Of a stretch of 38,920 nt of DNA, positions 1 through 38,920 are shown piece by piece. The DNA comes from Phascolarctobacterium sp. (GTDB lineage Bacteria; Bacillota; Negativicutes; Acidaminococcales; Acidaminococcaceae), in the NCBI GenBank assembly GCA_020024105.1, contig JAHHUH010000018.1, forward strand, positions 1 through 38,920, in the 5' to 3' direction. The position numbers were made by a program, and so were the translations under genes. The notes under the pieces were generated by a model that saw only the letters and a list, made by a program, of their open reading frames with translations, was not told the DNA's origin and did not search any database. How positions within the stretch are numbered: the first letter of the stretch is position 1; each line of letters opens with the position of its first letter.

Positions 1-8
1 GAGAATAA

Positions 9-60
9 CTCATGATAGCATGAGAATATCTTGATACAAGTTGACAGGATATGCTATAAT
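9..60 (+). promoter_or_regulatory. Promoter with palindromic operator (C-box-like) for the controller/RM operon: perfect inverted repeat CTCATG-ATAG-CATGAG (9-24), -35 TTGATA (31-36), 18-bp spacer, extended -10 TGCTATAAT (52-60)
   Basis: Hexamers and palindrome read directly. The position immediately upstream of a small HTH gene that is translationally coupled to a DNA methyltransferase matches known C-protein autoregulatory architecture. The whole segment is duplicated exactly at 5433-5484. Confidence 0.55.
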
Positions 61-92
61 AATAGAAAATTAGTAGCGAATGGAGAGTTTCA

Positions 93-296
93 ATGCCAGT
101 CAGTTATGATAAGCTCTGGAAAATGTTGATAGACAAAAAGATGAATCGTACAGAGCTAAAGGATCTTGCAGGAATCAGCTTTAATGTCCTCGCCAAAATG
201 GGCAGAGGAGAATTCGTTTCTATGGAAAGCCTGTATAAAATTTGTGTTGCAATGAACTGCGAGATTGATGACATTATGGAGTTTATTAAAGTATGA
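93..296 (+). CDS. Small HTH (XRE / Cro-C1 type) DNA-binding protein, putative restriction-modification controller (C) protein
   Basis: 67 aa. GGAG RBS 7 nt upstream. Its stop overlaps the start of the downstream methyltransferase (ATGA coupling). A paralog sits at 5517-5735. Confidence 0.7.
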   Translation: MPVSYDKLWKMLIDKKMNRTELKDLAGISFNVLAKMGRGEFVSMESLYKICVAMNCEIDDIMEFIKV

Positions 297-1780
297 AAAT
301 AATTGACCATGCTGTTCAAATCACAAATGAATATATCGATCAGATGCCCAAAAAGCTTCGCAAGAAGTATGGTCAGTTCTTCACCAGTAAGGAAACGGCT
401 GTGTTTATGGCACAGTTGCTGAATATTCCTGAAGAGAAAGAAGAAATCTCCATTCTTGATCCTGGAGCTGGATCCGGAATTTTATCTGTGGCGCTGATTG
501 ATAGACTTCAAGGAATGACTAAGCTGAAACGGATTCGTTTGGTTTGCTATGAAAATGATCCGAATGTTTTGGATTTGTTAAAAGCAAATTTGAATTGGGC
601 TTGCCAAAGTTCATCTATTGAAATTGTATATCAGATTATTTCAGACAACTATATCTTAAGTCAGATGGAAGATTACAACTCTATGTTTGGAGCCAATCTC
701 GTCCCAAACAAATATGATTTTGTAATTGGTAATCCTCCCTATATGAAGATTCCCAAAGATGCTCCAGAAGCGTTAGCTATGCCTGATGTCTGTTATGGGG
801 CGCCCAATCTCTATTTTCTGTTTGCAGCTATGAGTCTCTTCAATTTGAATGAAAATGGGGAAATGGTTTATATCATTCCTCGATCCTGGACTTCTGGTGC
901 TTATTTTAGAAGGTTCAGAGAAAAGTTTTTAACAGAAGGGGCACTGGAGTACATTCATTTGTTCGTAAGCCGTGATAAGGTTTTTGAAAAGGAAAGCGTT
1001 CTGCAGGAAACAATTATCATTAAAGTCAAGAAAACACGAAAAAAGCCGGAAAAAATTATCGTAACTTCGACAAAGAGCAATGCCGACTTTTCTGACATTA
1101 CCAAATTTGAAGCGCCTTATTCTACCGTTGTGAGTGGTGATGCGCTTTATGTGTACTTGGTTACTGGACCAGAGGAAGTAGAGACATTAAATTGCCTTAA
1201 TCAGTGGAAAGACACGCTGCCAAATTTGGGAATGAAGATGAAAACCGGATTGACAGTGGATTTCCGAAACAGAGATGTGCTTCGGGATGAAGCTGAAGAA
1301 AAGGCGGTTCCCCTCTTTTATGCGCAGCATATTAAAGATGGAAAGGTGAACTTCCCGGTCGGAAAAGAACATGAATATATTGTCACAGATCAAAAGGGCC
1401 TTCTTCAAAAAAATGTGAACTACCTATTTGTGAAGCGCTTTACAGCCAAGGAAGAACACCGCCGATTGCAGTGTGGTGTATATCTGGCTCGAAAGAACCC
1501 TGAATATACCGAGATTAGCACACAAAATAAATTGAATTTTATTTGCGGGCTGCAGGATTTGTCGGAGTGCGTTGTTTATGGCCTGTATGTCCTTTTTAAT
1601 TCCACCCTATATGACGGATATTATCGTATTTTGAATGGATCGACACAGGTAAACTCTACTGAGGTGAATTCTATGCCGGTTCCTCCTTTAAATATTATTG
1701 AATCAATGGGTAAAAAACTAATTCAAAGTAAAGATATGTCTGAAAAGATGTGTGACAAAATCTTAAGGAGCTTCGTATGA
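293..1780 (+). CDS. N6-adenine DNA methyltransferase, gamma-class (Eco57I / M.PstI-BsuBI-like type II modification methylase)
   Basis: Motif order X (FFTSKETAVFMAQLL), I (ILDPGAGSGILSVAL), IV (GNPPYMKIP). Start overlaps the C gene and the stop overlaps the next ORF. Confidence 0.9.
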   Translation: MKIIDHAVQITNEYIDQMPKKLRKKYGQFFTSKETAVFMAQLLNIPEEKEEISILDPGAGSGILSVALIDRLQGMTKLKRIRLVCYENDPNVLDLLKANLNWACQSSSIEIVYQIISDNYILSQMEDYNSMFGANLVPNKYDFVIGNPPYMKIPKDAPEALAMPDVCYGAPNLYFLFAAMSLFNLNENGEMVYIIPRSWTSGAYFRRFREKFLTEGALEYIHLFVSRDKVFEKESVLQETIIIKVKKTRKKPEKIIVTSTKSNADFSDITKFEAPYSTVVSGDALYVYLVTGPEEVETLNCLNQWKDTLPNLGMKMKTGLTVDFRNRDVLRDEAEEKAVPLFYAQHIKDGKVNFPVGKEHEYIVTDQKGLLQKNVNYLFVKRFTAKEEHRRLQCGVYLARKNPEYTEISTQNKLNFICGLQDLSECVVYGLYVLFNSTLYDGYYRILNGSTQVNSTEVNSMPVPPLNIIESMGKKLIQSKDMSEKMCDKILRSFV

Positions 1781-2697
1781 GTAAATTAGACCAGGCAAGA
1801 GAAATCTTGGCATCATTAGAAGTACCCCTAAAGCAGCAAAATGATATGTGCTGCTATGTTTTATTGGCAATATCCAATATTACTGAAGAGGATGAATGGC
1901 AATCAGCAACAAATAATTGGATTCGAATCCATGATGTTATTCAATTCACTGGAGAAAATTTTGGTGTTGCTTATGCTGAAAACAGCAGGGAAACTATTCG
2001 AAAGCAAGCTTTGCACCATTTCAGAAATGCTGCGTTCATTGAAGATAACGGCAAAGCGACAAATAGCCCCAATTATCGTTACCGCCTAACCGAGGAAATG
2101 CTATCATTGATCCAGAGCTATGGAACTCCGGCATGGGAAGGAAAACTGCATAATTTCTTGGAAGGCCATGACACGCTAATTGATTTATATGCATCCAAAA
2201 AGGAAATGAGGAAAATGCCTGTAAAAATCAATGGCGAAGATTTTACTTTTTCTCCTGGCAAGCATAATCAGCTGCAGAAAGCAATTATTGAGGAGTTTGC
2301 TTCCAGATTTGCCCCTAATTCAGAGTGCTTGTACGTTGGTGATACCATCGAAAAGGACTTGGTCAAGCATGATACAAAGCTTCGTGAATTAGGATTTGAA
2401 ATTACCCTGCATGATAAGATGCCCGATGTTGTTCTGTATGCTGAAGATAAAAACTGGATTTATTTTGTTGAGTCGGTAACTTCCGTAGGTGCAATGGAAC
2501 CTCATCGTGTCCAGGAAATCGAGGAAATGACTAAGAATGTGACAGCAGGCAAAATCTATGTTACAGCATTCCTCGATTTTAAGACTTTCAAAAAGTTTTC
2601 TGAGAACCTGGCGTGGGAAACGGAAGTTTGGATTGCCGATATGCCGGATCATATGATCCATTTGAATGGCGATAAGTTCTTGGGGCCGAGGAGATAA
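1777..2697 (+). CDS. Putative type II restriction endonuclease cognate to the upstream methyltransferase (BsuBI/PstI-like family suspected from size and context)
   Basis: 306 aa, translationally coupled to the MTase. The C-M-R gene order is typical. I could not verify a catalytic motif by eye, so the family call is from memory of PstI/BsuBI operon layout. Confidence 0.5.
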   Translation: MSKLDQAREILASLEVPLKQQNDMCCYVLLAISNITEEDEWQSATNNWIRIHDVIQFTGENFGVAYAENSRETIRKQALHHFRNAAFIEDNGKATNSPNYRYRLTEEMLSLIQSYGTPAWEGKLHNFLEGHDTLIDLYASKKEMRKMPVKINGEDFTFSPGKHNQLQKAIIEEFASRFAPNSECLYVGDTIEKDLVKHDTKLRELGFEITLHDKMPDVVLYAEDKNWIYFVESVTSVGAMEPHRVQEIEEMTKNVTAGKIYVTAFLDFKTFKKFSENLAWETEVWIADMPDHMIHLNGDKFLGPRR

Positions 2698-2718
2698 GAA
2701 AAGTTTGAGGAGTAGAAA

Positions 2719-3582
2719 ATGGTTGTAAAACAGCTGTCACAGCCACAATTAAAATCTTTGTGTGATGTATTGGCAAACTCCGATCCGAACTTAGGGTTAA
2801 CAGAGAGCGAAATTAGGCTAAAGTTAGGGCAATGCTTCATTCACAGTGTAGATAAAGGTGGGTACCGTAATGAGTTCGGGTATATACCTGGATTAAATAA
2901 AAGGGACTGGCTATATAATTGCTTCGCTAACGAGATCAATACAACCAAAAGTTTCAAAAAGATTTTTGATTTTATAGAGAATGCTTTAGATCCTGCCTGT
3001 TATACTTCTGATGGGAAGCGTGCTAAATATAAATATCTTTTTGATGAGAGTAACAAGATATTGTTACTTGTTGGTCTTGAGATACAGGCAAATGGAAAAA
3101 TACATCAAGTGATACAAGCTCAAACCTTAGATGAAGTTGATCAGAGAGTTAAATCACTGGAGCAAAAACTAACCGATCGTAAAATACATGAGGAAGTAAA
3201 AAAATACTGTATCCGTGATTATCTGAGAAAGGATTATCACGATGCAGTATTCGAAGCTGCAAAAGGCGTTGCTCAACGTGTACGAAATATTACAGGCCTC
3301 GAAGAAGATGGTGGTAAATTGTTTCAAAAGGCCTTTTCTCAAAAGGACCCCTATCTTTACTTTAACCTATTGAAGACAGAAAGCGAGATTAGTGAGTTCA
3401 AAGGAGTTGAGAAATTATTGGAAGCCATTTTTAATTTGGTCAGAAATCCTGAAGCACACACTCCTAAGATAAGTTGGACCATTGATGAAGAAGCAGCGTT
3501 AGATGTACTTACTTTAATTTCACTGGCGCATAAATATCTGGATAAATGCAAACCTGTTCCTTATAAAACTCAAAAACCATAG
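2719..3582 (+). CDS. HEPN-motif protein (TIGR02391/Abi-like uncharacterised family suspected)
   Basis: 287 aa, mostly helical-looking. C-terminal R-x4-H motif (RNPEAHTPK) is characteristic of HEPN RNase domains. It lies directly after the RM operon in a low-GC island. Confidence 0.45.
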   Translation: MVVKQLSQPQLKSLCDVLANSDPNLGLTESEIRLKLGQCFIHSVDKGGYRNEFGYIPGLNKRDWLYNCFANEINTTKSFKKIFDFIENALDPACYTSDGKRAKYKYLFDESNKILLLVGLEIQANGKIHQVIQAQTLDEVDQRVKSLEQKLTDRKIHEEVKKYCIRDYLRKDYHDAVFEAAKGVAQRVRNITGLEEDGGKLFQKAFSQKDPYLYFNLLKTESEISEFKGVEKLLEAIFNLVRNPEAHTPKISWTIDEEAALDVLTLISLAHKYLDKCKPVPYKTQKP

Positions 3583-3741
3583 ACCTAAAGTGTAAGGTTT
3601 GTGGTACACCTTGAAAGCTAAGAGGTATGGACTGCCATGAATATTAAAACTACCGATTTAGATGAGAAACTCTATTGATCACTAATACTTATTATGGGTA
3701 CAGGCGTGGTTTGAAAATGTGAGGGGAGGAGTATGGCATAA

Positions 3742-4800
3742 ATGCAAAAGGAAAAACGAAATTCTGTCATGAGTGATGAAGAACGACAGGATTACTGGGA
3801 TACGTTGTGCTCGTTTTCAGGAGAGAATCCTCAAAAAGAAGCAGAAGTATTAGCTACGAAGATTCGGTATCCAAGATTTTTGTATCGCTATCGTTCTGTA
3901 AACAGCAATAACCTGGAAGCATTAAGAACGAATAAACTGTTTTTCTCTCAAGCCAGCAAGTATGATGATCCGTTTGATACATTTTTGCATGTCGATGTTG
4001 ATAAAATTCGCCAGGAGTTTGAAAGTAATTTTAAATCAAACCAAACAATCGCCACGCTGGCAGATGCAATGAAAAGCATGATTGCAACTGTTCCTAATAA
4101 TCTCCCTGTAGAATATATTCAAAAGGTTACAACACCTGAAGGAATAGCAAGTTTGCATGAAAGTGGTTTGACAGATCAATTTTTATCTTACGCATTGACC
4201 TTACGAACAAGAATTCAAGATGAAATCCAGTCCATTTGTTTTTCAGAAAATGGGTTTAATGAAACATTGTGGTTGAAATATGCTAATATGCATAAAGGCT
4301 TCGCACTAATGTATGATTTGAACAATCCAGAAAACTATCACTGCGGAAAAAGCGAAAAATGTAAAAATTGCGGTGTTCACTTATATGGTACCCCTATCTA
4401 TCCTGTATATTATTCTGACGTTCCATATGATGCTACTAATTTTGCAAAGAAGGTTATGGCACAGGAAATGGTAAGAATTCTGGGGATTCCAATGCCGGAA
4501 TTTTTCAACAAAGAGTACGGCCCCATGACATGGGAAAAAGAGCGCAACAGCTTAATAAAAAAAGAATGCCACAGATACGATGAGGAATGGCGAATGATCG
4601 CTAATTGTCAAATGAAGCCACCAGCAATGATTGAATGGGTGCCAGACGGTGTGATTATAGGCCTTAGAACATCCCCAGTGGAGGAAAATTTAATTATTTC
4701 AATGGCATTGCAGGCCGGTATAAAAAATATATACAAATCTAAGATTGACAAAGAAAACCGTTTGAATGCTTTCCCTATATACAGTGCTTCCAATAAATAG
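3742..4800 (+). CDS. DUF2971-like protein (defence-island-associated, unknown function) with Cys-rich insert
   Basis: N-terminal LYRYRSVNSNNLEALRTNKLFFSQASKYDDPFD closely resembles the DUF2971 signature as I recall it. CxxC...CxxC cluster HCGKSEKCKNCGVH. GGGGAGGAG RBS. Confidence 0.5.
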   Translation: MQKEKRNSVMSDEERQDYWDTLCSFSGENPQKEAEVLATKIRYPRFLYRYRSVNSNNLEALRTNKLFFSQASKYDDPFDTFLHVDVDKIRQEFESNFKSNQTIATLADAMKSMIATVPNNLPVEYIQKVTTPEGIASLHESGLTDQFLSYALTLRTRIQDEIQSICFSENGFNETLWLKYANMHKGFALMYDLNNPENYHCGKSEKCKNCGVHLYGTPIYPVYYSDVPYDATNFAKKVMAQEMVRILGIPMPEFFNKEYGPMTWEKERNSLIKKECHRYDEEWRMIANCQMKPPAMIEWVPDGVIIGLRTSPVEENLIISMALQAGIKNIYKSKIDKENRLNAFPIYSASNK

Positions 4801-5102
4801 TCTCCTGCCGGAACAAAACACTGTCTGGAAAATCATCCTTATGTATGCTATAATACATCCAAGCCACCTGTACGGCATCTATTATGCGGGTGATAGATTT
4901 TTGATAGCAAAAATTCGGATAGACCACAGGATAAGTATAATCTGTATAAAACAGAATAACGTCGTATGAAATCCGCTAAACAGAAAAGTTTAGAAAACGA
5001 TTTAACTCGGCGAGTGGGAATAATTTTAAAAGCATAAAAATATTGTTTATTAATGTATTTTCAAGGGTATTGATGCTTTGCAGAGATATATTATATATAA
5101 AG

Positions 5103-5146
5103 AAAAGTCTTACCAATCTTGGGTTGGTAAGACTTTTTGCTTTATT
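5103..5146. terminator. Rho-independent terminator (12-bp perfect stem AAGTCTTACCAA/TTGGTAAGACTT, loop TCTTGGGT, then TTTTGCTTTATT)
   Basis: Read directly. A-run upstream makes it potentially bidirectional. It closes the RM/HEPN/DUF2971 transcription unit. Confidence 0.75.
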
Positions 5147-5424
5147 AGGAATACGTAAAGAATTCAATATTTCCGAACATTATGCAGATAAATTCATTAG
5201 GGCACATACTGATAAGAAGAAAAAGTTTTTGTTGTTAAGGATAAGAAGATAGGGCGTGTCCCACTTCTTGTAGCTATCGTAATAGTGAACTGATATATGG
5301 TCGATTATATGGAATATCTGATTGTCTATGCATGGTATCCTGGAAGCAATGCACGAGAACTGGTAGGGTATGTGAAACATAAAAGAATTCTTATCAAATT
5401 GCTCATAAATCCTTAAAATAAACT

Positions 5425-5552
5425 GAGAATAACTCATGATAGCATGAGAATATCTTGATACAAGTTGACAGGATATGCTATAATAATAGAAAATTAGTAG
5501 CGAATGGAGAGTTTCAATGCCAGTCAGTTATGATAAGCTCTGGAAAATGTTA
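5425..5552 (+). repeat. Direct repeat: 128 bp identical to window 1-128 (operator, promoter, RBS and first 36 nt of the C-protein gene). Similarity at reduced identity (about 80%) continues through the coding region to about 5735.
   Basis: Base-by-base comparison of 1-260 with 5425-5684. Copy 1 starts at the window edge, so the repeat may extend further upstream there. Confidence 0.9.
5433..5484 (+). promoter_or_regulatory. Second copy of the C-box palindrome CTCATGATAGCATGAG, -35 TTGATA and extended -10 TGCTATAAT
   Basis: Identical to 9-60. Confidence 0.55.
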
Positions 5553-5735
5553 ATAGATAAAAAGATGAACCGTACAGAGTTAAAAGATGCTGCAGGAATT
5601 AGTTTTAATGTTCTCGCTAAAATGGGTCGTGATGAGTTTGTTTCCATGGAAAGTCTTCATAAAATCTGCAAGACGTTATCTTGCAATATAGGCGAGATAG
5701 TAGAATTTACGGACGAGGAGCAATCAAGGCAGTAA
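5517..5735 (+). CDS. Paralogous small HTH controller (C) protein
   Basis: 72 aa. The first 12 codons are nucleotide-identical to the 93-296 gene, then diverge (K/R and D/E substitutions, different C-terminus). Followed 48 nt later by a C5-MTase N-terminal remnant. Confidence 0.7.
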   Translation: MPVSYDKLWKMLIDKKMNRTELKDAAGISFNVLAKMGRDEFVSMESLHKICKTLSCNIGEIVEFTDEEQSRQ

Positions 5736-5782
5736 TAGAGATAAATTATTAGTTATTATGAGTATGGAGAGAATTATTTATT

Positions 5783-6041
5783 ATGCAGCAACCATTAACA
5801 TGTGTAGAAATTTGCGCAGGAGCTGGTGGACAGGCTTTGGGATTGGCCATGGCTGGATTCGTCCATGTCGCTTCATATTGTAGTCGTCACCGCTGAGTCT
5901 ATGCCTAATTGTGTGGCATCCTTTGTACTTGGTACAGAAGACATTGATAGTGTCTGCTACTTTGCGCTGTATGAGATGATCGGAGATGTCAAGGAAGTTA
6001 TCTCTGAAGATATAGTTGAAACTTTGGGAACGTTTGTCTAG
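5783..6041 (+). pseudogene. Remnant of a C5-cytosine DNA methyltransferase (motifs I-III only, frameshifted and truncated before the PCQ motif)
   Basis: Frame A 5783-5896: MQQPLTCVEICAGAGGQALGLAMAGF (motif I FxGxGG region), then a stop. Frame B (ORF 5826-6041) continues with ...CYFALYEMIGDVKEV..., resembling the motif II/III region of Dcm-type enzymes (compare M.HhaI EVYEMNFGE..GDITQV). Total is under 90 codons of an expected 350 or more. Confidence 0.65.
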
Positions 6042-6122
6042 GGGAAGTGGCTGAAGGATATTTCGGATTTACCGTTATACCTATCTATATAAACTGTTCA
6101 TAAAAGAAAGAAGTGAAATGTT

Positions 6123-8954
6123 GTGATAACAGAATGTGGATCAGAGTGGAATCGCTGGGACTTGCATCTGCATACGGCGTCTTCCTATGATTACAAATAT
6201 AAATCTGCTGATGCTGATGATTTGTTATGCCAAACTTTGAAACAAAATGGGGTAAAGGCCGTAGCCATAACGGATCATTTTAAAATCGATAAAGATAGAA
6301 TAGAAAGTTTACGTGCAAAAGCTCCTGAAATAGTGTTCTTTCCAGGGGTGGAACTTCGCACGGATAAAGGGGCAAATAATCTCCATCTAATACTGATTTT
6401 TTCCGAAAAATCGGATTTATCTACATTGTCAGCGGATTTTGACGCTATTATGGTACGGCAAAAGGCAAAATCTCCTGAATCTAATGATACAATCTATTGG
6501 GAGTTTTCTGACATTGTCTCTTTTGCAAAAGAACATAACGCTCTTATCACCATTCATGCTGGTAAAAAATCAAATGGGATTGATAAGGAAATTTCAAATT
6601 CTTTGCCAGTTAAGGAGGCAATTAAAGCTGATATTGCAAAGAACGTAGATTTTTTTGAAATCGGCCAGAAACGTGATACAGATTCTTATGAGAAATATGT
6701 CTTCAAGGAAATTGATCGAAAACCACTGATAATGTGCTCTGACTCGCATTCACCGCATGAATATAATCCAAAAGAAAATCTGTGGATCAAGGCCGATCTT
6801 ACTTTTGAAGGACTCAAACAGTGTTTATATCAACCGTTAGAACGAGTGTTTATCGGAGATATTCCCCCTATTCTGGATAGGGTCAATAAAAATAAACAAG
6901 GCAATATAGCTTCAATATCGTGCACTCGTGCAGAGAAACCGGTTAATGTAGACTTCAATTGGTTTGATTTTGAAATTCCTCTTAATCCAGGGATGATTGC
7001 TATAATTGGAAATAAAGGAAGCGGAAAAAGTGCTTTTTCTGATATTATTGCACATCTTTGTCGTTGCAGAACAATGGCAAGTGCATCCTTTTTAAATTCC
7101 AAAAGATTCAGGAAGGCTCCCAAAAATTATGCTAACGATTATTCTGCAACCTTAACATGGGTTGATGGAGAAAAGCGCAGTAGTTCCTTAGCAGCATATC
7201 AAGGGGACGCTTCTATTGAGGATGCACAGTATTTACCTCAAAAATACATTGAAGATGTGTGCAATGATTTTGAAGATGTTTTTCAAAAGGAAATTGACAA
7301 AGTCATTTTTTCATATGTGGATAAAACCGAGCGAGGTGATGCCCAAAATCTTGATGAACTTGTAAGGTTAAAGTCCAAACCATTGGAAATACGCTTTCAA
7401 AACGCACGAATTAAACTTGAGGATGTTAACAGAAGAATAATTAGGCTGGAGGATAAGCGAACTCAGGAATATCGAAAAAATCTCTCTGATAGTCTTAACA
7501 AAGCAGATGAAACATTGAAAAGACATGAAAAATCAAAACCCGTAGCCGTAAACAAACCGGATGGTAAAGATTCTAACGATGAGTATCAAGCCAAACTCAC
7601 TCAATTAAATCAAAGTATTGAGGATACAAAAGGAGAAATTCAAAAGATCAACGATCAAATTAGTGGTATCAATGCTTTTGTAGATGACGTCAGAACAATA
7701 GTAGCACAGATAGCACTTCTTAAAACACATTTTGGAGAAATCCAGGGAAAGATCGATGAACTTTCCGACAAGTATAGTTTAAATAAAGAGGACTATGCGT
7801 TTGCCCTGACTACACCTGATGAGTACTTCGATGAACTAATAAATAAAGCCGGTAAAGATAAGCTGGAATTGCAAGAAACTATTTCTGATTCGAATTCTGA
7901 TTCGAAAACTGGACTTGCTTTTTTACTTTCACAGTACGAGGCAGAAAAATCAATGTTAATTTCCTCAGCAGATGCAGAAGAAAAAGCGTACCAAAAATAT
8001 CTTAAGGATTTAGAAGAATGGGACAATAAGAAATCTGAAATCATAGGAAATAAAGATAGTGAAGGTTCCATTGAGTTCTATAAATACGCCCTTAATTATA
8101 TTGATACAATGCTTATCCCTGAGTATGAGGGACTTGTAAACGAAAGAGATGAAATCTCAAGGTCGCTTTATGAGGGGATAGTCGAGCTTTCACATATTTA
8201 CCAAAGTATATATGCACCCATTCAAGGTGAAATATCTGGGTTGCTTGGGGATTTGGAAGATAATGTCGAATTTCATGCTGAAGTGTTCATGCAAGATACA
8301 AGGATCGCTTCTAATATTTTAAGGTTTATTAATCAAAAATATAATGGAAAATATGGACGTTCCCATAATTCTTTGCAAGAGATAGAGAATAGAGTCAAAA
8401 CTACAAACTTTGGTGATGAAATAGAGGTAATGAATTTTGTTCATGATCTTGCAGAAGTGATAACCAGTGATTTCGAAACGGCAGAAAAGAGAGTTTCTAA
8501 TCGCCAAGAGTTTTATGACTTTATATTTGGACTGGAATATATTGGGGTTAATTTTAAACTCAAAATGGGTAATCACCCATTAGAAGAGCTTTCTCCAGGC
8601 GAACGAGGAATTATCTTGTTGATTTTTTATCTTGCCCTCAGTAAGGAAAGCAAGCCTATAATTATAGATCAACCGGAAGACAATCTGGATAATCAATCTG
8701 TTTATAGTAAATTGGTACCATGTATATGCAAAGCAAAGCAAAAACGTCAAGTTATCATTGTAACGCACAACCCTAATATTGCAGTTGCGTGTGATGCTGA
8801 ACAGATTGTTTATTGCGAGATGGATAAGGTGACAAACCAAATAACCTATGTTTCTGGTGCTATAGAAAACCAGACCATTCGAAATCATGTTGTGGATGTG
8901 CTTGAAGGAACTATGCCTGCGTTTGATTTGAGAAGATTGAAATATAATCAATAG
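6123..8954 (+). CDS. 943-aa fusion protein: N-terminal PHP (polymerase/histidinol-phosphatase) phosphoesterase domain plus Rad50/SbcC/SMC-like ABC ATPase with coiled-coil insert. Candidate single-protein anti-phage effector.
   Basis: PHP motifs WDLHLHTASSYD, VAITDH, TIHAG, MCSDSHSPHEY. Walker A IAIIGNKGSGKSAFSD. About 450-aa charged, heptad-rich region. ABC signature LSPGERG, Walker B PIIIDQPEDNLD, H-loop VIIVTHNP. GTG start (6123) after a purine-rich RBS. Low GC. Sits under the duplicated C-protein promoter. Confidence 0.8.
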   Translation: MITECGSEWNRWDLHLHTASSYDYKYKSADADDLLCQTLKQNGVKAVAITDHFKIDKDRIESLRAKAPEIVFFPGVELRTDKGANNLHLILIFSEKSDLSTLSADFDAIMVRQKAKSPESNDTIYWEFSDIVSFAKEHNALITIHAGKKSNGIDKEISNSLPVKEAIKADIAKNVDFFEIGQKRDTDSYEKYVFKEIDRKPLIMCSDSHSPHEYNPKENLWIKADLTFEGLKQCLYQPLERVFIGDIPPILDRVNKNKQGNIASISCTRAEKPVNVDFNWFDFEIPLNPGMIAIIGNKGSGKSAFSDIIAHLCRCRTMASASFLNSKRFRKAPKNYANDYSATLTWVDGEKRSSSLAAYQGDASIEDAQYLPQKYIEDVCNDFEDVFQKEIDKVIFSYVDKTERGDAQNLDELVRLKSKPLEIRFQNARIKLEDVNRRIIRLEDKRTQEYRKNLSDSLNKADETLKRHEKSKPVAVNKPDGKDSNDEYQAKLTQLNQSIEDTKGEIQKINDQISGINAFVDDVRTIVAQIALLKTHFGEIQGKIDELSDKYSLNKEDYAFALTTPDEYFDELINKAGKDKLELQETISDSNSDSKTGLAFLLSQYEAEKSMLISSADAEEKAYQKYLKDLEEWDNKKSEIIGNKDSEGSIEFYKYALNYIDTMLIPEYEGLVNERDEISRSLYEGIVELSHIYQSIYAPIQGEISGLLGDLEDNVEFHAEVFMQDTRIASNILRFINQKYNGKYGRSHNSLQEIENRVKTTNFGDEIEVMNFVHDLAEVITSDFETAEKRVSNRQEFYDFIFGLEYIGVNFKLKMGNHPLEELSPGERGIILLIFYLALSKESKPIIIDQPEDNLDNQSVYSKLVPCICKAKQKRQVIIVTHNPNIAVACDAEQIVYCEMDKVTNQITYVSGAIENQTIRNHVVDVLEGTMPAFDLRRLKYNQ

Positions 8955-9118
8955 TAGCCTATGTCGTACGGCAACACTCTGGCAACACAAAATCAGATAG
9001 CCTATACTATCCTGATAATGAGAATAATAGTGATACGAGATGTTATTTCCACTAACTAAAAAAGCTTAGTTTTCCTTAACCAGGAGCGAATGTGAATAAT
9101 TAAATAAGGATTTTAGTA

Positions 9119-9170
9119 CCCCGGAAAGCTTTGAAAATAAAGAGCTTTCCGGGATATTTTGGTTTTAGGG
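9119..9170 (+). terminator. Rho-independent terminator (11-bp perfect stem CCCGGAAAGCT/AGCTTTCCGGG, 12-nt loop, then ATATTTTGGTTTT)
   Basis: Read directly, 165 nt after the stop of the 943-aa gene. Confidence 0.75.
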
Positions 9171-9570
9171 GATATAAAATGGCTGACTCCCAAGTTGGCA
9201 ATGCTCTTTTGCTTTCTGCTTCTACCAATGCAGCTGGCTGGTAAGCTATCACACTTTCTTCGAGGTCAATCATCACATCCGTATGTAGTCCATAAATAGT
9301 GTAGCCTAATTATTTTTTCTGATTTATACCATCCTTGAAAAATAATAAAAAAGTTTTTTTTACTATTATATAATTTATATTTCAGAATTTTTACTATAAA
9401 ATTAGCCAATAATATATGCATAAATTAGTTAAATTTGGGTTAAATAAATAAAAGGAAGTGGGACAATAATGTACACTGGTGTTGATTAATGTCCCATATT
9501 AGTGTATACTACATAAGTCGCTACAAGTGTTACTGTATTTGAAAGCACGATACCACCAGTTTTAGGCTGG

Positions 9571-11049
9571 TTGGTAAGCATATTTAAGGAGGGTACTTTT
9601 ACAGTGATTACGTTTTTTGGTGCATTGTTGTTGCTTGTGTTAGGCTTTTTTACCTATAGCAGGCTGATTGAAAAGATTTTCCATATTGATGACCGTCAGA
9701 CTCCGGCCGTAGCTCACCCCGATGGTGTTGACTACATGCCGATGAAAACCTGGCGCATCTTCCTCATCCAACTGCTGAACATTGCTGGCTTAGGTCCTAT
9801 CTTTGGTGCCATTGCCGGTGCCTGCTGGGGTCCTGTAGTTTATTTGTGGATTGTTCTTGGTACCATCTTTGCTGGTGGTGTTCATGACTTCCTGTCCGGC
9901 ATGATGAGTGAACGTGAGGATGGTTCTTCCATCTCTGAGGTCGTTGGTAAATATATGGGTGGCGTGGTTGCCTTCGTGATGAGGGTCTTCTCCGTTGTCC
10001 TGCTGGTTTTGGTAGGTACTACCTTCTCCACTGGTCCGGCTAAGCTGCTGGGCTATTTAACTCCCGATGTTTTAAGTGCTAATTTCTGGTTAGCTGTTAT
10101 TTTGATTTATTATTTATGCGCAACCTTCTTACCGGTGGATAAAATCATTGGTAAGTTCTATCCCTTCTTCGGCCTGTGCCTGATTGTTATGGCGGTAGGT
10201 GTTGCAGGTGGTATGATTGTTCAAGGTTATGCCATGCCTGAGCTGTGGCAGAATTTTGCAAACCAGGACCCTGCTGGTAAGCCCATCTGGCCTCTGATGT
10301 TCGTATCCGTAGCCTGCGGTGCTATTTCTGGTTTCCATGCTACCCAATCTCCTTTGATGGCTCGTTGCATCACCTCTGAAAAAGAGGGTAGAACCGTTTT
10401 CTATGGTGCTATGGTAGCTGAAGGTGTTATTGCTTTGATTTGGGCTGCTGCCGGTGTAACTGTATATAATGGTACTGGTGGCTTAACTCATGCTTTGGCA
10501 ACCCTTGGTGGTCCTGGCGGCGTTGTTTATGATATCTGCCTGACCCTGATGGGACCTGTTGGTGCTGTAATGGCCATGGTTGGTGTTATTGCCTGCCCCA
10601 TTACCTCCGGCGATACTGCTTTCCGTTCTGCTCGTCTGACCTTGGCTGACTGGTTCAAAATTGACCAATCCAAGATGAATATCCGTCTGATGATTGCTGT
10701 TCCTCTCTTGGCTTGTGGTGCTGTTCTTTCCCAACTGGACTTCGGCATTATCTGGAGATACTTCAGCTGGTCCAACCAGACCTTGGCAATGATCGTACTT
10801 TGGACTGGTGCGGTATTCCTCCATCGTTATGGCTTCCCGCCCATTGCCTGCCTGATTGCTGCTGTACCTGCAACCTTTATGACCGCGGTAACAGTAACCT
10901 ATATTTTCATCGCTCCGGAAGGCTTTAAGCTGGGCGCTGAAATTGCTTATCCTGTCGGTATTGTTGCGGCCATTGTTTTGTTCGCTCTTTTCTGGTATAA
11001 AACTTTCGTAGTCAATAAGGACAATATTAATAAAGAACTCTGCAAATAA
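9571..11049 (+). CDS. cstA: Carbon starvation protein A family transporter (CstA)
   Basis: Multi-TM protein. N-terminal pattern ...RLIEKIFHIDDRQTPAVAHPDGVDYMPM...GPIFGAIAGA...WIVLGTIFAGGVHDF typical of CstA. The true start is probably GTG at about 9604, after AAGGAGGG (9586-9593). GC content rises sharply here, marking the core genome. Confidence 0.8.
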   Translation: MVSIFKEGTFTVITFFGALLLLVLGFFTYSRLIEKIFHIDDRQTPAVAHPDGVDYMPMKTWRIFLIQLLNIAGLGPIFGAIAGACWGPVVYLWIVLGTIFAGGVHDFLSGMMSEREDGSSISEVVGKYMGGVVAFVMRVFSVVLLVLVGTTFSTGPAKLLGYLTPDVLSANFWLAVILIYYLCATFLPVDKIIGKFYPFFGLCLIVMAVGVAGGMIVQGYAMPELWQNFANQDPAGKPIWPLMFVSVACGAISGFHATQSPLMARCITSEKEGRTVFYGAMVAEGVIALIWAAAGVTVYNGTGGLTHALATLGGPGGVVYDICLTLMGPVGAVMAMVGVIACPITSGDTAFRSARLTLADWFKIDQSKMNIRLMIAVPLLACGAVLSQLDFGIIWRYFSWSNQTLAMIVLWTGAVFLHRYGFPPIACLIAAVPATFMTAVTVTYIFIAPEGFKLGAEIAYPVGIVAAIVLFALFWYKTFVVNKDNINKELCK

Positions 11050-11061
11050 GCGTTAACACAC

Positions 11062-11101
11062 AAAAAGGCTCCCCTAGATTTTTCTAGGGGAGCTTTTTTT
11101 A
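11062..11101. terminator. Bidirectional terminator (GGCTCCCCTAGA tttt TCTAGGGGAGC flanked by A-run and T-run)
   Basis: Read directly. Lies between convergent cstA (+) and the SPFH gene (-). Confidence 0.8.
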
Positions 11102-11122
11102 GGTTGGCCTTTACTGACCAGC

Positions 11123-12247
11123 TTAGGAGGTCGCTTTACCGTGGAGTAATTCTGCCAACTGGCTGAGGAGGGCACCATTACCATTCAGGTTTAGGTTCTC
11201 CACGTTGGAGCAGATATGCTCCAGGTATTCCAGCTCCTTCAGGCGATAAAGGGTTTTGTTCTCGTCCATCAGCTTCGCCGTATTCAGCAGGGAACGGGTG
11301 GAGGCCACTTCTTCACGACGGGTGATTACATTGGCCTGGGCACGTTTTTCTGCCAACAGGACGGTATTCATAATATCCCTAATATCTCCGGGGAGGATAA
11401 TATCCTTGATACCACCATCCACTATCTCCAGGTACAGTTCTTGCGCCTTGCTGTGGAGCTGGTTCGTGATATATTGGGAAATTTCTTCCTTCCTGGCCAG
11501 AAGCTCATCCAGCTTATGGTTACCTACATATTCACGGATAATCAGCTGCGCTGCCACATGGAGCTGTTCCTTATAGTCATCAATCGAGGTCAGGATTTTG
11601 TCGTAATCTGTAATACGGTAGTTGCACACGTAGTTCAGACGCAGGCTGACCTTATCCTGGGTCAAAATTTCCTGACCGGTAATTTGTTTTTGTGTCAGAC
11701 GGGTATCAAGTATATCAATGGTGATACAGGTAGGTGTCTGCCAAAAATAGTGGACGCCGGTTTCCAGCAGCTGGACAAATTTTTGGTTAAAATACAGACG
11801 ACCCTTTTCAAATTCTGTTACTGCAAAACGGACTACGTATTTCTGACCCAGACGGTCAAGGATATAGGTGGGAATGTCCTCCTGGATATAGGGGGTACTG
11901 ATATCCACCATCTGGAAGGTATGGTTGGTGTTGTTTTTCCAAAAGGCATACTGGCCATGGGGAAGTACCTCGACAAAATTTCCATCCTCGAAGTGGAGCG
12001 CCAGCTGCTGGTCCATAACCTGTACGGAGGTGACCTCCTGGGCGAGGGTTTTATTTTTTAATAAAGTCTTCAGGGGTGCTACGGCTGATGCAAGCGGTTT
12101 TTCCAGAGCTAAAAGCTCTACCCTGCTATCGCCCCAAATGTAGTGTTTACCAGCAGTAAGCACTTTGGTAAAAATACCGTTTTTAAAAAGTAAACCACGT
12201 TGATTGTCATTTATAATTATTTTTTGAAAGTTAAACATGTTATCCAA
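11123..12247 (-). CDS. SPFH / band-7 (stomatin-prohibitin-like) domain protein
   Basis: 374 aa. C-terminal region ...DIRDIMNTVLLAEKRAQANVITRREEVASTRSLLNTAKLM... resembles SPFH family. AAAGGAG RBS 8 nt before ATG. The large antisense ORF 11216-12061 is rejected. Confidence 0.55.
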   Translation of the reverse strand: MDNMFNFQKIIINDNQRGLLFKNGIFTKVLTAGKHYIWGDSRVELLALEKPLASAVAPLKTLLKNKTLAQEVTSVQVMDQQLALHFEDGNFVEVLPHGQYAFWKNNTNHTFQMVDISTPYIQEDIPTYILDRLGQKYVVRFAVTEFEKGRLYFNQKFVQLLETGVHYFWQTPTCITIDILDTRLTQKQITGQEILTQDKVSLRLNYVCNYRITDYDKILTSIDDYKEQLHVAAQLIIREYVGNHKLDELLARKEEISQYITNQLHSKAQELYLEIVDGGIKDIILPGDIRDIMNTVLLAEKRAQANVITRREEVASTRSLLNTAKLMDENKTLYRLKELEYLEHICSNVENLNLNGNGALLSQLAELLHGKATS

Positions 12248-12249
12248 TC

Positions 12250-12480
12250 TCCTTTAACTTGCATTTAGAGTGGTCTACATCCCCGGTGGAGCTACGGCCA
12301 AGGCTTTTAGTAGTACCTAATCTGGCGGAGGGGGCTTCCCTTGGCCTAGCGACGGTAGCTACGGTATCCAGTCTTGGACAGGGTAGCTGCTCCAGTGCCG
12401 CAGTGGCTTCGGCAGGAACCGAAGTAGCCGCGGCTGGGTGTAGGTTGTTTTTTGATAAGATTCAAATTTGCTTTTTGTTT
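12250..12480 (-). other. GC-rich (about 60%) highly self-complementary non-coding element forming the 5' leader of the SPFH gene. Candidate structured RNA / cis-regulatory element of unknown class.
   Basis: Multiple nested inverted repeats (GGCCAAGG...CCTTGGCC, CTTCGG...CCGAAG, repeated GTAGCTACGG / GTAGCTGCTCC units). No credible ORF: the 77-aa + strand ORF is low-complexity. Strand assignment is tentative. Confidence 0.3.
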
Positions 12481-12687
12481 TGTTCAACATAAAACCAAGT
12501 AAAATTTTGTTGAGGCTGTTTAAGCCTCTTTCACATCTGGCATACGCTGAGCTATTGCCTGCGCACCCCGGTGCTTATAGGGAAACACCGTAGTCAAAGC
12601 TTACTGGGAAGATTGCTGACAGGTATAAGGATAACAGTATGCCCCGCTTTTAGCACGGAAAAAAAGATACGAGAACTGCTTAGGGAA

Positions 12688-12722
12688 AGAAAAAGGCCCT
12701 CCTTACTTAGTAAGGAGGGTCT
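12688..12722 (-). terminator. Terminator for the WYL operon (stem CCCTCCTTAC/GTAAGGAGGG, U-run on the minus strand)
   Basis: Read directly. Lies just downstream (minus-strand sense) of the stop at 12727. Confidence 0.7.
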
Positions 12723-12726
12723 GCTG

Positions 12727-13653
12727 TTATAGCTGCTTATCATAAAATGCCAGCTGCCGGAGCAATCTAGCTTTCAGCTTCTGGATAATACGGTCCGGAC
12801 TGAGTACCTGGATAAGAGGACCTAGGGAAAGCAGGCGGATAATCAGTTCTGCTTCGTCCTCGCTGTCATAGCTAATGGTAATTTGGTAGGTATGGGCTGT
12901 CAGTCTGGTGGTTTCCTTGGCAAAATGGGAAAATTGCAGGAGGGCCCGGTTAAGGGCGTTGCGGTGATCGTCCAGAATGAAGGCCAGCTGCTGTTGGGGC
13001 GGCTCCAGCACCCCGCCCAGTGGCGGAGGGTCAGCAAGGAGGGTACAGCTGTGAATACCGGAGAGCCTGAGGATGTAGCTTCTTTGGGCACCACTACCTC
13101 TAACTCTAAATTTATCATCCTTGGCAGAGTATTCCAGGTAGAGGGGAAGAAAATGGAGCTTTTGGAGCCGGTGGCCCTTCGTATAGTAGGTAAATGCCAG
13201 CTCCTGCCGCTGCTGGATGGCTTGGAGGATGGTCCGGAAGTTGGCTATGTAGTGGGGGCTACGAAAATTATCTCCGTCCTGGTAGCGGTCATAATAGACA
13301 ATGTCCTGCCAATCGAAAAGGGGCTTGAGCTTTTCCAGACCCTGGGTGCTAGGGCTAAAGAGCTGGATACGAGGGTCCTGGAGCAGGGTTGCGAGCCAGC
13401 GCTTTTCTAAAAGGGAGAGGGGCTGCTGAGGTGGATGGCGGATAACGGTGCTCAGGTCCTTCCGTAGCAGGGGCCATTCCTGCTGCAATGCCTGGGGCAG
13501 GGTAAGGACGCTTTCTTCAAAGGCCTTTTCCCGGACCAGCTGGTACAGCCTGTCCTGGGTAAGCTGGCCTCGGACGGCTTCCTGTAGGATGGCTGTAACA
13601 GTAGTAAAATAAACATTATAAATTTCCTGAAAGAGCATCTTCTTCACCTCCAT
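12727..13653 (-). CDS. WYL-domain protein (regulator-like, no obvious HTH)
   Basis: 308 aa. WYL-like stretch LPLYLEYSAKDDKFRVRGSGAQRSYILRLSGI. Overlaps the upstream gene by 38 nt. Confidence 0.5.
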   Translation of the reverse strand: MEVKKMLFQEIYNVYFTTVTAILQEAVRGQLTQDRLYQLVREKAFEESVLTLPQALQQEWPLLRKDLSTVIRHPPQQPLSLLEKRWLATLLQDPRIQLFSPSTQGLEKLKPLFDWQDIVYYDRYQDGDNFRSPHYIANFRTILQAIQQRQELAFTYYTKGHRLQKLHFLPLYLEYSAKDDKFRVRGSGAQRSYILRLSGIHSCTLLADPPPLGGVLEPPQQQLAFILDDHRNALNRALLQFSHFAKETTRLTAHTYQITISYDSEDEAELIIRLLSLGPLIQVLSPDRIIQKLKARLLRQLAFYDKQL

Positions 13654-14869
13654 AGAGTGCCAGCATTTTTAGTAAATCCTCTCGGTAGAGCTCCAGCAGG
13701 CGGGGATTAGTGCAGTCCAGCTTTTTGATGCGGCCGTAAAAGGTTCGTAGCCAGGGGAGCATTTCCAGCGTATCGTAAACATCGGCAGTAAAAAGATAGG
13801 TATCCTCCGCCAGCTTCTGGACGGAGCCGCAACGTTTTTCCCGATACAATCTCTGGACCAGATAGCCTTCTTCTGGTTCAAAGTGCAAGGTGACTTCTAA
13901 ATGCTCCGTGGTTTCCTGACCATTATATGAAACACCCCAAAGCCGCTGCTGAAATTCTGCCAGGGGCTGCTCCAGCTCCTGAACGGCAGGGTAAATATTG
14001 CCGGGGGTAACACTGATCAGCATATCCACCCGGTAAAAGCGGAAGCTGTGGTATTTTAGGGAATAGGACAGAAGAAAGCAGCGGCCACTTTGAACGCTGG
14101 TATAAATTTTTAAGGGCAGGACCTCCTGGGGTGGGAGGGGCTGCTGCTGACGGTTGACCAGCTCTAGCTGAACACAGCGGTGCTCCTGGAGGGCGGCAAG
14201 GAGGCTGTAAAGAATTTCGCTGTCCAGGGCGTGGAGGATGTAGTGATGCTTAAAGCGGAAGGGCTGCTCCATGGGGGGCAGCTTGTCCAGCAGAAAGGAG
14301 CCGAGGACGCCTAGGGGAGCCGTTTCTGCGTAAAAGCTGAGGGCAGTAGCCCAGGAGCTTAATGCAACCTGCTGGGGTGTTAGTCTGTAATAGAGCTCAC
14401 AACCGGATTTTTCTGTGGTTAATAGTCCCAGCCGTACATATTCCTGAAGCTTTTTGCGGATGGTGGAGGCATCAAGATTAAAATTCGTGTCAAAATGGGC
14501 TAAATAATCCTGGTAAATGCGGTTCACAATGGCTGTCGTTGTCAGGGACAGGCCACCGGCTAAAATATCCAGCAGATAAAAATGCAGGGTAATATCCCTG
14601 GCGGTAAAGCTTTTAGTTTTTAAGGATTTATAGAGGGGATTACTGGTGATGGCTCTGCTGTCCACGGAGAGGAAAACCTGCTTTCCCTCAGCATTGCGGT
14701 GAAAGGACAGATAATCTCCCAGCCAGCTTTCAATGCGGCGGCGTTCATTATCATAGCTGCGACGATTTTTGGGGGCGTAGTCCTCGCGACTTTTAAAGCC
14801 GTAAACATAGAATTGGCGCATGTAGGTACGGATTTTCTGATAATCCTTAATTAATTCACTATAGGCCAT
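13616..14869 (-). CDS. WYL-domain transcriptional regulator (N-terminal winged-HTH-like region plus WYL)
   Basis: 417 aa. WYL signature FLLSYSLKYHSFRFYRVDMLISV. Co-directional with and overlapping the second WYL gene (PafB/PafC-like pairing). Confidence 0.6.
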   Translation of the reverse strand: MAYSELIKDYQKIRTYMRQFYVYGFKSREDYAPKNRRSYDNERRRIESWLGDYLSFHRNAEGKQVFLSVDSRAITSNPLYKSLKTKSFTARDITLHFYLLDILAGGLSLTTTAIVNRIYQDYLAHFDTNFNLDASTIRKKLQEYVRLGLLTTEKSGCELYYRLTPQQVALSSWATALSFYAETAPLGVLGSFLLDKLPPMEQPFRFKHHYILHALDSEILYSLLAALQEHRCVQLELVNRQQQPLPPQEVLPLKIYTSVQSGRCFLLSYSLKYHSFRFYRVDMLISVTPGNIYPAVQELEQPLAEFQQRLWGVSYNGQETTEHLEVTLHFEPEEGYLVQRLYREKRCGSVQKLAEDTYLFTADVYDTLEMLPWLRTFYGRIKKLDCTNPRLLELYREDLLKMLALYGGEEDALSGNL

Positions 14870-14937
14870 GGCATACTTCCTCCTAGAACTTGTGCTGTCT
14901 ATATTATACTAGGTAAAAATTTCTCCGTACATAAAAG

Positions 14938-14975
14938 AACCTCTGCTAATACACTGGGGCGTAGTAGCAGAGGCA
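14938..14975 (-). terminator. Terminator (9-bp stem CCTCTGCTA/TAGCAGAGG) downstream of the nitroreductase gene
   Basis: Read directly. U-rich tract follows on the minus strand. Confidence 0.55.
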
Positions 14976-14987
14976 GTTAGTTTATTT

Positions 14988-15500
14988 TTAGAGAATCTTG
15001 GTCATTTCTTCAGCGCTATTTCTCAAGAAATGCTTGGGAGAGGGTTGGGCGTCGGCAGCGGCATAGCCGATGGGGAAAATGGCGATAAGGCCATAGCCGG
15101 CCATTTCCGGACAGAGCACCTGCAGCTGGGGTGCATCAAAATAGCCCACCCAGGTGGTAGCCAGGCCTACGGCTTCAATTTCCAGCATTAGATGGGTAGC
15201 GGCGATGCTGGCATCAACGCAGGCAAAGTTCATTTTATCAGCTTTTCTGGTCCAGGCCAGGCTTTCATCATAGCCCACTACCAAAAATTCATCGGCACCA
15301 AAGGTATAGCTGGTTACCTTACGGATAGCTTCCTTGGCGGCCTCGGACTGCATCCAGAAGATTTTGTAGGGCTGCTTGTTAACAGCAGTAGGAGCAAGTA
15401 GTGCAGTTGTGATAATTCGTTGGATAAGCTTTTTATCAACGGGCTTATCGCTAAATTTTCTGCAGGAATAGCGTTTAGCTGCTAATTCTTTGAATTCCAT
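14988..15500 (-). CDS. Nitroreductase-family oxidoreductase
   Basis: 170 aa. N-terminal ...AAKRYSCRKFSDKPVDKKLIQRII..ALLAPTAVNKQPYK... is typical of the NfsB/nitroreductase fold. Confidence 0.75.
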   Translation of the reverse strand: MEFKELAAKRYSCRKFSDKPVDKKLIQRIITTALLAPTAVNKQPYKIFWMQSEAAKEAIRKVTSYTFGADEFLVVGYDESLAWTRKADKMNFACVDASIAATHLMLEIEAVGLATTWVGYFDAPQLQVLCPEMAGYGLIAIFPIGYAAADAQPSPKHFLRNSAEEMTKIL

Positions 15501-15524
15501 AAATATACCTCCGTTTATATAAAA

Positions 15525-16013
15525 TTATTTTAAAAGGTCGGCAAAGCTCAACGGCAGGAACTTGGTCAGCTCCTGTGGGTTAACCTCGATTTGCAGACCG
15601 ATTTTACCACCGGAAACATAAATGCTTTCCCATTTCTGGGCGCTTTCATCCATATAGGTTGGGAAGACCTTTTTCATGCCGACGGGGGAGCAGCCGCCAT
15701 GGATATAGCCGGTCAGGGGCAGCAGGTCCTTCTGCTTCAGCATTTCTATCTTTTTGACACCAGCTACGCGGGCTGCCTTTTTCAGGTCCAGCTCTGTATC
15801 ACCGGGCAGGCAGAAAACATAGTAGCCATGGTTATTATCCGTGGTTACAAGGGTTTTGAAAAGCCTATCCGCAGGCTGTTCCAGATAACGGGCCACATCC
15901 ACGGCGGCAATGGGACCGTTTTCCGGATATTCACGGATATTATAGGTAATTTTTTCACTATCTAGAATGCGCATGGCATTTGTTTTAGAAATTTTTTTTG
16001 ACATAAATTCCAC
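15525..16013 (-). CDS. ybaK: YbaK-family aminoacyl-tRNA deacylase (Cys-tRNA(Pro) deacylase)
   Basis: 162 aa. ...VKTLV...YVFCLPGDTELDLKKAA...GYIHGGCSPVG... pattern of the YbaK/ProX deacylase domain. Operon with the nitroreductase gene. Confidence 0.75.
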   Translation of the reverse strand: MEFMSKKISKTNAMRILDSEKITYNIREYPENGPIAAVDVARYLEQPADRLFKTLVTTDNNHGYYVFCLPGDTELDLKKAARVAGVKKIEMLKQKDLLPLTGYIHGGCSPVGMKKVFPTYMDESAQKWESIYVSGGKIGLQIEVNPQELTKFLPLSFADLLK

Positions 16014-16175
16014 CCAATTTCTTCCTTGAAAAGTCTGTTTTAGATTTCATAACATAAGTGTAGTCTGCTTTAGGTTTACTGTCAAGAAAACTACTATTAA
16101 ACTCTTAATGATAATATCTACTAGGCTAAAATATGTTACAATAGTAGTAACTAAGGACCCAAGGGAGGTGGGGGA

Positions 16176-16890
16176 ATGGAAAATTTAAATGGAGTAGAAA
16201 TGACACTTTTTGTACCCTTGCTGGGGAGAATTTTTGCCAGTAAGTATTTTCCACAAATTTTTTACGATGCCAAGGCTCTAGCATTGGAGCGGTTAGTGCC
16301 TGCTCACCTGCCCGAAAAAAGAGGGTCAGACGGAATATACTCTGATAGCGGGAGCTGTACGCTCTGCTAATATGGATTCCTATATAGATAGCTTTTTGCA
16401 AAGGCACCCTCAGGGGGTGGTAGTGGAGCTGGGCTGTGGCTTGGAAACAACCTATTGTCGGCATCCCCAAGGAAGCAGTACCTGGTATGGGGTGGATTTA
16501 CCGGAGGTAATTGACTACCGCCGAAAGCTGTTACCGGAGGTAGGGAGGCAGCGGTATGTGGCCAGTGGTATCCTCCAGGAAAATTGGCTGCAGGAGCTGC
16601 GGAGGGAGCATTCCGTGGAACCATTACTATTTACAGCCAGTGGTCTTTTTTACTATTTTTCCCGGGAGGAAGTGGACCAGCTTTTAACTAGGATAGGACA
16701 GTATGGTCCGGCAGAGATTGTTTTTGACGCAATGAATTACCTGGGCTATCTGCTCATTGGTCACTACATGAAGGAGGTAGGGCATGGGGACACGGATGTT
16801 AAATTTTATGTGGATGATATACAGCGGCTGGCCAGCAGGGTAGGTGCTGTGCAGGCGGTAGGGACTGCCTATTATGGGCAAAGGGTTTGA
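16176..16890 (+). pseudogene. Class I SAM-dependent O-methyltransferase (COG3315 / LCM-like) interrupted by a +1 frameshift (ORFs 16176-16370 and 16372-16890)
   Basis: First ORF carries the family N-terminus (TLFVPLLGRIFASKYFPQIFYDAKALALERL). The second carries ...FLQRHPQGVVVELGCGLETTY... (SAM-binding motif I). A stop and a 1-nt offset separate them. Confidence 0.65.
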
Positions 16891-16973
16891 GCCTGTCCAC
16901 CCCCATGTGGGGAGCGGACCACCTGCATGTGGTAAAAATGCTGCATTTAAAATTTAGCTAAGGAGGCAGAAAA

Positions 16974-17621
16974 ATGTGGAAGAAAATTATTATTCTGATC
17001 GCTCTGATACTGGCGGTTTTAGCAGTTAATTCTAATATTATGGTGCGTGATAATGTCAAAAAGATTGATTTTAAAGCAGAAATTAGTACTATGCGGCCCT
17101 GGTGGGTGCCTGAAGGTGTTGTAGGCTGGCTGGCAGTGAAGGAACTGGATGAAGACCTGCGCCAGGCCATTGTTACGGCTGCGGATATACCTCAGGATTA
17201 TTGGGCTAAGACCAGATGCTACTATAACTATGTGGATTTGAATGATGATGGACGGAGAGAGGCACTGGCTGTTTTGATTGGACCCTATACCAGTGGTAGT
17301 GGGGGCAACATGGCAGTGCTTTTGACAGAACAGAAGGAGGGCTGGCAGCTACAGCAGCTGATGACGCTCATCCATACGCCGGTACTGGTTGGCGAAAGTA
17401 AAACTAACGGCTACCGTGATTTGTATGTAGTACGGGCTGGCGGCGGTACGGAGGTAGAGGTTGTACAGCTTAGCTACGGAAAGGATGGAAGCTATACCAT
17501 GGTCAGCAAGGCTCCGGTAGTAAAGCTGTCACAGCAGATGATGGGAACCTTGCTTATGGATAATGACTTGGCTAAGGATGTGGTCAAGGGAGAATGGATA
17601 AGCTTGGAGAGGAAGCAATAA
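16974..17621 (+). CDS. Hypothetical secreted/membrane-anchored protein (N-terminal signal/TM segment)
   Basis: 215 aa. MWKKIIILIALILAVLAV hydrophobic N-terminus. AAGGAGG RBS. Confidence 0.45.
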   Translation: MWKKIIILIALILAVLAVNSNIMVRDNVKKIDFKAEISTMRPWWVPEGVVGWLAVKELDEDLRQAIVTAADIPQDYWAKTRCYYNYVDLNDDGRREALAVLIGPYTSGSGGNMAVLLTEQKEGWQLQQLMTLIHTPVLVGESKTNGYRDLYVVRAGGGTEVEVVQLSYGKDGSYTMVSKAPVVKLSQQMMGTLLMDNDLAKDVVKGEWISLERKQ

Positions 17622-17626
17622 AAAAA

Positions 17627-17677
17627 TAATCCTGTGATGCTGTACGGATAAGGTACAAAATCACGGGATTTTTTACT
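17627..17677 (+). terminator. Rho-independent terminator (AATCCTGTGAT ... ATCACGGGATT plus T6)
   Basis: Read directly. Its arms are near-identical to those of the terminator at 18492-18545. Confidence 0.7.
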
Positions 17678-17736
17678 ATATTGCTTTAGAGGGAATTTAT
17701 ATTAGTATAGCGAATAAGTAGAAGTTATTAGGGTAG

Positions 17737-18465
17737 GTGATAATGATGGATAGAATTCTAGACTTTGAGAACTGGATGCAAGAAAATAGTGTTTTAAGTG
17801 CAAGTACTAGATATAAATATCGTTTAGCGGTGAGCAGTATATCCAAGGACATGTTGCGTGAAGGTGTTATTCATAAAAAATTAATTGATATGAATCTTTT
17901 AGAGTTAGATTTATCCATAGCTAATATAGTCGTAAATCCATTTTTTATAAATAAGAATAAGGTTGGCCACAACATGTATAGTAATAGTTTGAGGCAGTAT
18001 CGCTACTATTTACTATTACACGAAAATGATGTTGATGATAAATCAGAGGAAGCTTTGATTGGAGATGTATCAGAAACAGAGAGGGTTGTTCTATCTAAGG
18101 CTAGAGTTGGGCAAGGTGTATATAGAGATGAATTGTTGAGAAAATACGGTGGTAAGTGTGTAATTACCGGTATAGACCATCCCAAGCTGTTAATAGCTAG
18201 TCATATAAAACCATGGAAGGTAGCTAATAATAAAGAGCGGATTGATGTTAATAACGGGTTATTGCTTTCAGCAAATATGGACAAGCTTTTTGATAGTGGA
18301 CTGATAACCTTTAAAGCTAATGGACAAATGGTAATTTCTTCGTATGTAGGTCAAACTAATAGTAAATTATTGGGGCTTTCTGATGATATGGTTGTAAATC
18401 TTTTACCAACTGCGGATTTGTTAAGATATATGGAATATCATAGGGATGTATTATTCGTAAAATAA
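17737..18465 (+). CDS. HNH_2-type (PF13391-like) HNH endonuclease with uncharacterised N-terminal domain
   Basis: C-terminal ...RVGQGVYRDELLRKYGGKCVITGIDHPKLLIASHIKPWKVANNKERIDVNNGLLLSANMDKLFDSGLITF matches the HNH_2 signature (R..Q..FR..LL..Y...C.ITG....LL.AAHIKPW......NGLLL...HRLFD.G). Probable start ATG 17743. Low GC. Confidence 0.8.
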   Translation: MIMMDRILDFENWMQENSVLSASTRYKYRLAVSSISKDMLREGVIHKKLIDMNLLELDLSIANIVVNPFFINKNKVGHNMYSNSLRQYRYYLLLHENDVDDKSEEALIGDVSETERVVLSKARVGQGVYRDELLRKYGGKCVITGIDHPKLLIASHIKPWKVANNKERIDVNNGLLLSANMDKLFDSGLITFKANGQMVISSYVGQTNSKLLGLSDDMVVNLLPTADLLRYMEYHRDVLFVK

Positions 18466-18491
18466 AAGCAATTTACACCTAAATAAAGGTA

Positions 18492-18545
18492 AAAAATATC
18501 CTGTGAGTTAGTATTAGAGAGTGCAAACTCACAGGATTTTTATTG
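18492..18545 (+). terminator. Rho-independent terminator (12-bp perfect stem ATCCTGTGAGTT/AACTCACAGGAT plus T5)
   Basis: Read directly. Confidence 0.8.
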
Positions 18546-18606
18546 TTTAAATAAATTATAAATGACTTATTTGATGATATAATAAGATCAAGAGATATAA
18601 GAAAGG

Positions 18607-19020
18607 GTGATTTCCTTGAAACATCTGGAGGTTGTAGCTGCGGCTATAGAGTATGATAATAAAATTTTGTGCATGCAAAGAAATAAGGCTAAATATGACT
18701 ATATAAGCTATAAATTTGAGTTTCCTGGCGGTAAGGTTGAGTTAGGAGAAGCAAACCACGAAGCTTTAGAACGTGAGCTACGCGAAGAGATGGATATGGA
18801 TATTAGTATTAGGGAAGAAGATCATATTATTACCGTGGAACATATCTACCCTGACTTTGCTATTACCTTACATACCTTTTTATGTAAGGTAAAAAGTCCA
18901 GACTTTAAGATGAAGGAACATATTTCTTTTCAGTGGCTACCTGTAGAGGAGATGGGCAAATTAGATTGGGCAGCAGCTGATAAACCAATCGTGGAGTATT
19001 TGCAAAAACATAGGAGTTAG
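18607..19020 (+). CDS. NUDIX hydrolase (MutT-like)
   Basis: 137 aa. Nudix box GGKVELGEANHEALERELREEMDM. 3-nt gap to the next ORF (co-transcribed). Confidence 0.8.
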   Translation: MISLKHLEVVAAAIEYDNKILCMQRNKAKYDYISYKFEFPGGKVELGEANHEALERELREEMDMDISIREEDHIITVEHIYPDFAITLHTFLCKVKSPDFKMKEHISFQWLPVEEMGKLDWAAADKPIVEYLQKHRS

Positions 19021-19023
19021 GTT

Positions 19024-21921
19024 ATGAATAAAGCAGAATTACAAATCTGTTTGGAAGCAGGCTTTATAGATTTTAATATTGATACAGATGAGCGTACTTT
19101 ACCTAAGATTCTAACCAATAATCAAGAGGAAAAAGTTAAAGTTTTAGACTCTTTGTTATATGAATTAAAAAATTGTGATGAATTTTTCTTTTCAGTAGCT
19201 TTTGTTACTAATAGTGGTGTAGCTTGTTTAATAGACATTTTAAATGAACTTAAAAATAAGAATATTAAGGGTAAAATACTAGCTTCCCAATATCAAAACT
19301 TTACAGAGCCTAGGGCTTTGAGAAGATTATTACAGTTTCCTAATTTAGAATTAAAAATTATCACAGCGGATTATAATTTCCACGCTAAAGGGTACCTATT
19401 TCATAAAAAAGCAAATTCTGAGCTTCAGCAAGAAGATAATTATAACATGATTATTGGAAGTAGTAATCTTACGCAAACAGCATTAACCATAAATCGTGAG
19501 TGGAATGTACAGCTTTCTTCCTTAAAGAATGGTGCTTTAATTAAGCAAATGCAGAAGGAATTACAACTAGCTTGGAATGATGCTACGGTAGTGGATGAAA
19601 ATTGGATAGCTTCTTATGAGACAATTTATCAGCAGGCTAGAAGTAGCCGTTTAGAGCAGAAACATGCAGTTATTGATTTATACAAAATTAATCCTAACAA
19701 AATGCAGGCTGAGGCATTACAAAGTTTGCAAGCCTTACGTGCTGAGGGAAAGAATAAGGCTCTACTAATTTCTGCTACTGGTACTGGTAAAACGTATTTA
19801 TCAGCTTTTGATGTTAGAGTAGTAAAGCCTAAAAGGTGTTTATTTGTTGTACATCGTAATTTGATTGCGAGGACAGCGAAAAGAAGCTTTGAAAAGGTAA
19901 TTGATAAAAATATCAGTACAGGTATCTTTTCTGGAAATAAAAAAGAAATAGATAAGGACTATTTATTTGCAACTATCCAAACTTTGGAAAAGGATGAAAA
20001 TTTAAAATTATTTGCACCTGATTATTTCGATTATATCGTTATTGATGAAGTACATCATGCGGGAGCGGAAACCTATCAAAAGGTGATGAAATATTTTAAA
20101 CCTAAATTTTTATTAGGTATGACAGCAACGCCGGAGCGTACTGACGGATACGATATTTTTAAAGCCTTCGATTATAATATCGCTTATGAAATTCGTTTGA
20201 ACCAAGCTCTAGAAGAAAATATGCTAGTTCCTTTTCATTATCATGGAATCAGTGAAATCACTGTGGACGGTCAGCTTTTAGACGAGCACACCGACTTTAG
20301 TAAATTAGTTTGCGAAGAACGCGTTAAACACATACTTCACTATGCAGAATTTTATGGTTGTGATTACGGACGAGTTAAGGGATTGGTATTTTGTAGCAGT
20401 ATAGCAGAAGCCGAAGAATTATCAGCAAAATTTTGTGAATATGGGAAAAATGCAACAGTGGTGACTGGTAAAAATTCTGAGGAGTTCCGTTCAGAGGCTA
20501 TTAAACGTTTAGAAAGTGATGTTTTACCTAGAGCTGAGCAGTTGGATTATATTTTTACAGTAGATGTTTTTAATGAAGGCGTAGATATACCCGCTATTAA
20601 TCAAATTGTTATGCTTAGACCTACTCAATCTGCTATTGTTTTTGTTCAGCAATTAGGCCGTGGTTTGCGTAAAAGTAATAATAAGCGTTATTTAGAGGTT
20701 ATTGATTTTATTGGTAACTACGAAAATAATTACTTACTTCCTATTGCCTTATTTGGAGACCGTAGTTACAACAGAGAAAAAGTACGCAAAGCAGTTCATA
20801 TCAATTATATGCCAGGTGCTTCTACTGTTTATATCGACGATATAGCTAAGGAAAAAATTTTTGCATCTCTTAATACAGGTAGAATCAGCTTATTTAAGGA
20901 ATATAAAAAATCCTATGAGTTAGTAAAGTTCAAATTAGGTCGAAGCCCTATGATGATGGATTTTGTCAATTTAGGAGATAAAGATCCTTATTTGTTTGTA
21001 CTTAAAGATGGCTCTTATTTTCATTTTAAGCAGCATGTAGATGTAGATGGTAGTAGAATCAGTGCGATAGCAGAAAAACTGTTAAAATTTATAGGCTTAG
21101 AATTGTGCAATGGTAAGCGTTTGGAGGAAATTGTTATACTTCAAGAGCTTTTGCATAGAGATAGCATTGGTGTGAAAGAGGTTCAACAATTTATGGAAGC
21201 AACTTATGATGTTCCTACCAATGAAGCAAGTATCTTAGGTGCGCTTAATGTTTTACAAATGACCTTCTTTAAGGAAGGGGACGCTAACAAGTATGGCAAT
21301 CTTCCTCTAGTAGAAATGTCATCGGGGAATAAACTTACTTTGACCACAGATTTTAAGGCATTGCTGGTTGATGAAAAGTTTAAATTTTATCTTGAGGATA
21401 GCTTGGCATACGCTAAGTGTAGTTTTTTAGCTACTTATGATAGGAAGAAATATATTAATGGTTTTAAATTATACGAAAATTATTCTCGTAAGGATGCCTG
21501 TCGTATTTTAAATTGGCAACATGATGATAGCTCTACTGTTTATGGTTATCGAGTAAAATATGATACCTGCCCTATGTTTGTCACTTACAATAAACAGGAT
21601 GATATTAGTGCTAGTACTAAATACGAAGACCGTTTCATTTCTCCTAAAGTTTTTAGTTGGATGACTAGAAGTAGGGTAAATATTTTTTCTAAGGAAGTAT
21701 TGGAAATTCAAAAGGCTAAAGTTAGAAAATTACTTTTTGTGAAAAAATCAGATGGTGATGGAACCTCTTTCTATTACATGGGTGATGTTACTACGGAGCC
21801 AGAAAAGTGTATCCAAGAACAGATTGAAGACGATAATGGGAATAAGCTTCCTATAGTTAATATTATTTATAAGATGGATAAATCTGTGGATGAGAGAATT
21901 TATAGTTATTTTGAAGATTAG
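19024..21921 (+). CDS. PLD-family (HKD) nuclease domain plus SF2 DEAH helicase (ResIII/Helicase_C) plus C-terminal DUF3427-like region. Defence-island helicase-nuclease.
   Basis: 965 aa. HKD motif FHAKGYLFHK...IIGSSNLT. Walker A LISATGTGKTYLSA. DEVHH (IVIDEVHHAG). Motif III GMTATPER. Motif VI QQLGRGLRK. The long C-terminal extension matches the size of DUF3427. Low GC. Confidence 0.85.
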   Translation: MNKAELQICLEAGFIDFNIDTDERTLPKILTNNQEEKVKVLDSLLYELKNCDEFFFSVAFVTNSGVACLIDILNELKNKNIKGKILASQYQNFTEPRALRRLLQFPNLELKIITADYNFHAKGYLFHKKANSELQQEDNYNMIIGSSNLTQTALTINREWNVQLSSLKNGALIKQMQKELQLAWNDATVVDENWIASYETIYQQARSSRLEQKHAVIDLYKINPNKMQAEALQSLQALRAEGKNKALLISATGTGKTYLSAFDVRVVKPKRCLFVVHRNLIARTAKRSFEKVIDKNISTGIFSGNKKEIDKDYLFATIQTLEKDENLKLFAPDYFDYIVIDEVHHAGAETYQKVMKYFKPKFLLGMTATPERTDGYDIFKAFDYNIAYEIRLNQALEENMLVPFHYHGISEITVDGQLLDEHTDFSKLVCEERVKHILHYAEFYGCDYGRVKGLVFCSSIAEAEELSAKFCEYGKNATVVTGKNSEEFRSEAIKRLESDVLPRAEQLDYIFTVDVFNEGVDIPAINQIVMLRPTQSAIVFVQQLGRGLRKSNNKRYLEVIDFIGNYENNYLLPIALFGDRSYNREKVRKAVHINYMPGASTVYIDDIAKEKIFASLNTGRISLFKEYKKSYELVKFKLGRSPMMMDFVNLGDKDPYLFVLKDGSYFHFKQHVDVDGSRISAIAEKLLKFIGLELCNGKRLEEIVILQELLHRDSIGVKEVQQFMEATYDVPTNEASILGALNVLQMTFFKEGDANKYGNLPLVEMSSGNKLTLTTDFKALLVDEKFKFYLEDSLAYAKCSFLATYDRKKYINGFKLYENYSRKDACRILNWQHDDSSTVYGYRVKYDTCPMFVTYNKQDDISASTKYEDRFISPKVFSWMTRSRVNIFSKEVLEIQKAKVRKLLFVKKSDGDGTSFYYMGDVTTEPEKCIQEQIEDDNGNKLPIVNIIYKMDKSVDERIYSYFED

Positions 21922-21945
21922 TTATTCTGGTTTAAAACTCTAAAA

Positions 21946-21990
21946 TAAAAAGACTTCTAAAGCTAAGGCTCTAGAAGTCTTTTTATTTAT
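21946..21990. terminator. Bidirectional terminator (AAAAGACTTCTA ... TAGAAGTCTTTT)
   Basis: Perfect 12-bp stem flanked by A and T runs. Lies between the convergent helicase (+) and Fic (-) genes. Confidence 0.8.
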
Positions 21991-22029
21991 TAAATTTATT
22001 TAAAAAAGTGAATTTTTTTTGTGGAGATT

Positions 22030-23259
22030 TTAATTAGCCGCTGCTTTGCCTAAAGCCTCTAAATTAAGCTTATATTTATAGGTTTTCTCTCTTTTATCAA
22101 TAATGATAAATTCTTTAGGAATGGCAGATAATCTTTTTTTGATAGTATTAGTAGCTAAGTTTAATTCTTGAACCAAAATCTGCATAGGTACGCCAGTTGG
22201 CGCAAAAAGTGTTGTTTGTAAGAGAATATAGTAAAGTTGCAGAATGTCCTCAGATGGATTAAATTTGAGGATAATATCATACCAGTTTTTGAGCTGTCCA
22301 AGCTTATTTTCTACATCTTCTAAAGTGAGTTTTAATGATTTTTCAAATAAAGTTAAAAACTCGTTGATAAAATAAGTCAAATCGCCACAGTTTAAAGCAG
22401 AGTTAGTATCTTCAAACATTTTATAATAAATTTTTTGATCATGCTTGATGACTAAAGAAAGGTTTAAGGCTGCTAAGGGACCATAGTCTATAGATAGATA
22501 GTAGGCGGTTATAAAACGGATTGTTCGACCGTTACCATCATAAAAAGGGTGTAAATATGCAAATAAATAGTGAAAAATAGCTATTCTAAGAATACTAGGA
22601 TAGTCATTACTATTGAGTATGGTTAAAGCGTAGTTCATATGTTCTATTAGCTTCTCTTCTGGGTAGGTACCTATATGGAGTATTTTTTGTGTTCCTGTAG
22701 TGATTTCGACAGGGTCCTTTCTAAAAATTTTACCATCCGGCACATTTTTTGGATTTTCTTTAGAAACTTCTGAAACGACGAATTCATCATAAAAATTACG
22801 GATATCCTTACTTTGGGTAAAAGTAAATTTTTTATGCTGGAGAAGTTTGTAATATTTGTTAACAATACTATAAAATCTAGTTTTTTTCTCTTTAGTCTTT
22901 TGTTGAACCTGTGCTAGAGCTTCTTGAATTTCTTTACGAGAACTGCGTACACCCTCAATCTCATTCGTTGCTTGGATTTCTTCTACCATATAGTTAGTTG
23001 TCAATTGGATTAATGCTACTGGTGGTAATTGTTGAATAGCTGCGTTTAGGGATAAATTAAGATTATGTATATTATCCAGTAAAGAAACCAATTCCCTTGT
23101 GTAGCAAAAGAAGGCAGAATAGCTATCTTGGTGATTATATTCTTTTATACTAAAATCAAGGTGTTCAGTAAATGGAGCACGAAATCTTTCTTCGTAGGAT
23201 TGTTTCCAATACTCTCGGTCTGTTTTATAGTAAATTTTTTTTAGTTGTGTGTAAGACAT
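22030..23259 (-). CDS. Fic/DOC family protein (putative AMPylator)
   Basis: 409 aa. Canonical Fic motif HPFYDGNGRTIR. Low GC. Confidence 0.9.
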   Translation of the reverse strand: MSYTQLKKIYYKTDREYWKQSYEERFRAPFTEHLDFSIKEYNHQDSYSAFFCYTRELVSLLDNIHNLNLSLNAAIQQLPPVALIQLTTNYMVEEIQATNEIEGVRSSRKEIQEALAQVQQKTKEKKTRFYSIVNKYYKLLQHKKFTFTQSKDIRNFYDEFVVSEVSKENPKNVPDGKIFRKDPVEITTGTQKILHIGTYPEEKLIEHMNYALTILNSNDYPSILRIAIFHYLFAYLHPFYDGNGRTIRFITAYYLSIDYGPLAALNLSLVIKHDQKIYYKMFEDTNSALNCGDLTYFINEFLTLFEKSLKLTLEDVENKLGQLKNWYDIILKFNPSEDILQLYYILLQTTLFAPTGVPMQILVQELNLATNTIKKRLSAIPKEFIIIDKREKTYKYKLNLEALGKAAAN

Positions 23260-23399
23260 GATGTTCCTCCTTAAGTCAAGAAGTAAATTATGTAATCAAT
23301 AACAATGTCAAAAATAGTCAAAATTGATATTGAAAATATCTTATCTTCATTATGATATCAAAAATGGCCAATTTTGACTAGATGCTTAGGGTAAAAATG

Positions 23400-23599
23400 C
23401 TTTGAAGTGCAAAAATTGGCTTTTTTGATAAGGTGCTATTCCGCTTAATGGAATTGGGAGGGGGAGGAGCGTTGTTACTGGTGAAGCTTTGCCAGGCATT
23501 GAAGCAAAGCTGAGGGCCTTTGCTTAGTTGCTTACTAGGGATGGTGCTACAATATTTAGGCCTATTTACGGTGTACCTTGTAACATCCTTTGCATTTTC
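23400..23599 (+). promoter_or_regulatory. 5' leader of the metF-metH operon (candidate riboswitch/attenuator, class undetermined)
   Basis: About 250-nt untranslated GC-richer leader with internal hairpins (CTTTGC...GCAAAG, GGGAGGGGGAGGAGCG tract) that ends in an intrinsic terminator only 45 nt before the metF ATG. I could not match S-box or T-box consensus by eye. Confidence 0.35.
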
Positions 23600-23651
23600 C
23601 CTGTCCACAAGATAAAGACAAAGCTAAATTTGCGTGGACAATTTTTTTTTG
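23600..23651 (+). terminator. Leader terminator (stem TGTCCAC/GTGGACA plus T9) upstream of metF
   Basis: Read directly. Its placement before the first codon implies conditional read-through. Confidence 0.6.
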
Positions 23652-23695
23652 CTAAAATAAGCTGTATTATATTAATGATAGAGGGGTAGTCAGCT

Positions 23696-24553
23696 ATGAA
23701 AATTAGAGAGATATTAGCGAGTGATAAGGTTAATATATCCTGCGAGCTGTTTCCGCCTAAGCAGGGCAGCGAGCTGAAAAATGCTTTAGCCATTGTAGAA
23801 AAGATTGCTGCTGTGCAGCCCTCCTATATGAGCGTTACCTATGGTGCAGGTGGTACCTCCGCAGGACGTACTGTAGCTATTGCCCAGGCCGTACAGGAGC
23901 ATAATATTCCCGCTCTGGCCCATTTGACCTGTGTTCAGTCCAATGAGGAAAAAATTGTCCAGGTTCTGGAGCAGCTAAAGGCCGGCAGAATTGAAAACAT
24001 TCTGGCTCTGCGTGGTGATTTGCCGGAGGGTAATCTGGACGGCTGCTTTGTTGAGCATGCCAACGATCTGATTACCTACATTAAGGGCTATGGTGATTTT
24101 TGCGTAGGCGGTGCCGCTTACCCAGAGGGCCATCCCGAGGCAGGTGCTTTGGATAAGGATATAGAAAATACCAAATATAAGATTGACGCTGGGGTGGACT
24201 TTTTAGTAACCCAGATGTTTTTTGATAATACGATTTTGTACAATTATATGTTCCGCCTGCTTTCCGCAGGTATTAACGTACCCGTAATTCCCGGTATTAT
24301 GCCAGTGACCAATGCCAAGCAGATTAACCGCATCTGCTCCTTGAGTGGTACTAAGCTGCCACCTCAATTTAGAGCGATTGTGGAAAAATTTGCTGATAAG
24401 CCGGCTGCTCTGCAGCAGGCAGGTATTGCCTATGCTACGGGCCAGATTATTGATTTAATCGCCAACGGCTTCCGTAATATTCATATTTATACCATGAATC
24501 GTCCCGAAATCATTGGCGGTATTATACGTAATTTATCGGAGATAGTCAAATGA
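23696..24553 (+). CDS. metF: 5,10-methylenetetrahydrofolate reductase
   Basis: 285 aa. ...ISCELFPPK..., ...SYMSVTYGAGGTS..., ...LVTQMFFD... typical MTHFR. GAGGGG RBS. Confidence 0.9.
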   Translation: MKIREILASDKVNISCELFPPKQGSELKNALAIVEKIAAVQPSYMSVTYGAGGTSAGRTVAIAQAVQEHNIPALAHLTCVQSNEEKIVQVLEQLKAGRIENILALRGDLPEGNLDGCFVEHANDLITYIKGYGDFCVGGAAYPEGHPEAGALDKDIENTKYKIDAGVDFLVTQMFFDNTILYNYMFRLLSAGINVPVIPGIMPVTNAKQINRICSLSGTKLPPQFRAIVEKFADKPAALQQAGIAYATGQIIDLIANGFRNIHIYTMNRPEIIGGIIRNLSEIVK

Positions 24554-25176
24554 GATATCATCAGGCAGAAGCTTTACGTTATATGCGGGTACCGGCAACG
24601 GATAGGGAAACTGCCAATTTGTTGGATTTAGTTTATCTGAAGCTGCGCAATGAGGTACAGGCTCGTTCTGTTATCCGCAAATTTGTTTGTACGCTTATGG
24701 AGGACGGTGTGCTGCTGGATTGTGGTGTTAAGCTGAATTCTAAGGATTTGGCTAGGCATCTGAAGGGCTGTCAGGAGGTACTGCTTTTGGCGGCTACCTT
24801 GGGCAGCAGGGTGGATATTGCCATCCGCCGCCTAACCTTGGGGAGCGTAACCGAGGGGGCTGCGGCTCAGGCTGTGGCGGCTTCGGTTATTGAGGGCTAT
24901 TGTGATGAGGTGCAGGCAGGCTATGCTACGGAGCTGTACCAGAAGCCCCGCTTTTCTCCCGGCTATGGTGATTGGCTCCTGGAGGAGCAGCAGAAGCTGT
25001 TCCGCCTGTTGGACTGCTCCAAGCAGATAGGTCTTACCCTGACGGACGGCTTAATGATGGTGCCGACTAAATCCGTTACGGCTGTGATTGGCTTGACCAG
25101 GGAAGCAGTCTGCGTCCAGAAGAAATGTGCGCGCTGCGAAAATAGTGAGTGTCCGTATAGAGAGGGAAATATATGA
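24550..25176 (+). CDS. Stand-alone vitamin-B12-dependent methionine synthase activation (AdoMet-binding reactivation) domain protein with C-terminal Cys cluster
   Basis: 208 aa. ...RFSPGYGDWLLEEQQKLFRLLD...IGLTLTDGLMMVPTKSVTAVIGL matches the MetH activation domain. Ends in CARCENSECPY. Overlaps metF stop and metH start. Confidence 0.75.
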   Translation: MRYHQAEALRYMRVPATDRETANLLDLVYLKLRNEVQARSVIRKFVCTLMEDGVLLDCGVKLNSKDLARHLKGCQEVLLLAATLGSRVDIAIRRLTLGSVTEGAAAQAVAASVIEGYCDEVQAGYATELYQKPRFSPGYGDWLLEEQQKLFRLLDCSKQIGLTLTDGLMMVPTKSVTAVIGLTREAVCVQKKCARCENSECPYREGNI

Positions 25177-27533
25177 TTTTTAAAGATTTATTAGGTAAGG
25201 AATTATTGTTCTTTGACGGTGCCATGGGTACCATGCTACAGGCTAGGGGGCTACAGCCGGGAGAATTGCCGGAGCTGTGGAATTTTACCCATGCCGAGGA
25301 AATTAAGGCTGTGCATACTGCTTATTTGGAGGCAGGTGCCAATATTATCAAAACCAATACCTTTGGTGCCAATCGTCTAAAATTTGCAGGTACCGAGATT
25401 AAAACTGCCGAGGTTGTACAGGCTGCTGTCAGAATTGCCAAGGAGGCCTGTGCAGGCTTTGCTAAAAGTTTTGTTGCCCTGGATTTGGGACCGACGGGGA
25501 AGCTGTTGGCACCCTATGGGGATTTGCCCTTTGAGGAGGCCGTGGCTATTTACGGCGAGGTTGTTCGTGCTGGACGTGATGCCGGTGCCGATTTGATTCT
25601 GATTGAAACCATGAGCGATACCTACGAAACCAAGGCGGCGATTTTGGCGGCTAAGGAAAATAGCGACCTGCCCGTAGTTGTTACTATGACCTTTGATTTG
25701 GATGGTAAGCTGTTAACCGGTGGTGACGTGGCTGCGGCGGCCCTGATGGTGGAGGGCCTGGGCGTGGATGCTTTGGGCTTTAACTGTGGCCTAGGACCTG
25801 CCCAGATGGCTAAGCTCCTGCCCACGCTTTTAGCCTATACCACGCTGCCCGTAGCCTTAAACCCCAATGCAGGCCTACCCGTGGAAAGGGATGGTAAGAC
25901 TGTGTTTGAGGTCGGTCCGGAAGCCTTTGCCCAGCTGATGCATGACCTGATCAGCCAGGGTGTGAGCCTAGCCGGTGGCTGCTGTGGTACTACACCGGAG
26001 CATATCCGGAAAATGGTGGAGCTGTGTGGCGACCTGCCCGCAGGTGGTGGTCGTGAGCATAATTTAACGGCGGTATCCTCCTATGGAAGGGCAGTGGTCT
26101 TTGGCAAGGTGCCCCTGCTGATTGGTGAACGGATTAATCCTACAGGGAAGCCCCGTCTGAAGGAGGCCTTGACCAATAGTGACTGGGATTATGTATGTCG
26201 TCTGGGGCTGGAGCAGATTAGTGCCGGTTCCCATATTCTGGATGTTAATACCGGTATGCCCGGTTTGGACGAGGTAGTCTCCCTAAGCCAGGTGGTACCT
26301 GCCCTGCAGGCGGTTACAGATACTCCGTTACAGATTGACACCTCCAATTATGCGGCTATGGAACAGGCCCTACGTTTATATAATGGTAAGCCCATGCTGA
26401 ATTCCGTCAGCGGTACGGAGGAAAGCATGGCTAAGGTTTTGCCCCTGGTCAAAAAATACGGTGCTGTGGTTGTCGGCCTCTGCCTGGATGAAGCAGGCAT
26501 TCCGGCAACGGCGGCCGGTCGTGTTGCTGTGGCTGAGAAAATTATTGCCAGAGCAGCGGACTATGGTATCAGCAGGACGCAGATTGTGCTGGACCCGTTG
26601 GCTCTGACCATCAGCACCGGTAGCAGTAATGCTTTGGTAGCAATGGAGGTTATCCGCCAGCTGCATGCCCGTGGTCTGCATACGGTGATGGGTGTGTCCA
26701 ATATTTCCTTTGGCCTGCCCGGTCGTGAGCTGATTAACAGTACTTTCTTTACCCTGTCCCTGGCGGCAGGCTTGAGTAGTGGTATTATTAATCCCCAAAG
26801 TAAGGCCATGATGGATGCCTACTATAGCTACCTGGCTGTGGCTGGACTGGATGATGGCTGCAAAGATTATGTAGCTCGTTATGCTGATGCTCCCAAGACT
26901 ACGGCTACTACTGTAAGTGAGATGGGCCTCTTTGATGCCATTGTCAAGGGTTTGGTAGGGGAAAGCCGGAAGGCGGCAGCCGTGGCTCTGACCAAGGAGC
27001 AGCCCCTGGAGATTATTAATAAATATATGATTCCTGCTCTGGACCATGTGGGTGTGGGCTTTGAAAAGAAAAAACTGTTCCTGCCCCAGCTGTTAATGAG
27101 TGCGGATGCAGCCAAGGCGGCTTTTGACGTTTTACGTGATGCCGTAGGAGGAAATGGAGAAGCTAAGGGCGAAAAGGTAATTATCGCAACAGTGCAGGGG
27201 GATATCCACGATATCGGTAAGAATATCGTCAAGGTGCTGATGGAGAATTACGGCTATAGTGTTATTGACCTGGGTAAGGATGTGCCCGTGGCCAAGGTGG
27301 TGGAGGCAGCTCAGACCTATGGTGCCAAAATAGTGGGCCTGTCCGCGCTGATGACTACTACTGTGGCGGCTATGGAAGAAACCATTGCGGCCCTCCATGC
27401 GGCTACGGACTGCCATATCGTGGTAGGCGGTGCTGTTCTGACCAAGGACTATGCTGCTGCCATTGGTGCGGACCATTATGCTCCCAATGCTGTTAGTGCT
27501 GTAAATTATGTTAATGATGTTTTAGGCAAATAA
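25173..27533 (+). CDS. metH: Methionine synthase (5-methyl-THF--homocysteine methyltransferase), short form: Hcy-binding plus pterin-binding plus B12-binding domains
   Basis: 786 aa. N-terminal FFDGAMGTMLQARG (Hcy S-methyltransferase). Central pterin-binding region. C-terminal GDIHDIGKNIV B12-binding motif. No activation domain (encoded upstream separately). Confidence 0.9.
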   Translation: MIFKDLLGKELLFFDGAMGTMLQARGLQPGELPELWNFTHAEEIKAVHTAYLEAGANIIKTNTFGANRLKFAGTEIKTAEVVQAAVRIAKEACAGFAKSFVALDLGPTGKLLAPYGDLPFEEAVAIYGEVVRAGRDAGADLILIETMSDTYETKAAILAAKENSDLPVVVTMTFDLDGKLLTGGDVAAAALMVEGLGVDALGFNCGLGPAQMAKLLPTLLAYTTLPVALNPNAGLPVERDGKTVFEVGPEAFAQLMHDLISQGVSLAGGCCGTTPEHIRKMVELCGDLPAGGGREHNLTAVSSYGRAVVFGKVPLLIGERINPTGKPRLKEALTNSDWDYVCRLGLEQISAGSHILDVNTGMPGLDEVVSLSQVVPALQAVTDTPLQIDTSNYAAMEQALRLYNGKPMLNSVSGTEESMAKVLPLVKKYGAVVVGLCLDEAGIPATAAGRVAVAEKIIARAADYGISRTQIVLDPLALTISTGSSNALVAMEVIRQLHARGLHTVMGVSNISFGLPGRELINSTFFTLSLAAGLSSGIINPQSKAMMDAYYSYLAVAGLDDGCKDYVARYADAPKTTATTVSEMGLFDAIVKGLVGESRKAAAVALTKEQPLEIINKYMIPALDHVGVGFEKKKLFLPQLLMSADAAKAAFDVLRDAVGGNGEAKGEKVIIATVQGDIHDIGKNIVKVLMENYGYSVIDLGKDVPVAKVVEAAQTYGAKIVGLSALMTTTVAAMEETIAALHAATDCHIVVGGAVLTKDYAAAIGADHYAPNAVSAVNYVNDVLGK

Positions 27534-27562
27534 GTAGGTCGGGAACCTGCGGGAGGTGCGCA

Positions 27563-27823
27563 ATGAAGATTTATGTATGGCGTCATAATAAAACCTATCA
27601 TAGTCATAGTATGATTGAAGAGCCCTGTGTAAATAACGAATTTTATCTGGATGCGCTAGCCATTGTGGTGGCTCCGGATAAGGAAGCCGCCCTGACTAAG
27701 CTGGCTGAGCAGCAGCGGGGCTGGCGTATTGATGATTTGCGTGAGCTGCCCTGCCAGGTGTACGATGCTGCTGAAGCTGGCGTAATTTTTAGCGAGCTGC
27801 GTGGGCAGATTGACCATTTATAA
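27563..27823 (+). CDS. Hypothetical small protein
   Basis: 86 aa. GGGAGGTG RBS 5 nt upstream. Follows metH in the same orientation. No recognisable motif. Confidence 0.35.
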   Translation: MKIYVWRHNKTYHSHSMIEEPCVNNEFYLDALAIVVAPDKEAALTKLAEQQRGWRIDDLRELPCQVYDAAEAGVIFSELRGQIDHL

Positions 27824-27959
27824 AAAATAATATGCATATAGGAAGGCTGTCACCTGTGGGTGGCAGCCTTTATCGTTACTGAAGGAAGACTTGAACGGAT
27901 ATGCTCAGCTAAGCTGGCAGGTGCTGGCGAAATTATTTTTGTGGTCAGCTCCTGGAGGT

Positions 27960-28000
27960 ACAAAAAAGCGTAGGAGAAGTCTCCTACGCTTTTGATGTTT
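27960..28000. terminator. Bidirectional terminator (AGCGTAGGAGA agt TCTCCTACGCT flanked by A6 and T-rich tracts)
   Basis: Read directly. Serves the convergent units metH (+) and cysE/gltD-like (-). Confidence 0.8.
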
Positions 28001-28014
28001 CTTCTTTACTGTAT

Positions 28015-29388
28015 TTAAATAGAGCAGTCCTCAATGAGCTTTTTTGCATCAATATACTGAGCGATACCGGCAGCTACCTTTTTGGACTCCTTCATAGCCA
28101 GGACTACCGTAGCGGGGCCATGAACCACGTCGCCACTACTGAAGACACCGGCACGAGTGGTCATACCATAGGGACGGTCGCGAGTAATGACAAAGCCACG
28201 ATTATCAATCTGAATACCCTTGGTGCTGGTAACAATACGGGCAGCGGGCTTTTGGCCTACAGCCAGGATAACGCAGTCACAGGGCATAACCTCCTGACCA
28301 CCCTCTGCTACAAATTCTCCCAGAGGAGTTTTGGTAATATGCTGGAGCAGCAGGCCTGCCACCTGGGTTTCATCAATATTAGTGGTCTGACGGCGGACAT
28401 TCTGTAAGGCGCGAATCTGCTTTTTGTTAAAGTAGGCAATGGGCTGCTTCAAGAATTTAAAATGAACGCCCTCCTTAACCGCAGCCTGATATTCGGACGG
28501 GTAGGCGGTAATATCCTCCTCCGCTTTGTGGAAGATGACGGTAACATTTTTAGCACCACGGCGCAGGGCAGTACGGGCTGCATCCATACCTACGTTGCCG
28601 GCACCAACGATAACAACATTATCACCAGTGTGGAGAACGGTTTCACTTTCGTCCAGCTTACCACTGTCTGCCAGGACAACAGTACGTAAAAAGTAGGTTG
28701 CGGTCAAAATACCGGAAAGCTCCTTGCCGGGGATGTTTAAGGTGCGGGGCAGGGAGCTGCCTGTACCGATAAAGATGGCATCATAGCCTTGGGCGAAAAG
28801 GTCGTCCACGGTAAAATCAATACCGGCCAGCTTTTCCGTTTGGATTTTAACACCTAAATTTAAGAGCTCCTGAATTTCACGGCGTACTACGTCCTTTTGC
28901 AGACGGAATTCCGGTATGCCGAAAAGTAGGACGCCGCCGGGCTCTGTCTGGGCCTCATAAATGGTTACGTCAAAGTCCATCTTGGCTAAATCGCCGGCTA
29001 CAGTTAGTCCCGCAGGACCAGAGCCGATAACAGCTACCTTACCTCTTAAACCGCTGGAGGGGGAGGTAGGACATAGATTATTCTGATGGGCAAAATCGGC
29101 AATGAACATTTCCAGACTGCCGATTTCAATGCCATGTTGTTTTTTGGTCAGGACACAATGAGCCTCACACTGGCGTTCGTGAGGGCAGACCCTGCCGCAG
29201 ATGGCAGGCAGATTGCTGGTTTCAGAAATAGTTTCGTAGGCCAGACCAAAATTACCATCACTGAGGGCACGGATAAAACGAGGAATATTATTTTCGATGG
29301 GGCAACCTGCAATACAGGTTGGACGGGAACAATTCAAGCAACGGCGGGCTTCGGTAATTGCTTCCGTGGTGGTCATTACTCTACTCAT
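28015..29388 (-). CDS. Glutamate synthase small-subunit-like NAD(P)H-dependent FAD / 4Fe-4S oxidoreductase (GltD/SudA family)
   Basis: 457 aa. N-terminal Cys clusters (CLNCSRPTCIAGCP, CGRVCPHERQCEAHC). Dinucleotide fold VAVIGSGPAGLTVAGDLA and VVIVGAGNVGMDAA. Confidence 0.8.
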   Translation of the reverse strand: MSRVMTTTEAITEARRCLNCSRPTCIAGCPIENNIPRFIRALSDGNFGLAYETISETSNLPAICGRVCPHERQCEAHCVLTKKQHGIEIGSLEMFIADFAHQNNLCPTSPSSGLRGKVAVIGSGPAGLTVAGDLAKMDFDVTIYEAQTEPGGVLLFGIPEFRLQKDVVRREIQELLNLGVKIQTEKLAGIDFTVDDLFAQGYDAIFIGTGSSLPRTLNIPGKELSGILTATYFLRTVVLADSGKLDESETVLHTGDNVVIVGAGNVGMDAARTALRRGAKNVTVIFHKAEEDITAYPSEYQAAVKEGVHFKFLKQPIAYFNKKQIRALQNVRRQTTNIDETQVAGLLLQHITKTPLGEFVAEGGQEVMPCDCVILAVGQKPAARIVTSTKGIQIDNRGFVITRDRPYGMTTRAGVFSSGDVVHGPATVVLAMKESKKVAAGIAQYIDAKKLIEDCSI

Positions 29389-29405
29389 AGTTCTTACCTC
29401 TTTTA

Positions 29406-30113
29406 TTAATAGTATTCATTATATTCGTCCTTGAGGGATTTAGTATCGTAAATCAGGTTTTCTAATTCCTTCAGACGACCATTAATTTCTTCCATATGCT
29501 TGGCCAGCTTTTCTTCGTAGTCGGCAACTGGGTCCGGTAGTACGTCATGGTTCAGGTCAATCATACTTTCTTTATCGTTGGGATTGGGAACGCGGACGCC
29601 GTCACGAGTAACAATACGTCCGGGAATACCGACTACTACGGAATTGGGCGGTACCTCCTTCAGTACGACGCTACCGCTACCAATTTTGGAATTGTCGCCT
29701 ACCTTAAAGGAACCCAGTACCTTGGCACCACTGGAAACAACGACATTATTGCCGATGGTCGGATGGCGCTTGCCCTGCTCCTTACCCGTACCTCCCAGGG
29801 TAACTCCCTGATAGAGGGTAACATTGCTGCCCAGCTCGGCGGTTTCGCCGATAACAAGACCCATGCCGTGGTCAATAAAAAGACCGGGGCCTAATTTGGC
29901 ACCGGGATGGATATCGATACCGGTTAAAAAGCGGGAAAAGGTATTAATCATGCGTGGGAAGACTACCCAATTTTTTTCATAAAAATAATGGGCAATACGA
30001 TGAAGCCAGATTGCATGCAGCCCAGGGTAACAGAGTGCCGCCTCCAACCTAGATTTAGCGGCAGGGTCGCGTAACATTATGACATCTAAATCTTCTTTGA
30101 TCTGAGCAAACAT
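29406..30113 (-). CDS. cysE: Serine O-acetyltransferase
   Basis: 235 aa. N-terminal SATase helical domain followed by left-handed beta-helix hexapeptide repeats (IDIHPGAKLGPGLFIDHGMGLVIGETAELGSNVTLYQGVTLGG). Confidence 0.9.
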   Translation of the reverse strand: MFAQIKEDLDVIMLRDPAAKSRLEAALCYPGLHAIWLHRIAHYFYEKNWVVFPRMINTFSRFLTGIDIHPGAKLGPGLFIDHGMGLVIGETAELGSNVTLYQGVTLGGTGKEQGKRHPTIGNNVVVSSGAKVLGSFKVGDNSKIGSGSVVLKEVPPNSVVVGIPGRIVTRDGVRVPNPNDKESMIDLNHDVLPDPVADYEEKLAKHMEEINGRLKELENLIYDTKSLKDEYNEYY

Positions 30114-30310
30114 GTGTAGGGTCCTTTCTTTTACAATATATTGAAATGCATATATATTGTAGCACAGGTAAGGATAAGTTTAAATAGTCCAAAGTGTAAC
30201 AAATAGACAGATTACGTCCATGTGGGTAGTTTTTTTAGTAGATTTCGTAAAAAAGACTAGCAAAAAAAGTGATTTCGAGATAAAATATATAGCATACACT
30301 ATTTTAGTAT

Positions 30311-31672
30311 TTGTTTACATTACTGTTTATCTTATTCATAAGTTTGGAGGTGTTGAAAACGGATAAGAAAGAATTAAAAGCGTTAATCTGTAAAACCATT
30401 GATGATAATGCTGCTAAAATCGAGGCTGTTGCTAATAGTATTGCTGATGAACCGGAGCTGGGCTTTAAGGAATTTAAAACCTCTGCTAAGGTTGAAAGAT
30501 TTATGCGCGAAGAATTGGACCTGGACCCTCAAACTCATTTAGCTATTAACGGCGTTAAGGCTCGTGTTAAAACTGGTAAGGAAGGTCCTACCGCTGCTGT
30601 AATCGGCGAACTGGATGCTATCGGCTGCCCAGACAGTCCTAAGGCAGATCCCTTGACTGGCTGTGCCCATGCCTGCGGCCATAACCTGCAAATTGCTACT
30701 ATGCTGGGTGCTGCTTGCGGTATTTTAAAATCTGATGCTTTGAAGCATTTGGCTGGCGATATTGTTTTCTTTGCAGTTCCTGCGGAGGAATATGTAGAAT
30801 TGGCTTATCGTAAAAAATTGATTGCTGAGGGCAAGATTCACTTCCTCAGTGGTAAGGGCCAATTGATTTATGAAGGTGCTTTCGATGATATCGATATGGC
30901 TATGCAGATGCATGCCGATAAGAATACTCCTGAGCCCACTGTTTCTATCGGCCAGACCAGTAACGGTTTTGTTGGTAAGACTGTACAATACATTGGTAAG
31001 GCTGCTCATGCTGCCGATGCTCCGGATGAAGGCATTAATGCTCTGAATGCTGCAATGCTGGGCCTGATGGGTATTAACGCATTGCGTGAAACTTTCCGTG
31101 AGGATGATGTTGTACGTGTACATCCTATCATTACCAAGGGTGGCGATATCGTAAACTCCGTACCTGCAGATGTACGTATGGAATTATATGTTCGTGCTAA
31201 AACTATGCAGGCTATTGATAAGACCCATCAACGTGTTGATGCAGCCCTGAAGGCTGGTGGCGATGCAGTCGGTGCTAAAACCGTTGTTGAAACCCTACCC
31301 GGTATGTTCCCCTTGGCCTGCAACGCTCGTCTGAATGAGCTTTTTGCAGAAAACTCCAAGGTAGCATGGCCTGGTATTAATGTACGTGATGCAGGTCACT
31401 TTAATGCTTCCACTGATATGGGTGATGTTTCCCATCTGATGCCCACCATCCATCCCTTCATTGGTGGCACCAACGGTTTACTGCATACTAAAGACTTTCA
31501 CGCAGTAGATTTTAAAGCAGCCGTTCTGCTCCCTGCTAAGGCCTTCGCAATGACCTTAGTTGATCTTCTTTATGATGATGCGGCTGAAGCTAAGGAAATC
31601 CTGGCTAACTTTAAGCCCATTTTGAGTAAAGAAGAATATATTGCTAAATGCGAGAGCTATTTTAGCAAATAA
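30311..31672 (+). CDS. M20-family amidohydrolase / peptidase (aminoacylase-like)
   Basis: ...CAHACGHN... metal-binding motif and overall M20/M40 pattern. The track start is TTG; the real start is probably at the LKTDKKELKAL region next to GGAGGTG (about 30350). Confidence 0.75.
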   Translation: MFTLLFILFISLEVLKTDKKELKALICKTIDDNAAKIEAVANSIADEPELGFKEFKTSAKVERFMREELDLDPQTHLAINGVKARVKTGKEGPTAAVIGELDAIGCPDSPKADPLTGCAHACGHNLQIATMLGAACGILKSDALKHLAGDIVFFAVPAEEYVELAYRKKLIAEGKIHFLSGKGQLIYEGAFDDIDMAMQMHADKNTPEPTVSIGQTSNGFVGKTVQYIGKAAHAADAPDEGINALNAAMLGLMGINALRETFREDDVVRVHPIITKGGDIVNSVPADVRMELYVRAKTMQAIDKTHQRVDAALKAGGDAVGAKTVVETLPGMFPLACNARLNELFAENSKVAWPGINVRDAGHFNASTDMGDVSHLMPTIHPFIGGTNGLLHTKDFHAVDFKAAVLLPAKAFAMTLVDLLYDDAAEAKEILANFKPILSKEEYIAKCESYFSK

Positions 31673-31677
31673 TTTTT

Positions 31678-32508
31678 TTGTTGATGTCGGAAGGAGAGAG
31701 TAACCCCATGAAAAACTTTAAGCTCCATGGTATTGTATTATGCCTCATTATCATCGCAGAGCTGATTGGTACCTACAAATTCCAAATTGGTGTTGGTACT
31801 ATCGTGCTGCTGCCCATGCTTTTTGCCTTAATACTAGGCGTATTGACTACCCCGAAATTCTTTAAAATTTCTGGTAAGCAGGATATGCTGGATGCCAGCT
31901 CCTTGTTGGGCTTGACCCTGATGCTTTTAATGGCTCGTTATGGTACCCTGGTTGGTCCTACCCTGCCGAAAATCATAGCTGCTTCCCCTGCTCTGATTTT
32001 ACAAGAATTTGGTAACTTAGGTACCATCATGATTGGTGTGCCTGTGGCAGTATTCATTGGTCTGAAACGCGAAACCATTGGTGCTGCTCACTCTATTGCC
32101 CGTGAACCTAATGTTGCTCTGATTGGTGAACGTTATGGCCTGGATAGCACTGAAGGTCATGGTGTTATGGGCGTATACATTGCAGGTACTGTTTTCGGTA
32201 CTATCTTCTTCGGTCTGATGGCCAGCGTAGCTGCATCTACTACTCCATTACATCCCTACGCATTGGCTATGGCTTCCGGTGTAGGTTCTGCTAGTATGAT
32301 GACTGCCGCAGTTGGTTCCCTGTGCGCTATGTATCCAGAAATGACTGAGCAGTTAGCTGCTTTTGGTGCAGCAAGTAACATGCTGTCCGGCCTAGATGGC
32401 TTGTACATGTCCATTTGGTTGGCATTGCCCTTCTCTGAATGGTTGTATAAAAAATGCTACAAGATTAAATATGGTGTTGAATCTGAAAGCATTAAGGAGG
32501 AAAAATAA
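31678..32508 (+). CDS. Integral membrane protein (DUF3100-like?), putative transporter component
   Basis: Multi-TM hydrophobic protein. Likely start ATG 31708 after GGAAGGAGAGAG. Operon with the amidohydrolase. Confidence 0.5.
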   Translation: MLMSEGESNPMKNFKLHGIVLCLIIIAELIGTYKFQIGVGTIVLLPMLFALILGVLTTPKFFKISGKQDMLDASSLLGLTLMLLMARYGTLVGPTLPKIIAASPALILQEFGNLGTIMIGVPVAVFIGLKRETIGAAHSIAREPNVALIGERYGLDSTEGHGVMGVYIAGTVFGTIFFGLMASVAASTTPLHPYALAMASGVGSASMMTAAVGSLCAMYPEMTEQLAAFGAASNMLSGLDGLYMSIWLALPFSEWLYKKCYKIKYGVESESIKEEK

Positions 32509-32954
32509 TGAGCATTAAAGATACTATTACTGTTTTACTCATTGTTTGTGTTATGAGTTTGGTATCCAATGTTCTGGGTACTAAATTTGGCTTGTTGGAA
32601 GCAATTCCCGGCCTGCTTATTTTAACATTAATTGCTGTTGCAGGTATTCTGCTGGCTAAATATTTGCCTGGCAACATCCCTTCCGTCGCTTATGTTGTAA
32701 CTTTAGGCTGCATCTTGACTTATCCTGCAGTTCCTGGTGCAACAATTATCAATAGCTATGTTGCGAAGGTTGGCTTCGTATCCCTGTGCACTCCCCTGTT
32801 GGCTTATGCCGGTGTTGCTATTGGAAAGGACCTAGATGAATTTGCTAAAAGTGGTTGGCGTATAGTGTTGGTTGCCTGTGTAGTATTTGTTGGTACTTAC
32901 ATTGGCAGTGCTATCATTGCTCAGTGTATTTTAAAGAGCTTAGGTCAAATCTAA
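32508..32954 (+). CDS. Small integral membrane protein, putative transporter component
   Basis: 148 aa, 4-5 predicted TM segments. AAGGAGGAAAAATA ATG RBS. Start overlaps the previous stop. Confidence 0.5.
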   Translation: MSIKDTITVLLIVCVMSLVSNVLGTKFGLLEAIPGLLILTLIAVAGILLAKYLPGNIPSVAYVVTLGCILTYPAVPGATIINSYVAKVGFVSLCTPLLAYAGVAIGKDLDEFAKSGWRIVLVACVVFVGTYIGSAIIAQCILKSLGQI

Positions 32955-32967
32955 TTTTACCTGTTCA

Positions 32968-33001
32968 AGGCGCTATCGAGTAATCGGTAGCGTCTTTTTT
33001 A
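32968..33001 (+). terminator. Rho-independent terminator (GCGCTATCGA gtaa TCGGTAGCG plus T6)
   Basis: Read directly. Confidence 0.7.
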
Positions 33002-33142
33002 TTAGCAGGTAAGCTTAGACTGCGCTTTTTATAAAATAATTTATATACTTTGCCCAGATGATATTAAAAGCATTTCTGTTGAATTTAATCCCTATATAGA
33101 GTAAAATATGGAGAGAAGCTAATATATTAAGGAGGAAATGTT

Positions 33143-33589
33143 ATGTCTGAAATTTTAGCGGAAACTACCTTTCCCAGCATTATCCATAATAACGAAATTT
33201 GTGATGAAATTGTAAAGTGGGGTAATGCTAATAATTTCCCGCTGATTAAAGCTAAACTGAATAATAAGATGGAAGGCTATGTAGGCTTTTCCCCGGATAA
33301 TTACTATATTAAAGCAACCCGTTTACCGGCGGTTCCCGGTGGCTGGAAGGTTGTAGTTGAAAGCTACGAAGCCGAAGAACGTATTATTCCTTTAAACGTT
33401 AAATCCGATACCGGTGAGGCCAACCGTTTCGTTTTGAAAATGGTTGAGGAGTACGAAAAGGAAGGCTTGAAAATGGAATTGGCTGATACCTGGTATGAGT
33501 CCTATGGCAATAGCCTACGTGATTTAAAGGTTACCGGTCATCCTGTTTTAATCAATAATTTCGAAGACTTTATTGAAAATATGCGTTAA
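33143..33589 (+). CDS. Hypothetical cytoplasmic protein
   Basis: 148 aa. TTAAGGAGGAAATGTT ATG RBS. No recognised motif. Confidence 0.5.
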   Translation: MSEILAETTFPSIIHNNEICDEIVKWGNANNFPLIKAKLNNKMEGYVGFSPDNYYIKATRLPAVPGGWKVVVESYEAEERIIPLNVKSDTGEANRFVLKMVEEYEKEGLKMELADTWYESYGNSLRDLKVTGHPVLINNFEDFIENMR

Positions 33590-33592
33590 GCC

Positions 33593-33880
33593 ATGACCAG
33601 CGTTATCGAAAAACAGTTGGCGTTGGCCTTAACGCGGCGTCTAGCTGTTTTTAAGGACAGTATTCAGGAGGGGAGCCTGCTGAAGGACGAAATGCAGCTT
33701 CAGGCTGTGGTCTATATAATCAGTGAGCTTCTGTTGCCCTGCTGCTGTATGCTGACGAACAAGGCTAAATTACAGTCCCTGCTGGAGGCGGTACCGCTTT
33801 TTGAGGGACAACCGGAGCTGATTAATAAGCTGGTGCTTCTGGTATATGCTGATTTGGCCCGTTGTAATGGTTTAGGTTAA
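33593..33880 (+). CDS. Hypothetical small protein
   Basis: 95 aa. 3 nt after the previous stop. Followed by a terminator. Confidence 0.4.
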   Translation: MTSVIEKQLALALTRRLAVFKDSIQEGSLLKDEMQLQAVVYIISELLLPCCCMLTNKAKLQSLLEAVPLFEGQPELINKLVLLVYADLARCNGLG

Positions 33881-33885
33881 GCTGT

Positions 33886-33919
33886 TAAAAGAGCTACCCG
33901 TAAGGGTGGCTCTTTTTTA
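33886..33919 (+). terminator. Rho-independent terminator (AGAGCTACCC gtaa GGGTGGCTCT plus T6)
   Basis: Read directly. Confidence 0.7.
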
Positions 33920-34112
33920 TTCTCTAAAATGTCAGATTTTACTGAAAAGATAATTAACAATAATGATTATCTTTTTTCGCTTTTTTGCCATAAAATACCC
34001 TTGTACTATTCTTGGGGACTTGTTATAATTTAAATATCACAACGGTGATTTAATGTTTGTAAAATTTTAAAATCTCTTGGTAAAAAAAAATTTATTGAAA
34101 GAAGGTTGACAG

Positions 34113-34565
34113 ATGAAAAAAGCTATCTTTGGATTTTTGGCAGCGTTGGCTGTAGGAGCTATGATTCAGACCCCGGTATTGGCTCAAGAGTATAACCCCT
34201 TTGACAATATGTATAAAGCAAATGCTAGACAGGAAACAGTGGCTGGTCAGACACAATTCGTTTATGTTTTGCAGGATGTTCAAGGACAACCACTGACTAA
34301 TGCAACACTGGAGTATTTTGACTACGCAGGTGTGCTTCATAGTGCAGCAGCAGATGCTGATGGTAAAGTTCGCGTAACCTTTACTTCTGGTACTCCTTTC
34401 GTTCAGCTTCGTGGCGTAATTGTTAATGGTAAGTTCTTACAAGCTATCGGCGATGATATTTCCGCTGATGCAGATATCAAAGATATGAAAAAGGGCGAAG
34501 TAGAATACTTTGTTCTGCAACAGGATGCTGGTAGAAGCATCGTTCATGTTTATGATGCAGACTAA
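34113..34565 (+). CDS. Hypothetical secreted protein (signal peptide MKKAIFGFLAALAVGAMIQTPVLAQE)
   Basis: 150 aa. Signal-peptide-like N-terminus with AXA-type cleavage context. GAAGG RBS. Confidence 0.5.
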   Translation: MKKAIFGFLAALAVGAMIQTPVLAQEYNPFDNMYKANARQETVAGQTQFVYVLQDVQGQPLTNATLEYFDYAGVLHSAAADADGKVRVTFTSGTPFVQLRGVIVNGKFLQAIGDDISADADIKDMKKGEVEYFVLQQDAGRSIVHVYDAD

Positions 34566-34591
34566 CGGATGTTTCTAGTAGCCTCCAATAA

Positions 34592-34625
34592 GGCCCCGAG
34601 CTAGGCTCGGGGTTTTTCTTTTCTG
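34592..34625 (+). terminator. Rho-independent terminator (CCCCGAGC tag GCTCGGGG plus T-rich)
   Basis: Read directly. Confidence 0.75.
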
Positions 34626-34668
34626 TAGATGTTATTGGACTAGCTATACTGGATTTTAGCTGAGAGCT

Positions 34669-36117
34669 TTGCTTTTTTTACTGGGCATGGTTTATAATAA
34701 TATTAGAAAAATTATCGGGGAGGTTATTATGAAGAAACTGTGGATAAATTTTTTGATAATGTGTTATTGCCTTGCCTGTACAGCTGTAGCAGGAGCTCGT
34801 AATCTGCAGGAGGATTATAGGGATGCCTATTTAACCTCTGTTGCAGCAGCCTCCTGTCTGGGTGTATATATGCCCTATGATTCTGCGGAATTTAGTTATC
34901 TGCGCTACCATGGCTGGGAGATTGTGCCTTATACGCAAAAGGAGGAGGGTGTTAAGGCCTATTACAGTGTAGCGCGTAACAGCTGTCCTCAGACTGGTCA
35001 GGTAGTATATATGGTGACCGTTAAGGGTAGTAGTACCAAGGGGGACTGGGAGGTTAATTTTAAAACGGACCAGGTAAACTTTGGTGGACAGGACATGGCT
35101 TCCATGGAGGCCTTGGCCGAGCAGCCACGGCTTAAACATGGCCCTACTGTTCATAAGGGCTTTAATGAATATACCAATGTTATCCTGAATACCAGTGTGG
35201 TGAATACTGATGGAGAGCTGGAGGGACTGTACAAGCTGGTGCGGGATGATGCGAATACCTATCTCATCCTGACCGGACATAGCCTGGGCGGTGCAGTAGC
35301 TACACTTTTGGGTGAAAGATTGTTAAGTTTGGGGATTTCCTCTGAAAAAATGATTGTTATTACCTTTGGGGCTCCGGCTATTGGTAATGATGTTTTTGCA
35401 GATACCTATGGGGACAGATTGCATCTTTTGCGGGTAACGAATACAGCTGACCCTGTACCCGGTAGTCTACAGACCTTCTTTGGCGGCTATAAGCAGTTTG
35501 GGAAAAATATTAAATATAGCATTTCTACTAGGGCTACTACGGAACAGCATGCTATTTCCTTATATACGGATCAGAGCATTTCCCGTTATTATGAGTGCTT
35601 TGACCGGGCTGTCAGTGCTGGACTGGATCAATACCTACCCTATCGTCGCACTACGGAGAATGTTCCCCTGGTGGCTTTGTGGATTCAGAGCTCTCCTGTG
35701 ATGGATGCTAAGAAATATGTTCCTGATGTCAAGCGTCTGCTGAGTGATGAATATAAGCTGCTGCTACCCTCCTATATGGTAATGGACAATAACCTGGATA
35801 TACATCGTCATGGTTATGAAGATATTATACGGGCTAGTAAGGCCGCAGGTGCGGATTATGCTCTTATCATAGGCATAGACGGCCATCAGTTGCGGGAAAC
35901 CAGTCAATGGTATATTGCCTTGGATCAGGGGCTGTTTACAACCTCAGGTGAGCTGGTCAGTGTGGGGCGTTATGCGACTAAGGTTCATCCTGCCGTAGGC
36001 ACCATTCATGCAACCGGTCAATTATTTTTGCAGGCCAAGGATGTACTGGCATCTAAGGTTCCCTTCCAGCTGGAAGAAACCAAGCTCAGCCTGCCTAATT
36101 TTAGAGGTGGACAATAA
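34669..36117 (+). CDS. Secreted class-3 lipase-like alpha/beta hydrolase
   Basis: Nucleophile elbow LTGHSLGGAVATLLG. Probable start ATG 34720 (MKKLWINFLIMCYCLACTAVAGA signal peptide) after GGGGAGG. Confidence 0.7.
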   Translation: MLFLLGMVYNNIRKIIGEVIMKKLWINFLIMCYCLACTAVAGARNLQEDYRDAYLTSVAAASCLGVYMPYDSAEFSYLRYHGWEIVPYTQKEEGVKAYYSVARNSCPQTGQVVYMVTVKGSSTKGDWEVNFKTDQVNFGGQDMASMEALAEQPRLKHGPTVHKGFNEYTNVILNTSVVNTDGELEGLYKLVRDDANTYLILTGHSLGGAVATLLGERLLSLGISSEKMIVITFGAPAIGNDVFADTYGDRLHLLRVTNTADPVPGSLQTFFGGYKQFGKNIKYSISTRATTEQHAISLYTDQSISRYYECFDRAVSAGLDQYLPYRRTTENVPLVALWIQSSPVMDAKKYVPDVKRLLSDEYKLLLPSYMVMDNNLDIHRHGYEDIIRASKAAGADYALIIGIDGHQLRETSQWYIALDQGLFTTSGELVSVGRYATKVHPAVGTIHATGQLFLQAKDVLASKVPFQLEETKLSLPNFRGGQ

Positions 36118-36752
36118 TGGAGTTAGATGAATTAGGCCAGGCTCTGAGCCAATGCCGGAGCTGTCCATTACGTCAGGATGCTTTGGGGCCGGTGGGCTGG
36201 TTTGGCAATCCTCAGAGTCCCATCGTTTTTGTGGGTGAGGGTCCTGGCGGTGTGGAGGATGAATACGGCTGTCCTCTGATTGGTCCTTCCGGACAGCTGT
36301 TGGATAAAGCTCTCTGGGCTGCTAAAATGACCCGTGACCGGGTGTTGACGACTAATGTAATAAAATGTCGTCCCAAGGGAAACCGTACCCCTGATGTAGC
36401 GGAGGCTGATTTTTGTGCCAAGCAGTGGCTGGACCGGGAGCTGGCCATTATCCAGCCCAAGGTTATTGTAGCCCTGGGTGGGGTAGCGATGCATTATCTG
36501 GGCAACAAGGACATGCGCATTACCAGGGATAGGGGGCAATGGTTCCGTACGGAGCAGGGTTTTGACTGTCTGGCTACCTATCATCCGGCCTATCTTCTCC
36601 GCCTTTATGGCAGGGACCTGGTAAAGGCCAAATGGGATGTGTTCTATGATTTGGAAGCAGCTAGAAAGCGGGCCGAGGAGCTGGCACCGGGCTATCAGTT
36701 TATGTCCGAAGCCAAGGTGGACCTGTTTAAGCTGTATCAGAAGAGACGGTAG
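36117..36752 (+). CDS. Uracil-DNA glycosylase, family 4
   Basis: 211 aa. Motif A VFVGEGPGGVED and motif B region ...HPAYLLR... Conserved Cys (4Fe-4S ligands). Confidence 0.85.
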   Translation: MELDELGQALSQCRSCPLRQDALGPVGWFGNPQSPIVFVGEGPGGVEDEYGCPLIGPSGQLLDKALWAAKMTRDRVLTTNVIKCRPKGNRTPDVAEADFCAKQWLDRELAIIQPKVIVALGGVAMHYLGNKDMRITRDRGQWFRTEQGFDCLATYHPAYLLRLYGRDLVKAKWDVFYDLEAARKRAEELAPGYQFMSEAKVDLFKLYQKRR

Positions 36753-36817
36753 AAAAAAAGTTTTATGGAATATTAGTGAAATTCTTATGTTTTTCACAAA
36801 AATAGTATATAATGTGA

Positions 36818-37252
36818 ATGAATCAACTTATAGAGCCTGTTGATACAAGAAAGAATGGAGTGAATATCATGGCAAAAAGAAAATTTTTTATCTGCAAACA
36901 CTGCGGTAATATCGCAGGTATGGTAATTGACGCAGAGGTTCCGATGACCTGCTGCGGTGAAAAAATGGCTGAGCTGGTACCGAATACCGTTGATGCTGCT
37001 CAAGAAAAGCATGTTCCCGTTGTTGCTGTAGAAGGTAACCTGGTAACTGTTAAAATAGGTGAAGTAGCCCATCCCATGCTCTCCGAGCATTTCATTAACT
37101 GGGTATATCTGGAAACTGAAAAAGGTGGCCAGCGCAAGATTTTGAATCCTGGTGAAGCACCGGAGGTAACCTTTGCTTTGACTGCGGATGACAAGGCTGT
37201 TGCCGCATATGAATATTGCAACCTGCATGGTCTCTGGAAAAAAGAACTCTAA
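36818..37252 (+). CDS. dfx: Desulfoferrodoxin (superoxide reductase)
   Basis: N-terminal desulforedoxin-like CKHCGN...CCG Fe(Cys)4 site. C-terminal neelaredoxin-type region (EKHVPV...H..NW..E). The real start is probably ATG 36869 (MAKRKFFICKHC) after GGAG. Confidence 0.85.
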   Translation: MNQLIEPVDTRKNGVNIMAKRKFFICKHCGNIAGMVIDAEVPMTCCGEKMAELVPNTVDAAQEKHVPVVAVEGNLVTVKIGEVAHPMLSEHFINWVYLETEKGGQRKILNPGEAPEVTFALTADDKAVAAYEYCNLHGLWKKEL

Positions 37253-37267
37253 GCTATAGTTAAAAAA

Positions 37268-37345
37268 TGGCAGTACTGATAAATTATCAGTACTGCTTTT
37301 TTTATAAACAAATGCTCCCCAAGCCGGTGGCCCAGGGAGCATTTT
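37268..37345. terminator. Tandem bidirectional terminators (GCAGTACTGATAA/TTATCAGTACTGC plus T7, then AATGCTCCC ... GGGAGCATT)
   Basis: Read directly. Lies between convergent dfx (+) and the ABC-F gene (-). Confidence 0.8.
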
Positions 37346-37364
37346 TAGTAAATTTTTTATCAGC

Positions 37365-38920
37365 TTAAATAATTTTAGTGGTCCAGTCTTCAATATTCCA
37401 GACCTTGTCCACCCAGCCCTCATAAAATTCGGGCTCATGGGAAACCAGGAGGACGCTGCCTTTAAATTCCTTAATGGCGCGCTGTAATTCTTCCTTGGCC
37501 TCTACGTCCAGGTGGTTGGTGGGTTCGTCCAGTACCAGCCAGTTAATATCCTTCAGCATCAGCTTGCACAGGCGTACCTTGGCAGCCTCGCCACCACTCA
37601 GGACGAAGACCTTGCTGGTGATATGCTCATTAGTCAGACCGCAGCCGGCCAGAGCGGCACGAACCTCGTAATTGGTCAGACCGGGATATTCGTTCCAGAC
37701 ATCCTCCAGAGCGGTATTTTCGTTTTTATCCCTTTCCTCCTGTTCAAAATAACCAGGTGCAAGGAATTCGCCCAACTCTACCTTACCGCTGACAGGAGGA
37801 ATAATACCTAAAATAGTTTTTAAGAGGGTGGTTTTACCCAGACCGTTCACGCCACGAATAGCGATTTTCTGACCACGCTCCAGATTAAAGCTTACAGGAC
37901 GGGTGAGGGGTGTATCGTAGCCCAATACCAGGTCCTTAGCCTCTACGATGAAGCGGCTGGGAGTGCGGGCTTCACGGAATTTGAAGGTAGGCTTCAGTTT
38001 TTCACGGGGCTTTTCGATCATATCCATCTTGTCCAGCTTACGTTGACGGCTTTTAGCCATGTTGGTGGTAGCAACCCTGGCTTTATTACGGGCAATGAAG
38101 TCCTCCAGCTTAGCAACCTCCTGCTGTTGACGCTCGTAGGCACTTTCCTTTTGCGCCTTGTAGATGGCATACATTTCCTGGAATTTATCATAGTTACCGG
38201 TATAACGGGTTAATTCGCAGTTTTCCAGATGGTAGATAACATTGACTACCTGGTTAAGGAAGGCCACGTCATGGGAGATGAGGATGAAGGCATGCTCATA
38301 ATTCTGTAGGAATTTTGTCAGCCATTCAATATGCTCCACGTCCAGATAGTTGGTGGGCTCGTCCAGCAGAAGGATTTGAGAATTTTGCAGTAACAGCTTG
38401 GTCAGCAGAACCTTGCTGCGTTGACCACCGGAAAGCTCACTGACATCCCTGTCCAGGCCGATACCGCCCAGACCTAGACCGTTGGCAACCTCTTCGATTT
38501 TAGCGTCCAGGGAATAAAAGCCGCTGTGCTCCAGCTCGGATTGGATTTCGCCGACGGTATTCATCATTTTATCCATTTCTTCAGGAGTAGCATCGCCCAT
38601 TTTTTCGTACAGCTCCAGCATTTTAGCTTCGCTGGCGTAGAGCTCATCAAAGGCAGTATGCAAAACCTCGCGGATGGTCATACCCTTTTCCAGGGTACTC
38701 TGCTGGTCCAGATAACCGACGGTAACCTTACCAGGCCATTCTACACGGCCTTCATCCGGCTGCAGGTGGCCGGTAACGATATTAAGAAAGGTGGATTTAC
38801 CCTCGCCGTTGGCACCGACCAGGCCGACATGCTCACCACGTAAAAGTTTAAAAGAAACATTCTCCAAAATTTGGCGTCCGCCAAAGGAATGGGAAACATT
38901 TGTAACATTTAAATAACTCA
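37365..38920 (-). CDS. ABC-F family ATPase (two tandem ABC domains, no TM domain). 5' end runs off the window.
   Basis: Two Walker A (GANGEGKSTF, GVNGLGKTTL). Two signature/Walker B sets (LSGGQRSKVLL...LLLDEPTNYLD and LSGGEAAKVRL...LVLDEPTNHLD). Linker typical of ABC-F. The ORF stays open in frame to 38920 (...SYLNVTNVSHSFGGRQILENVSF...). Confidence 0.9.
   Translation of the reverse strand, partial: SYLNVTNVSHSFGGRQILENVSFKLLRGEHVGLVGANGEGKSTFLNIVTGHLQPDEGRVEWPGKVTVGYLDQQSTLEKGMTIREVLHTAFDELYASEAKMLELYEKMGDATPEEMDKMMNTVGEIQSELEHSGFYSLDAKIEEVANGLGLGGIGLDRDVSELSGGQRSKVLLTKLLLQNSQILLLDEPTNYLDVEHIEWLTKFLQNYEHAFILISHDVAFLNQVVNVIYHLENCELTRYTGNYDKFQEMYAIYKAQKESAYERQQQEVAKLEDFIARNKARVATTNMAKSRQRKLDKMDMIEKPREKLKPTFKFREARTPSRFIVEAKDLVLGYDTPLTRPVSFNLERGQKIAIRGVNGLGKTTLLKTILGIIPPVSGKVELGEFLAPGYFEQEERDKNENTALEDVWNEYPGLTNYEVRAALAGCGLTNEHITSKVFVLSGGEAAKVRLCKLMLKDINWLVLDEPTNHLDVEAKEELQRAIKEFKGSVLLVSHEPEFYEGWVDKVWNIEDWTTKII

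Follow-up and report, generated by a model that had tools for sequence, protein, structure and literature searches.

The window analysed here, one whole contig of 38,920 bp from Phascolarctobacterium sp. carrying both protein P0001 and protein P0141, raises the question of why two small regulator genes at the ends of a 5.4-kb segment start with the same regulatory sequence. Comparison of the window with itself showed that positions 1-127 and 5425-5551 agree letter for letter, and the first difference is G at 128 versus A at 5552, a synonymous change (TTG/TTA, Leu). The first-pass annotation had described an exact duplication of 128 bp; the duplication stands, but its length is 127 bp. The palindrome, TTGATA promoter and RBS listed for the block are present, whereas the coding part amounts to 11 codons and two bases of codon 12 rather than 12 codons. 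The 117 bases directly past the block are 81% identical between the copies, in line with the roughly 80% identity claimed for the downstream parts of the two genes, and the repeat family as a whole reaches 244 nt at 91%. Mismatches thus number 0/127 in the block versus 22/117 after it (Fisher p = 3e-8).

We consider it fairly probable that the locus consists of two tandem transcription units with the same control module at each start, that the second unit has decayed, that the 127-bp block is a recent conversion tract, and that the regulators (named C1 and C2) probably act as repressors. Each module would comprise a CTCA-N8-TGAG operator, a near-consensus TG-extended promoter, a leader of ~26 nt and a small VanU-like XRE gene. 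The features are collected in Table 1.

Table 1 Features of the two units in the window
Feature	Position	Strand	Basis
Repeat copy 1: operator, promoter, leader and RBS, then 35 bases of the C1 reading frame	1-127	+	identical to 5425-5551
Operator palindrome CTCATGATAGCATGAG, core CTCA-N8-TGAG, copy 1	9-24	.	core conserved in related loci
C1 unit promoter: TTGATA, 18 nt, TG-extended TATAAT	31-60	+	11/12 plus TG
C1: 67-aa VanU-like XRE/HTH_26 regulator	93-296	+	stop overlaps M start (ATGA, 293-296)
N6-adenine DNA methyltransferase (M; Eco57I/N6_Mtase type), PstI-type system	293-1780	+	profile match
BsuBI/PstI-family restriction endonuclease (R)	1777-2697	+	PF06616 207 bits, PF17728 143 bits
Hypoth_Ymh / PD-Lambda-3_B-like protein	2719-3582	+	22 nt after R
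PDC-S31-like (weak DUF2971) protein, last gene of unit 1	3742-4800	+	profile match
Strong bidirectional terminator-like hairpin ending unit 1	5102-5138	.	17-pair stem plus T run
YpsA-like gene remnant (3' end), conserved upstream context of C module	5243-5424	+	homology
Repeat copy 2: same module, 5' of C2	5425-5551	+	near-identity island to C1 lineage
Operator palindrome CTCATGATAGCATGAG, copy 2	5433-5448	.	one of two window occurrences
C2 unit promoter, identical to that of the C1 unit	5455-5484	+	promoter consensus scan
C2: 72-aa VanU-like XRE/HTH_26 regulator, now orphan controller gene	5517-5735	+	profile match
m5C DNA methyltransferase stub: first ~30 codons, motif I (EICAGAGG)	5783-5872	+	PF00145 positions 2-27 of 324
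NgoMIV-family endonuclease stub: last ~56 codons, other frame	5874-6041	+	PF09015 positions 203-258 of 275
TrlF-family PHP + AAA-like ATPase (Ppl-related defence candidate)	6123-8954	+	82 nt after R stub
Terminator-like hairpin ending unit 2	9120-9153	+	13 pairs, 7 GC, T run

The control module is built compactly. The 3' end of the copy 1 palindrome lies 6 nt ahead of the -35 element (TTGATA, 31-36), which is followed by an 18-nt spacer, a TG-extended -10 (TGCTATAAT, 52-60), GGAG at 82-85 and the ATG at 93. The palindrome with its flank occurs only twice in the window (9-24 and 5433-5448), and no other site in the first 9.6 kb matches the promoter consensus as well as the two module promoters (11/12 plus TG), so the view that both genes stand under the same operator and promoter is borne out by identity of the copies at both CTCATGATAGCATGAG and TTGATA/TGCTATAAT. 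Among related loci the CTCA-N8-TGAG core is perfect in 62/90 and has at most one mismatch in 88/90, at a fixed position 67-69 nt from the ATG (chance expectation 0.06%); in those 88 loci it adjoins a near-consensus promoter, and the promoter architecture is kept. Counted from the predicted start, the palindrome lies at about -58 to -43, centred near -50. A single clear palindrome upstream of -35 is not the classic place for a simple repressor.

Both C1 and C2 are VanU-like regulators of the XRE type and serve as RM controller-type leaders. They match HTH_26 with 60-64 bits, are predicted to adopt a five-helix XRE fold and share 83% of their residues, with an identical predicted recognition helix (helix 3, residues 30-36), which upholds their description as paralogous controller-type HTH genes. 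The N-terminal 47 residues are nearly invariant across the family. The C1 orthologues in L110-L112 are 99% identical, proteins 93-96% identical to C2 head intact C-M-R operons, and C is followed by M and R in 70/93 related loci. Other RM types are also found behind the same module.

The first unit agrees with the proposal that C1 heads a type II RM operon. Both domains of a BsuBI/PstI-type endonuclease are present, with the N6-adenine methyltransferase gene adjacent. The Hypoth_Ymh / PD-Lambda-3_B-like gene is probably in the same transcription unit as R; no terminator is predicted in unit 1 before 5102, and the only terminators predicted for the two units lie at 5102-5138 and 9120-9153. The PDC-S31-like gene accompanies the PstI cassette in L010 and L100 as well. 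Unit 1 (1-5138) would read as a functional PstI-type C-M-R operon with two accessory defence genes.

The second unit has lost most of its RM genes. Its m5C methyltransferase stub aligns to the related locus L002 up to position 954 and its endonuclease stub to 2456-2656, with the junction at 5872/5873, so that ~1.5 kb is absent relative to L002; L002 and L003 carry the intact C-M-R counterpart. The junction recurs in independent Logan assemblies of three runs. As only partial M and R are found, the NgoMIV-type RM part is a remnant left by a ~1.5-kb deletion and not a system. Unit 2 (5425-9153) would represent the remains of a C-M(m5C)-R(NgoMIV-type) operon in which the deletion fused the 5' part of M with the 3' part of R and left C2, the promoter and TrlF intact. 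The TrlF protein scores 634 bits with NF045780 (cut-off 350), covering 6-942 of 943 aa, together with a weak PHP match at residues 13-100 and a PADLOC Ppl match of 118 bits. The stretch from 5735 to 6123 contains neither a predicted terminator nor a promoter-like site, and the consensus scan found no promoter-like site on the + strand of 5534-6426, though it may have missed a TrlF promoter. Since no terminator intervenes, read-through from the C2 promoter into TrlF is possible.

Such an arrangement could also be read as C2 being a dedicated regulator of the PHP-ATPase, with the shared module having evolved for co-ordinated, delayed expression of RM and non-RM genes. The lack of a predicted terminator or promoter-like site between C2 and TrlF fits this, as do the same module directly 5' of a TIR protein gene (L089) and a UvrD-like helicase gene (L042/L081) and the accessory defence genes that commonly follow R on the same strand (61/67 loci). 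We nevertheless regard it as improbable. The M and R stubs separate C2 from TrlF, against the earlier claim that C2 natively drives a non-RM effector, and the close relatives of C2 head complete operons. Among the fetched loci TrlF lies behind a C module in the window's own strain only, and the near-consensus promoter and VanU homology argue against an activator-type delay.

How the two modules became identical was addressed by comparison with their separate relatives. Over 2.6 kb the C1 orthologues (L110/L111/L112) match the window at 97.8% identity, and the 3/127 differences between L110/L112 and the window within the block (positions 1, 19 and 89) are simply baseline divergence. Copy 2 differs from the C1 orthologues at 2/126 positions in the block (L112), but at 7/48 just upstream, 23/91 further upstream and 22/117 downstream, leaving an island of near-identity between flanks that are 15-25% diverged. 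No such island is seen in the C2-type relatives L020 and L002, which have 11-12/127 differences from the window, and the allele T89 is confined to the two window copies. Based on the near-identity island, the diverged flanks of copy 2 and the private T89 in both copies, the 127-bp identity appears best explained by recent intragenomic recombination or gene conversion. The mosaic against L110/L112, together with the mismatch counts in and past the block, supports the earlier suggestion that identity limited to the block reflects such an event. The tract would be non-reciprocal, probably with C1 as donor and C2 as recipient, a direction that depends on three variable sites; its right edge would lie between 89 and 128 and its left edge probably near position 1. 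Some C2-type relatives share the window alleles G1 and C19, as would be expected if conversion had run the other way.

Very strong purifying selection on the operator, promoter, RBS and N-terminal codons could in principle keep the copies identical with no recombination at all, and the module, with its nearly invariant N-terminus, is the best-conserved part of the family. However, this explanation is barely credible given that L002 and L020, at similar overall divergence, differ at 11-12/127 positions (P of 0 differences about 1e-5), some of them synonymous and others in non-functional parts of the spacer and leader. Furthermore, L020 shows no island against copy 2 (11/127 vs 11/117), and T89 is private to the two copies. 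Parts of the block 28-39 nt long had no exact match in two public collections.

A Campbell-type insertion, in which a circularised PstI cassette entered by a single crossover at a resident C module and left a hybrid module on each side, would account for the tandem layout and the direct repeats around a self-contained cassette, and cassette exchange in the family commonly breaks in or just after the C gene. Yet 5285-5424 would then have arrived with the cassette and, like the rest of it, should match the region 5' of C1 in L110/L112 at ~98%; the identity is only 78-85%. The YpsA-like remnant in this region has homologous counterparts 5' of C in L002, L020 and L001 and 5' of C1 in L110/L112. 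For both products to be exactly identical, identical parents or a later conversion would in addition be needed, and we rate such an insertion as quite improbable. The earlier idea that the module is a site of cassette exchange itself holds across the family, where it is a frequent boundary of such exchange.

The contig edge deserves separate attention. Copy 1 begins at base 1 of the contig, so its left boundary cannot be read directly; where the repeat starts and, strictly speaking, whether both copies sit on one molecule depend on the assembler. A maximum k-mer size of 127 is common: SPAdes and the MEGAHIT 'meta-large' preset usually go up to this value. The block could accordingly have been shaped by assembly: a k = 127 contig may start at a branching k-mer, with the repeat extending further leftward, or 128-5551 may be a loop in the graph, the 5.4-kb segment then being variably present as an excisable, circular or other-strain cassette and not a fixed tandem. 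This matches a window that is a whole contig with the repeat from base 1 and a block length equal to that k. Contigs of related loci also often break at the C module (L004, L005, L033, L081, L111), and in the same-run Logan data the PstI cassette differs in patches, with 20 mismatches in two clusters, whereas the TrlF segment is 100% identical. Still, even a contig start in a de Bruijn graph needs reads that join 1-127 to G128, so an identity of at least 127 bp is real. In independent k=31 Logan assemblies (runs SRR14298101-103), one contig is 100% identical to 5522-8999 and begins exactly 30 nt ahead of the 5552 mismatch, which is where a contig should start if the reads truly branch there. 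The sequence upstream of the C1 orthologues departs from that of copy 2 at -5 to 1, which suggests a left edge near base 1, and the 5.4-kb segment holds no replication or integrase gene. Taken with these points, an assembly origin is unlikely, albeit less so than the insertion. A divergence at -5 to 1 is also expected from a path-extending assembler with k < 127.

Returning to two tandem units with a probable conversion tract, we asked which known regulators their control resembles. Among solved and characterised homologues, VanU(G) of the Enterococcus faecalis vanG operon comes closest (PDB 3TYR; 48% identity, TM 0.77, E 4e-16); it represses its own sigma-70 promoter via imperfect palindromes between -70 and -20 (PMC4405338). 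The position of the window palindrome appears compatible with this range, and VanU(G) is likewise first in its operon, with a leader of 22 nt. Differences remain: VanU(G) has several palindromes and the window one clear palindrome, and its cargo is a two-component system with resistance genes instead of RM and defence genes. Because the window proteins score 66.3 and 72.1 bits with the VanU equivalog model NF000090, under its cut-off of 150, they are homologues of VanU and not VanU itself.

C proteins of RM systems offer the second comparison. C.PvuII, C.AhdI, C.Esp1396I and C.BclI are likewise small XRE-type HTH proteins, encoded first in and overlapping the RM operon, with a conserved palindromic operator just upstream of their own promoter and one regulator type serving many RM specificities; the window genes share the size, the predicted fold, the conserved operator and, in C1, the overlap with an RM gene. 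PDB matches include C.BclI, C.Esp1396I and C.AhdI. In structure C.BclI ranks second (TM 0.64, 30% identity), and in sequence it is the best match among established C proteins, at a marginal E = 0.02. The layout, however, is not of the PvuII/AhdI type. The gene order is C-M-R, with M directly after C, instead of C-R, and a single 16-bp CTCA-N8-TGAG box replaces the 35-bp double C-box with GTG spacer. Classical CR promoters have no recognisable -10 and need activation (PMC2632904), whereas the window promoter is near-consensus (11/12) with an extended -10. Both this near-consensus promoter and the negative autoregulation by VanU(G) cast doubt on the delayed expression proposed earlier if it is to work by activation.

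Homology to VanU(G) makes it probable that the regulators dimerise on the palindrome and repress the strong promoter of their own gene, so that expression would start with a burst and then be shut down. With identical operators and recognition helices, either C protein should act at both promoters; judged from the sequences, cross-regulation between the two units is plausible, and it would couple the PstI operon and, via read-through, TrlF. Similar circuits have been considered before. The framework of 'apoptotic mutual exclusion' (Nakayama and Kobayashi 1998, reviewed in PMC3874152) predicts that the C protein of a resident system will act in trans on an incoming one if the two share a C-box. 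There too, two RM units with regulators of shared operator specificity meet in one genome, but C activates R, whereas the window regulator is more likely a repressor and one of the window systems has no M and R. If it is a repressor, a resident copy would dampen an incoming operon and not induce it prematurely. Pairs of C genes with the same motif, 60-2900 bp apart, have been catalogued and joint circuits suggested (Sorokin et al. 2009, Table 3, PMC2632904), although no exactly identical regulatory block and no pair of a live and a decayed operon was reported among them.

The locus is an instructive, fairly ordinary case of defence-island evolution. Whether the operator-promoter-C module serves more generally as a portable 'docking handle', a control and exchange hub for defence cassettes of gut bacteria, is a tentative idea to which we give a low probability. 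If it were so, homologous recombination inside the module would swap or stack RM and other defence cargos, and one regulator family would be a shared hub for unrelated defence systems across phyla. Orphan C genes might then persist after RM decay, controlling downstream cargo (here TrlF) and setting the expression state of newly arriving cassettes with the same operator.

An N-terminal autoregulatory HTH is also known from SsoII/Ecl18kI-type DNA methyltransferases, where it is fused to the enzyme, whereas the window HTH is a separate protein. In L015-L018 the same HTH_26 domain is fused to an m5C methyltransferase, and the domain is therefore tied to autoregulation of methyltransferase operons.

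The two copies of the repeat block in front of the regulator genes C1 and C2 were compared within the window. Positions 5425–5551 are an exact match of 1–127, and the first mismatch is G128 versus A5552; the exact duplication claimed by the first-pass annotation is thus genuine, with a length of 127 bp rather than 128 bp. A less similar extension brings the repeat to 244 nt in all (91% identity over the whole), with 0/127 mismatches in the block and 22/117 beyond it (p = 3e-8). The palindrome, promoter, RBS and start of the C gene, all of which had been listed by the annotation, are found in the block. The palindrome with its flank occurs at two sites in the window, none beyond the repeat copies. 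A search around the -35 element for another conserved palindrome overlapping it yielded only the window-specific CTTG-ATA-CAAG (29–39) and the family-conserved GAGATTATCTTG, so no convincing second operator was seen. Exact and degenerate pattern scans with 28–39 nt of the module gave no match in genome_contigs or metagenome_contigs, and exact look-ups of C1, C2 and an 85-aa antisense ORF (5180–5437) matched no record; the related loci were retrieved via a protein-based search, not a DNA pattern.

Features of the repeat block and of the two units in the window; the last two rows refer to comparison loci on plasmids
Feature	Position	Size	Remark
Palindrome CTCATGATAGCATGAG	9–24		copy 1
TTGATA	31–36		-35; followed by 18-nt spacer
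TGCTATAAT	52–60		-10 side of promoter
GGAG	82–85		copy 1
ATG of C1	93		block takes in first 35 coding bases
C1	93–296	67 aa	HTH_26/XRE protein
Methyltransferase, Eco57I/N6-type	293–1780		gene overlaps C1
BsuBI/PstI-family endonuclease	1777–2697		gene overlaps methyltransferase gene
Hypoth_Ymh/PD-Lambda-3_B-like gene, then PDC-S31-like gene			3' of BsuBI/PstI-family endonuclease gene
Terminator-like hairpin	5102–5138		predicted; strong, bidirectional
C2	5517–5735	72 aa	HTH_26/XRE protein
L113, family member with type I RM operon	4001–8192		Enterococcus lactis plasmid; operon directly 3' of family member
L114, family member with type I RM operon	4001–8201		Clostridium beijerinckii plasmid; operon directly 3' of family member

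Since the window is a complete contig of 38,920 bp, exactly the length of the single contig that carries its proteins, and copy 1 begins at its edge, the left boundary of this copy is not directly visible. A k-mer of 127 is a common maximum in assembly. With this value, the contig starts at a branching k-mer and the repeat may reach further to the left; with a lower k and a path extended through the repeat, the contig start is the true first shared base, which is favoured by the comparison with the orthologous loci L110 and L112 described below. In both cases, no fewer than 127 identical bp must be present in the reads. A contig 100% identical to 5522–8999 is present in independent k=31 assemblies of SRR14298101-103 and starts 30 nt 5' of the 5552 mismatch, a start point that marks a genuine branch in the reads. 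That the 5.4-kb cassette is joined to C2 and the downstream TrlF gene on one molecule is presumed from the assembly, and the cassette may be variable in the population. Compared with Logan contigs of the same runs, the cassette carries 20 clustered differences and the TrlF part is identical. All 20 differences from one such contig (L010, SRR14298102) fall in the patches 433–523 and 1458–2103, within the methyltransferase gene M and at its junction with the endonuclease gene R. This two-patch pattern beside a 100% identical TrlF segment suggests recombination between alleles, or a mixture of strains, in the cassette. A circular form of the contig was rejected, as its end shares just 9 nt (AATAACTCA) with positions 4–12. 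The contig end (38909–38920) reads ...AAATAACTCA, its last 9 nt matching the bases that run into the palindrome in the repeat, and a third operator just beyond the contig end is conceivable.

The origin of the exact identity was investigated by comparison with related loci. The C1 orthologues L110, L111 and L112, from three other assemblies, show 97.8% identity to the window over 2.6 kb; within 1–127 their only differences from it are at 1, 19 and 89, in line with the baseline divergence. Copy 2 differs from L112 at 23/91 positions from -138 to -48 (negative positions lying 5' of repeat position 1), 7/48 from -47 to 0, 2/126 from 2 to 127 and 22/117 from 128 to 244, and thus carries a sharply bounded island of C1-lineage sequence. 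Selective conservation of the module alone was rejected as an explanation (P about 1e-5): the C2-type relatives L020 and L002 have 11–12/127 positions unlike the window and show no island against copy 2. The T89 allele is found in both window copies and nowhere else among the compared loci, which points to a transfer inside this genome, after the split from the L110–112 lineage. The simplest reading of these patterns would be a recent gene-conversion tract from C1 to C2, ending on the right somewhere in 89–128 and beginning on the left near position 1, since L110/L112 and copy 2 disagree at -5, -1, 0 and 1. The direction is not certain, as G1 and C19 are also present in some C2-type relatives. 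A Campbell-type insertion was down-weighted, since the 5' flank of copy 2 is unlike the C1 lineage. C1 itself is an older mosaic, with positions 1–190 of the L020/L002 type (about 90–94%) and the 3' end alone resembling the PstI-type C gene of the locus L009.

Cassette comparison of related loci also supports the proposal of the first-pass annotation that recombination events fall in or at the C module. Two loci (L046 and L047) have a common upstream flank, C gene and distal flank and differ in their RM cargos; L042 retains 98% identity to L047 until 15 nt beyond the C stop and diverges after it; L064 departs from L063 at 40 nt 5' of the C stop; and L089 has only the promoter and the C gene in common with L048. 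More mosaics, such as L044, were found by segment-wise clustering. A second C gene of the VanU-like family was found in the fetched flanks (up to 10 kb) of 0 of the other 93 related loci. Pairs of C genes with the same motif at one locus (PMC2632904) and trans-action between C systems (PMC3874152) have been described already.

The C1 and C2 proteins share 83% identity over 64 residues, and C2 heads the remains of an RM operon. In a 37-codon ORF 3' of C2, the first ~30 residues come from an m5C methyltransferase, namely its N-terminus with motif I; further 3', a different frame retains the final 56 residues of an NgoMIV-family endonuclease, and the gene for a TrlF-family PHP/AAA-like ATPase (634 bits) begins 82 nt past this stub. 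In the relatives L002 and L003, the C-M-R operon (m5C methyltransferase, 354 aa; NgoMIV-family endonuclease, 291 aa) is intact and begins with the gene of a protein that shares 93% identity with C2. Window 5243–5872 aligns with L002 318–954 and window 5874–6074 with L002 2456–2656, so that ~1.5 kb is gone from unit 2 at the junction 5872/5873, which is also present in the Logan contig L006. Given this deletion and the C-M-R order, intact in L002/L003 and present as the m5C/NgoMIV type in 70/93 related loci (chiefly human gut metagenomes), the C gene driving a non-RM effector, as first annotated, is not the native arrangement. Terminator-like hairpins predicted on the + strand are confined to 5102–5138 and 9120–9153, and scanning predicted no promoter-like site between C2 and TrlF; the present-day TrlF gene may therefore be transcribed from the C2 promoter. 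A literature search on TrlF gave nothing relevant. Independent internal C-M-R deletions with differing end points were observed in the metagenomic loci L001 (6900–7800), L032 (50–1100) and L026 (460–1500); all spare the C gene and its promoter, so orphan C genes are a recurrent outcome. A type IV methyl-directed restriction enzyme with PLD, helicase and DUF3427 domains (19024–21921, +; PADLOC mREase_IV, 747 bits) and an HNH endonuclease (17737–18465, +) lie 13 kb from the deleted m5C methyltransferase. It is a speculative idea that conflict between methyl-directed restriction and m5C modification favoured the loss of the NgoMIV-type system.

The regulators belong to a family with a strongly conserved control region. 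CTCA-N8-TGAG was scored in the 90 loci whose upstream sequence was long enough: 62 have it without mismatch and 88 with no more than one, always 67–69 nt 5' of the ATG. It is followed across the family by a conserved (A/T)TATCTTG containing the -35 element, 17–18 nt and TGnTATAAT. The 47 N-terminal residues of the proteins are nearly invariant, and the predicted recognition helix (residues 30–36) is the same in C1 and C2. Of the relatives that have been solved and characterised, VanU(G) stands closest (E 4e-16, 48% identity, TM 0.77); C.BclI comes next, with a marginal sequence match (E 0.02). VanU(G) regulates itself negatively, protecting the stretch from -70 to -20 in its promoter (PMC4405338). 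Since the promoter is near-consensus, unlike classical C-dependent promoters, which have no recognisable -10 (PMC2632904), and since VanU(G) represses its own gene, homology favours repression, with a burst followed by shut-down, over activation.

The genes behind the C module are diverse. A Vsr gene lies 3' of R in 39/67 C-M-R loci and some further same-strand gene in 61/67. Among intact operons, C-M(m5C)-R(NgoMIV family)-Vsr is the most frequent, and its Vsr gene starts 3 nt past R (L013, L021 and 37 other loci); elsewhere this slot holds TIR-DUF1883, D12 MTase with AAA_15, DUF2806/Abi_alpha or GmrSD. The module also precedes PstI-type operons (L009, L110–112), an N4/N6 MTase with an XcyI-type REase (L046), a type IIG enzyme (L064), a TIR protein (L089) and a helicase (L042/L081). 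In viral contigs (L015–L018, 5001–6230), an m5C MTase (410 aa) carries the HTH_26 domain at its N-terminus, a fusion that links the regulator to MTase autoregulation. Distant members (61–67% identity) lie directly 5' of type I hsdR-hsdM-hsdS operons on plasmids; those of L113 and L114 are preceded by palindromes different from CTCA-N8-TGAG and are annotated in the records as 'helix-turn-helix transcriptional regulator', nothing more.

The window locus resembles a C-protein-controlled RM operon in gene position and operator, and differs from PvuII/AhdI-type C systems in box layout and promoter type, with marginal sequence similarity. Its regulators fall under the VanU equivalog cut-off and are thus not VanU. 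The duplication is real, the original interpretation is half right, and the locus is a neat illustration of how RM systems turn over and their control regions evolve in concert, rather than a new type of system. If this reading is true, three stages of RM turnover adjoin here, namely a live operon, a decayed operon with its regulator kept, and homogenised control regions. It would also define a large unrecognised group of VanU-like leader regulators that share one conserved operator, CTCA-N8-TGAG; in gut bacteria its members head RM operons of types I, II and IIG as well as some non-RM defence genes, and public records label them as 'helix-turn-helix regulators', nothing further. As the operators are shared, resident and incoming cassettes could cross-regulate each other, with a bearing on defence island assembly and gene transfer barriers. 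Current ideas are not overturned; the C-protein concept would be widened to another regulator family.

No relatives of the PstI-type M protein were found in viral contigs. The spacer after unit 1 (4801–5242) is non-coding and AT-rich (33% GC), with a promoter-like site at 4826–4854 (TG-extended TATAAT). No Rfam family matched across the window, including 4801–5424, and the spacer could encode a small transcript. The first ~22 kb of the window form a low-GC defence island (33–39% versus 45%), and the MetH of the host genome shares 80% identity with that of Phascolarctobacterium MAGs. Two adjacent WYL-domain proteins (308 and 417 aa) are encoded in the island at 12727–14869 (-).

What the first reader, a model, noticed from the sequence alone, without database searches (positions are those of the whole stretch)
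6123..8954. Single 943-aa PHP-phosphoesterase / Rad50-SMC-like ATPase fusion under a restriction-modification controller promoter: candidate defence effector
One polypeptide combines an N-terminal PHP domain (four His/Asp metal-binding motifs: HLHT, ITDH, TIHAG, SDSHSPHEY) with a complete split ABC/SMC head (Walker A GNKGSGKS, signature LSPGERG, Walker B IIIDQPEDNLD, H-loop VTHNP). The two ATPase halves are separated by about 450 aa of charged coiled coil, resembling a one-chain analogue of Mre11-Rad50/SbcCD in which a PHP metallo-phosphoesterase replaces the calcineurin-like nuclease. It sits in a low-GC island next to an RM system. It is expressed from an exact copy of that RM system's C-protein promoter/operator. 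A gutted C5 methyltransferase lies immediately upstream. From memory only (unverified), a PHP-plus-ATPase single-gene system was among those reported in large defence screens (the polymerase/histidinol-phosphatase-like, ppl, entry in Gao et al. 2020). This gene may be a divergent member or a distinct arrangement with an SMC-type coiled coil and C-protein control.
Basis: partly seen in the sequence, partly recalled or inferred. Interest (0 to 1): 0.8.

Follow-up and report, generated by a model that had tools for sequence, protein, structure and literature searches.

The report
Ppl-like nuclease-ATPase ending an RM operon
The gene encodes an intact member of the already-named but functionally untested TrlF family, a sister of the anti-phage protein Ppl that joins a PHP nuclease to an SMC/Rad50-like ATPase; here it is what survives of a restriction-modification operon whose methylase and nuclease genes were deleted.

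Summary
Window 6123-8954 (+) is an intact 943-aa ORF with an N-terminal PHP phosphoesterase and a split ABC/SMC-type ATPase head around a ~300-aa helical insert.

It is not a new kind of protein. It matches NCBIfam "TrlF family AAA-like ATPase" end to end (634 bits, cutoff 350). That family has more than 1,500 clusters at 50% identity, spans most bacterial phyla, and is routinely annotated on plasmids. It is a sister of the anti-phage protein Ppl, not an equivalog (148 bits, cutoff 1000).

The promoter duplication is real: 127 nt are identical. However, the regulator is an HTH_26 protein that belongs to RM cassettes, not to TrlF. The "gutted methyltransferase" is a whole HTH–M(C5)–R(NgoMIV-type) operon with a 1,505-bp internal deletion. 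A 92%-identical relative keeps that operon intact, with TrlF 30 nt after R.

In this Clostridia/gut clade, TrlF is repeatedly the last co-oriented gene of very different RM and BREX operons. In deduplicated loci, methylase-motif genes lie upstream in 12 of 25 and downstream in 0 of 26. TrlF stays intact where the RM genes decay (dN/dS 0.09).

The most likely function is an autonomous Ppl-like DNA-end exonuclease gated by nucleotide binding. A functional link to restriction is possible but unproven.

The parts
6123..8954 (+). TrlF-family gene, 943 aa, GTG start. Domains by residue: PHP phosphoesterase ~1-270; ABC head N-lobe with Walker A ~271-409; antiparallel helical insert ~410-708; ABC head C-lobe with signature, Walker B (DQPED) and H-loop ~709-943.
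   Evidence: ORF. NCBIfam TrlF_fam_ATP 6e-190, full length. Pfam. Model and secondary structure. Fold matches. Invariant catalytic residues. dN/dS 0.09 against L097.
6103..6113 (+). Purine-rich ribosome-binding region (aaagaaagaag) ahead of the GTG start. It is the only upstream sequence conserved across relatives in different contexts.
   Evidence: Comparison of the 120 nt upstream of the start in 20 loci. Sequence.
5874..6041 (+). Remnant of an NgoMIV-type restriction endonuclease gene (C-terminal part only).
   Evidence: Pfam NgoMIV_restric, profile positions 203-258 of 275, E = 3.8e-15. blastn: window 5874-9101 matches L097 2141-5356 at 90%.
5783..5868 (+). Remnant of a C5 DNA methyltransferase gene: the first ~28 codons with motif I. 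The reading frame then runs into the deletion junction and stops at 5896.
   Evidence: Pfam DNA_methylase, profile positions 2-27 of 324. Intact 321-aa orthologue in L097. Breakpoint from blastn: window 5300-5868 matches L097 66-635.
5517..5735 (+). HTH_26 (Cro/C1-type) regulator, copy B. It is the first gene of the collapsed RM operon.
   Evidence: Pfam HTH_26 1.6e-17. 79% identical to copy A. Orthologous gene heads the intact operon in L097 and in L098.
5455..5484 (+). Sigma-70-type promoter, TTGATA-18 nt-TGcTATAAT (11 of 12 matches, extended -10). It is the likely promoter of the HTH_26-scar-TrlF transcription unit.
   Evidence: Promoter scan. It lies inside the 127-nt exact repeat. No + strand terminator-like site lies between it and the TrlF start.
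5433..5448 (.). Operator-like palindrome CTCATG-ATAG-CATGAG just upstream of the -35 element.
   Evidence: It occurs only at 9-24 and 5433-5448; 0 of 100 shuffles reach the observed count. The palindrome is kept with compensating changes in L097, L104 and L004.
5102..5138 (.). Bidirectional hairpin terminator that insulates the unit from the upstream genes.
   Evidence: Scan: 17-pair stem followed by a T run, found on both strands. Perfect 14-nt inverted repeat I25.
9120..9153 (+). Intrinsic terminator after the TrlF gene. Homology with the L097 cassette ends at ~9101.
   Evidence: Scan: 13-pair stem, 7 G-C pairs. End of the blastn match.
1..296 (+). Copy A of the same promoter/operator (1-92) and of the HTH_26 gene (93-296). 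It is cut by the window edge. Its first 127 nt are identical to copy B and its 3' part belongs to another lineage, so it is a mosaic.
293..2697 (+). Intact PstI/BsuBI-type type II RM pair: m6A MTase at 293-1780 and REase at 1777-2697. This is the cassette type found directly upstream of TrlF on seven other contigs.
   Evidence: Pfam Eco57I/N6_Mtase and BsuBI_PstI_RE 1e-61. PADLOC MTase_II 2e-108 and REase_II 2e-95. Type-B loci.

Best explanation
The gene encodes a TrlF-family protein. This is a single polypeptide in which a PHP metal-dependent nuclease is fused to an SMC/Rad50-like ABC ATPase whose two head halves are separated by a ~300-aa antiparallel helical arm. It is the sister family of the anti-phage protein Ppl.

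I judge it to be an autonomous single-gene defence module against phage or mobile DNA.

Inferred mechanism, by homology with Ppl:
1. The heads bind nucleotide and hold the PHP exonuclease off.
2. During infection, a fall in NTP levels together with free 3'-OH DNA ends switches on exonucleolytic degradation of DNA.

Local history, which is shown directly: the gene was the last cistron of an HTH_26-M(C5)-R(NgoMIV-type)-TrlF operon. A 1,505-bp deletion removed M and R. TrlF now lies 388 nt after the HTH_26 gene, between two terminators, and is probably transcribed from that gene's autoregulated promoter.

Shown: family membership, architecture, intact catalytic residues, purifying selection, the deletion, and the recurrent position at the end of RM operons.

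Inferred: the defence role, the Ppl-like activation logic, and co-transcription from the HTH_26 promoter.
For: Family membership:
- NCBIfam TrlF_fam_ATP, 634 bits against a cutoff of 350, profile 2-944 of 944.
- One source names a 61%-identical homologue 'TrlF family AAA-like ATPase', and PGAP uses the same name on plasmids.

Homology to Ppl at both ends, with a shared DQPED Walker B. PADLOC Ppl 8.6e-35.

Ppl is reported as an NTP-inhibited ssDNA 3'-5' exonuclease that senses 3'-OH ends. Source: review PMC12904381, which summarises Xu et al. 2026; that paper's title is quoted in PMC13434339.

Fold and catalytic residues.

Defence and mobile-element context:
- The window island holds a PstI-like RM system, a PD-Lambda-3_B homologue and a PDC-S31 candidate.
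- Relatives lie beside Gabija-like and Abi genes, CBASS-like genes, and SIR2-HD and AAA_15 genes, and on Mob/integrase elements and conjugative plasmids.
- Neighbour censuses are dominated by RM and defence families, with no universal partner.

Autonomy:
- The gene stands alone in many loci.
- It stays intact beside decayed RM genes in the window, L106 and L014.
- dN/dS is 0.09.

Operon history: intact array in L097 and breakpoints.

Transcription unit: promoter and terminators.
Against: - In the searchable literature, no TrlF-family member has been tested against phage. No paper holds both 'TrlF' and 'phage'.
- In Photorhabdus, the one organism where the locus was studied, the phenotype was growth arrest at 36 C. 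All selected mutations fell in trlG and none in trlF.
- Identity to Ppl is low (23-31%), and the central third does not align. Transfer of the mechanism is therefore an inference.
- The invariant Gln after the Walker B Asp leaves it open whether the head hydrolyses ATP at all.
- The tight, one-sided linkage to RM and BREX operons in the close clade hints that the protein may not be fully autonomous.
- Co-transcription from the HTH_26 promoter is inferred only from spacing and the absence of terminators.
Confidence: 0.6

Rival explanations
1. TrlF is functionally coupled to restriction. It may be an accessory exonuclease that loads on the DNA ends made by the linked restriction enzyme (or BREX) and destroys the fragments before phage repair. 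Alternatively it may be a back-up effector released when the RM system is inhibited, in the manner of the restriction-linked ABC-type effectors PrrC and RloC. In the window it would then be orphaned from its own RM system, or would work with the PstI-like system 3.4 kb upstream that carries the same promoter.
For: - In the close clade, TrlF is the last co-oriented gene, 7-80 nt after unrelated methylation-based systems. These include NgoMIV, PstI, BpuJI, NgoPII/HaeIII, a C5+N6 fusion MTase, MmeI-like type IIG, a ResIII-Eco57I fusion, and BREX PglZ-BrxL. It is also near DpnI, a divergent MvaI/BcnI system and a type I HsdR.
- Methylase-motif ORFs lie upstream in 12 of 25 deduplicated loci and downstream in 0 of 26 (Fisher p = 3e-5).
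- Only ~25 nt upstream of the start codon are conserved, so in these operons there is no promoter of its own.
- Ppl is reported to need 3'-OH ends made by an endonuclease.
Against: - The gene stands alone in many loci and on plasmids.
- Among species representatives of the wider family the asymmetry is weak: 12 of 59 upstream against 5 of 56 downstream, p = 0.12.
- TrlF remains intact and under purifying selection where the adjacent RM genes are deleted or broken.
- The partner enzymes leave different kinds of ends (own knowledge: PstI leaves 3' overhangs, NgoMIV 5' overhangs, HaeIII and DpnI blunt ends).
- RM systems are the commonest defence genes, so co-location alone is expected.
Confidence: 0.25
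2. It is part of a stress or growth-arrest module, like the Photorhabdus temperature restriction locus (trlR-trlF-trlG), rather than an anti-phage gene.
For: The family name comes from that locus. Deleting the operon allowed growth at 36 C, and transcription rose on temperature up-shift (PMC7554251). A small HTH gene also precedes TrlF in the window.
Against: - No trlG-like gene (AlbA_2 + HATPase_c_4) lies in the window.
- No such gene is seen in the eight close-clade contexts that carry Pfam annotation.
- TrlG's domains are not among the recurrent downstream families in 77 genomes.
- The window's HTH belongs to RM cassettes.
- In Photorhabdus no mutation mapped to trlF.
Confidence: 0.07
3. 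It is a housekeeping DNA-repair enzyme: a one-chain analogue of Mre11-Rad50/SbcCD used for chromosomal break processing.
For: The ATPase resembles Rad50 and SMC in sequence and fold. PHP domains act as exonucleases in Pol X and Pol III (stated in bioRxiv 10.1101/2025.09.30.679545).
Against: - Distribution is patchy across phyla, and the gene sits in low-GC variable islands, on plasmids and on integrative elements. There is no conserved synteny with core genes.
- Neighbours are defence genes.
- There is no zinc hook.
- The closest characterised relative is a defence protein.
Confidence: 0.03
4. In this genome the gene is an inactive passenger left behind by decay of the RM operon. The ORF is open, but it is no longer expressed or useful.
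For: The adjacent M and R genes were destroyed by a deletion. The start codon is GTG with a modest RBS.
Against: - The ORF is full length with every catalytic residue intact.
- dN/dS against L097 is 0.09.
- The 92% relative also starts with GTG.
- A strong promoter lies upstream with no terminator in between.
- The identical protein is found in three metagenome samples.
Confidence: 0.05

Closest known systems
TrlF family AAA-like ATPase (NCBIfam NF045780; prototype TrlF of the Photorhabdus laumondii temperature restriction locus, Hapeshi et al. 2020, PMC7554251)
   Same: Full-length match well above the curated cutoff. Same PHP + ABC-ATPase architecture and similar length. The prototype was also annotated 'histidinol phosphatase' and is also preceded by a small putative regulator gene.
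   Different: No TrlG partner here. The upstream HTH belongs to an RM cassette. The host is a gut Bacillota-type organism rather than a gamma-proteobacterium. No function has been shown for TrlF itself in the prototype locus.
Ppl, a single-gene anti-phage system (Gao et al. 2020 from own knowledge; mechanism: Xu et al., Mol Cell 2026, as quoted in PMC12904381 and PMC13434339)
   Same: One polypeptide with an N-terminal PHP nuclease, Walker A, a central insert, a signature motif, a DQPED Walker B and an H-loop. The N-terminal and C-terminal thirds are homologous (E = 1e-17 and 7e-17). It is also a stand-alone gene on mobile elements.
   Different: Identity is only 23-31%, and the central third does not align. 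Against the NCBIfam Ppl equivalog model it scores 148 bits where the cutoff is 1000. It is 52 aa longer than Ppl. The recurrent position at the end of RM operons is seen for this TrlF clade; I did not examine it for Ppl.
Mre11-Rad50 / SbcCD
   Same: An ABC head split by an antiparallel coiled coil and associated with a metal-dependent nuclease. Sequence-profile and fold matches to Rad50.
   Different: The nuclease is a PHP domain fused in cis, not a separate calcineurin-like subunit. The arm is short (~130-150 residues per strand). There is no CxxC zinc hook. Gln replaces the catalytic Glu after Walker B. The gene is not in a housekeeping context.
SMC-like defence ATPases: Wadjet JetC and Lamassu LmuB
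   Same: JetC gives the best structural match overall (E = 4e-9), and LmuB also matches. These are defence systems that pair an SMC-like DNA sensor with a nuclease (PMC12904381).
   Different: Those are multi-subunit systems with separate nuclease subunits (JetD, LmuA) and longer arms. TrlF is a single chain with a PHP nuclease.
PrrC / RloC, restriction-linked ABC-type effectors (own knowledge; not tested here)
   Same: ABC-ATPase-type effectors encoded inside or beside RM loci. RloC carries a Rad50-like coiled-coil insert. This is a precedent for a second-line effector genetically tied to restriction.
   Different: Those are anticodon nucleases that act on tRNA, with a different effector domain. 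No sequence relationship to them was detected or tested here.

Membership tests
TrlF family AAA-like ATPase (NCBIfam NF045780) | Whole-protein score above the curated equivalog cutoff, with end-to-end coverage | tested here: met
   634.2 bits against a cutoff of 350; residues 6-942 match profile positions 2-944 of 944.
TrlF family AAA-like ATPase (NCBIfam NF045780) | PHP N-terminal domain plus split ABC ATPase in one chain of about 940 aa | tested here: met
   Homologues are 934-1,050 aa long with the same layout.
Temperature restriction locus (trlR-trlF-trlG operon of Photorhabdus) | Adjacent trlG (AlbA_2 + HATPase_c_4), the gene that carries the phenotype | tested here: not met
   Downstream of the gene lie a terminator and then CstA. 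TrlG's domains are not among the recurrent downstream families in 77 genomes, and they are absent from the annotated close contexts.
Temperature restriction locus (trlR-trlF-trlG operon of Photorhabdus) | A dedicated small regulator (trlR) directly upstream of trlF | tested here: inconclusive
   An HTH_26 gene is upstream. However, it is the regulator of the deleted RM operon, and it is not found upstream of TrlF in 72 other genomes.
Ppl anti-phage protein (NCBIfam NF042955; PADLOC Ppl) | Score above the curated equivalog cutoff | tested here: not met
   148 bits against a cutoff of 1000, in two partial stretches. The PADLOC Ppl model gives 118 bits, with a best stretch covering only residues 820-937.
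Ppl anti-phage protein (NCBIfam NF042955; PADLOC Ppl) | PHP exonuclease + NTPase in a single gene | tested here: met
   Pairwise homology of both terminal modules to E. coli Ppl WP_015059139.1, with shared motifs that include DQPED.
Ppl anti-phage protein (NCBIfam NF042955; PADLOC Ppl) | Protection against phage; NTP-inhibited 3'-5' ssDNA exonuclease activity | not testable with these tools
   This needs plaque assays and biochemistry. No published test of a TrlF-family member was found.
PHP phosphoesterase superfamily (Pfam PF02811) | Pfam gathering score | tested here: not met
   21.6 bits against 26.4 for the window protein. Homologues P0004 and P0022 do carry a precomputed PF02811 hit.
PHP phosphoesterase superfamily (Pfam PF02811) | Conserved His/Asp/Glu metal-ligand motifs and the PHP fold | tested here: met
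   H15, H17, D51/H52, E77, H88, H145, D207 and H209 are invariant down to 30% identity. Foldseek matches RNase AM (7ug9, 9etk), BAD_1165 and the Pol III alpha and PolC PHP domains. The family profile hits RNase AM at 2e-4.
Rad50/SbcC/SMC ABC ATPases | Walker A, Q-loop, signature, Walker B and H-loop, with a coiled-coil insert between the head halves | tested here: met
   Motifs invariant. Pfam SMC_N above the gathering score. Helical insert at 410-708. Fold matches.
Rad50/SbcC/SMC ABC ATPases | Catalytic Glu immediately after the Walker B Asp | tested here: not met
   The motif reads D849-Q850-P-E852. Q850 is invariant in all aligned family members and in Ppl.
Rad50/SbcC/SMC ABC ATPases | Zinc hook (CxxC) or globular hinge at the apex of the arm | tested here: not met
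   There is no conserved Cys in residues 420-800. The apex at ~551-597 is short and of lower confidence.
RM controller (C) protein circuit | A small HTH protein with a palindromic operator at its own promoter, heading an RM operon | tested here: met
   HTH_26. Palindrome upstream of the -35 element, conserved with compensating changes. The gene heads the intact RM operons in L097, L098, L004 and L104.
RM controller (C) protein circuit | Membership of the classical C-protein family (HTH_3 type, usually preceding the R gene), with demonstrated delay of restriction | tested here: inconclusive
   The best Pfam family is HTH_26. HTH_3 is below its cutoff (16-22 bits against 23). The gene is coupled to the M gene, not the R gene. 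Regulatory function cannot be tested here.

The most novel reading that the evidence does not exclude
In gut Clostridia, TrlF is not merely a neighbour of restriction systems but a functional add-on to them. It would be a portable terminal cistron: a Ppl-like, end-sensing PHP exonuclease that is co-transcribed with whichever RM or BREX cassette sits between the conserved HTH_26 promoter and itself. It would convert restriction cuts into irreversible degradation, or fire when restriction is blocked. The HTH_26 promoter and the TrlF gene would then act as conserved 'bookends' between which RM cassettes are exchanged by recombination. The 127-nt exact promoter duplication and the mosaic HTH-A in this window would be a trace of such an exchange.
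Probability: 0.3. Interest if true: 0.7.

Novelty: new member of a known kind. Interest (0 to 1): 0.45.

Why it matters
The protein itself is ordinary. It belongs to a large family that already has a name and is annotated automatically.

What the follow-up adds is context, in three parts:

1. The family carries a name taken from a temperature-restriction phenotype that never mapped to it. In the searchable literature it has never been linked to phage. Yet it is clearly the sister of Ppl, whose mechanism was published in 2026. A defence role for thousands of annotated 'TrlF family' genes, many of them on clinical conjugative plasmids, is therefore a cheap and testable prediction.

2. In one clade the gene is appended, on the same strand and without a promoter of its own, to at least eight unrelated types of RM or BREX operon. 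It also outlives them when they decay. That points to either synergy between restriction cuts and an end-directed exonuclease, or to a recombination hotspot for swapping RM cassettes. Either would be useful to know for how layered immunity is organised.

3. The invariant Gln in place of the Walker B catalytic Glu across Ppl and TrlF suggests the ATPase head acts mainly as a nucleotide sensor. This fits the reported inhibition of Ppl by NTPs.

Tried and rejected
- **TrlG as a conserved partner:** rejected. It is absent from the window, from the annotated close contexts, and from the recurrent downstream families in 77 genomes.
- **HTH_26 as a TrlF-specific regulator (TrlR equivalent):** rejected. 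An HMM built from three copies finds no hit among 34 small ORFs upstream of TrlF in 72 genomes. The gene always heads an RM cassette.
- **Filing the protein as Ppl:** rejected on the curated cutoff.
- **A promoter of its own conserved across the family:** not found. Only ~25 nt upstream of the start codon are conserved.
- **Phage-borne copies:** only 7 weak or partial hits among 50,697 phage records.
- **Exact-protein look-up:** gave only three 3-kb metagenome contigs carrying the same scar.
- **Solved Ppl or TrlF structure:** none appeared among the listed sequence or fold matches in the PDB copies.
- **Literature:** the primary Ppl paper (Xu et al. 2026) is not held. No paper holds 'TrlF' together with 'phage', and none holds 'PDC-M49'. 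Two Firmicute defence surveys mention no such gene.
- **Yersinia pYR3:** could not be fetched under the accession I recalled.
- **Rfam and tRNA scans of the window:** empty.
- **ORF-poor stretch at 14.9-17.0 kb:** holds only small ORFs and no tandem repeats.
- **Limits of the neighbour censuses:** gene calls came from a simple greedy ORF picker, and the methylase test is motif-based. It misses DpnI, BREX, HsdR and decayed genes and has a background of ~3.5%. The counts are therefore approximate.

Full report
**1. The observation**

Window 6123-8954 (+) is a single open reading frame of 943 aa with a GTG start.

In an alignment of 24 homologues at 55-87% identity, and in a second alignment reaching down to 30% identity, these residues are invariant:
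- PHP metal ligands: H15, H17, D51/H52, E77, H88, H145, D207 and H209.
- ATPase motifs: Walker A core (G296, G299, G301, K302), Q-loop Q373, signature (S824, G826, G829), Walker B D849 and H-loop H882.

Supporting searches:
- Pfam gives SMC_N (1.4e-10) and AAA_21 (9.3e-8) above their gathering scores. PHP scores only 21.6 bits against 26.4.
- The PHP assignment is rescued by a family profile that hits RNase AM (2e-4) and Rad50 (1.4e-7) among PDB sequences.
- An AlphaFold model (mean pLDDT 81.6, pTM 0.62) has an N-terminus that matches RNase AM, BAD_1165 and the Pol III alpha and PolC PHP domains. The rest matches JetC, Smc, MukB, Rad50, RecN and Lamassu LmuB.

- The helical insert spans about residues 410-708 (~300 aa), not ~450 aa.
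- There is no conserved CxxC hook.
- The residue after the Walker B Asp is an invariant Gln (D849-Q850-P-E852), not the catalytic Glu of Rad50 and SMC proteins.

**2. What the protein is**

NCBIfam places it end to end in 'TrlF family AAA-like ATPase' (NF045780): 634 bits against a cutoff of 350, with profile positions 2-944 of 944 covered. The anti-phage Ppl model reaches only 148 bits against a cutoff of 1000, and the Spaf_1101 model 138 against 475. PADLOC gives a partial Ppl hit (8.6e-35).

The name TrlF comes from the Photorhabdus laumondii 'temperature restriction locus' trlR-trlF-trlG. There, mutants able to grow at 36 C all mapped to trlG and none to trlF. The authors did not consider phage defence (PMC7554251).

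The family is very large:
- More than 3,284 hits at E <= 1e-10 among 90%-identity clusters.
- 1,543 representatives of 50%-identity clusters at E <= 1e-30, nearly all full length.
- At least 594 loci among species-representative genomes from most bacterial phyla.
- 1,160 plasmid records, mostly conjugative. PGAP already labels many of them 'TrlF family AAA-like ATPase' and keeps them separate from 'anti-phage protein Ppl'.
- Phage genomes essentially lack it.

**3. Relationship to Ppl**

I compared the protein with E. coli Ppl (WP_015059139.1, fetched). The N-terminal 300 aa align at 26% identity (E = 1e-17) and the C-terminal 130 aa at 31% (E = 7e-17). The middle third does not align. Ppl has the same DQPED Walker B.

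So TrlF and Ppl are sister families with one architecture. However, the gene is neither Ppl nor a new arrangement.

[quoted passage not shown] NTPs bound to both its PHP and NTPase domains inhibit it, and it is activated by nucleotide depletion together with 3'-OH ends made by phage homing endonucleases (PMC12904381). The primary paper is Xu et al., Mol Cell 2026; its title is quoted in PMC13434339, and the paper itself is not held. I found no paper that mentions TrlF together with phage.

**4. The surroundings in the window**

Positions 1 to ~10,000 are low in GC (0.35-0.40, against 0.45-0.53 further on). They form a composite defence island:

| Coordinates | Feature |
|---|---|
| 93-296 | HTH_26 gene, copy A |
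| 293-1780 | m6A MTase (PstI/BsuBI-type RM) |
| 1777-2697 | REase (PstI/BsuBI-type RM) |
| 2719-3582 | PD-Lambda-3_B homologue (7.6e-54) |
| 3742-4800 | DUF2971 / PDC-S31 candidate |
| 5102-5138 | hairpin terminator |
| 5517-5735 | HTH_26 gene, copy B |
| 5783-6041 | RM scar |
| 6123-8954 | TrlF |
| 9120-9153 | terminator |

Host-type genes follow (CstA, SPFH).

It consists of the first ~28 codons of a C5 MTase joined to the C-terminal part of an NgoMIV-type restriction enzyme (Pfam 3.8e-15).

**5. Local history**

The closest relative (P0001, 92% identical protein) sits on contig L097 in an intact array: HTH_26 (72 aa), C5 MTase (321 aa), NgoMIV-type REase (291 aa), then a 30-nt gap and TrlF.

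blastn aligns window 5300-5868 with L097 66-635, and window 5874-9101 with L097 2141-5356. The window therefore lacks 1,505 bp covering most of M and R. Three short metagenome contigs that carry the identical protein show the same scar.

TrlF is still under strong purifying selection relative to L097. dN/dS is 0.09 overall, and 0.04-0.05 in the PHP domain and the C-terminal head.

**6. The promoter claim**

Window 1-127 is identical to 5425-5551. The repeat continues at lower identity, 91% over 244 nt. The identical part contains:
- a palindrome, CTCATG-ATAG-CATGAG;
- a strong promoter, TTGATA-18 nt-TGcTATAAT (5455-5484);
- the RBS and the first 11-12 codons of the HTH gene.

The palindrome occurs nowhere else in the window. 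At the same place ahead of HTH_26 genes that head other RM cassettes it is kept with compensating changes, which is what an operator would look like.

The regulator is an HTH_26 protein. Its stop codon overlaps the start of the downstream methyltransferase in copy A and in L004. Copies A and B are 79% identical, and the L004 copy is 74% identical to copy A.

This regulator heads cassettes with unrelated cargo:
- PstI-type RM: window copy A and L104.
- NgoMIV-type RM: L097.
- C5 MTase with an HNH nuclease: L004.
- C5+N6 fusion MTase: L098.

It is absent upstream of TrlF in 72 other genomes. It is therefore an RM-cassette regulator. Its closeness to TrlF in the window is a by-product of the deletion.

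Copy A is a mosaic. Its 5' part is identical to copy B, and its 3' part is closer to the PstI-type lineage. This indicates gene conversion or recombination between cassettes.

Co-transcription of TrlF from this promoter is plausible. There is no + strand terminator-like site between 5139 and the TrlF start, no good promoter in 6042-6122, and terminators bracket the unit. It remains unproven.

**7. An unexpected regularity**

In the close clade (>= 48% identity, mostly gut metagenomes and Clostridia-type MAGs), TrlF is repeatedly the last gene, on the same strand and 7-80 nt downstream, of very different methylation-based immunity operons:

- HTH_26 - m6A MTase - PstI-type REase, on seven contigs.
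- HTH_26 - C5+N6 fusion MTase - two unknown genes.
- C5 MTase - BpuJI-type REase - C5 MTase.
- NgoPII / HaeIII / MTase.
- HTH_26 - C5 MTase - NgoMIV-type REase.
- MmeI-like type IIG enzyme, then a DUF2971 gene.
- BREX PglZ - BrxL.

Looser arrangements also occur: a ResIII-Eco57I fusion (486-nt gap), HTH_26 - C5 MTase - HNH with the HNH gene on the opposite strand, DpnI alone (201-nt gap), a divergent MvaI/BcnI system, and a type I HsdR two genes upstream.

A motif-based count gives methylase-like ORFs among the three nearest genes as follows:

| Set | Upstream | Downstream | Fisher p |
|---|---|---|---|
| Close clade, deduplicated | 12 of 25 (11 co-oriented) | 0 of 26 | 3e-5 |
| Species representatives of the whole family | 12 of 59 | 5 of 56 | 0.12 |

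The background rate is 6 of 171 ORFs. So the trend among species representatives is the same but weak.

Only about 25 nt upstream of the start codon (the RBS) are conserved between contexts. In these operons TrlF therefore has no promoter of its own.

TrlF also stands alone in several settings:
- in defence islands next to AAA_15 and SIR2-HD genes, Gabija-like and Abi genes, or CBASS-like genes;
- inside a polysaccharide locus;
- on a S. aureus plasmid.

It stays intact beside decayed RM genes in three independent cases: the window, L106 (a truncated PstI-type REase) and L014 (only the REase C-terminus is recognisable). Wider neighbour censuses show RM and defence families and mobile-element genes, but no universal partner.

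**8. Mechanism**

Shown:
- An intact trinuclear-type PHP site.
- A complete nucleotide-binding ABC head.
- An antiparallel helical arm with a conserved break (RHEKSKP...KP at 467-479) and a conserved patch (SSAD-EEK-YQKYL at 613-627).
- Homology to Ppl.
- Defence-island and mobile-element context.
- Purifying selection.

Inferred: like Ppl, the protein is kept off by bound NTPs. It is switched on by nucleotide depletion and free 3'-OH ends, and then degrades DNA exonucleolytically.

The invariant Gln after the Walker B Asp, shared with Ppl, suggests a head that binds nucleotide and hydrolyses it poorly, which would make it a sensor. This is speculation, because E852 two residues later might substitute.

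The main rival is functional coupling to restriction, either as an end-resecting accessory or as a guard. I rate it at 0.25. Stress-module, repair-enzyme and dead-passenger readings are unlikely, for the reasons given in the rival explanations.

**9. Verdict**

But the protein is a routine member of a named and widespread family. The 'C-protein control' is an accident of a deletion. The claimed distinctness from Ppl does not hold.

The added value lies in three points:
- the reconstruction of the collapsed operon;
- the one-sided association of this TrlF clade with RM and BREX operons;
- the observation that the family has a name but no tested function.

Novelty: new member of a known kind. 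Interest: 0.45.

Noticed in passing
window 8667-8678 (protein residues 849-852); also L096 (Ppl), L094, L095: The Walker B motif reads D-Q-P-E-D in every TrlF-family sequence aligned (down to 30% identity) and in E. coli Ppl. The catalytic Glu that follows the Walker B Asp in Rad50, SMC and transporter ABC ATPases is a Gln, which is the state of the engineered hydrolysis-dead 'EQ' mutants. This may mean the head is a nucleotide sensor rather than a motor.
   Followed up: partly
window 17737-23259: A second low-GC block (GC 0.31-0.34) holds another defence-type cluster: an HNH_2 endonuclease (17737-18465), a 965-aa PLD-nuclease + ResIII helicase + DUF3427 protein (19024-21921), and a Fic/DOC protein on the minus strand (22030-23259). 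Housekeeping MTHFR and methionine synthase genes follow directly.
   Followed up: partly
window 2719-4800; L114:4084-4911: Between the PstI-like RM system and the second HTH promoter lie a PD-Lambda-3_B homologue (Hypoth_Ymh, 7.6e-54) and a DUF2971/PDC-S31 protein. A DUF2971 gene also sits between a type IIG RM enzyme and TrlF in L114. DUF2971 may therefore be another recurrent passenger of these cassettes.
   Followed up: partly
window 1-296 versus 5425-5735: HTH_26 copy A is a mosaic. Its promoter and first 11-12 codons are identical to copy B (NgoMIV-type lineage), while the rest of the gene resembles the PstI-type lineage (L104). This suggests gene conversion or recombination between RM cassettes at the regulator gene. 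The window edge cuts the repeat, so its left boundary is unknown.
   Followed up: partly
L106:4460-4906; L014 ~6850-6970: Two further relatives carry an intact TrlF directly after a broken PstI-type restriction gene: a 149-aa C-domain fragment in L106, and only the last ~20 codons recognisable in L014. Decay of the RM genes next to a preserved TrlF has therefore happened at least three times.
   Followed up: partly
L121, L123-L125 (e.g. L124:337-8159): In four metagenome contigs, TrlF (53% identical) follows BREX pglZ-brxL with a 34-nt gap. A 113-aa ORF of unknown function then abuts the TrlF stop codon.
   Followed up: no
L004 and L005 (upstream genes): In two different genomes the RM-TrlF cassette (HTH_26-C5 MTase-HNH, or DpnI) is inserted directly downstream of guaA (GMP synthase), which suggests a shared integration hotspot.
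   Followed up: no
representative proteins P0135, P0139, P0147, P0154 and others: A sizeable subfamily of about 990-1,050 aa matches the query in two stretches, with the long stretch starting at query residue ~200 and protein residue ~230-300. These proteins therefore carry ~50-90 extra residues in or after the PHP domain. They are common in Bacteroidota, Planctomycetota and Proteobacteria loci.
   Followed up: no
window 12727-14869 (minus strand): Two adjacent genes of 308 and 417 aa, the second with a borderline WYL-domain hit (21.3 bits against 21.8), lie between the two low-GC islands. WYL regulators are often associated with defence loci.
   Followed up: no

What the first reader, a model, noticed from the sequence alone, without database searches (positions are those of the whole stretch)
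17680..21990. Second low-GC cassette: HNH_2 nuclease, NUDIX hydrolase and PLD-nuclease/SF2-helicase/DUF3427-like giant protein
Three AT-rich genes lie between strong terminators. The first is a stand-alone HNH_2 endonuclease with an unknown N-terminal domain. The other two form a tightly coupled pair, a MutT-like NUDIX hydrolase (3-nt gap) followed by a 965-aa protein with an N-terminal HKD phospholipase-D nuclease motif, a DEVHH SF2 helicase core and a long C-terminal domain. PLD-helicase-DUF3427 proteins resemble type III-like or type IV restriction modules. A dedicated NUDIX partner is unusual and suggests nucleotide-signal or modified-nucleotide hydrolysis (for example sanitising or sensing a nucleotide second messenger, or removing a nucleotide cap) as part of the mechanism. 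The HNH gene may be an independent type IV-like enzyme or a third component.
Basis: partly seen in the sequence, partly recalled or inferred. Interest (0 to 1): 0.65.

Follow-up and report, generated by a model that had tools for sequence, protein, structure and literature searches.

The report
SauUSI-type restriction operon with NUDIX partner
The large protein belongs to the known SauUSI family of enzymes that cut methylated foreign DNA, the small NUDIX gene in front of it is that family's usual partner (probably destroying methylated cytosine nucleotides before they enter the host's own DNA), and the HNH gene is an unrelated neighbour.

Summary
The three genes, the low GC and the terminators are real. 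The 965-aa protein is a full-length homologue of SauUSI. SauUSI is the S. aureus ATP-dependent type IV enzyme that cuts 5mC/5hmC DNA. PLD, helicase and 5mC-pocket residues are conserved.

The NUDIX partner is not unusual. In 80 species-representative SauUSI-like loci from bacteria and archaea, 76 of 78 evaluable loci carry it. It usually lies upstream, with a median gap of -2.5 nt. The linkage was noted in 2011, and PADLOC lists the NUDIX as PDC-S07.

The NUDIX is not housekeeping MutT or NudG. Its closest solved relative is B. fragilis Q5LBB1 (PDB 3GWY, 55% identity), which nests inside the SauUSI-linked clade. Published kinetics show it hydrolyses 5-methyl-(d)CTP and 5-hydroxymethyl-dCTP at about 5x10^6 M-1 s-1. 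The same NUDIX family is also coupled to McrA/SRA-HNH type IV enzymes and to a PDC-S41 nuclease-helicase.

Best reading: the operon pairs a nuclease with a pool sanitiser that keeps 5mC/5hmC out of host DNA. This role is inferred, not shown.

The HNH_2 protein has a recombinase core-binding-like N-domain and a VcaM4I-like HNH domain. It is an independent defence-island gene.

Verdict: a new member of a known kind.

The parts
17628..17675 (+). Intrinsic terminator ending the upstream gene (UCP028175 family, 16974-17621). It marks the left edge of the low-GC island.
   Evidence: Hairpin followed by a U-run, -22.1 kcal/mol, z -6.9. Its stem, ATCCTGTGA..TCACGGGAT, resembles that of the next terminator.
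17743..18465 (+). Stand-alone HNH_2 nuclease gene (240 aa; an alternative GTG start lies at 17737). It forms its own transcription unit and is not part of the SauUSI module. The N-terminal domain (aa 1-95) resembles a tyrosine-recombinase core-binding domain. The C-terminal HNH domain is homologous to that of the modification-dependent enzyme VcaM4I.
18498..18542 (+). Intrinsic terminator after the HNH gene. It separates that gene from the NUDIX/SauUSI-like operon.
   Evidence: 12-bp stem followed by a U-run, -22.6 kcal/mol, z -6.1.
18575..18583 (+). Possible extended -10 promoter element (TGATATAAT) for the NUDIX/SauUSI-like operon. This is inferred only.
   Evidence: Read directly from the sequence. 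It is a consensus match only, and the promoter scan did not list it.
18607..19020 (+). NUDIX hydrolase (137 aa) and first gene of the operon. It belongs to the type-IV-linked NUDIX family (PADLOC PDC-S07). It is predicted to be a 5-methyl/5-hydroxymethyl-(d)CTP pyrophosphohydrolase.
   Evidence: Pfam NUDIX/NUDIX_4. PDC-S07 1.6e-43 over the full length. The Nudix box G-x5-E-x7-REUxEE is intact. PDB 3GWY 6e-42 at 55% identity, and PDB 5X1X (the S. aureus SauUSI-adjacent NUDIX) 5e-25. Scores fall below the MutT and NudG equivalog cut-offs. Kinetics of 3GWY/Q5LBB1 are in PMC5158307.
19024..21921 (+). SauUSI-family type IV restriction endonuclease (965 aa). Domains in order: PLD nuclease (H120, K122, GSSN 145-148), SF2 ATPase (SATGTGKT 250-257, DEVH 341-344, TATP 367-370, QQLGRGLR 542-549), coupler, and a C-terminal SRA-like target-recognition domain (DUF3427). 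The 5mC pocket residues are Y842, F852, V853, D869 and W879.
   Evidence: PDB 7CLG 1.2e-214, aligned over 9-963 against 11-951. PADLOC mREase_IV PDLC03658, 747 bits. Pfam domains. Invariant columns with SauUSI. Pocket residues mapped from PMC7913695.
21946..21986 (.). Bidirectional intrinsic terminator between the convergent SauUSI-like and Fic genes.
   Evidence: -22.0 kcal/mol on the + strand and -26.1 kcal/mol on the - strand, z -7.8 and -8.2, with U-runs on both strands.
22030..23259 (-). Neighbouring Fic-domain gene (409 aa, SoFic-like) in the same low-GC island. It is context only, not part of the operon.
   Evidence: Pfam Fic 1.8e-12, with the HPFYDGNGRT motif. PADLOC SoFic 1.1e-30. Not conserved next to SauUSI homologues.

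Best explanation
The region is a small, horizontally acquired defence island in a Phascolarctobacterium-like gut bacterium. It holds three independent units.

(1) NUDIX plus SauUSI-like operon.
- The large protein is predicted to work like SauUSI. Its C-terminal SRA-like domain flips out 5-methyl- or 5-hydroxymethylcytosine in incoming DNA. This switches on the SF2 ATPase, which translocates and loops the DNA. The dimeric N-terminal PLD nuclease then cuts and shreds the modified DNA.
- The NUDIX enzyme, translated first from the same mRNA, is predicted to hydrolyse 5-methyl-(d)CTP and 5-hydroxymethyl-dCTP to the monophosphates.
- Its most likely role is as a safety partner. It would keep modified cytosine nucleotides out of the dNTP pool, so that the polymerase does not write 5mC/5hmC into the host chromosome and make it a target of its own nuclease. 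Possible sources of these nucleotides are degraded restricted DNA, scavenged DNA and turnover of m5C-containing RNA.
- A secondary benefit could be starving phages that build hmC or 5mC genomes.

(2) The HNH_2 gene is a separate nuclease. It has a recombinase core-binding-like DNA-binding domain and a VcaM4I-type HNH domain. Its target is unknown.

(3) A SoFic-like Fic gene.

What is shown and what is inferred:
- Shown here: homology, motif conservation, operon structure and near-obligate linkage.
- Shown by others on relatives: SauUSI biochemistry and structure, and the kinetics of the NUDIX relative Q5LBB1.
- Inferred: the substrate of this particular NUDIX, and the self-protection role.
For: Large protein:
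- Full-length match to the SauUSI structure 7CLG (E 1e-214) and to PADLOC mREase_IV.
- The PLD H/K/GSSN motif, helicase motifs I, II, III and VI, and 5mC-pocket residues Y842, F852, D869 and W879 are invariant with SauUSI.
- The SauUSI mechanism is described in PMC3141236, PMC7913695 and bioRxiv 10.1101/2025.10.16.682607. The last of these includes initiation on hemimethylated DNA.

Linkage:
- Of 80 species-representative SauUSI-like loci, 76 carry a homologous NUDIX next to the nuclease, and 2 of the other 4 are cut by contig ends. The loci span Bacillota, Bacteroidota, Fusobacteriota, Spirochaetes, Gammaproteobacteria and Archaea.
- The NUDIX lies upstream on the same strand in 70 loci. The median gap is -2.5 nt, with a range of -11 to +23.
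- Identities of the two genes to the window pair co-vary (r = 0.76).
- The flanking genes are not shared between species.
- The pair also occurs on a mobilizable Hymenobacter plasmid.

NUDIX substrate:
- The best solved relative, 3GWY (Q5LBB1_BACFN), is 55% identical.
- In the tree it nests inside the SauUSI-linked clade. In 99 of 100 bootstraps NudG and MutT fall outside the clade joining 3GWY and the window protein.
- Its measured kcat/Km values are 6.7e6 for 5-Me-CTP, 4.8e6 for 5-Me-dCTP and 4.4e6 for 5-hydroxymethyl-dCTP. The value for 5-OH-dCTP is 50-fold lower, and canonical NTPs are much lower (PMC5158307). These are the nucleotide forms of the two bases SauUSI recognises.

Independent association:
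- The same NUDIX family (PDC-S07, 159 bits) is translationally coupled to a non-homologous McrA/TagI-type SRA-HNH type IV enzyme in 15 loci.
- It is also coupled to a PDC-S41 nuclease-helicase.
- Its role is therefore tied to the target of the nuclease rather than to the PLD or ATPase machinery.

Genetics: deleting the nudix gene in S. aureus did not relieve restriction (PMC3312211). This fits an accessory or protective role rather than a catalytic one.
Against: - No experiment links the NUDIX to self-protection.
- The S. aureus nudix deletion strain was obtained (PMC3312211), so any protection is conditional.
- Two of the 78 evaluable SauUSI homologues lack the NUDIX (L056 and L081).
- The substrate is inferred from a 55%-identical relative. 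I could not confirm that the B. fragilis gene itself sits next to a type IV enzyme, because the scan failed.
- The S. aureus partner NUDIX (5X1X) and several loci with the NUDIX downstream belong to more NudG-like branches. Specificity may therefore differ between lineages.
- Whether bacteria convert 5-methyl-dCMP or 5-methyl-CMP to the dNTP at meaningful rates is not established here.
- The third partner family, PDC-S41, has no recognisable modified-base reader.
Confidence: 0.6

Rival explanations
1. The NUDIX is mainly an offensive anti-phage effector. It depletes the hm-dCTP or 5m-dCTP pools that cytosine-modifying phages need. These phages then either fail to replicate or make unmodified DNA that other systems cut. 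The SauUSI-like enzyme handles DNA that arrives already modified.
For: The substrates of the clade member Q5LBB1 include 5-hydroxymethyl-dCTP. PADLOC lists the family as a single-gene defence candidate, PDC-S07. The genes sit in a defence island.
Against: A stand-alone effector should often occur alone. Instead it is translationally coupled, mostly as the first gene, to a nuclease in nearly every case examined. Removing the modification from phage DNA would also remove the target of its partner nuclease. No phage data exist.
Confidence: 0.2
2. The NUDIX supports or regulates the nuclease directly. Proposed routes are hydrolysing a nucleotide signal, removing a cap, or handling ATP/dATP/pyrophosphate for the helicase motor. 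This covers the first reader's signalling idea and the pyrophosphate suggestion of Xu et al. 2011.
For: Tight operon coupling. The Xu 2011 speculation.
Against: Deleting nudix in S. aureus did not relieve restriction. Purified SauUSI works alone in vitro (PMC3141236 and PMC7913695). The same NUDIX family pairs with McrA-type HNH enzymes, which carry no recognisable ATPase domain. Measured substrates of the clade member are 5-substituted cytosine NTPs. No cyclase or signal-generating gene is present in the island.
Confidence: 0.07
3. The NUDIX is a housekeeping MutT or NudG that happens to lie next to the restriction gene.
For: Weak NCBIfam hits to MutT and NudG models. General MutT-like fold.
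Against: All equivalog scores are far below their cut-offs: MutT 68 against 97.9, NudG 79.5 against 156. Identity is 28% to E. coli MutT and 36% to NudG, against 55% to 3GWY. The gene travels with the nuclease across phyla and chromosomal sites. It shares the island's low GC.
Confidence: 0.03
4. HNH, NUDIX and the SauUSI-like protein form one three-component system.
For: They are adjacent, on the same strand, and all low in GC.
Against: A strong terminator separates HNH from the operon. An HNH homologue occurs near only 5 of 80 SauUSI-like loci, as the HNH domain only, on either side and either strand. Full-length HNH homologues lie next to unrelated systems: Vsr with a C5-methylase and NgoBV, MspI or HpaII R-M systems, MORC-like ATPases, and mobile elements.
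Confidence: 0.03

Closest known systems
SauUSI (S. aureus SAUSA300_2431; PDB 7CLG), an ATP-dependent type IV restriction endonuclease, with its upstream NUDIX gene SAUSA300_2432 (PDB 5X1X)
   Same: The domain order is the same over the full length: PLD nuclease, SF2 ATPase, coupler, SRA-like TRD/DUF3427. Catalytic, ATPase and 5mC-pocket residues are conserved. A small NUDIX gene lies directly upstream in the same operon.
   Different: Identity to SauUSI is only 43%. Pocket residue M829 is Y840 here, and I842 is V853. The window NUDIX is 45% identical to the S. aureus one and belongs to the 3GWY-like branch rather than the NudG-like branch. The host is a Gram-negative-type Negativicute. The sequence context preference (S5mCNGS in SauUSI) is unknown here.
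Bacteroides fragilis Q5LBB1 (PDB 3GWY), a 5-methyl/5-hydroxymethyl-(d)CTP pyrophosphohydrolase
   Same: 55% identical. It has the same Nudix box variant (EEMD), the same KxxY loop insertion, and the YPDF and LDWA(A/E)AD motifs. It nests within the SauUSI-linked NUDIX clade.
   Different: The activity of the window protein is untested. The genomic neighbourhood of Q5LBB1 could not be retrieved here.
E. coli NudG (Orf135) and MutT
   Same: The same MutT-type NUDIX fold. NudG also prefers 5-methyl-dCTP among tested substrates (Table 3 of PMC5158307).
   Different: Identity is 36% to NudG and 28% to MutT. Scores fall below the NCBIfam equivalog cut-offs. E. coli nudG is a solitary chromosomal gene with no adjacent restriction gene.
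VcaM4I and related EVE/PUA-HNH modification-dependent endonucleases (relevant to the HNH_2 gene)
   Same: The C-terminal HNH nuclease module is homologous (E 7.7e-25, about 35% identity). The two-domain layout is the same: a reader or binding domain followed by HNH.
SoFic (relevant to the neighbouring Fic gene)
   Same: Fic motif HPFxxGNGR. The PADLOC SoFic profile matches over nearly its full length (1e-30).
   Different: The score is below the NCBIfam SoFic equivalog cut-off (37 against 550). Not studied further.

Membership tests
SauUSI-family type IV restriction endonuclease | N-terminal PLD nuclease domain with the catalytic HxK and GSxN motifs | tested here: met
   Pfam PLDc_2 5e-8. F119-H120-A-K122 and G145-S-S-N148 are invariant with SauUSI.
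SauUSI-family type IV restriction endonuclease | SF2 helicase-like ATPase core (motifs I, II, III and VI) | tested here: met
   ResIII 3.5e-41 and Helicase_C 2.7e-11. SATGTGKT, DEVH, TATP and QQLGRGLR are invariant.
SauUSI-family type IV restriction endonuclease | C-terminal SRA-like target-recognition domain (DUF3427) with the 5mC pocket residues (SauUSI Y831, F841, I842, D858, W868) | tested here: met
   DUF3427 2.9e-82. The window has Y842, F852, V853, D869 and W879. Four are identical and one is conservative.
SauUSI-family type IV restriction endonuclease | Full-length collinear homology to SauUSI | tested here: met
   7CLG residues 11-951 align with window residues 9-963, 718 bits. PADLOC PDLC03658 positions 10-951 of 953 are matched.
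SauUSI-family type IV restriction endonuclease | ATP-dependent cleavage of 5mC/5hmC DNA but not unmodified DNA | not testable with these tools
   Requires biochemistry. Inferred from conserved residues only.
Type-IV-linked NUDIX (PADLOC PDC-S07; Q5LBB1/3GWY-like 5-substituted (d)CTP pyrophosphohydrolase) | Intact Nudix box GX5EX7REUXEEXGU | tested here: met
   G42-KVELG-E48-ANHEALE-R56-E57-L-R-E60-E61-M-D-M. The penultimate G is D, as in 3GWY.
Type-IV-linked NUDIX (PADLOC PDC-S07; Q5LBB1/3GWY-like 5-substituted (d)CTP pyrophosphohydrolase) | Full-length match to the PDC-S07 profile, and clade membership with Q5LBB1 | tested here: met
   PDC-S07 1.6e-43 over positions 5-131 of 135. In the NJ tree 3GWY is nested among SauUSI-linked sequences, 99/100 bootstraps.
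Type-IV-linked NUDIX (PADLOC PDC-S07; Q5LBB1/3GWY-like 5-substituted (d)CTP pyrophosphohydrolase) | Operonic linkage to a type IV nuclease | tested here: met
   The gap is 3 nt in the window. The linkage holds in 76 of 78 evaluable loci.
Type-IV-linked NUDIX (PADLOC PDC-S07; Q5LBB1/3GWY-like 5-substituted (d)CTP pyrophosphohydrolase) | Preferential hydrolysis of 5-methyl/5-hydroxymethyl-(d)CTP | not testable with these tools
   Known only for Q5LBB1 (PMC5158307).
Housekeeping MutT (8-oxo-dGTPase) or NudG equivalogs | Score at or above the NCBIfam equivalog cut-off | tested here: not met
   TIGR00586 68.1 against 97.9. PRK10776 65 against 148. NudG PRK10546 79.5 against 156.
EVE/PUA/SRA-HNH modification-dependent endonucleases (for the HNH_2 gene) | HNH nuclease module homologous to characterised members | tested here: met
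   VcaM4I (6yex) 7.7e-25 over aa 108-239.
EVE/PUA/SRA-HNH modification-dependent endonucleases (for the HNH_2 gene) | N-terminal modified-base reader domain (EVE, PUA, SRA or DUF3427) | tested here: not met

The most novel reading that the evidence does not exclude
The small NUDIX enzymes encoded with 5mC/5hmC-dependent type IV nucleases act as the 'immunity' half of a two-part system. The partner nucleases seen here are the SauUSI family, McrA/SRA-HNH enzymes and possibly PDC-S41. The NUDIX would hydrolyse 5-methyl- and 5-hydroxymethyl-(d)CTP so that salvaged modified cytosines are never written into the host chromosome, which prevents autoimmunity. In that case many 'single-protein' type IV systems would really be nuclease plus pool-sanitiser pairs, analogous to the methylase in classical restriction-modification. 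I did not find this role stated in the literature I could search.
Probability: 0.5. Interest if true: 0.6.

Novelty: new member of a known kind. Interest (0 to 1): 0.35.

Why it matters
The locus itself is an ordinary, already-catalogued defence module. Its value lies in a small question left open since 2011: why nearly every SauUSI-type enzyme carries a NUDIX gene.

Three results combine into a concrete, cheap-to-test hypothesis that the NUDIX removes the nucleotide precursors of the very bases the nuclease attacks. First, the linkage is near-universal across phyla. Second, the same NUDIX family is re-used with a non-homologous 5mC-dependent nuclease. Third, published kinetics exist for a clade member.

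If the hypothesis is right, it explains how modification-dependent enzymes avoid self-damage. It also tells annotators and defence-system catalogues to treat PDC-S07 as a partner gene rather than a stand-alone system. And it matters for engineering strains in which SauUSI-type barriers are manipulated.

Tried and rejected
- I tried to retrieve the genomic neighbourhood of B. fragilis Q5LBB1/3GWY. tblastn against phage and plasmid records, and an IMG/VR scan, found no near-identical copy. The direct test of whether Q5LBB1 sits next to a type IV enzyme therefore remains undone. Phylogenetic nesting was used instead.
- The consensus terminator scan found none at the gene ends. Folding showed that it had missed long-loop hairpins.
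- Rfam searches of the whole window and of the metF leader found nothing.
- The full-length AF2 model of the HNH protein was poor in the HNH half. Foldseek on it gave only VcaM4I. A separate N-domain model was needed.
- A second IMG/VR scan with a NUDIX alignment added no new partner types.
- The first tree script timed out.
- Rejected readings: HNH as a third component, NUDIX as housekeeping MutT/NudG, a NUDIX signalling or cap role, and a type III-like enzyme (no methylase, and the full-length match is to SauUSI).
- The literature searches found no paper assigning a function to the SauUSI-linked NUDIX. The library does not cover most subscription journals.

Full report
**Observation**

- HNH gene: 17737/17743-18465, 242 aa (240 aa by gene callers).
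- NUDIX gene: 18607-19020, 137 aa.
- Large gene: 19024-21921, 965 aa.

All three lie on the + strand. GC drops to 0.30-0.34 between about 17.6 and 23.3 kb, against 0.45-0.52 on either side. The low-GC island therefore also includes a convergent Fic gene at 22030-23259 (-).

Pfam confirms HNH_2, NUDIX/NUDIX_4, and PLDc_2 + ResIII + Helicase_C + DUF3427.

The NUDIX stop and the ATG of the large gene are 3 nt apart. An AGGAG ribosome-binding site lies inside the NUDIX 3' end.

Three hairpins followed by U-runs lie at 17628-17675, 18498-18542 and 21946-21986. Each folds at -22 to -26 kcal/mol, with z-scores of -6 to -8 against shuffles. A simple consensus scan had missed them because of their long loops. 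The HNH gene is thus its own transcription unit, and NUDIX plus the large gene form an operon.

The same arrangement is present at 99.7% and 98.9% identity on two independent metagenome contigs.

**The large protein**

It aligns over its whole length with the crystal-structure sequence of SauUSI (PDB 7CLG, E 1.2e-214, residues 9-963 against 11-951). It also matches the PADLOC type IV profile built on that family (747 bits).

In an alignment with SauUSI and eleven database homologues, the following are invariant:
- the PLD residues H120 and K122, and G145-S-S-N148;
- helicase motifs I (SATGTGKT), II (DEVH), III (TATP) and VI (QQLGRGLR).

Tumuluri et al. 2021 identified the residues lining the 5-methylcytosine pocket of the SauUSI SRA-like domain as Y831, F841, I842, D858 and W868 (PMC7913695). 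These map to Y842, F852, V853, D869 and W879 in the window protein.

SauUSI cuts DNA containing 5mC or 5hmC in an ATP-dependent way (PMC3141236). It translocates and loops DNA after recognising even a hemimethylated site (bioRxiv 10.1101/2025.10.16.682607).

The window protein is 43% identical to SauUSI, so it is a new member of that family, not a new kind of enzyme.

The only DNA methyltransferase in the window is an N6-adenine enzyme of a PstI/BsuBI-type system. This is compatible with a resident 5mC-dependent nuclease.

**Is the NUDIX partner unusual?**

No. I scanned one genome per species (GTDB) with an alignment of the family and kept the 80 best loci. They come from Bacillota, Bacteroidota, Fusobacteriota, Spirochaetes, Gammaproteobacteria and three archaeal lineages.
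- A homologue of the window NUDIX lies next to the nuclease in 76 of them.
- Two of the remaining four are cut by the contig end. Only two, L056 and L081, truly lack it.
- It is upstream on the same strand in 70 loci. Across the 66 of these that the script could measure, the median intergenic distance is -2.5 nt, with a range of -11 to +23.
- It lies downstream on the opposite strand in 4 loci and downstream on the same strand in 2.
- The identities of the two proteins to the window pair co-vary (r = 0.76).
- None of the window's flanking housekeeping genes accompany the pair elsewhere.
- The pair also sits on a mobilizable Hymenobacter plasmid.

The pair moves as a unit.

This linkage is in the literature.
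- Xu et al. 2011 noted the conserved MutT/NUDIX gene next to sauUSI and at least 60 similar pairs, with function unknown.
- Monk et al. 2012 deleted it in S. aureus Newman and saw no relief of restriction.
- Bell et al. 2020 drew it in a figure.
- An S. suis survey found PADLOC PDC-S07 and type IV co-localised in 23 of 23 cases.

The window NUDIX matches PDC-S07 over its full length (1.6e-43).

**What the NUDIX probably does**

It is not a housekeeping MutT or NudG. All NCBIfam equivalog scores are well below their cut-offs. Identity is 28% to E. coli MutT and 36% to NudG.

Its best solved relative is PDB 3GWY (E 6e-42, 55% identity). The second best, 5X1X, turned out to be the S. aureus NUDIX encoded directly upstream of SauUSI, by an exact sequence match.

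3GWY is B. fragilis Q5LBB1. Nguyen et al. 2016 screened it against 74 Nudix substrates and measured kcat/Km (PMC5158307):
- 6.7e6 M-1 s-1 for 5-Me-CTP;
- 4.8e6 for 5-Me-dCTP;
- 4.4e6 for 5-hydroxymethyl-dCTP;
- 50-fold less for 5-OH-dCTP;
- much less for canonical NTPs.

In a neighbour-joining tree of the 76 SauUSI-linked NUDIX sequences with MutT, NudG, 3GWY and 5X1X, 3GWY nests inside the linked clade. In 99 of 100 bootstraps the clade joining 3GWY and the window protein excludes NudG and MutT. The window protein shares with 3GWY the Nudix-box variant, a loop insertion, and the YPDF and LDWA(A/E)AD motifs.

The partner enzyme of a nuclease that reads 5mC and 5hmC in DNA therefore belongs to a clade whose characterised member destroys the triphosphates of those same bases.

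**Independent support from other partners**

Searching viral and prophage contigs with the 3GWY sequence gave 15 loci. In each, a PDC-S07-type NUDIX (47% identical to the window's) is immediately followed by a ~272-aa protein.
- This protein has a sub-threshold SAD/SRA N-terminal region.
- Its HNH domain matches E. coli McrA (6GHC, 7e-17), ScoMcrA and TagI.
- It is therefore a different, non-homologous 5mC-directed type IV architecture.

Closer NUDIX relatives (67-75% identity) overlap by 4-8 nt a ~665-aa PADLOC PDC-S41 protein. That protein has a PD-(D/E)xK/NERD-like N-terminus and a DUF2075/SLFN-type helicase.

On a Selenomonas plasmid, a 43%-identical NUDIX sits near a DUF262 protein and a nucleoside deoxyribosyltransferase.

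The NUDIX thus follows the kind of target, modified DNA, rather than the PLD or ATPase machinery. This argues against a role in feeding or regulating the SauUSI motor.

**Mechanism proposed**

Shown or well founded:
- the large protein is a SauUSI-type enzyme;
- the NUDIX is its canonical, co-transferred operon partner;
- a clade member hydrolyses 5-methyl/5-hydroxymethyl-(d)CTP;
- the partner is not needed for restriction in S. aureus.

Inferred:
- the window NUDIX has the same specificity;
- its role is to keep modified cytosine nucleotides out of the dNTP pool, so that replication does not create hemimodified sites that the resident nuclease would attack. Possible sources of these nucleotides are digestion of restricted DNA, scavenged DNA and m5C-RNA turnover.

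The gene order (NUDIX first in 70 of 76 loci) and the near-obligate co-inheritance fit a protective partner, as in restriction-modification and toxin-antitoxin pairs.

The main rival is that the NUDIX acts offensively by starving phages that build hmC or 5mC genomes. The two roles are not exclusive.

Weak points:
- no experiment supports the protective role;
- the S. aureus nudix deletion strain could be obtained, which implies it is viable;
- two homologues lack the gene;
- some lineages use more NudG-like NUDIX proteins;
- I could not retrieve the B. fragilis neighbourhood of Q5LBB1.

**The HNH gene**

It is a member of a widespread ~240-aa family in Clostridia and Negativicutes.

Its C-terminal half is homologous to the HNH module of the modification-dependent enzyme VcaM4I (7.7e-25).

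Homologues sit in varied defence or mobile contexts, often beside Vsr plus a C5-methylase R-M system. None was seen with the SauUSI pair. Near SauUSI-like loci, only 5 of 80 have any HNH_2 domain nearby.

It is an independent nuclease of unknown target.

**Verdict**

Its central claim of an unusual NUDIX partner is wrong.

The locus is a new member of a known kind. What remains of interest is the still-untested role of the NUDIX partner. The evidence gathered here gives a specific and testable hypothesis for it.

Noticed in passing
L105-L119 (IMG/VR loci), e.g. L107:5995-7223: The same NUDIX family (PADLOC PDC-S07, 159 bits) is immediately followed by a ~272-aa protein. That protein has a sub-threshold SAD/SRA N-terminal region and an HNH domain matching E. 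coli McrA, ScoMcrA and TagI. This is a second, non-homologous 5mC-type restriction partner for the NUDIX.
   Followed up: partly
L128-L135, e.g. L131:4001-6402: NUDIX homologues 67-75% identical to the window's overlap by 4-8 nt a ~665-aa PADLOC PDC-S41 protein. That protein has a weak NERD/PD-(D/E)xK-like N-terminus and a SLFN-g3/DUF2075 helicase. This is a third partner type, and no modified-base reader was recognised in it.
   Followed up: partly
L104 (Selenomonas ruminantium plasmid pSRC2, NC_017076.1 43688-47186): A 43%-identical NUDIX without a SauUSI homologue lies next to a nucleoside 2-deoxyribosyltransferase and a DUF262 protein. The latter matches PADLOC HEC-05, HEC-06 and SspE-like models.
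   Followed up: no
window 22030-23259 (-): A Fic-domain protein (409 aa, HPFYDGNGRT motif) matches the PADLOC SoFic profile (1e-30). It is convergent with the SauUSI-like gene and lies in the same low-GC island. It is not conserved next to SauUSI homologues.
   Followed up: partly
window 293-8954: The first low-GC cassette holds a PstI/BsuBI-type type II R-M pair: an Eco57I/N6_Mtase methylase at 293-1780 and a BsuBI_PstI endonuclease at 1777-2697. It also holds a Hypoth_Ymh protein (2719-3582), a 352-aa protein with no Pfam hit (3742-4800), and a 943-aa protein with PHP and SMC_N/AAA_21 domains (6123-8954).
   Followed up: partly
window about 16161-16961 (+): The LCM-family methyltransferase gene is broken by two frameshifts relative to the 266-aa gene on the 99.7%-identical contig L001. 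This is either a pseudogene or sequencing errors in the window.
   Followed up: partly
window 17629-17669 and 18498-18537: The two terminator hairpins that bracket the HNH gene share the stem sequence ATCCTGTGA...TCAC(A/G)GGAT. Shuffles give 0 such matches by chance. They might mark the boundaries of an inserted cassette.
   Followed up: no
window 23260-23695 (+): A ~435-nt leader lies upstream of the metF/metH genes. It ends in a hairpin (TGTCCAC...GTGGACA) followed by a run of nine T just before the start codon, which resembles a transcription attenuator. There is no Rfam match at gathering score or at E<=1.
   Followed up: partly
window 17743-18030 (+), aa 1-95 of the HNH_2 protein: A confidently modelled helical domain (pLDDT about 90) resembles tyrosine-recombinase core-binding domains and is fused to an HNH nuclease. 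It has no Pfam family. It is conserved across about 2000 database homologues.
   Followed up: partly
window 12727-14869 (-): A 417-aa protein with a weak WYL-domain hit overlaps a 308-aa protein with no Pfam hit. They lie between the two low-GC cassettes.
   Followed up: no
L056 (Haloplasma contractile MAG) 4968-6001 and L081: These are the only two evaluable SauUSI homologues without a NUDIX neighbour. L056 has about 1 kb upstream with no ORF of 70 aa or more. This could be a decayed partner gene.
   Followed up: no
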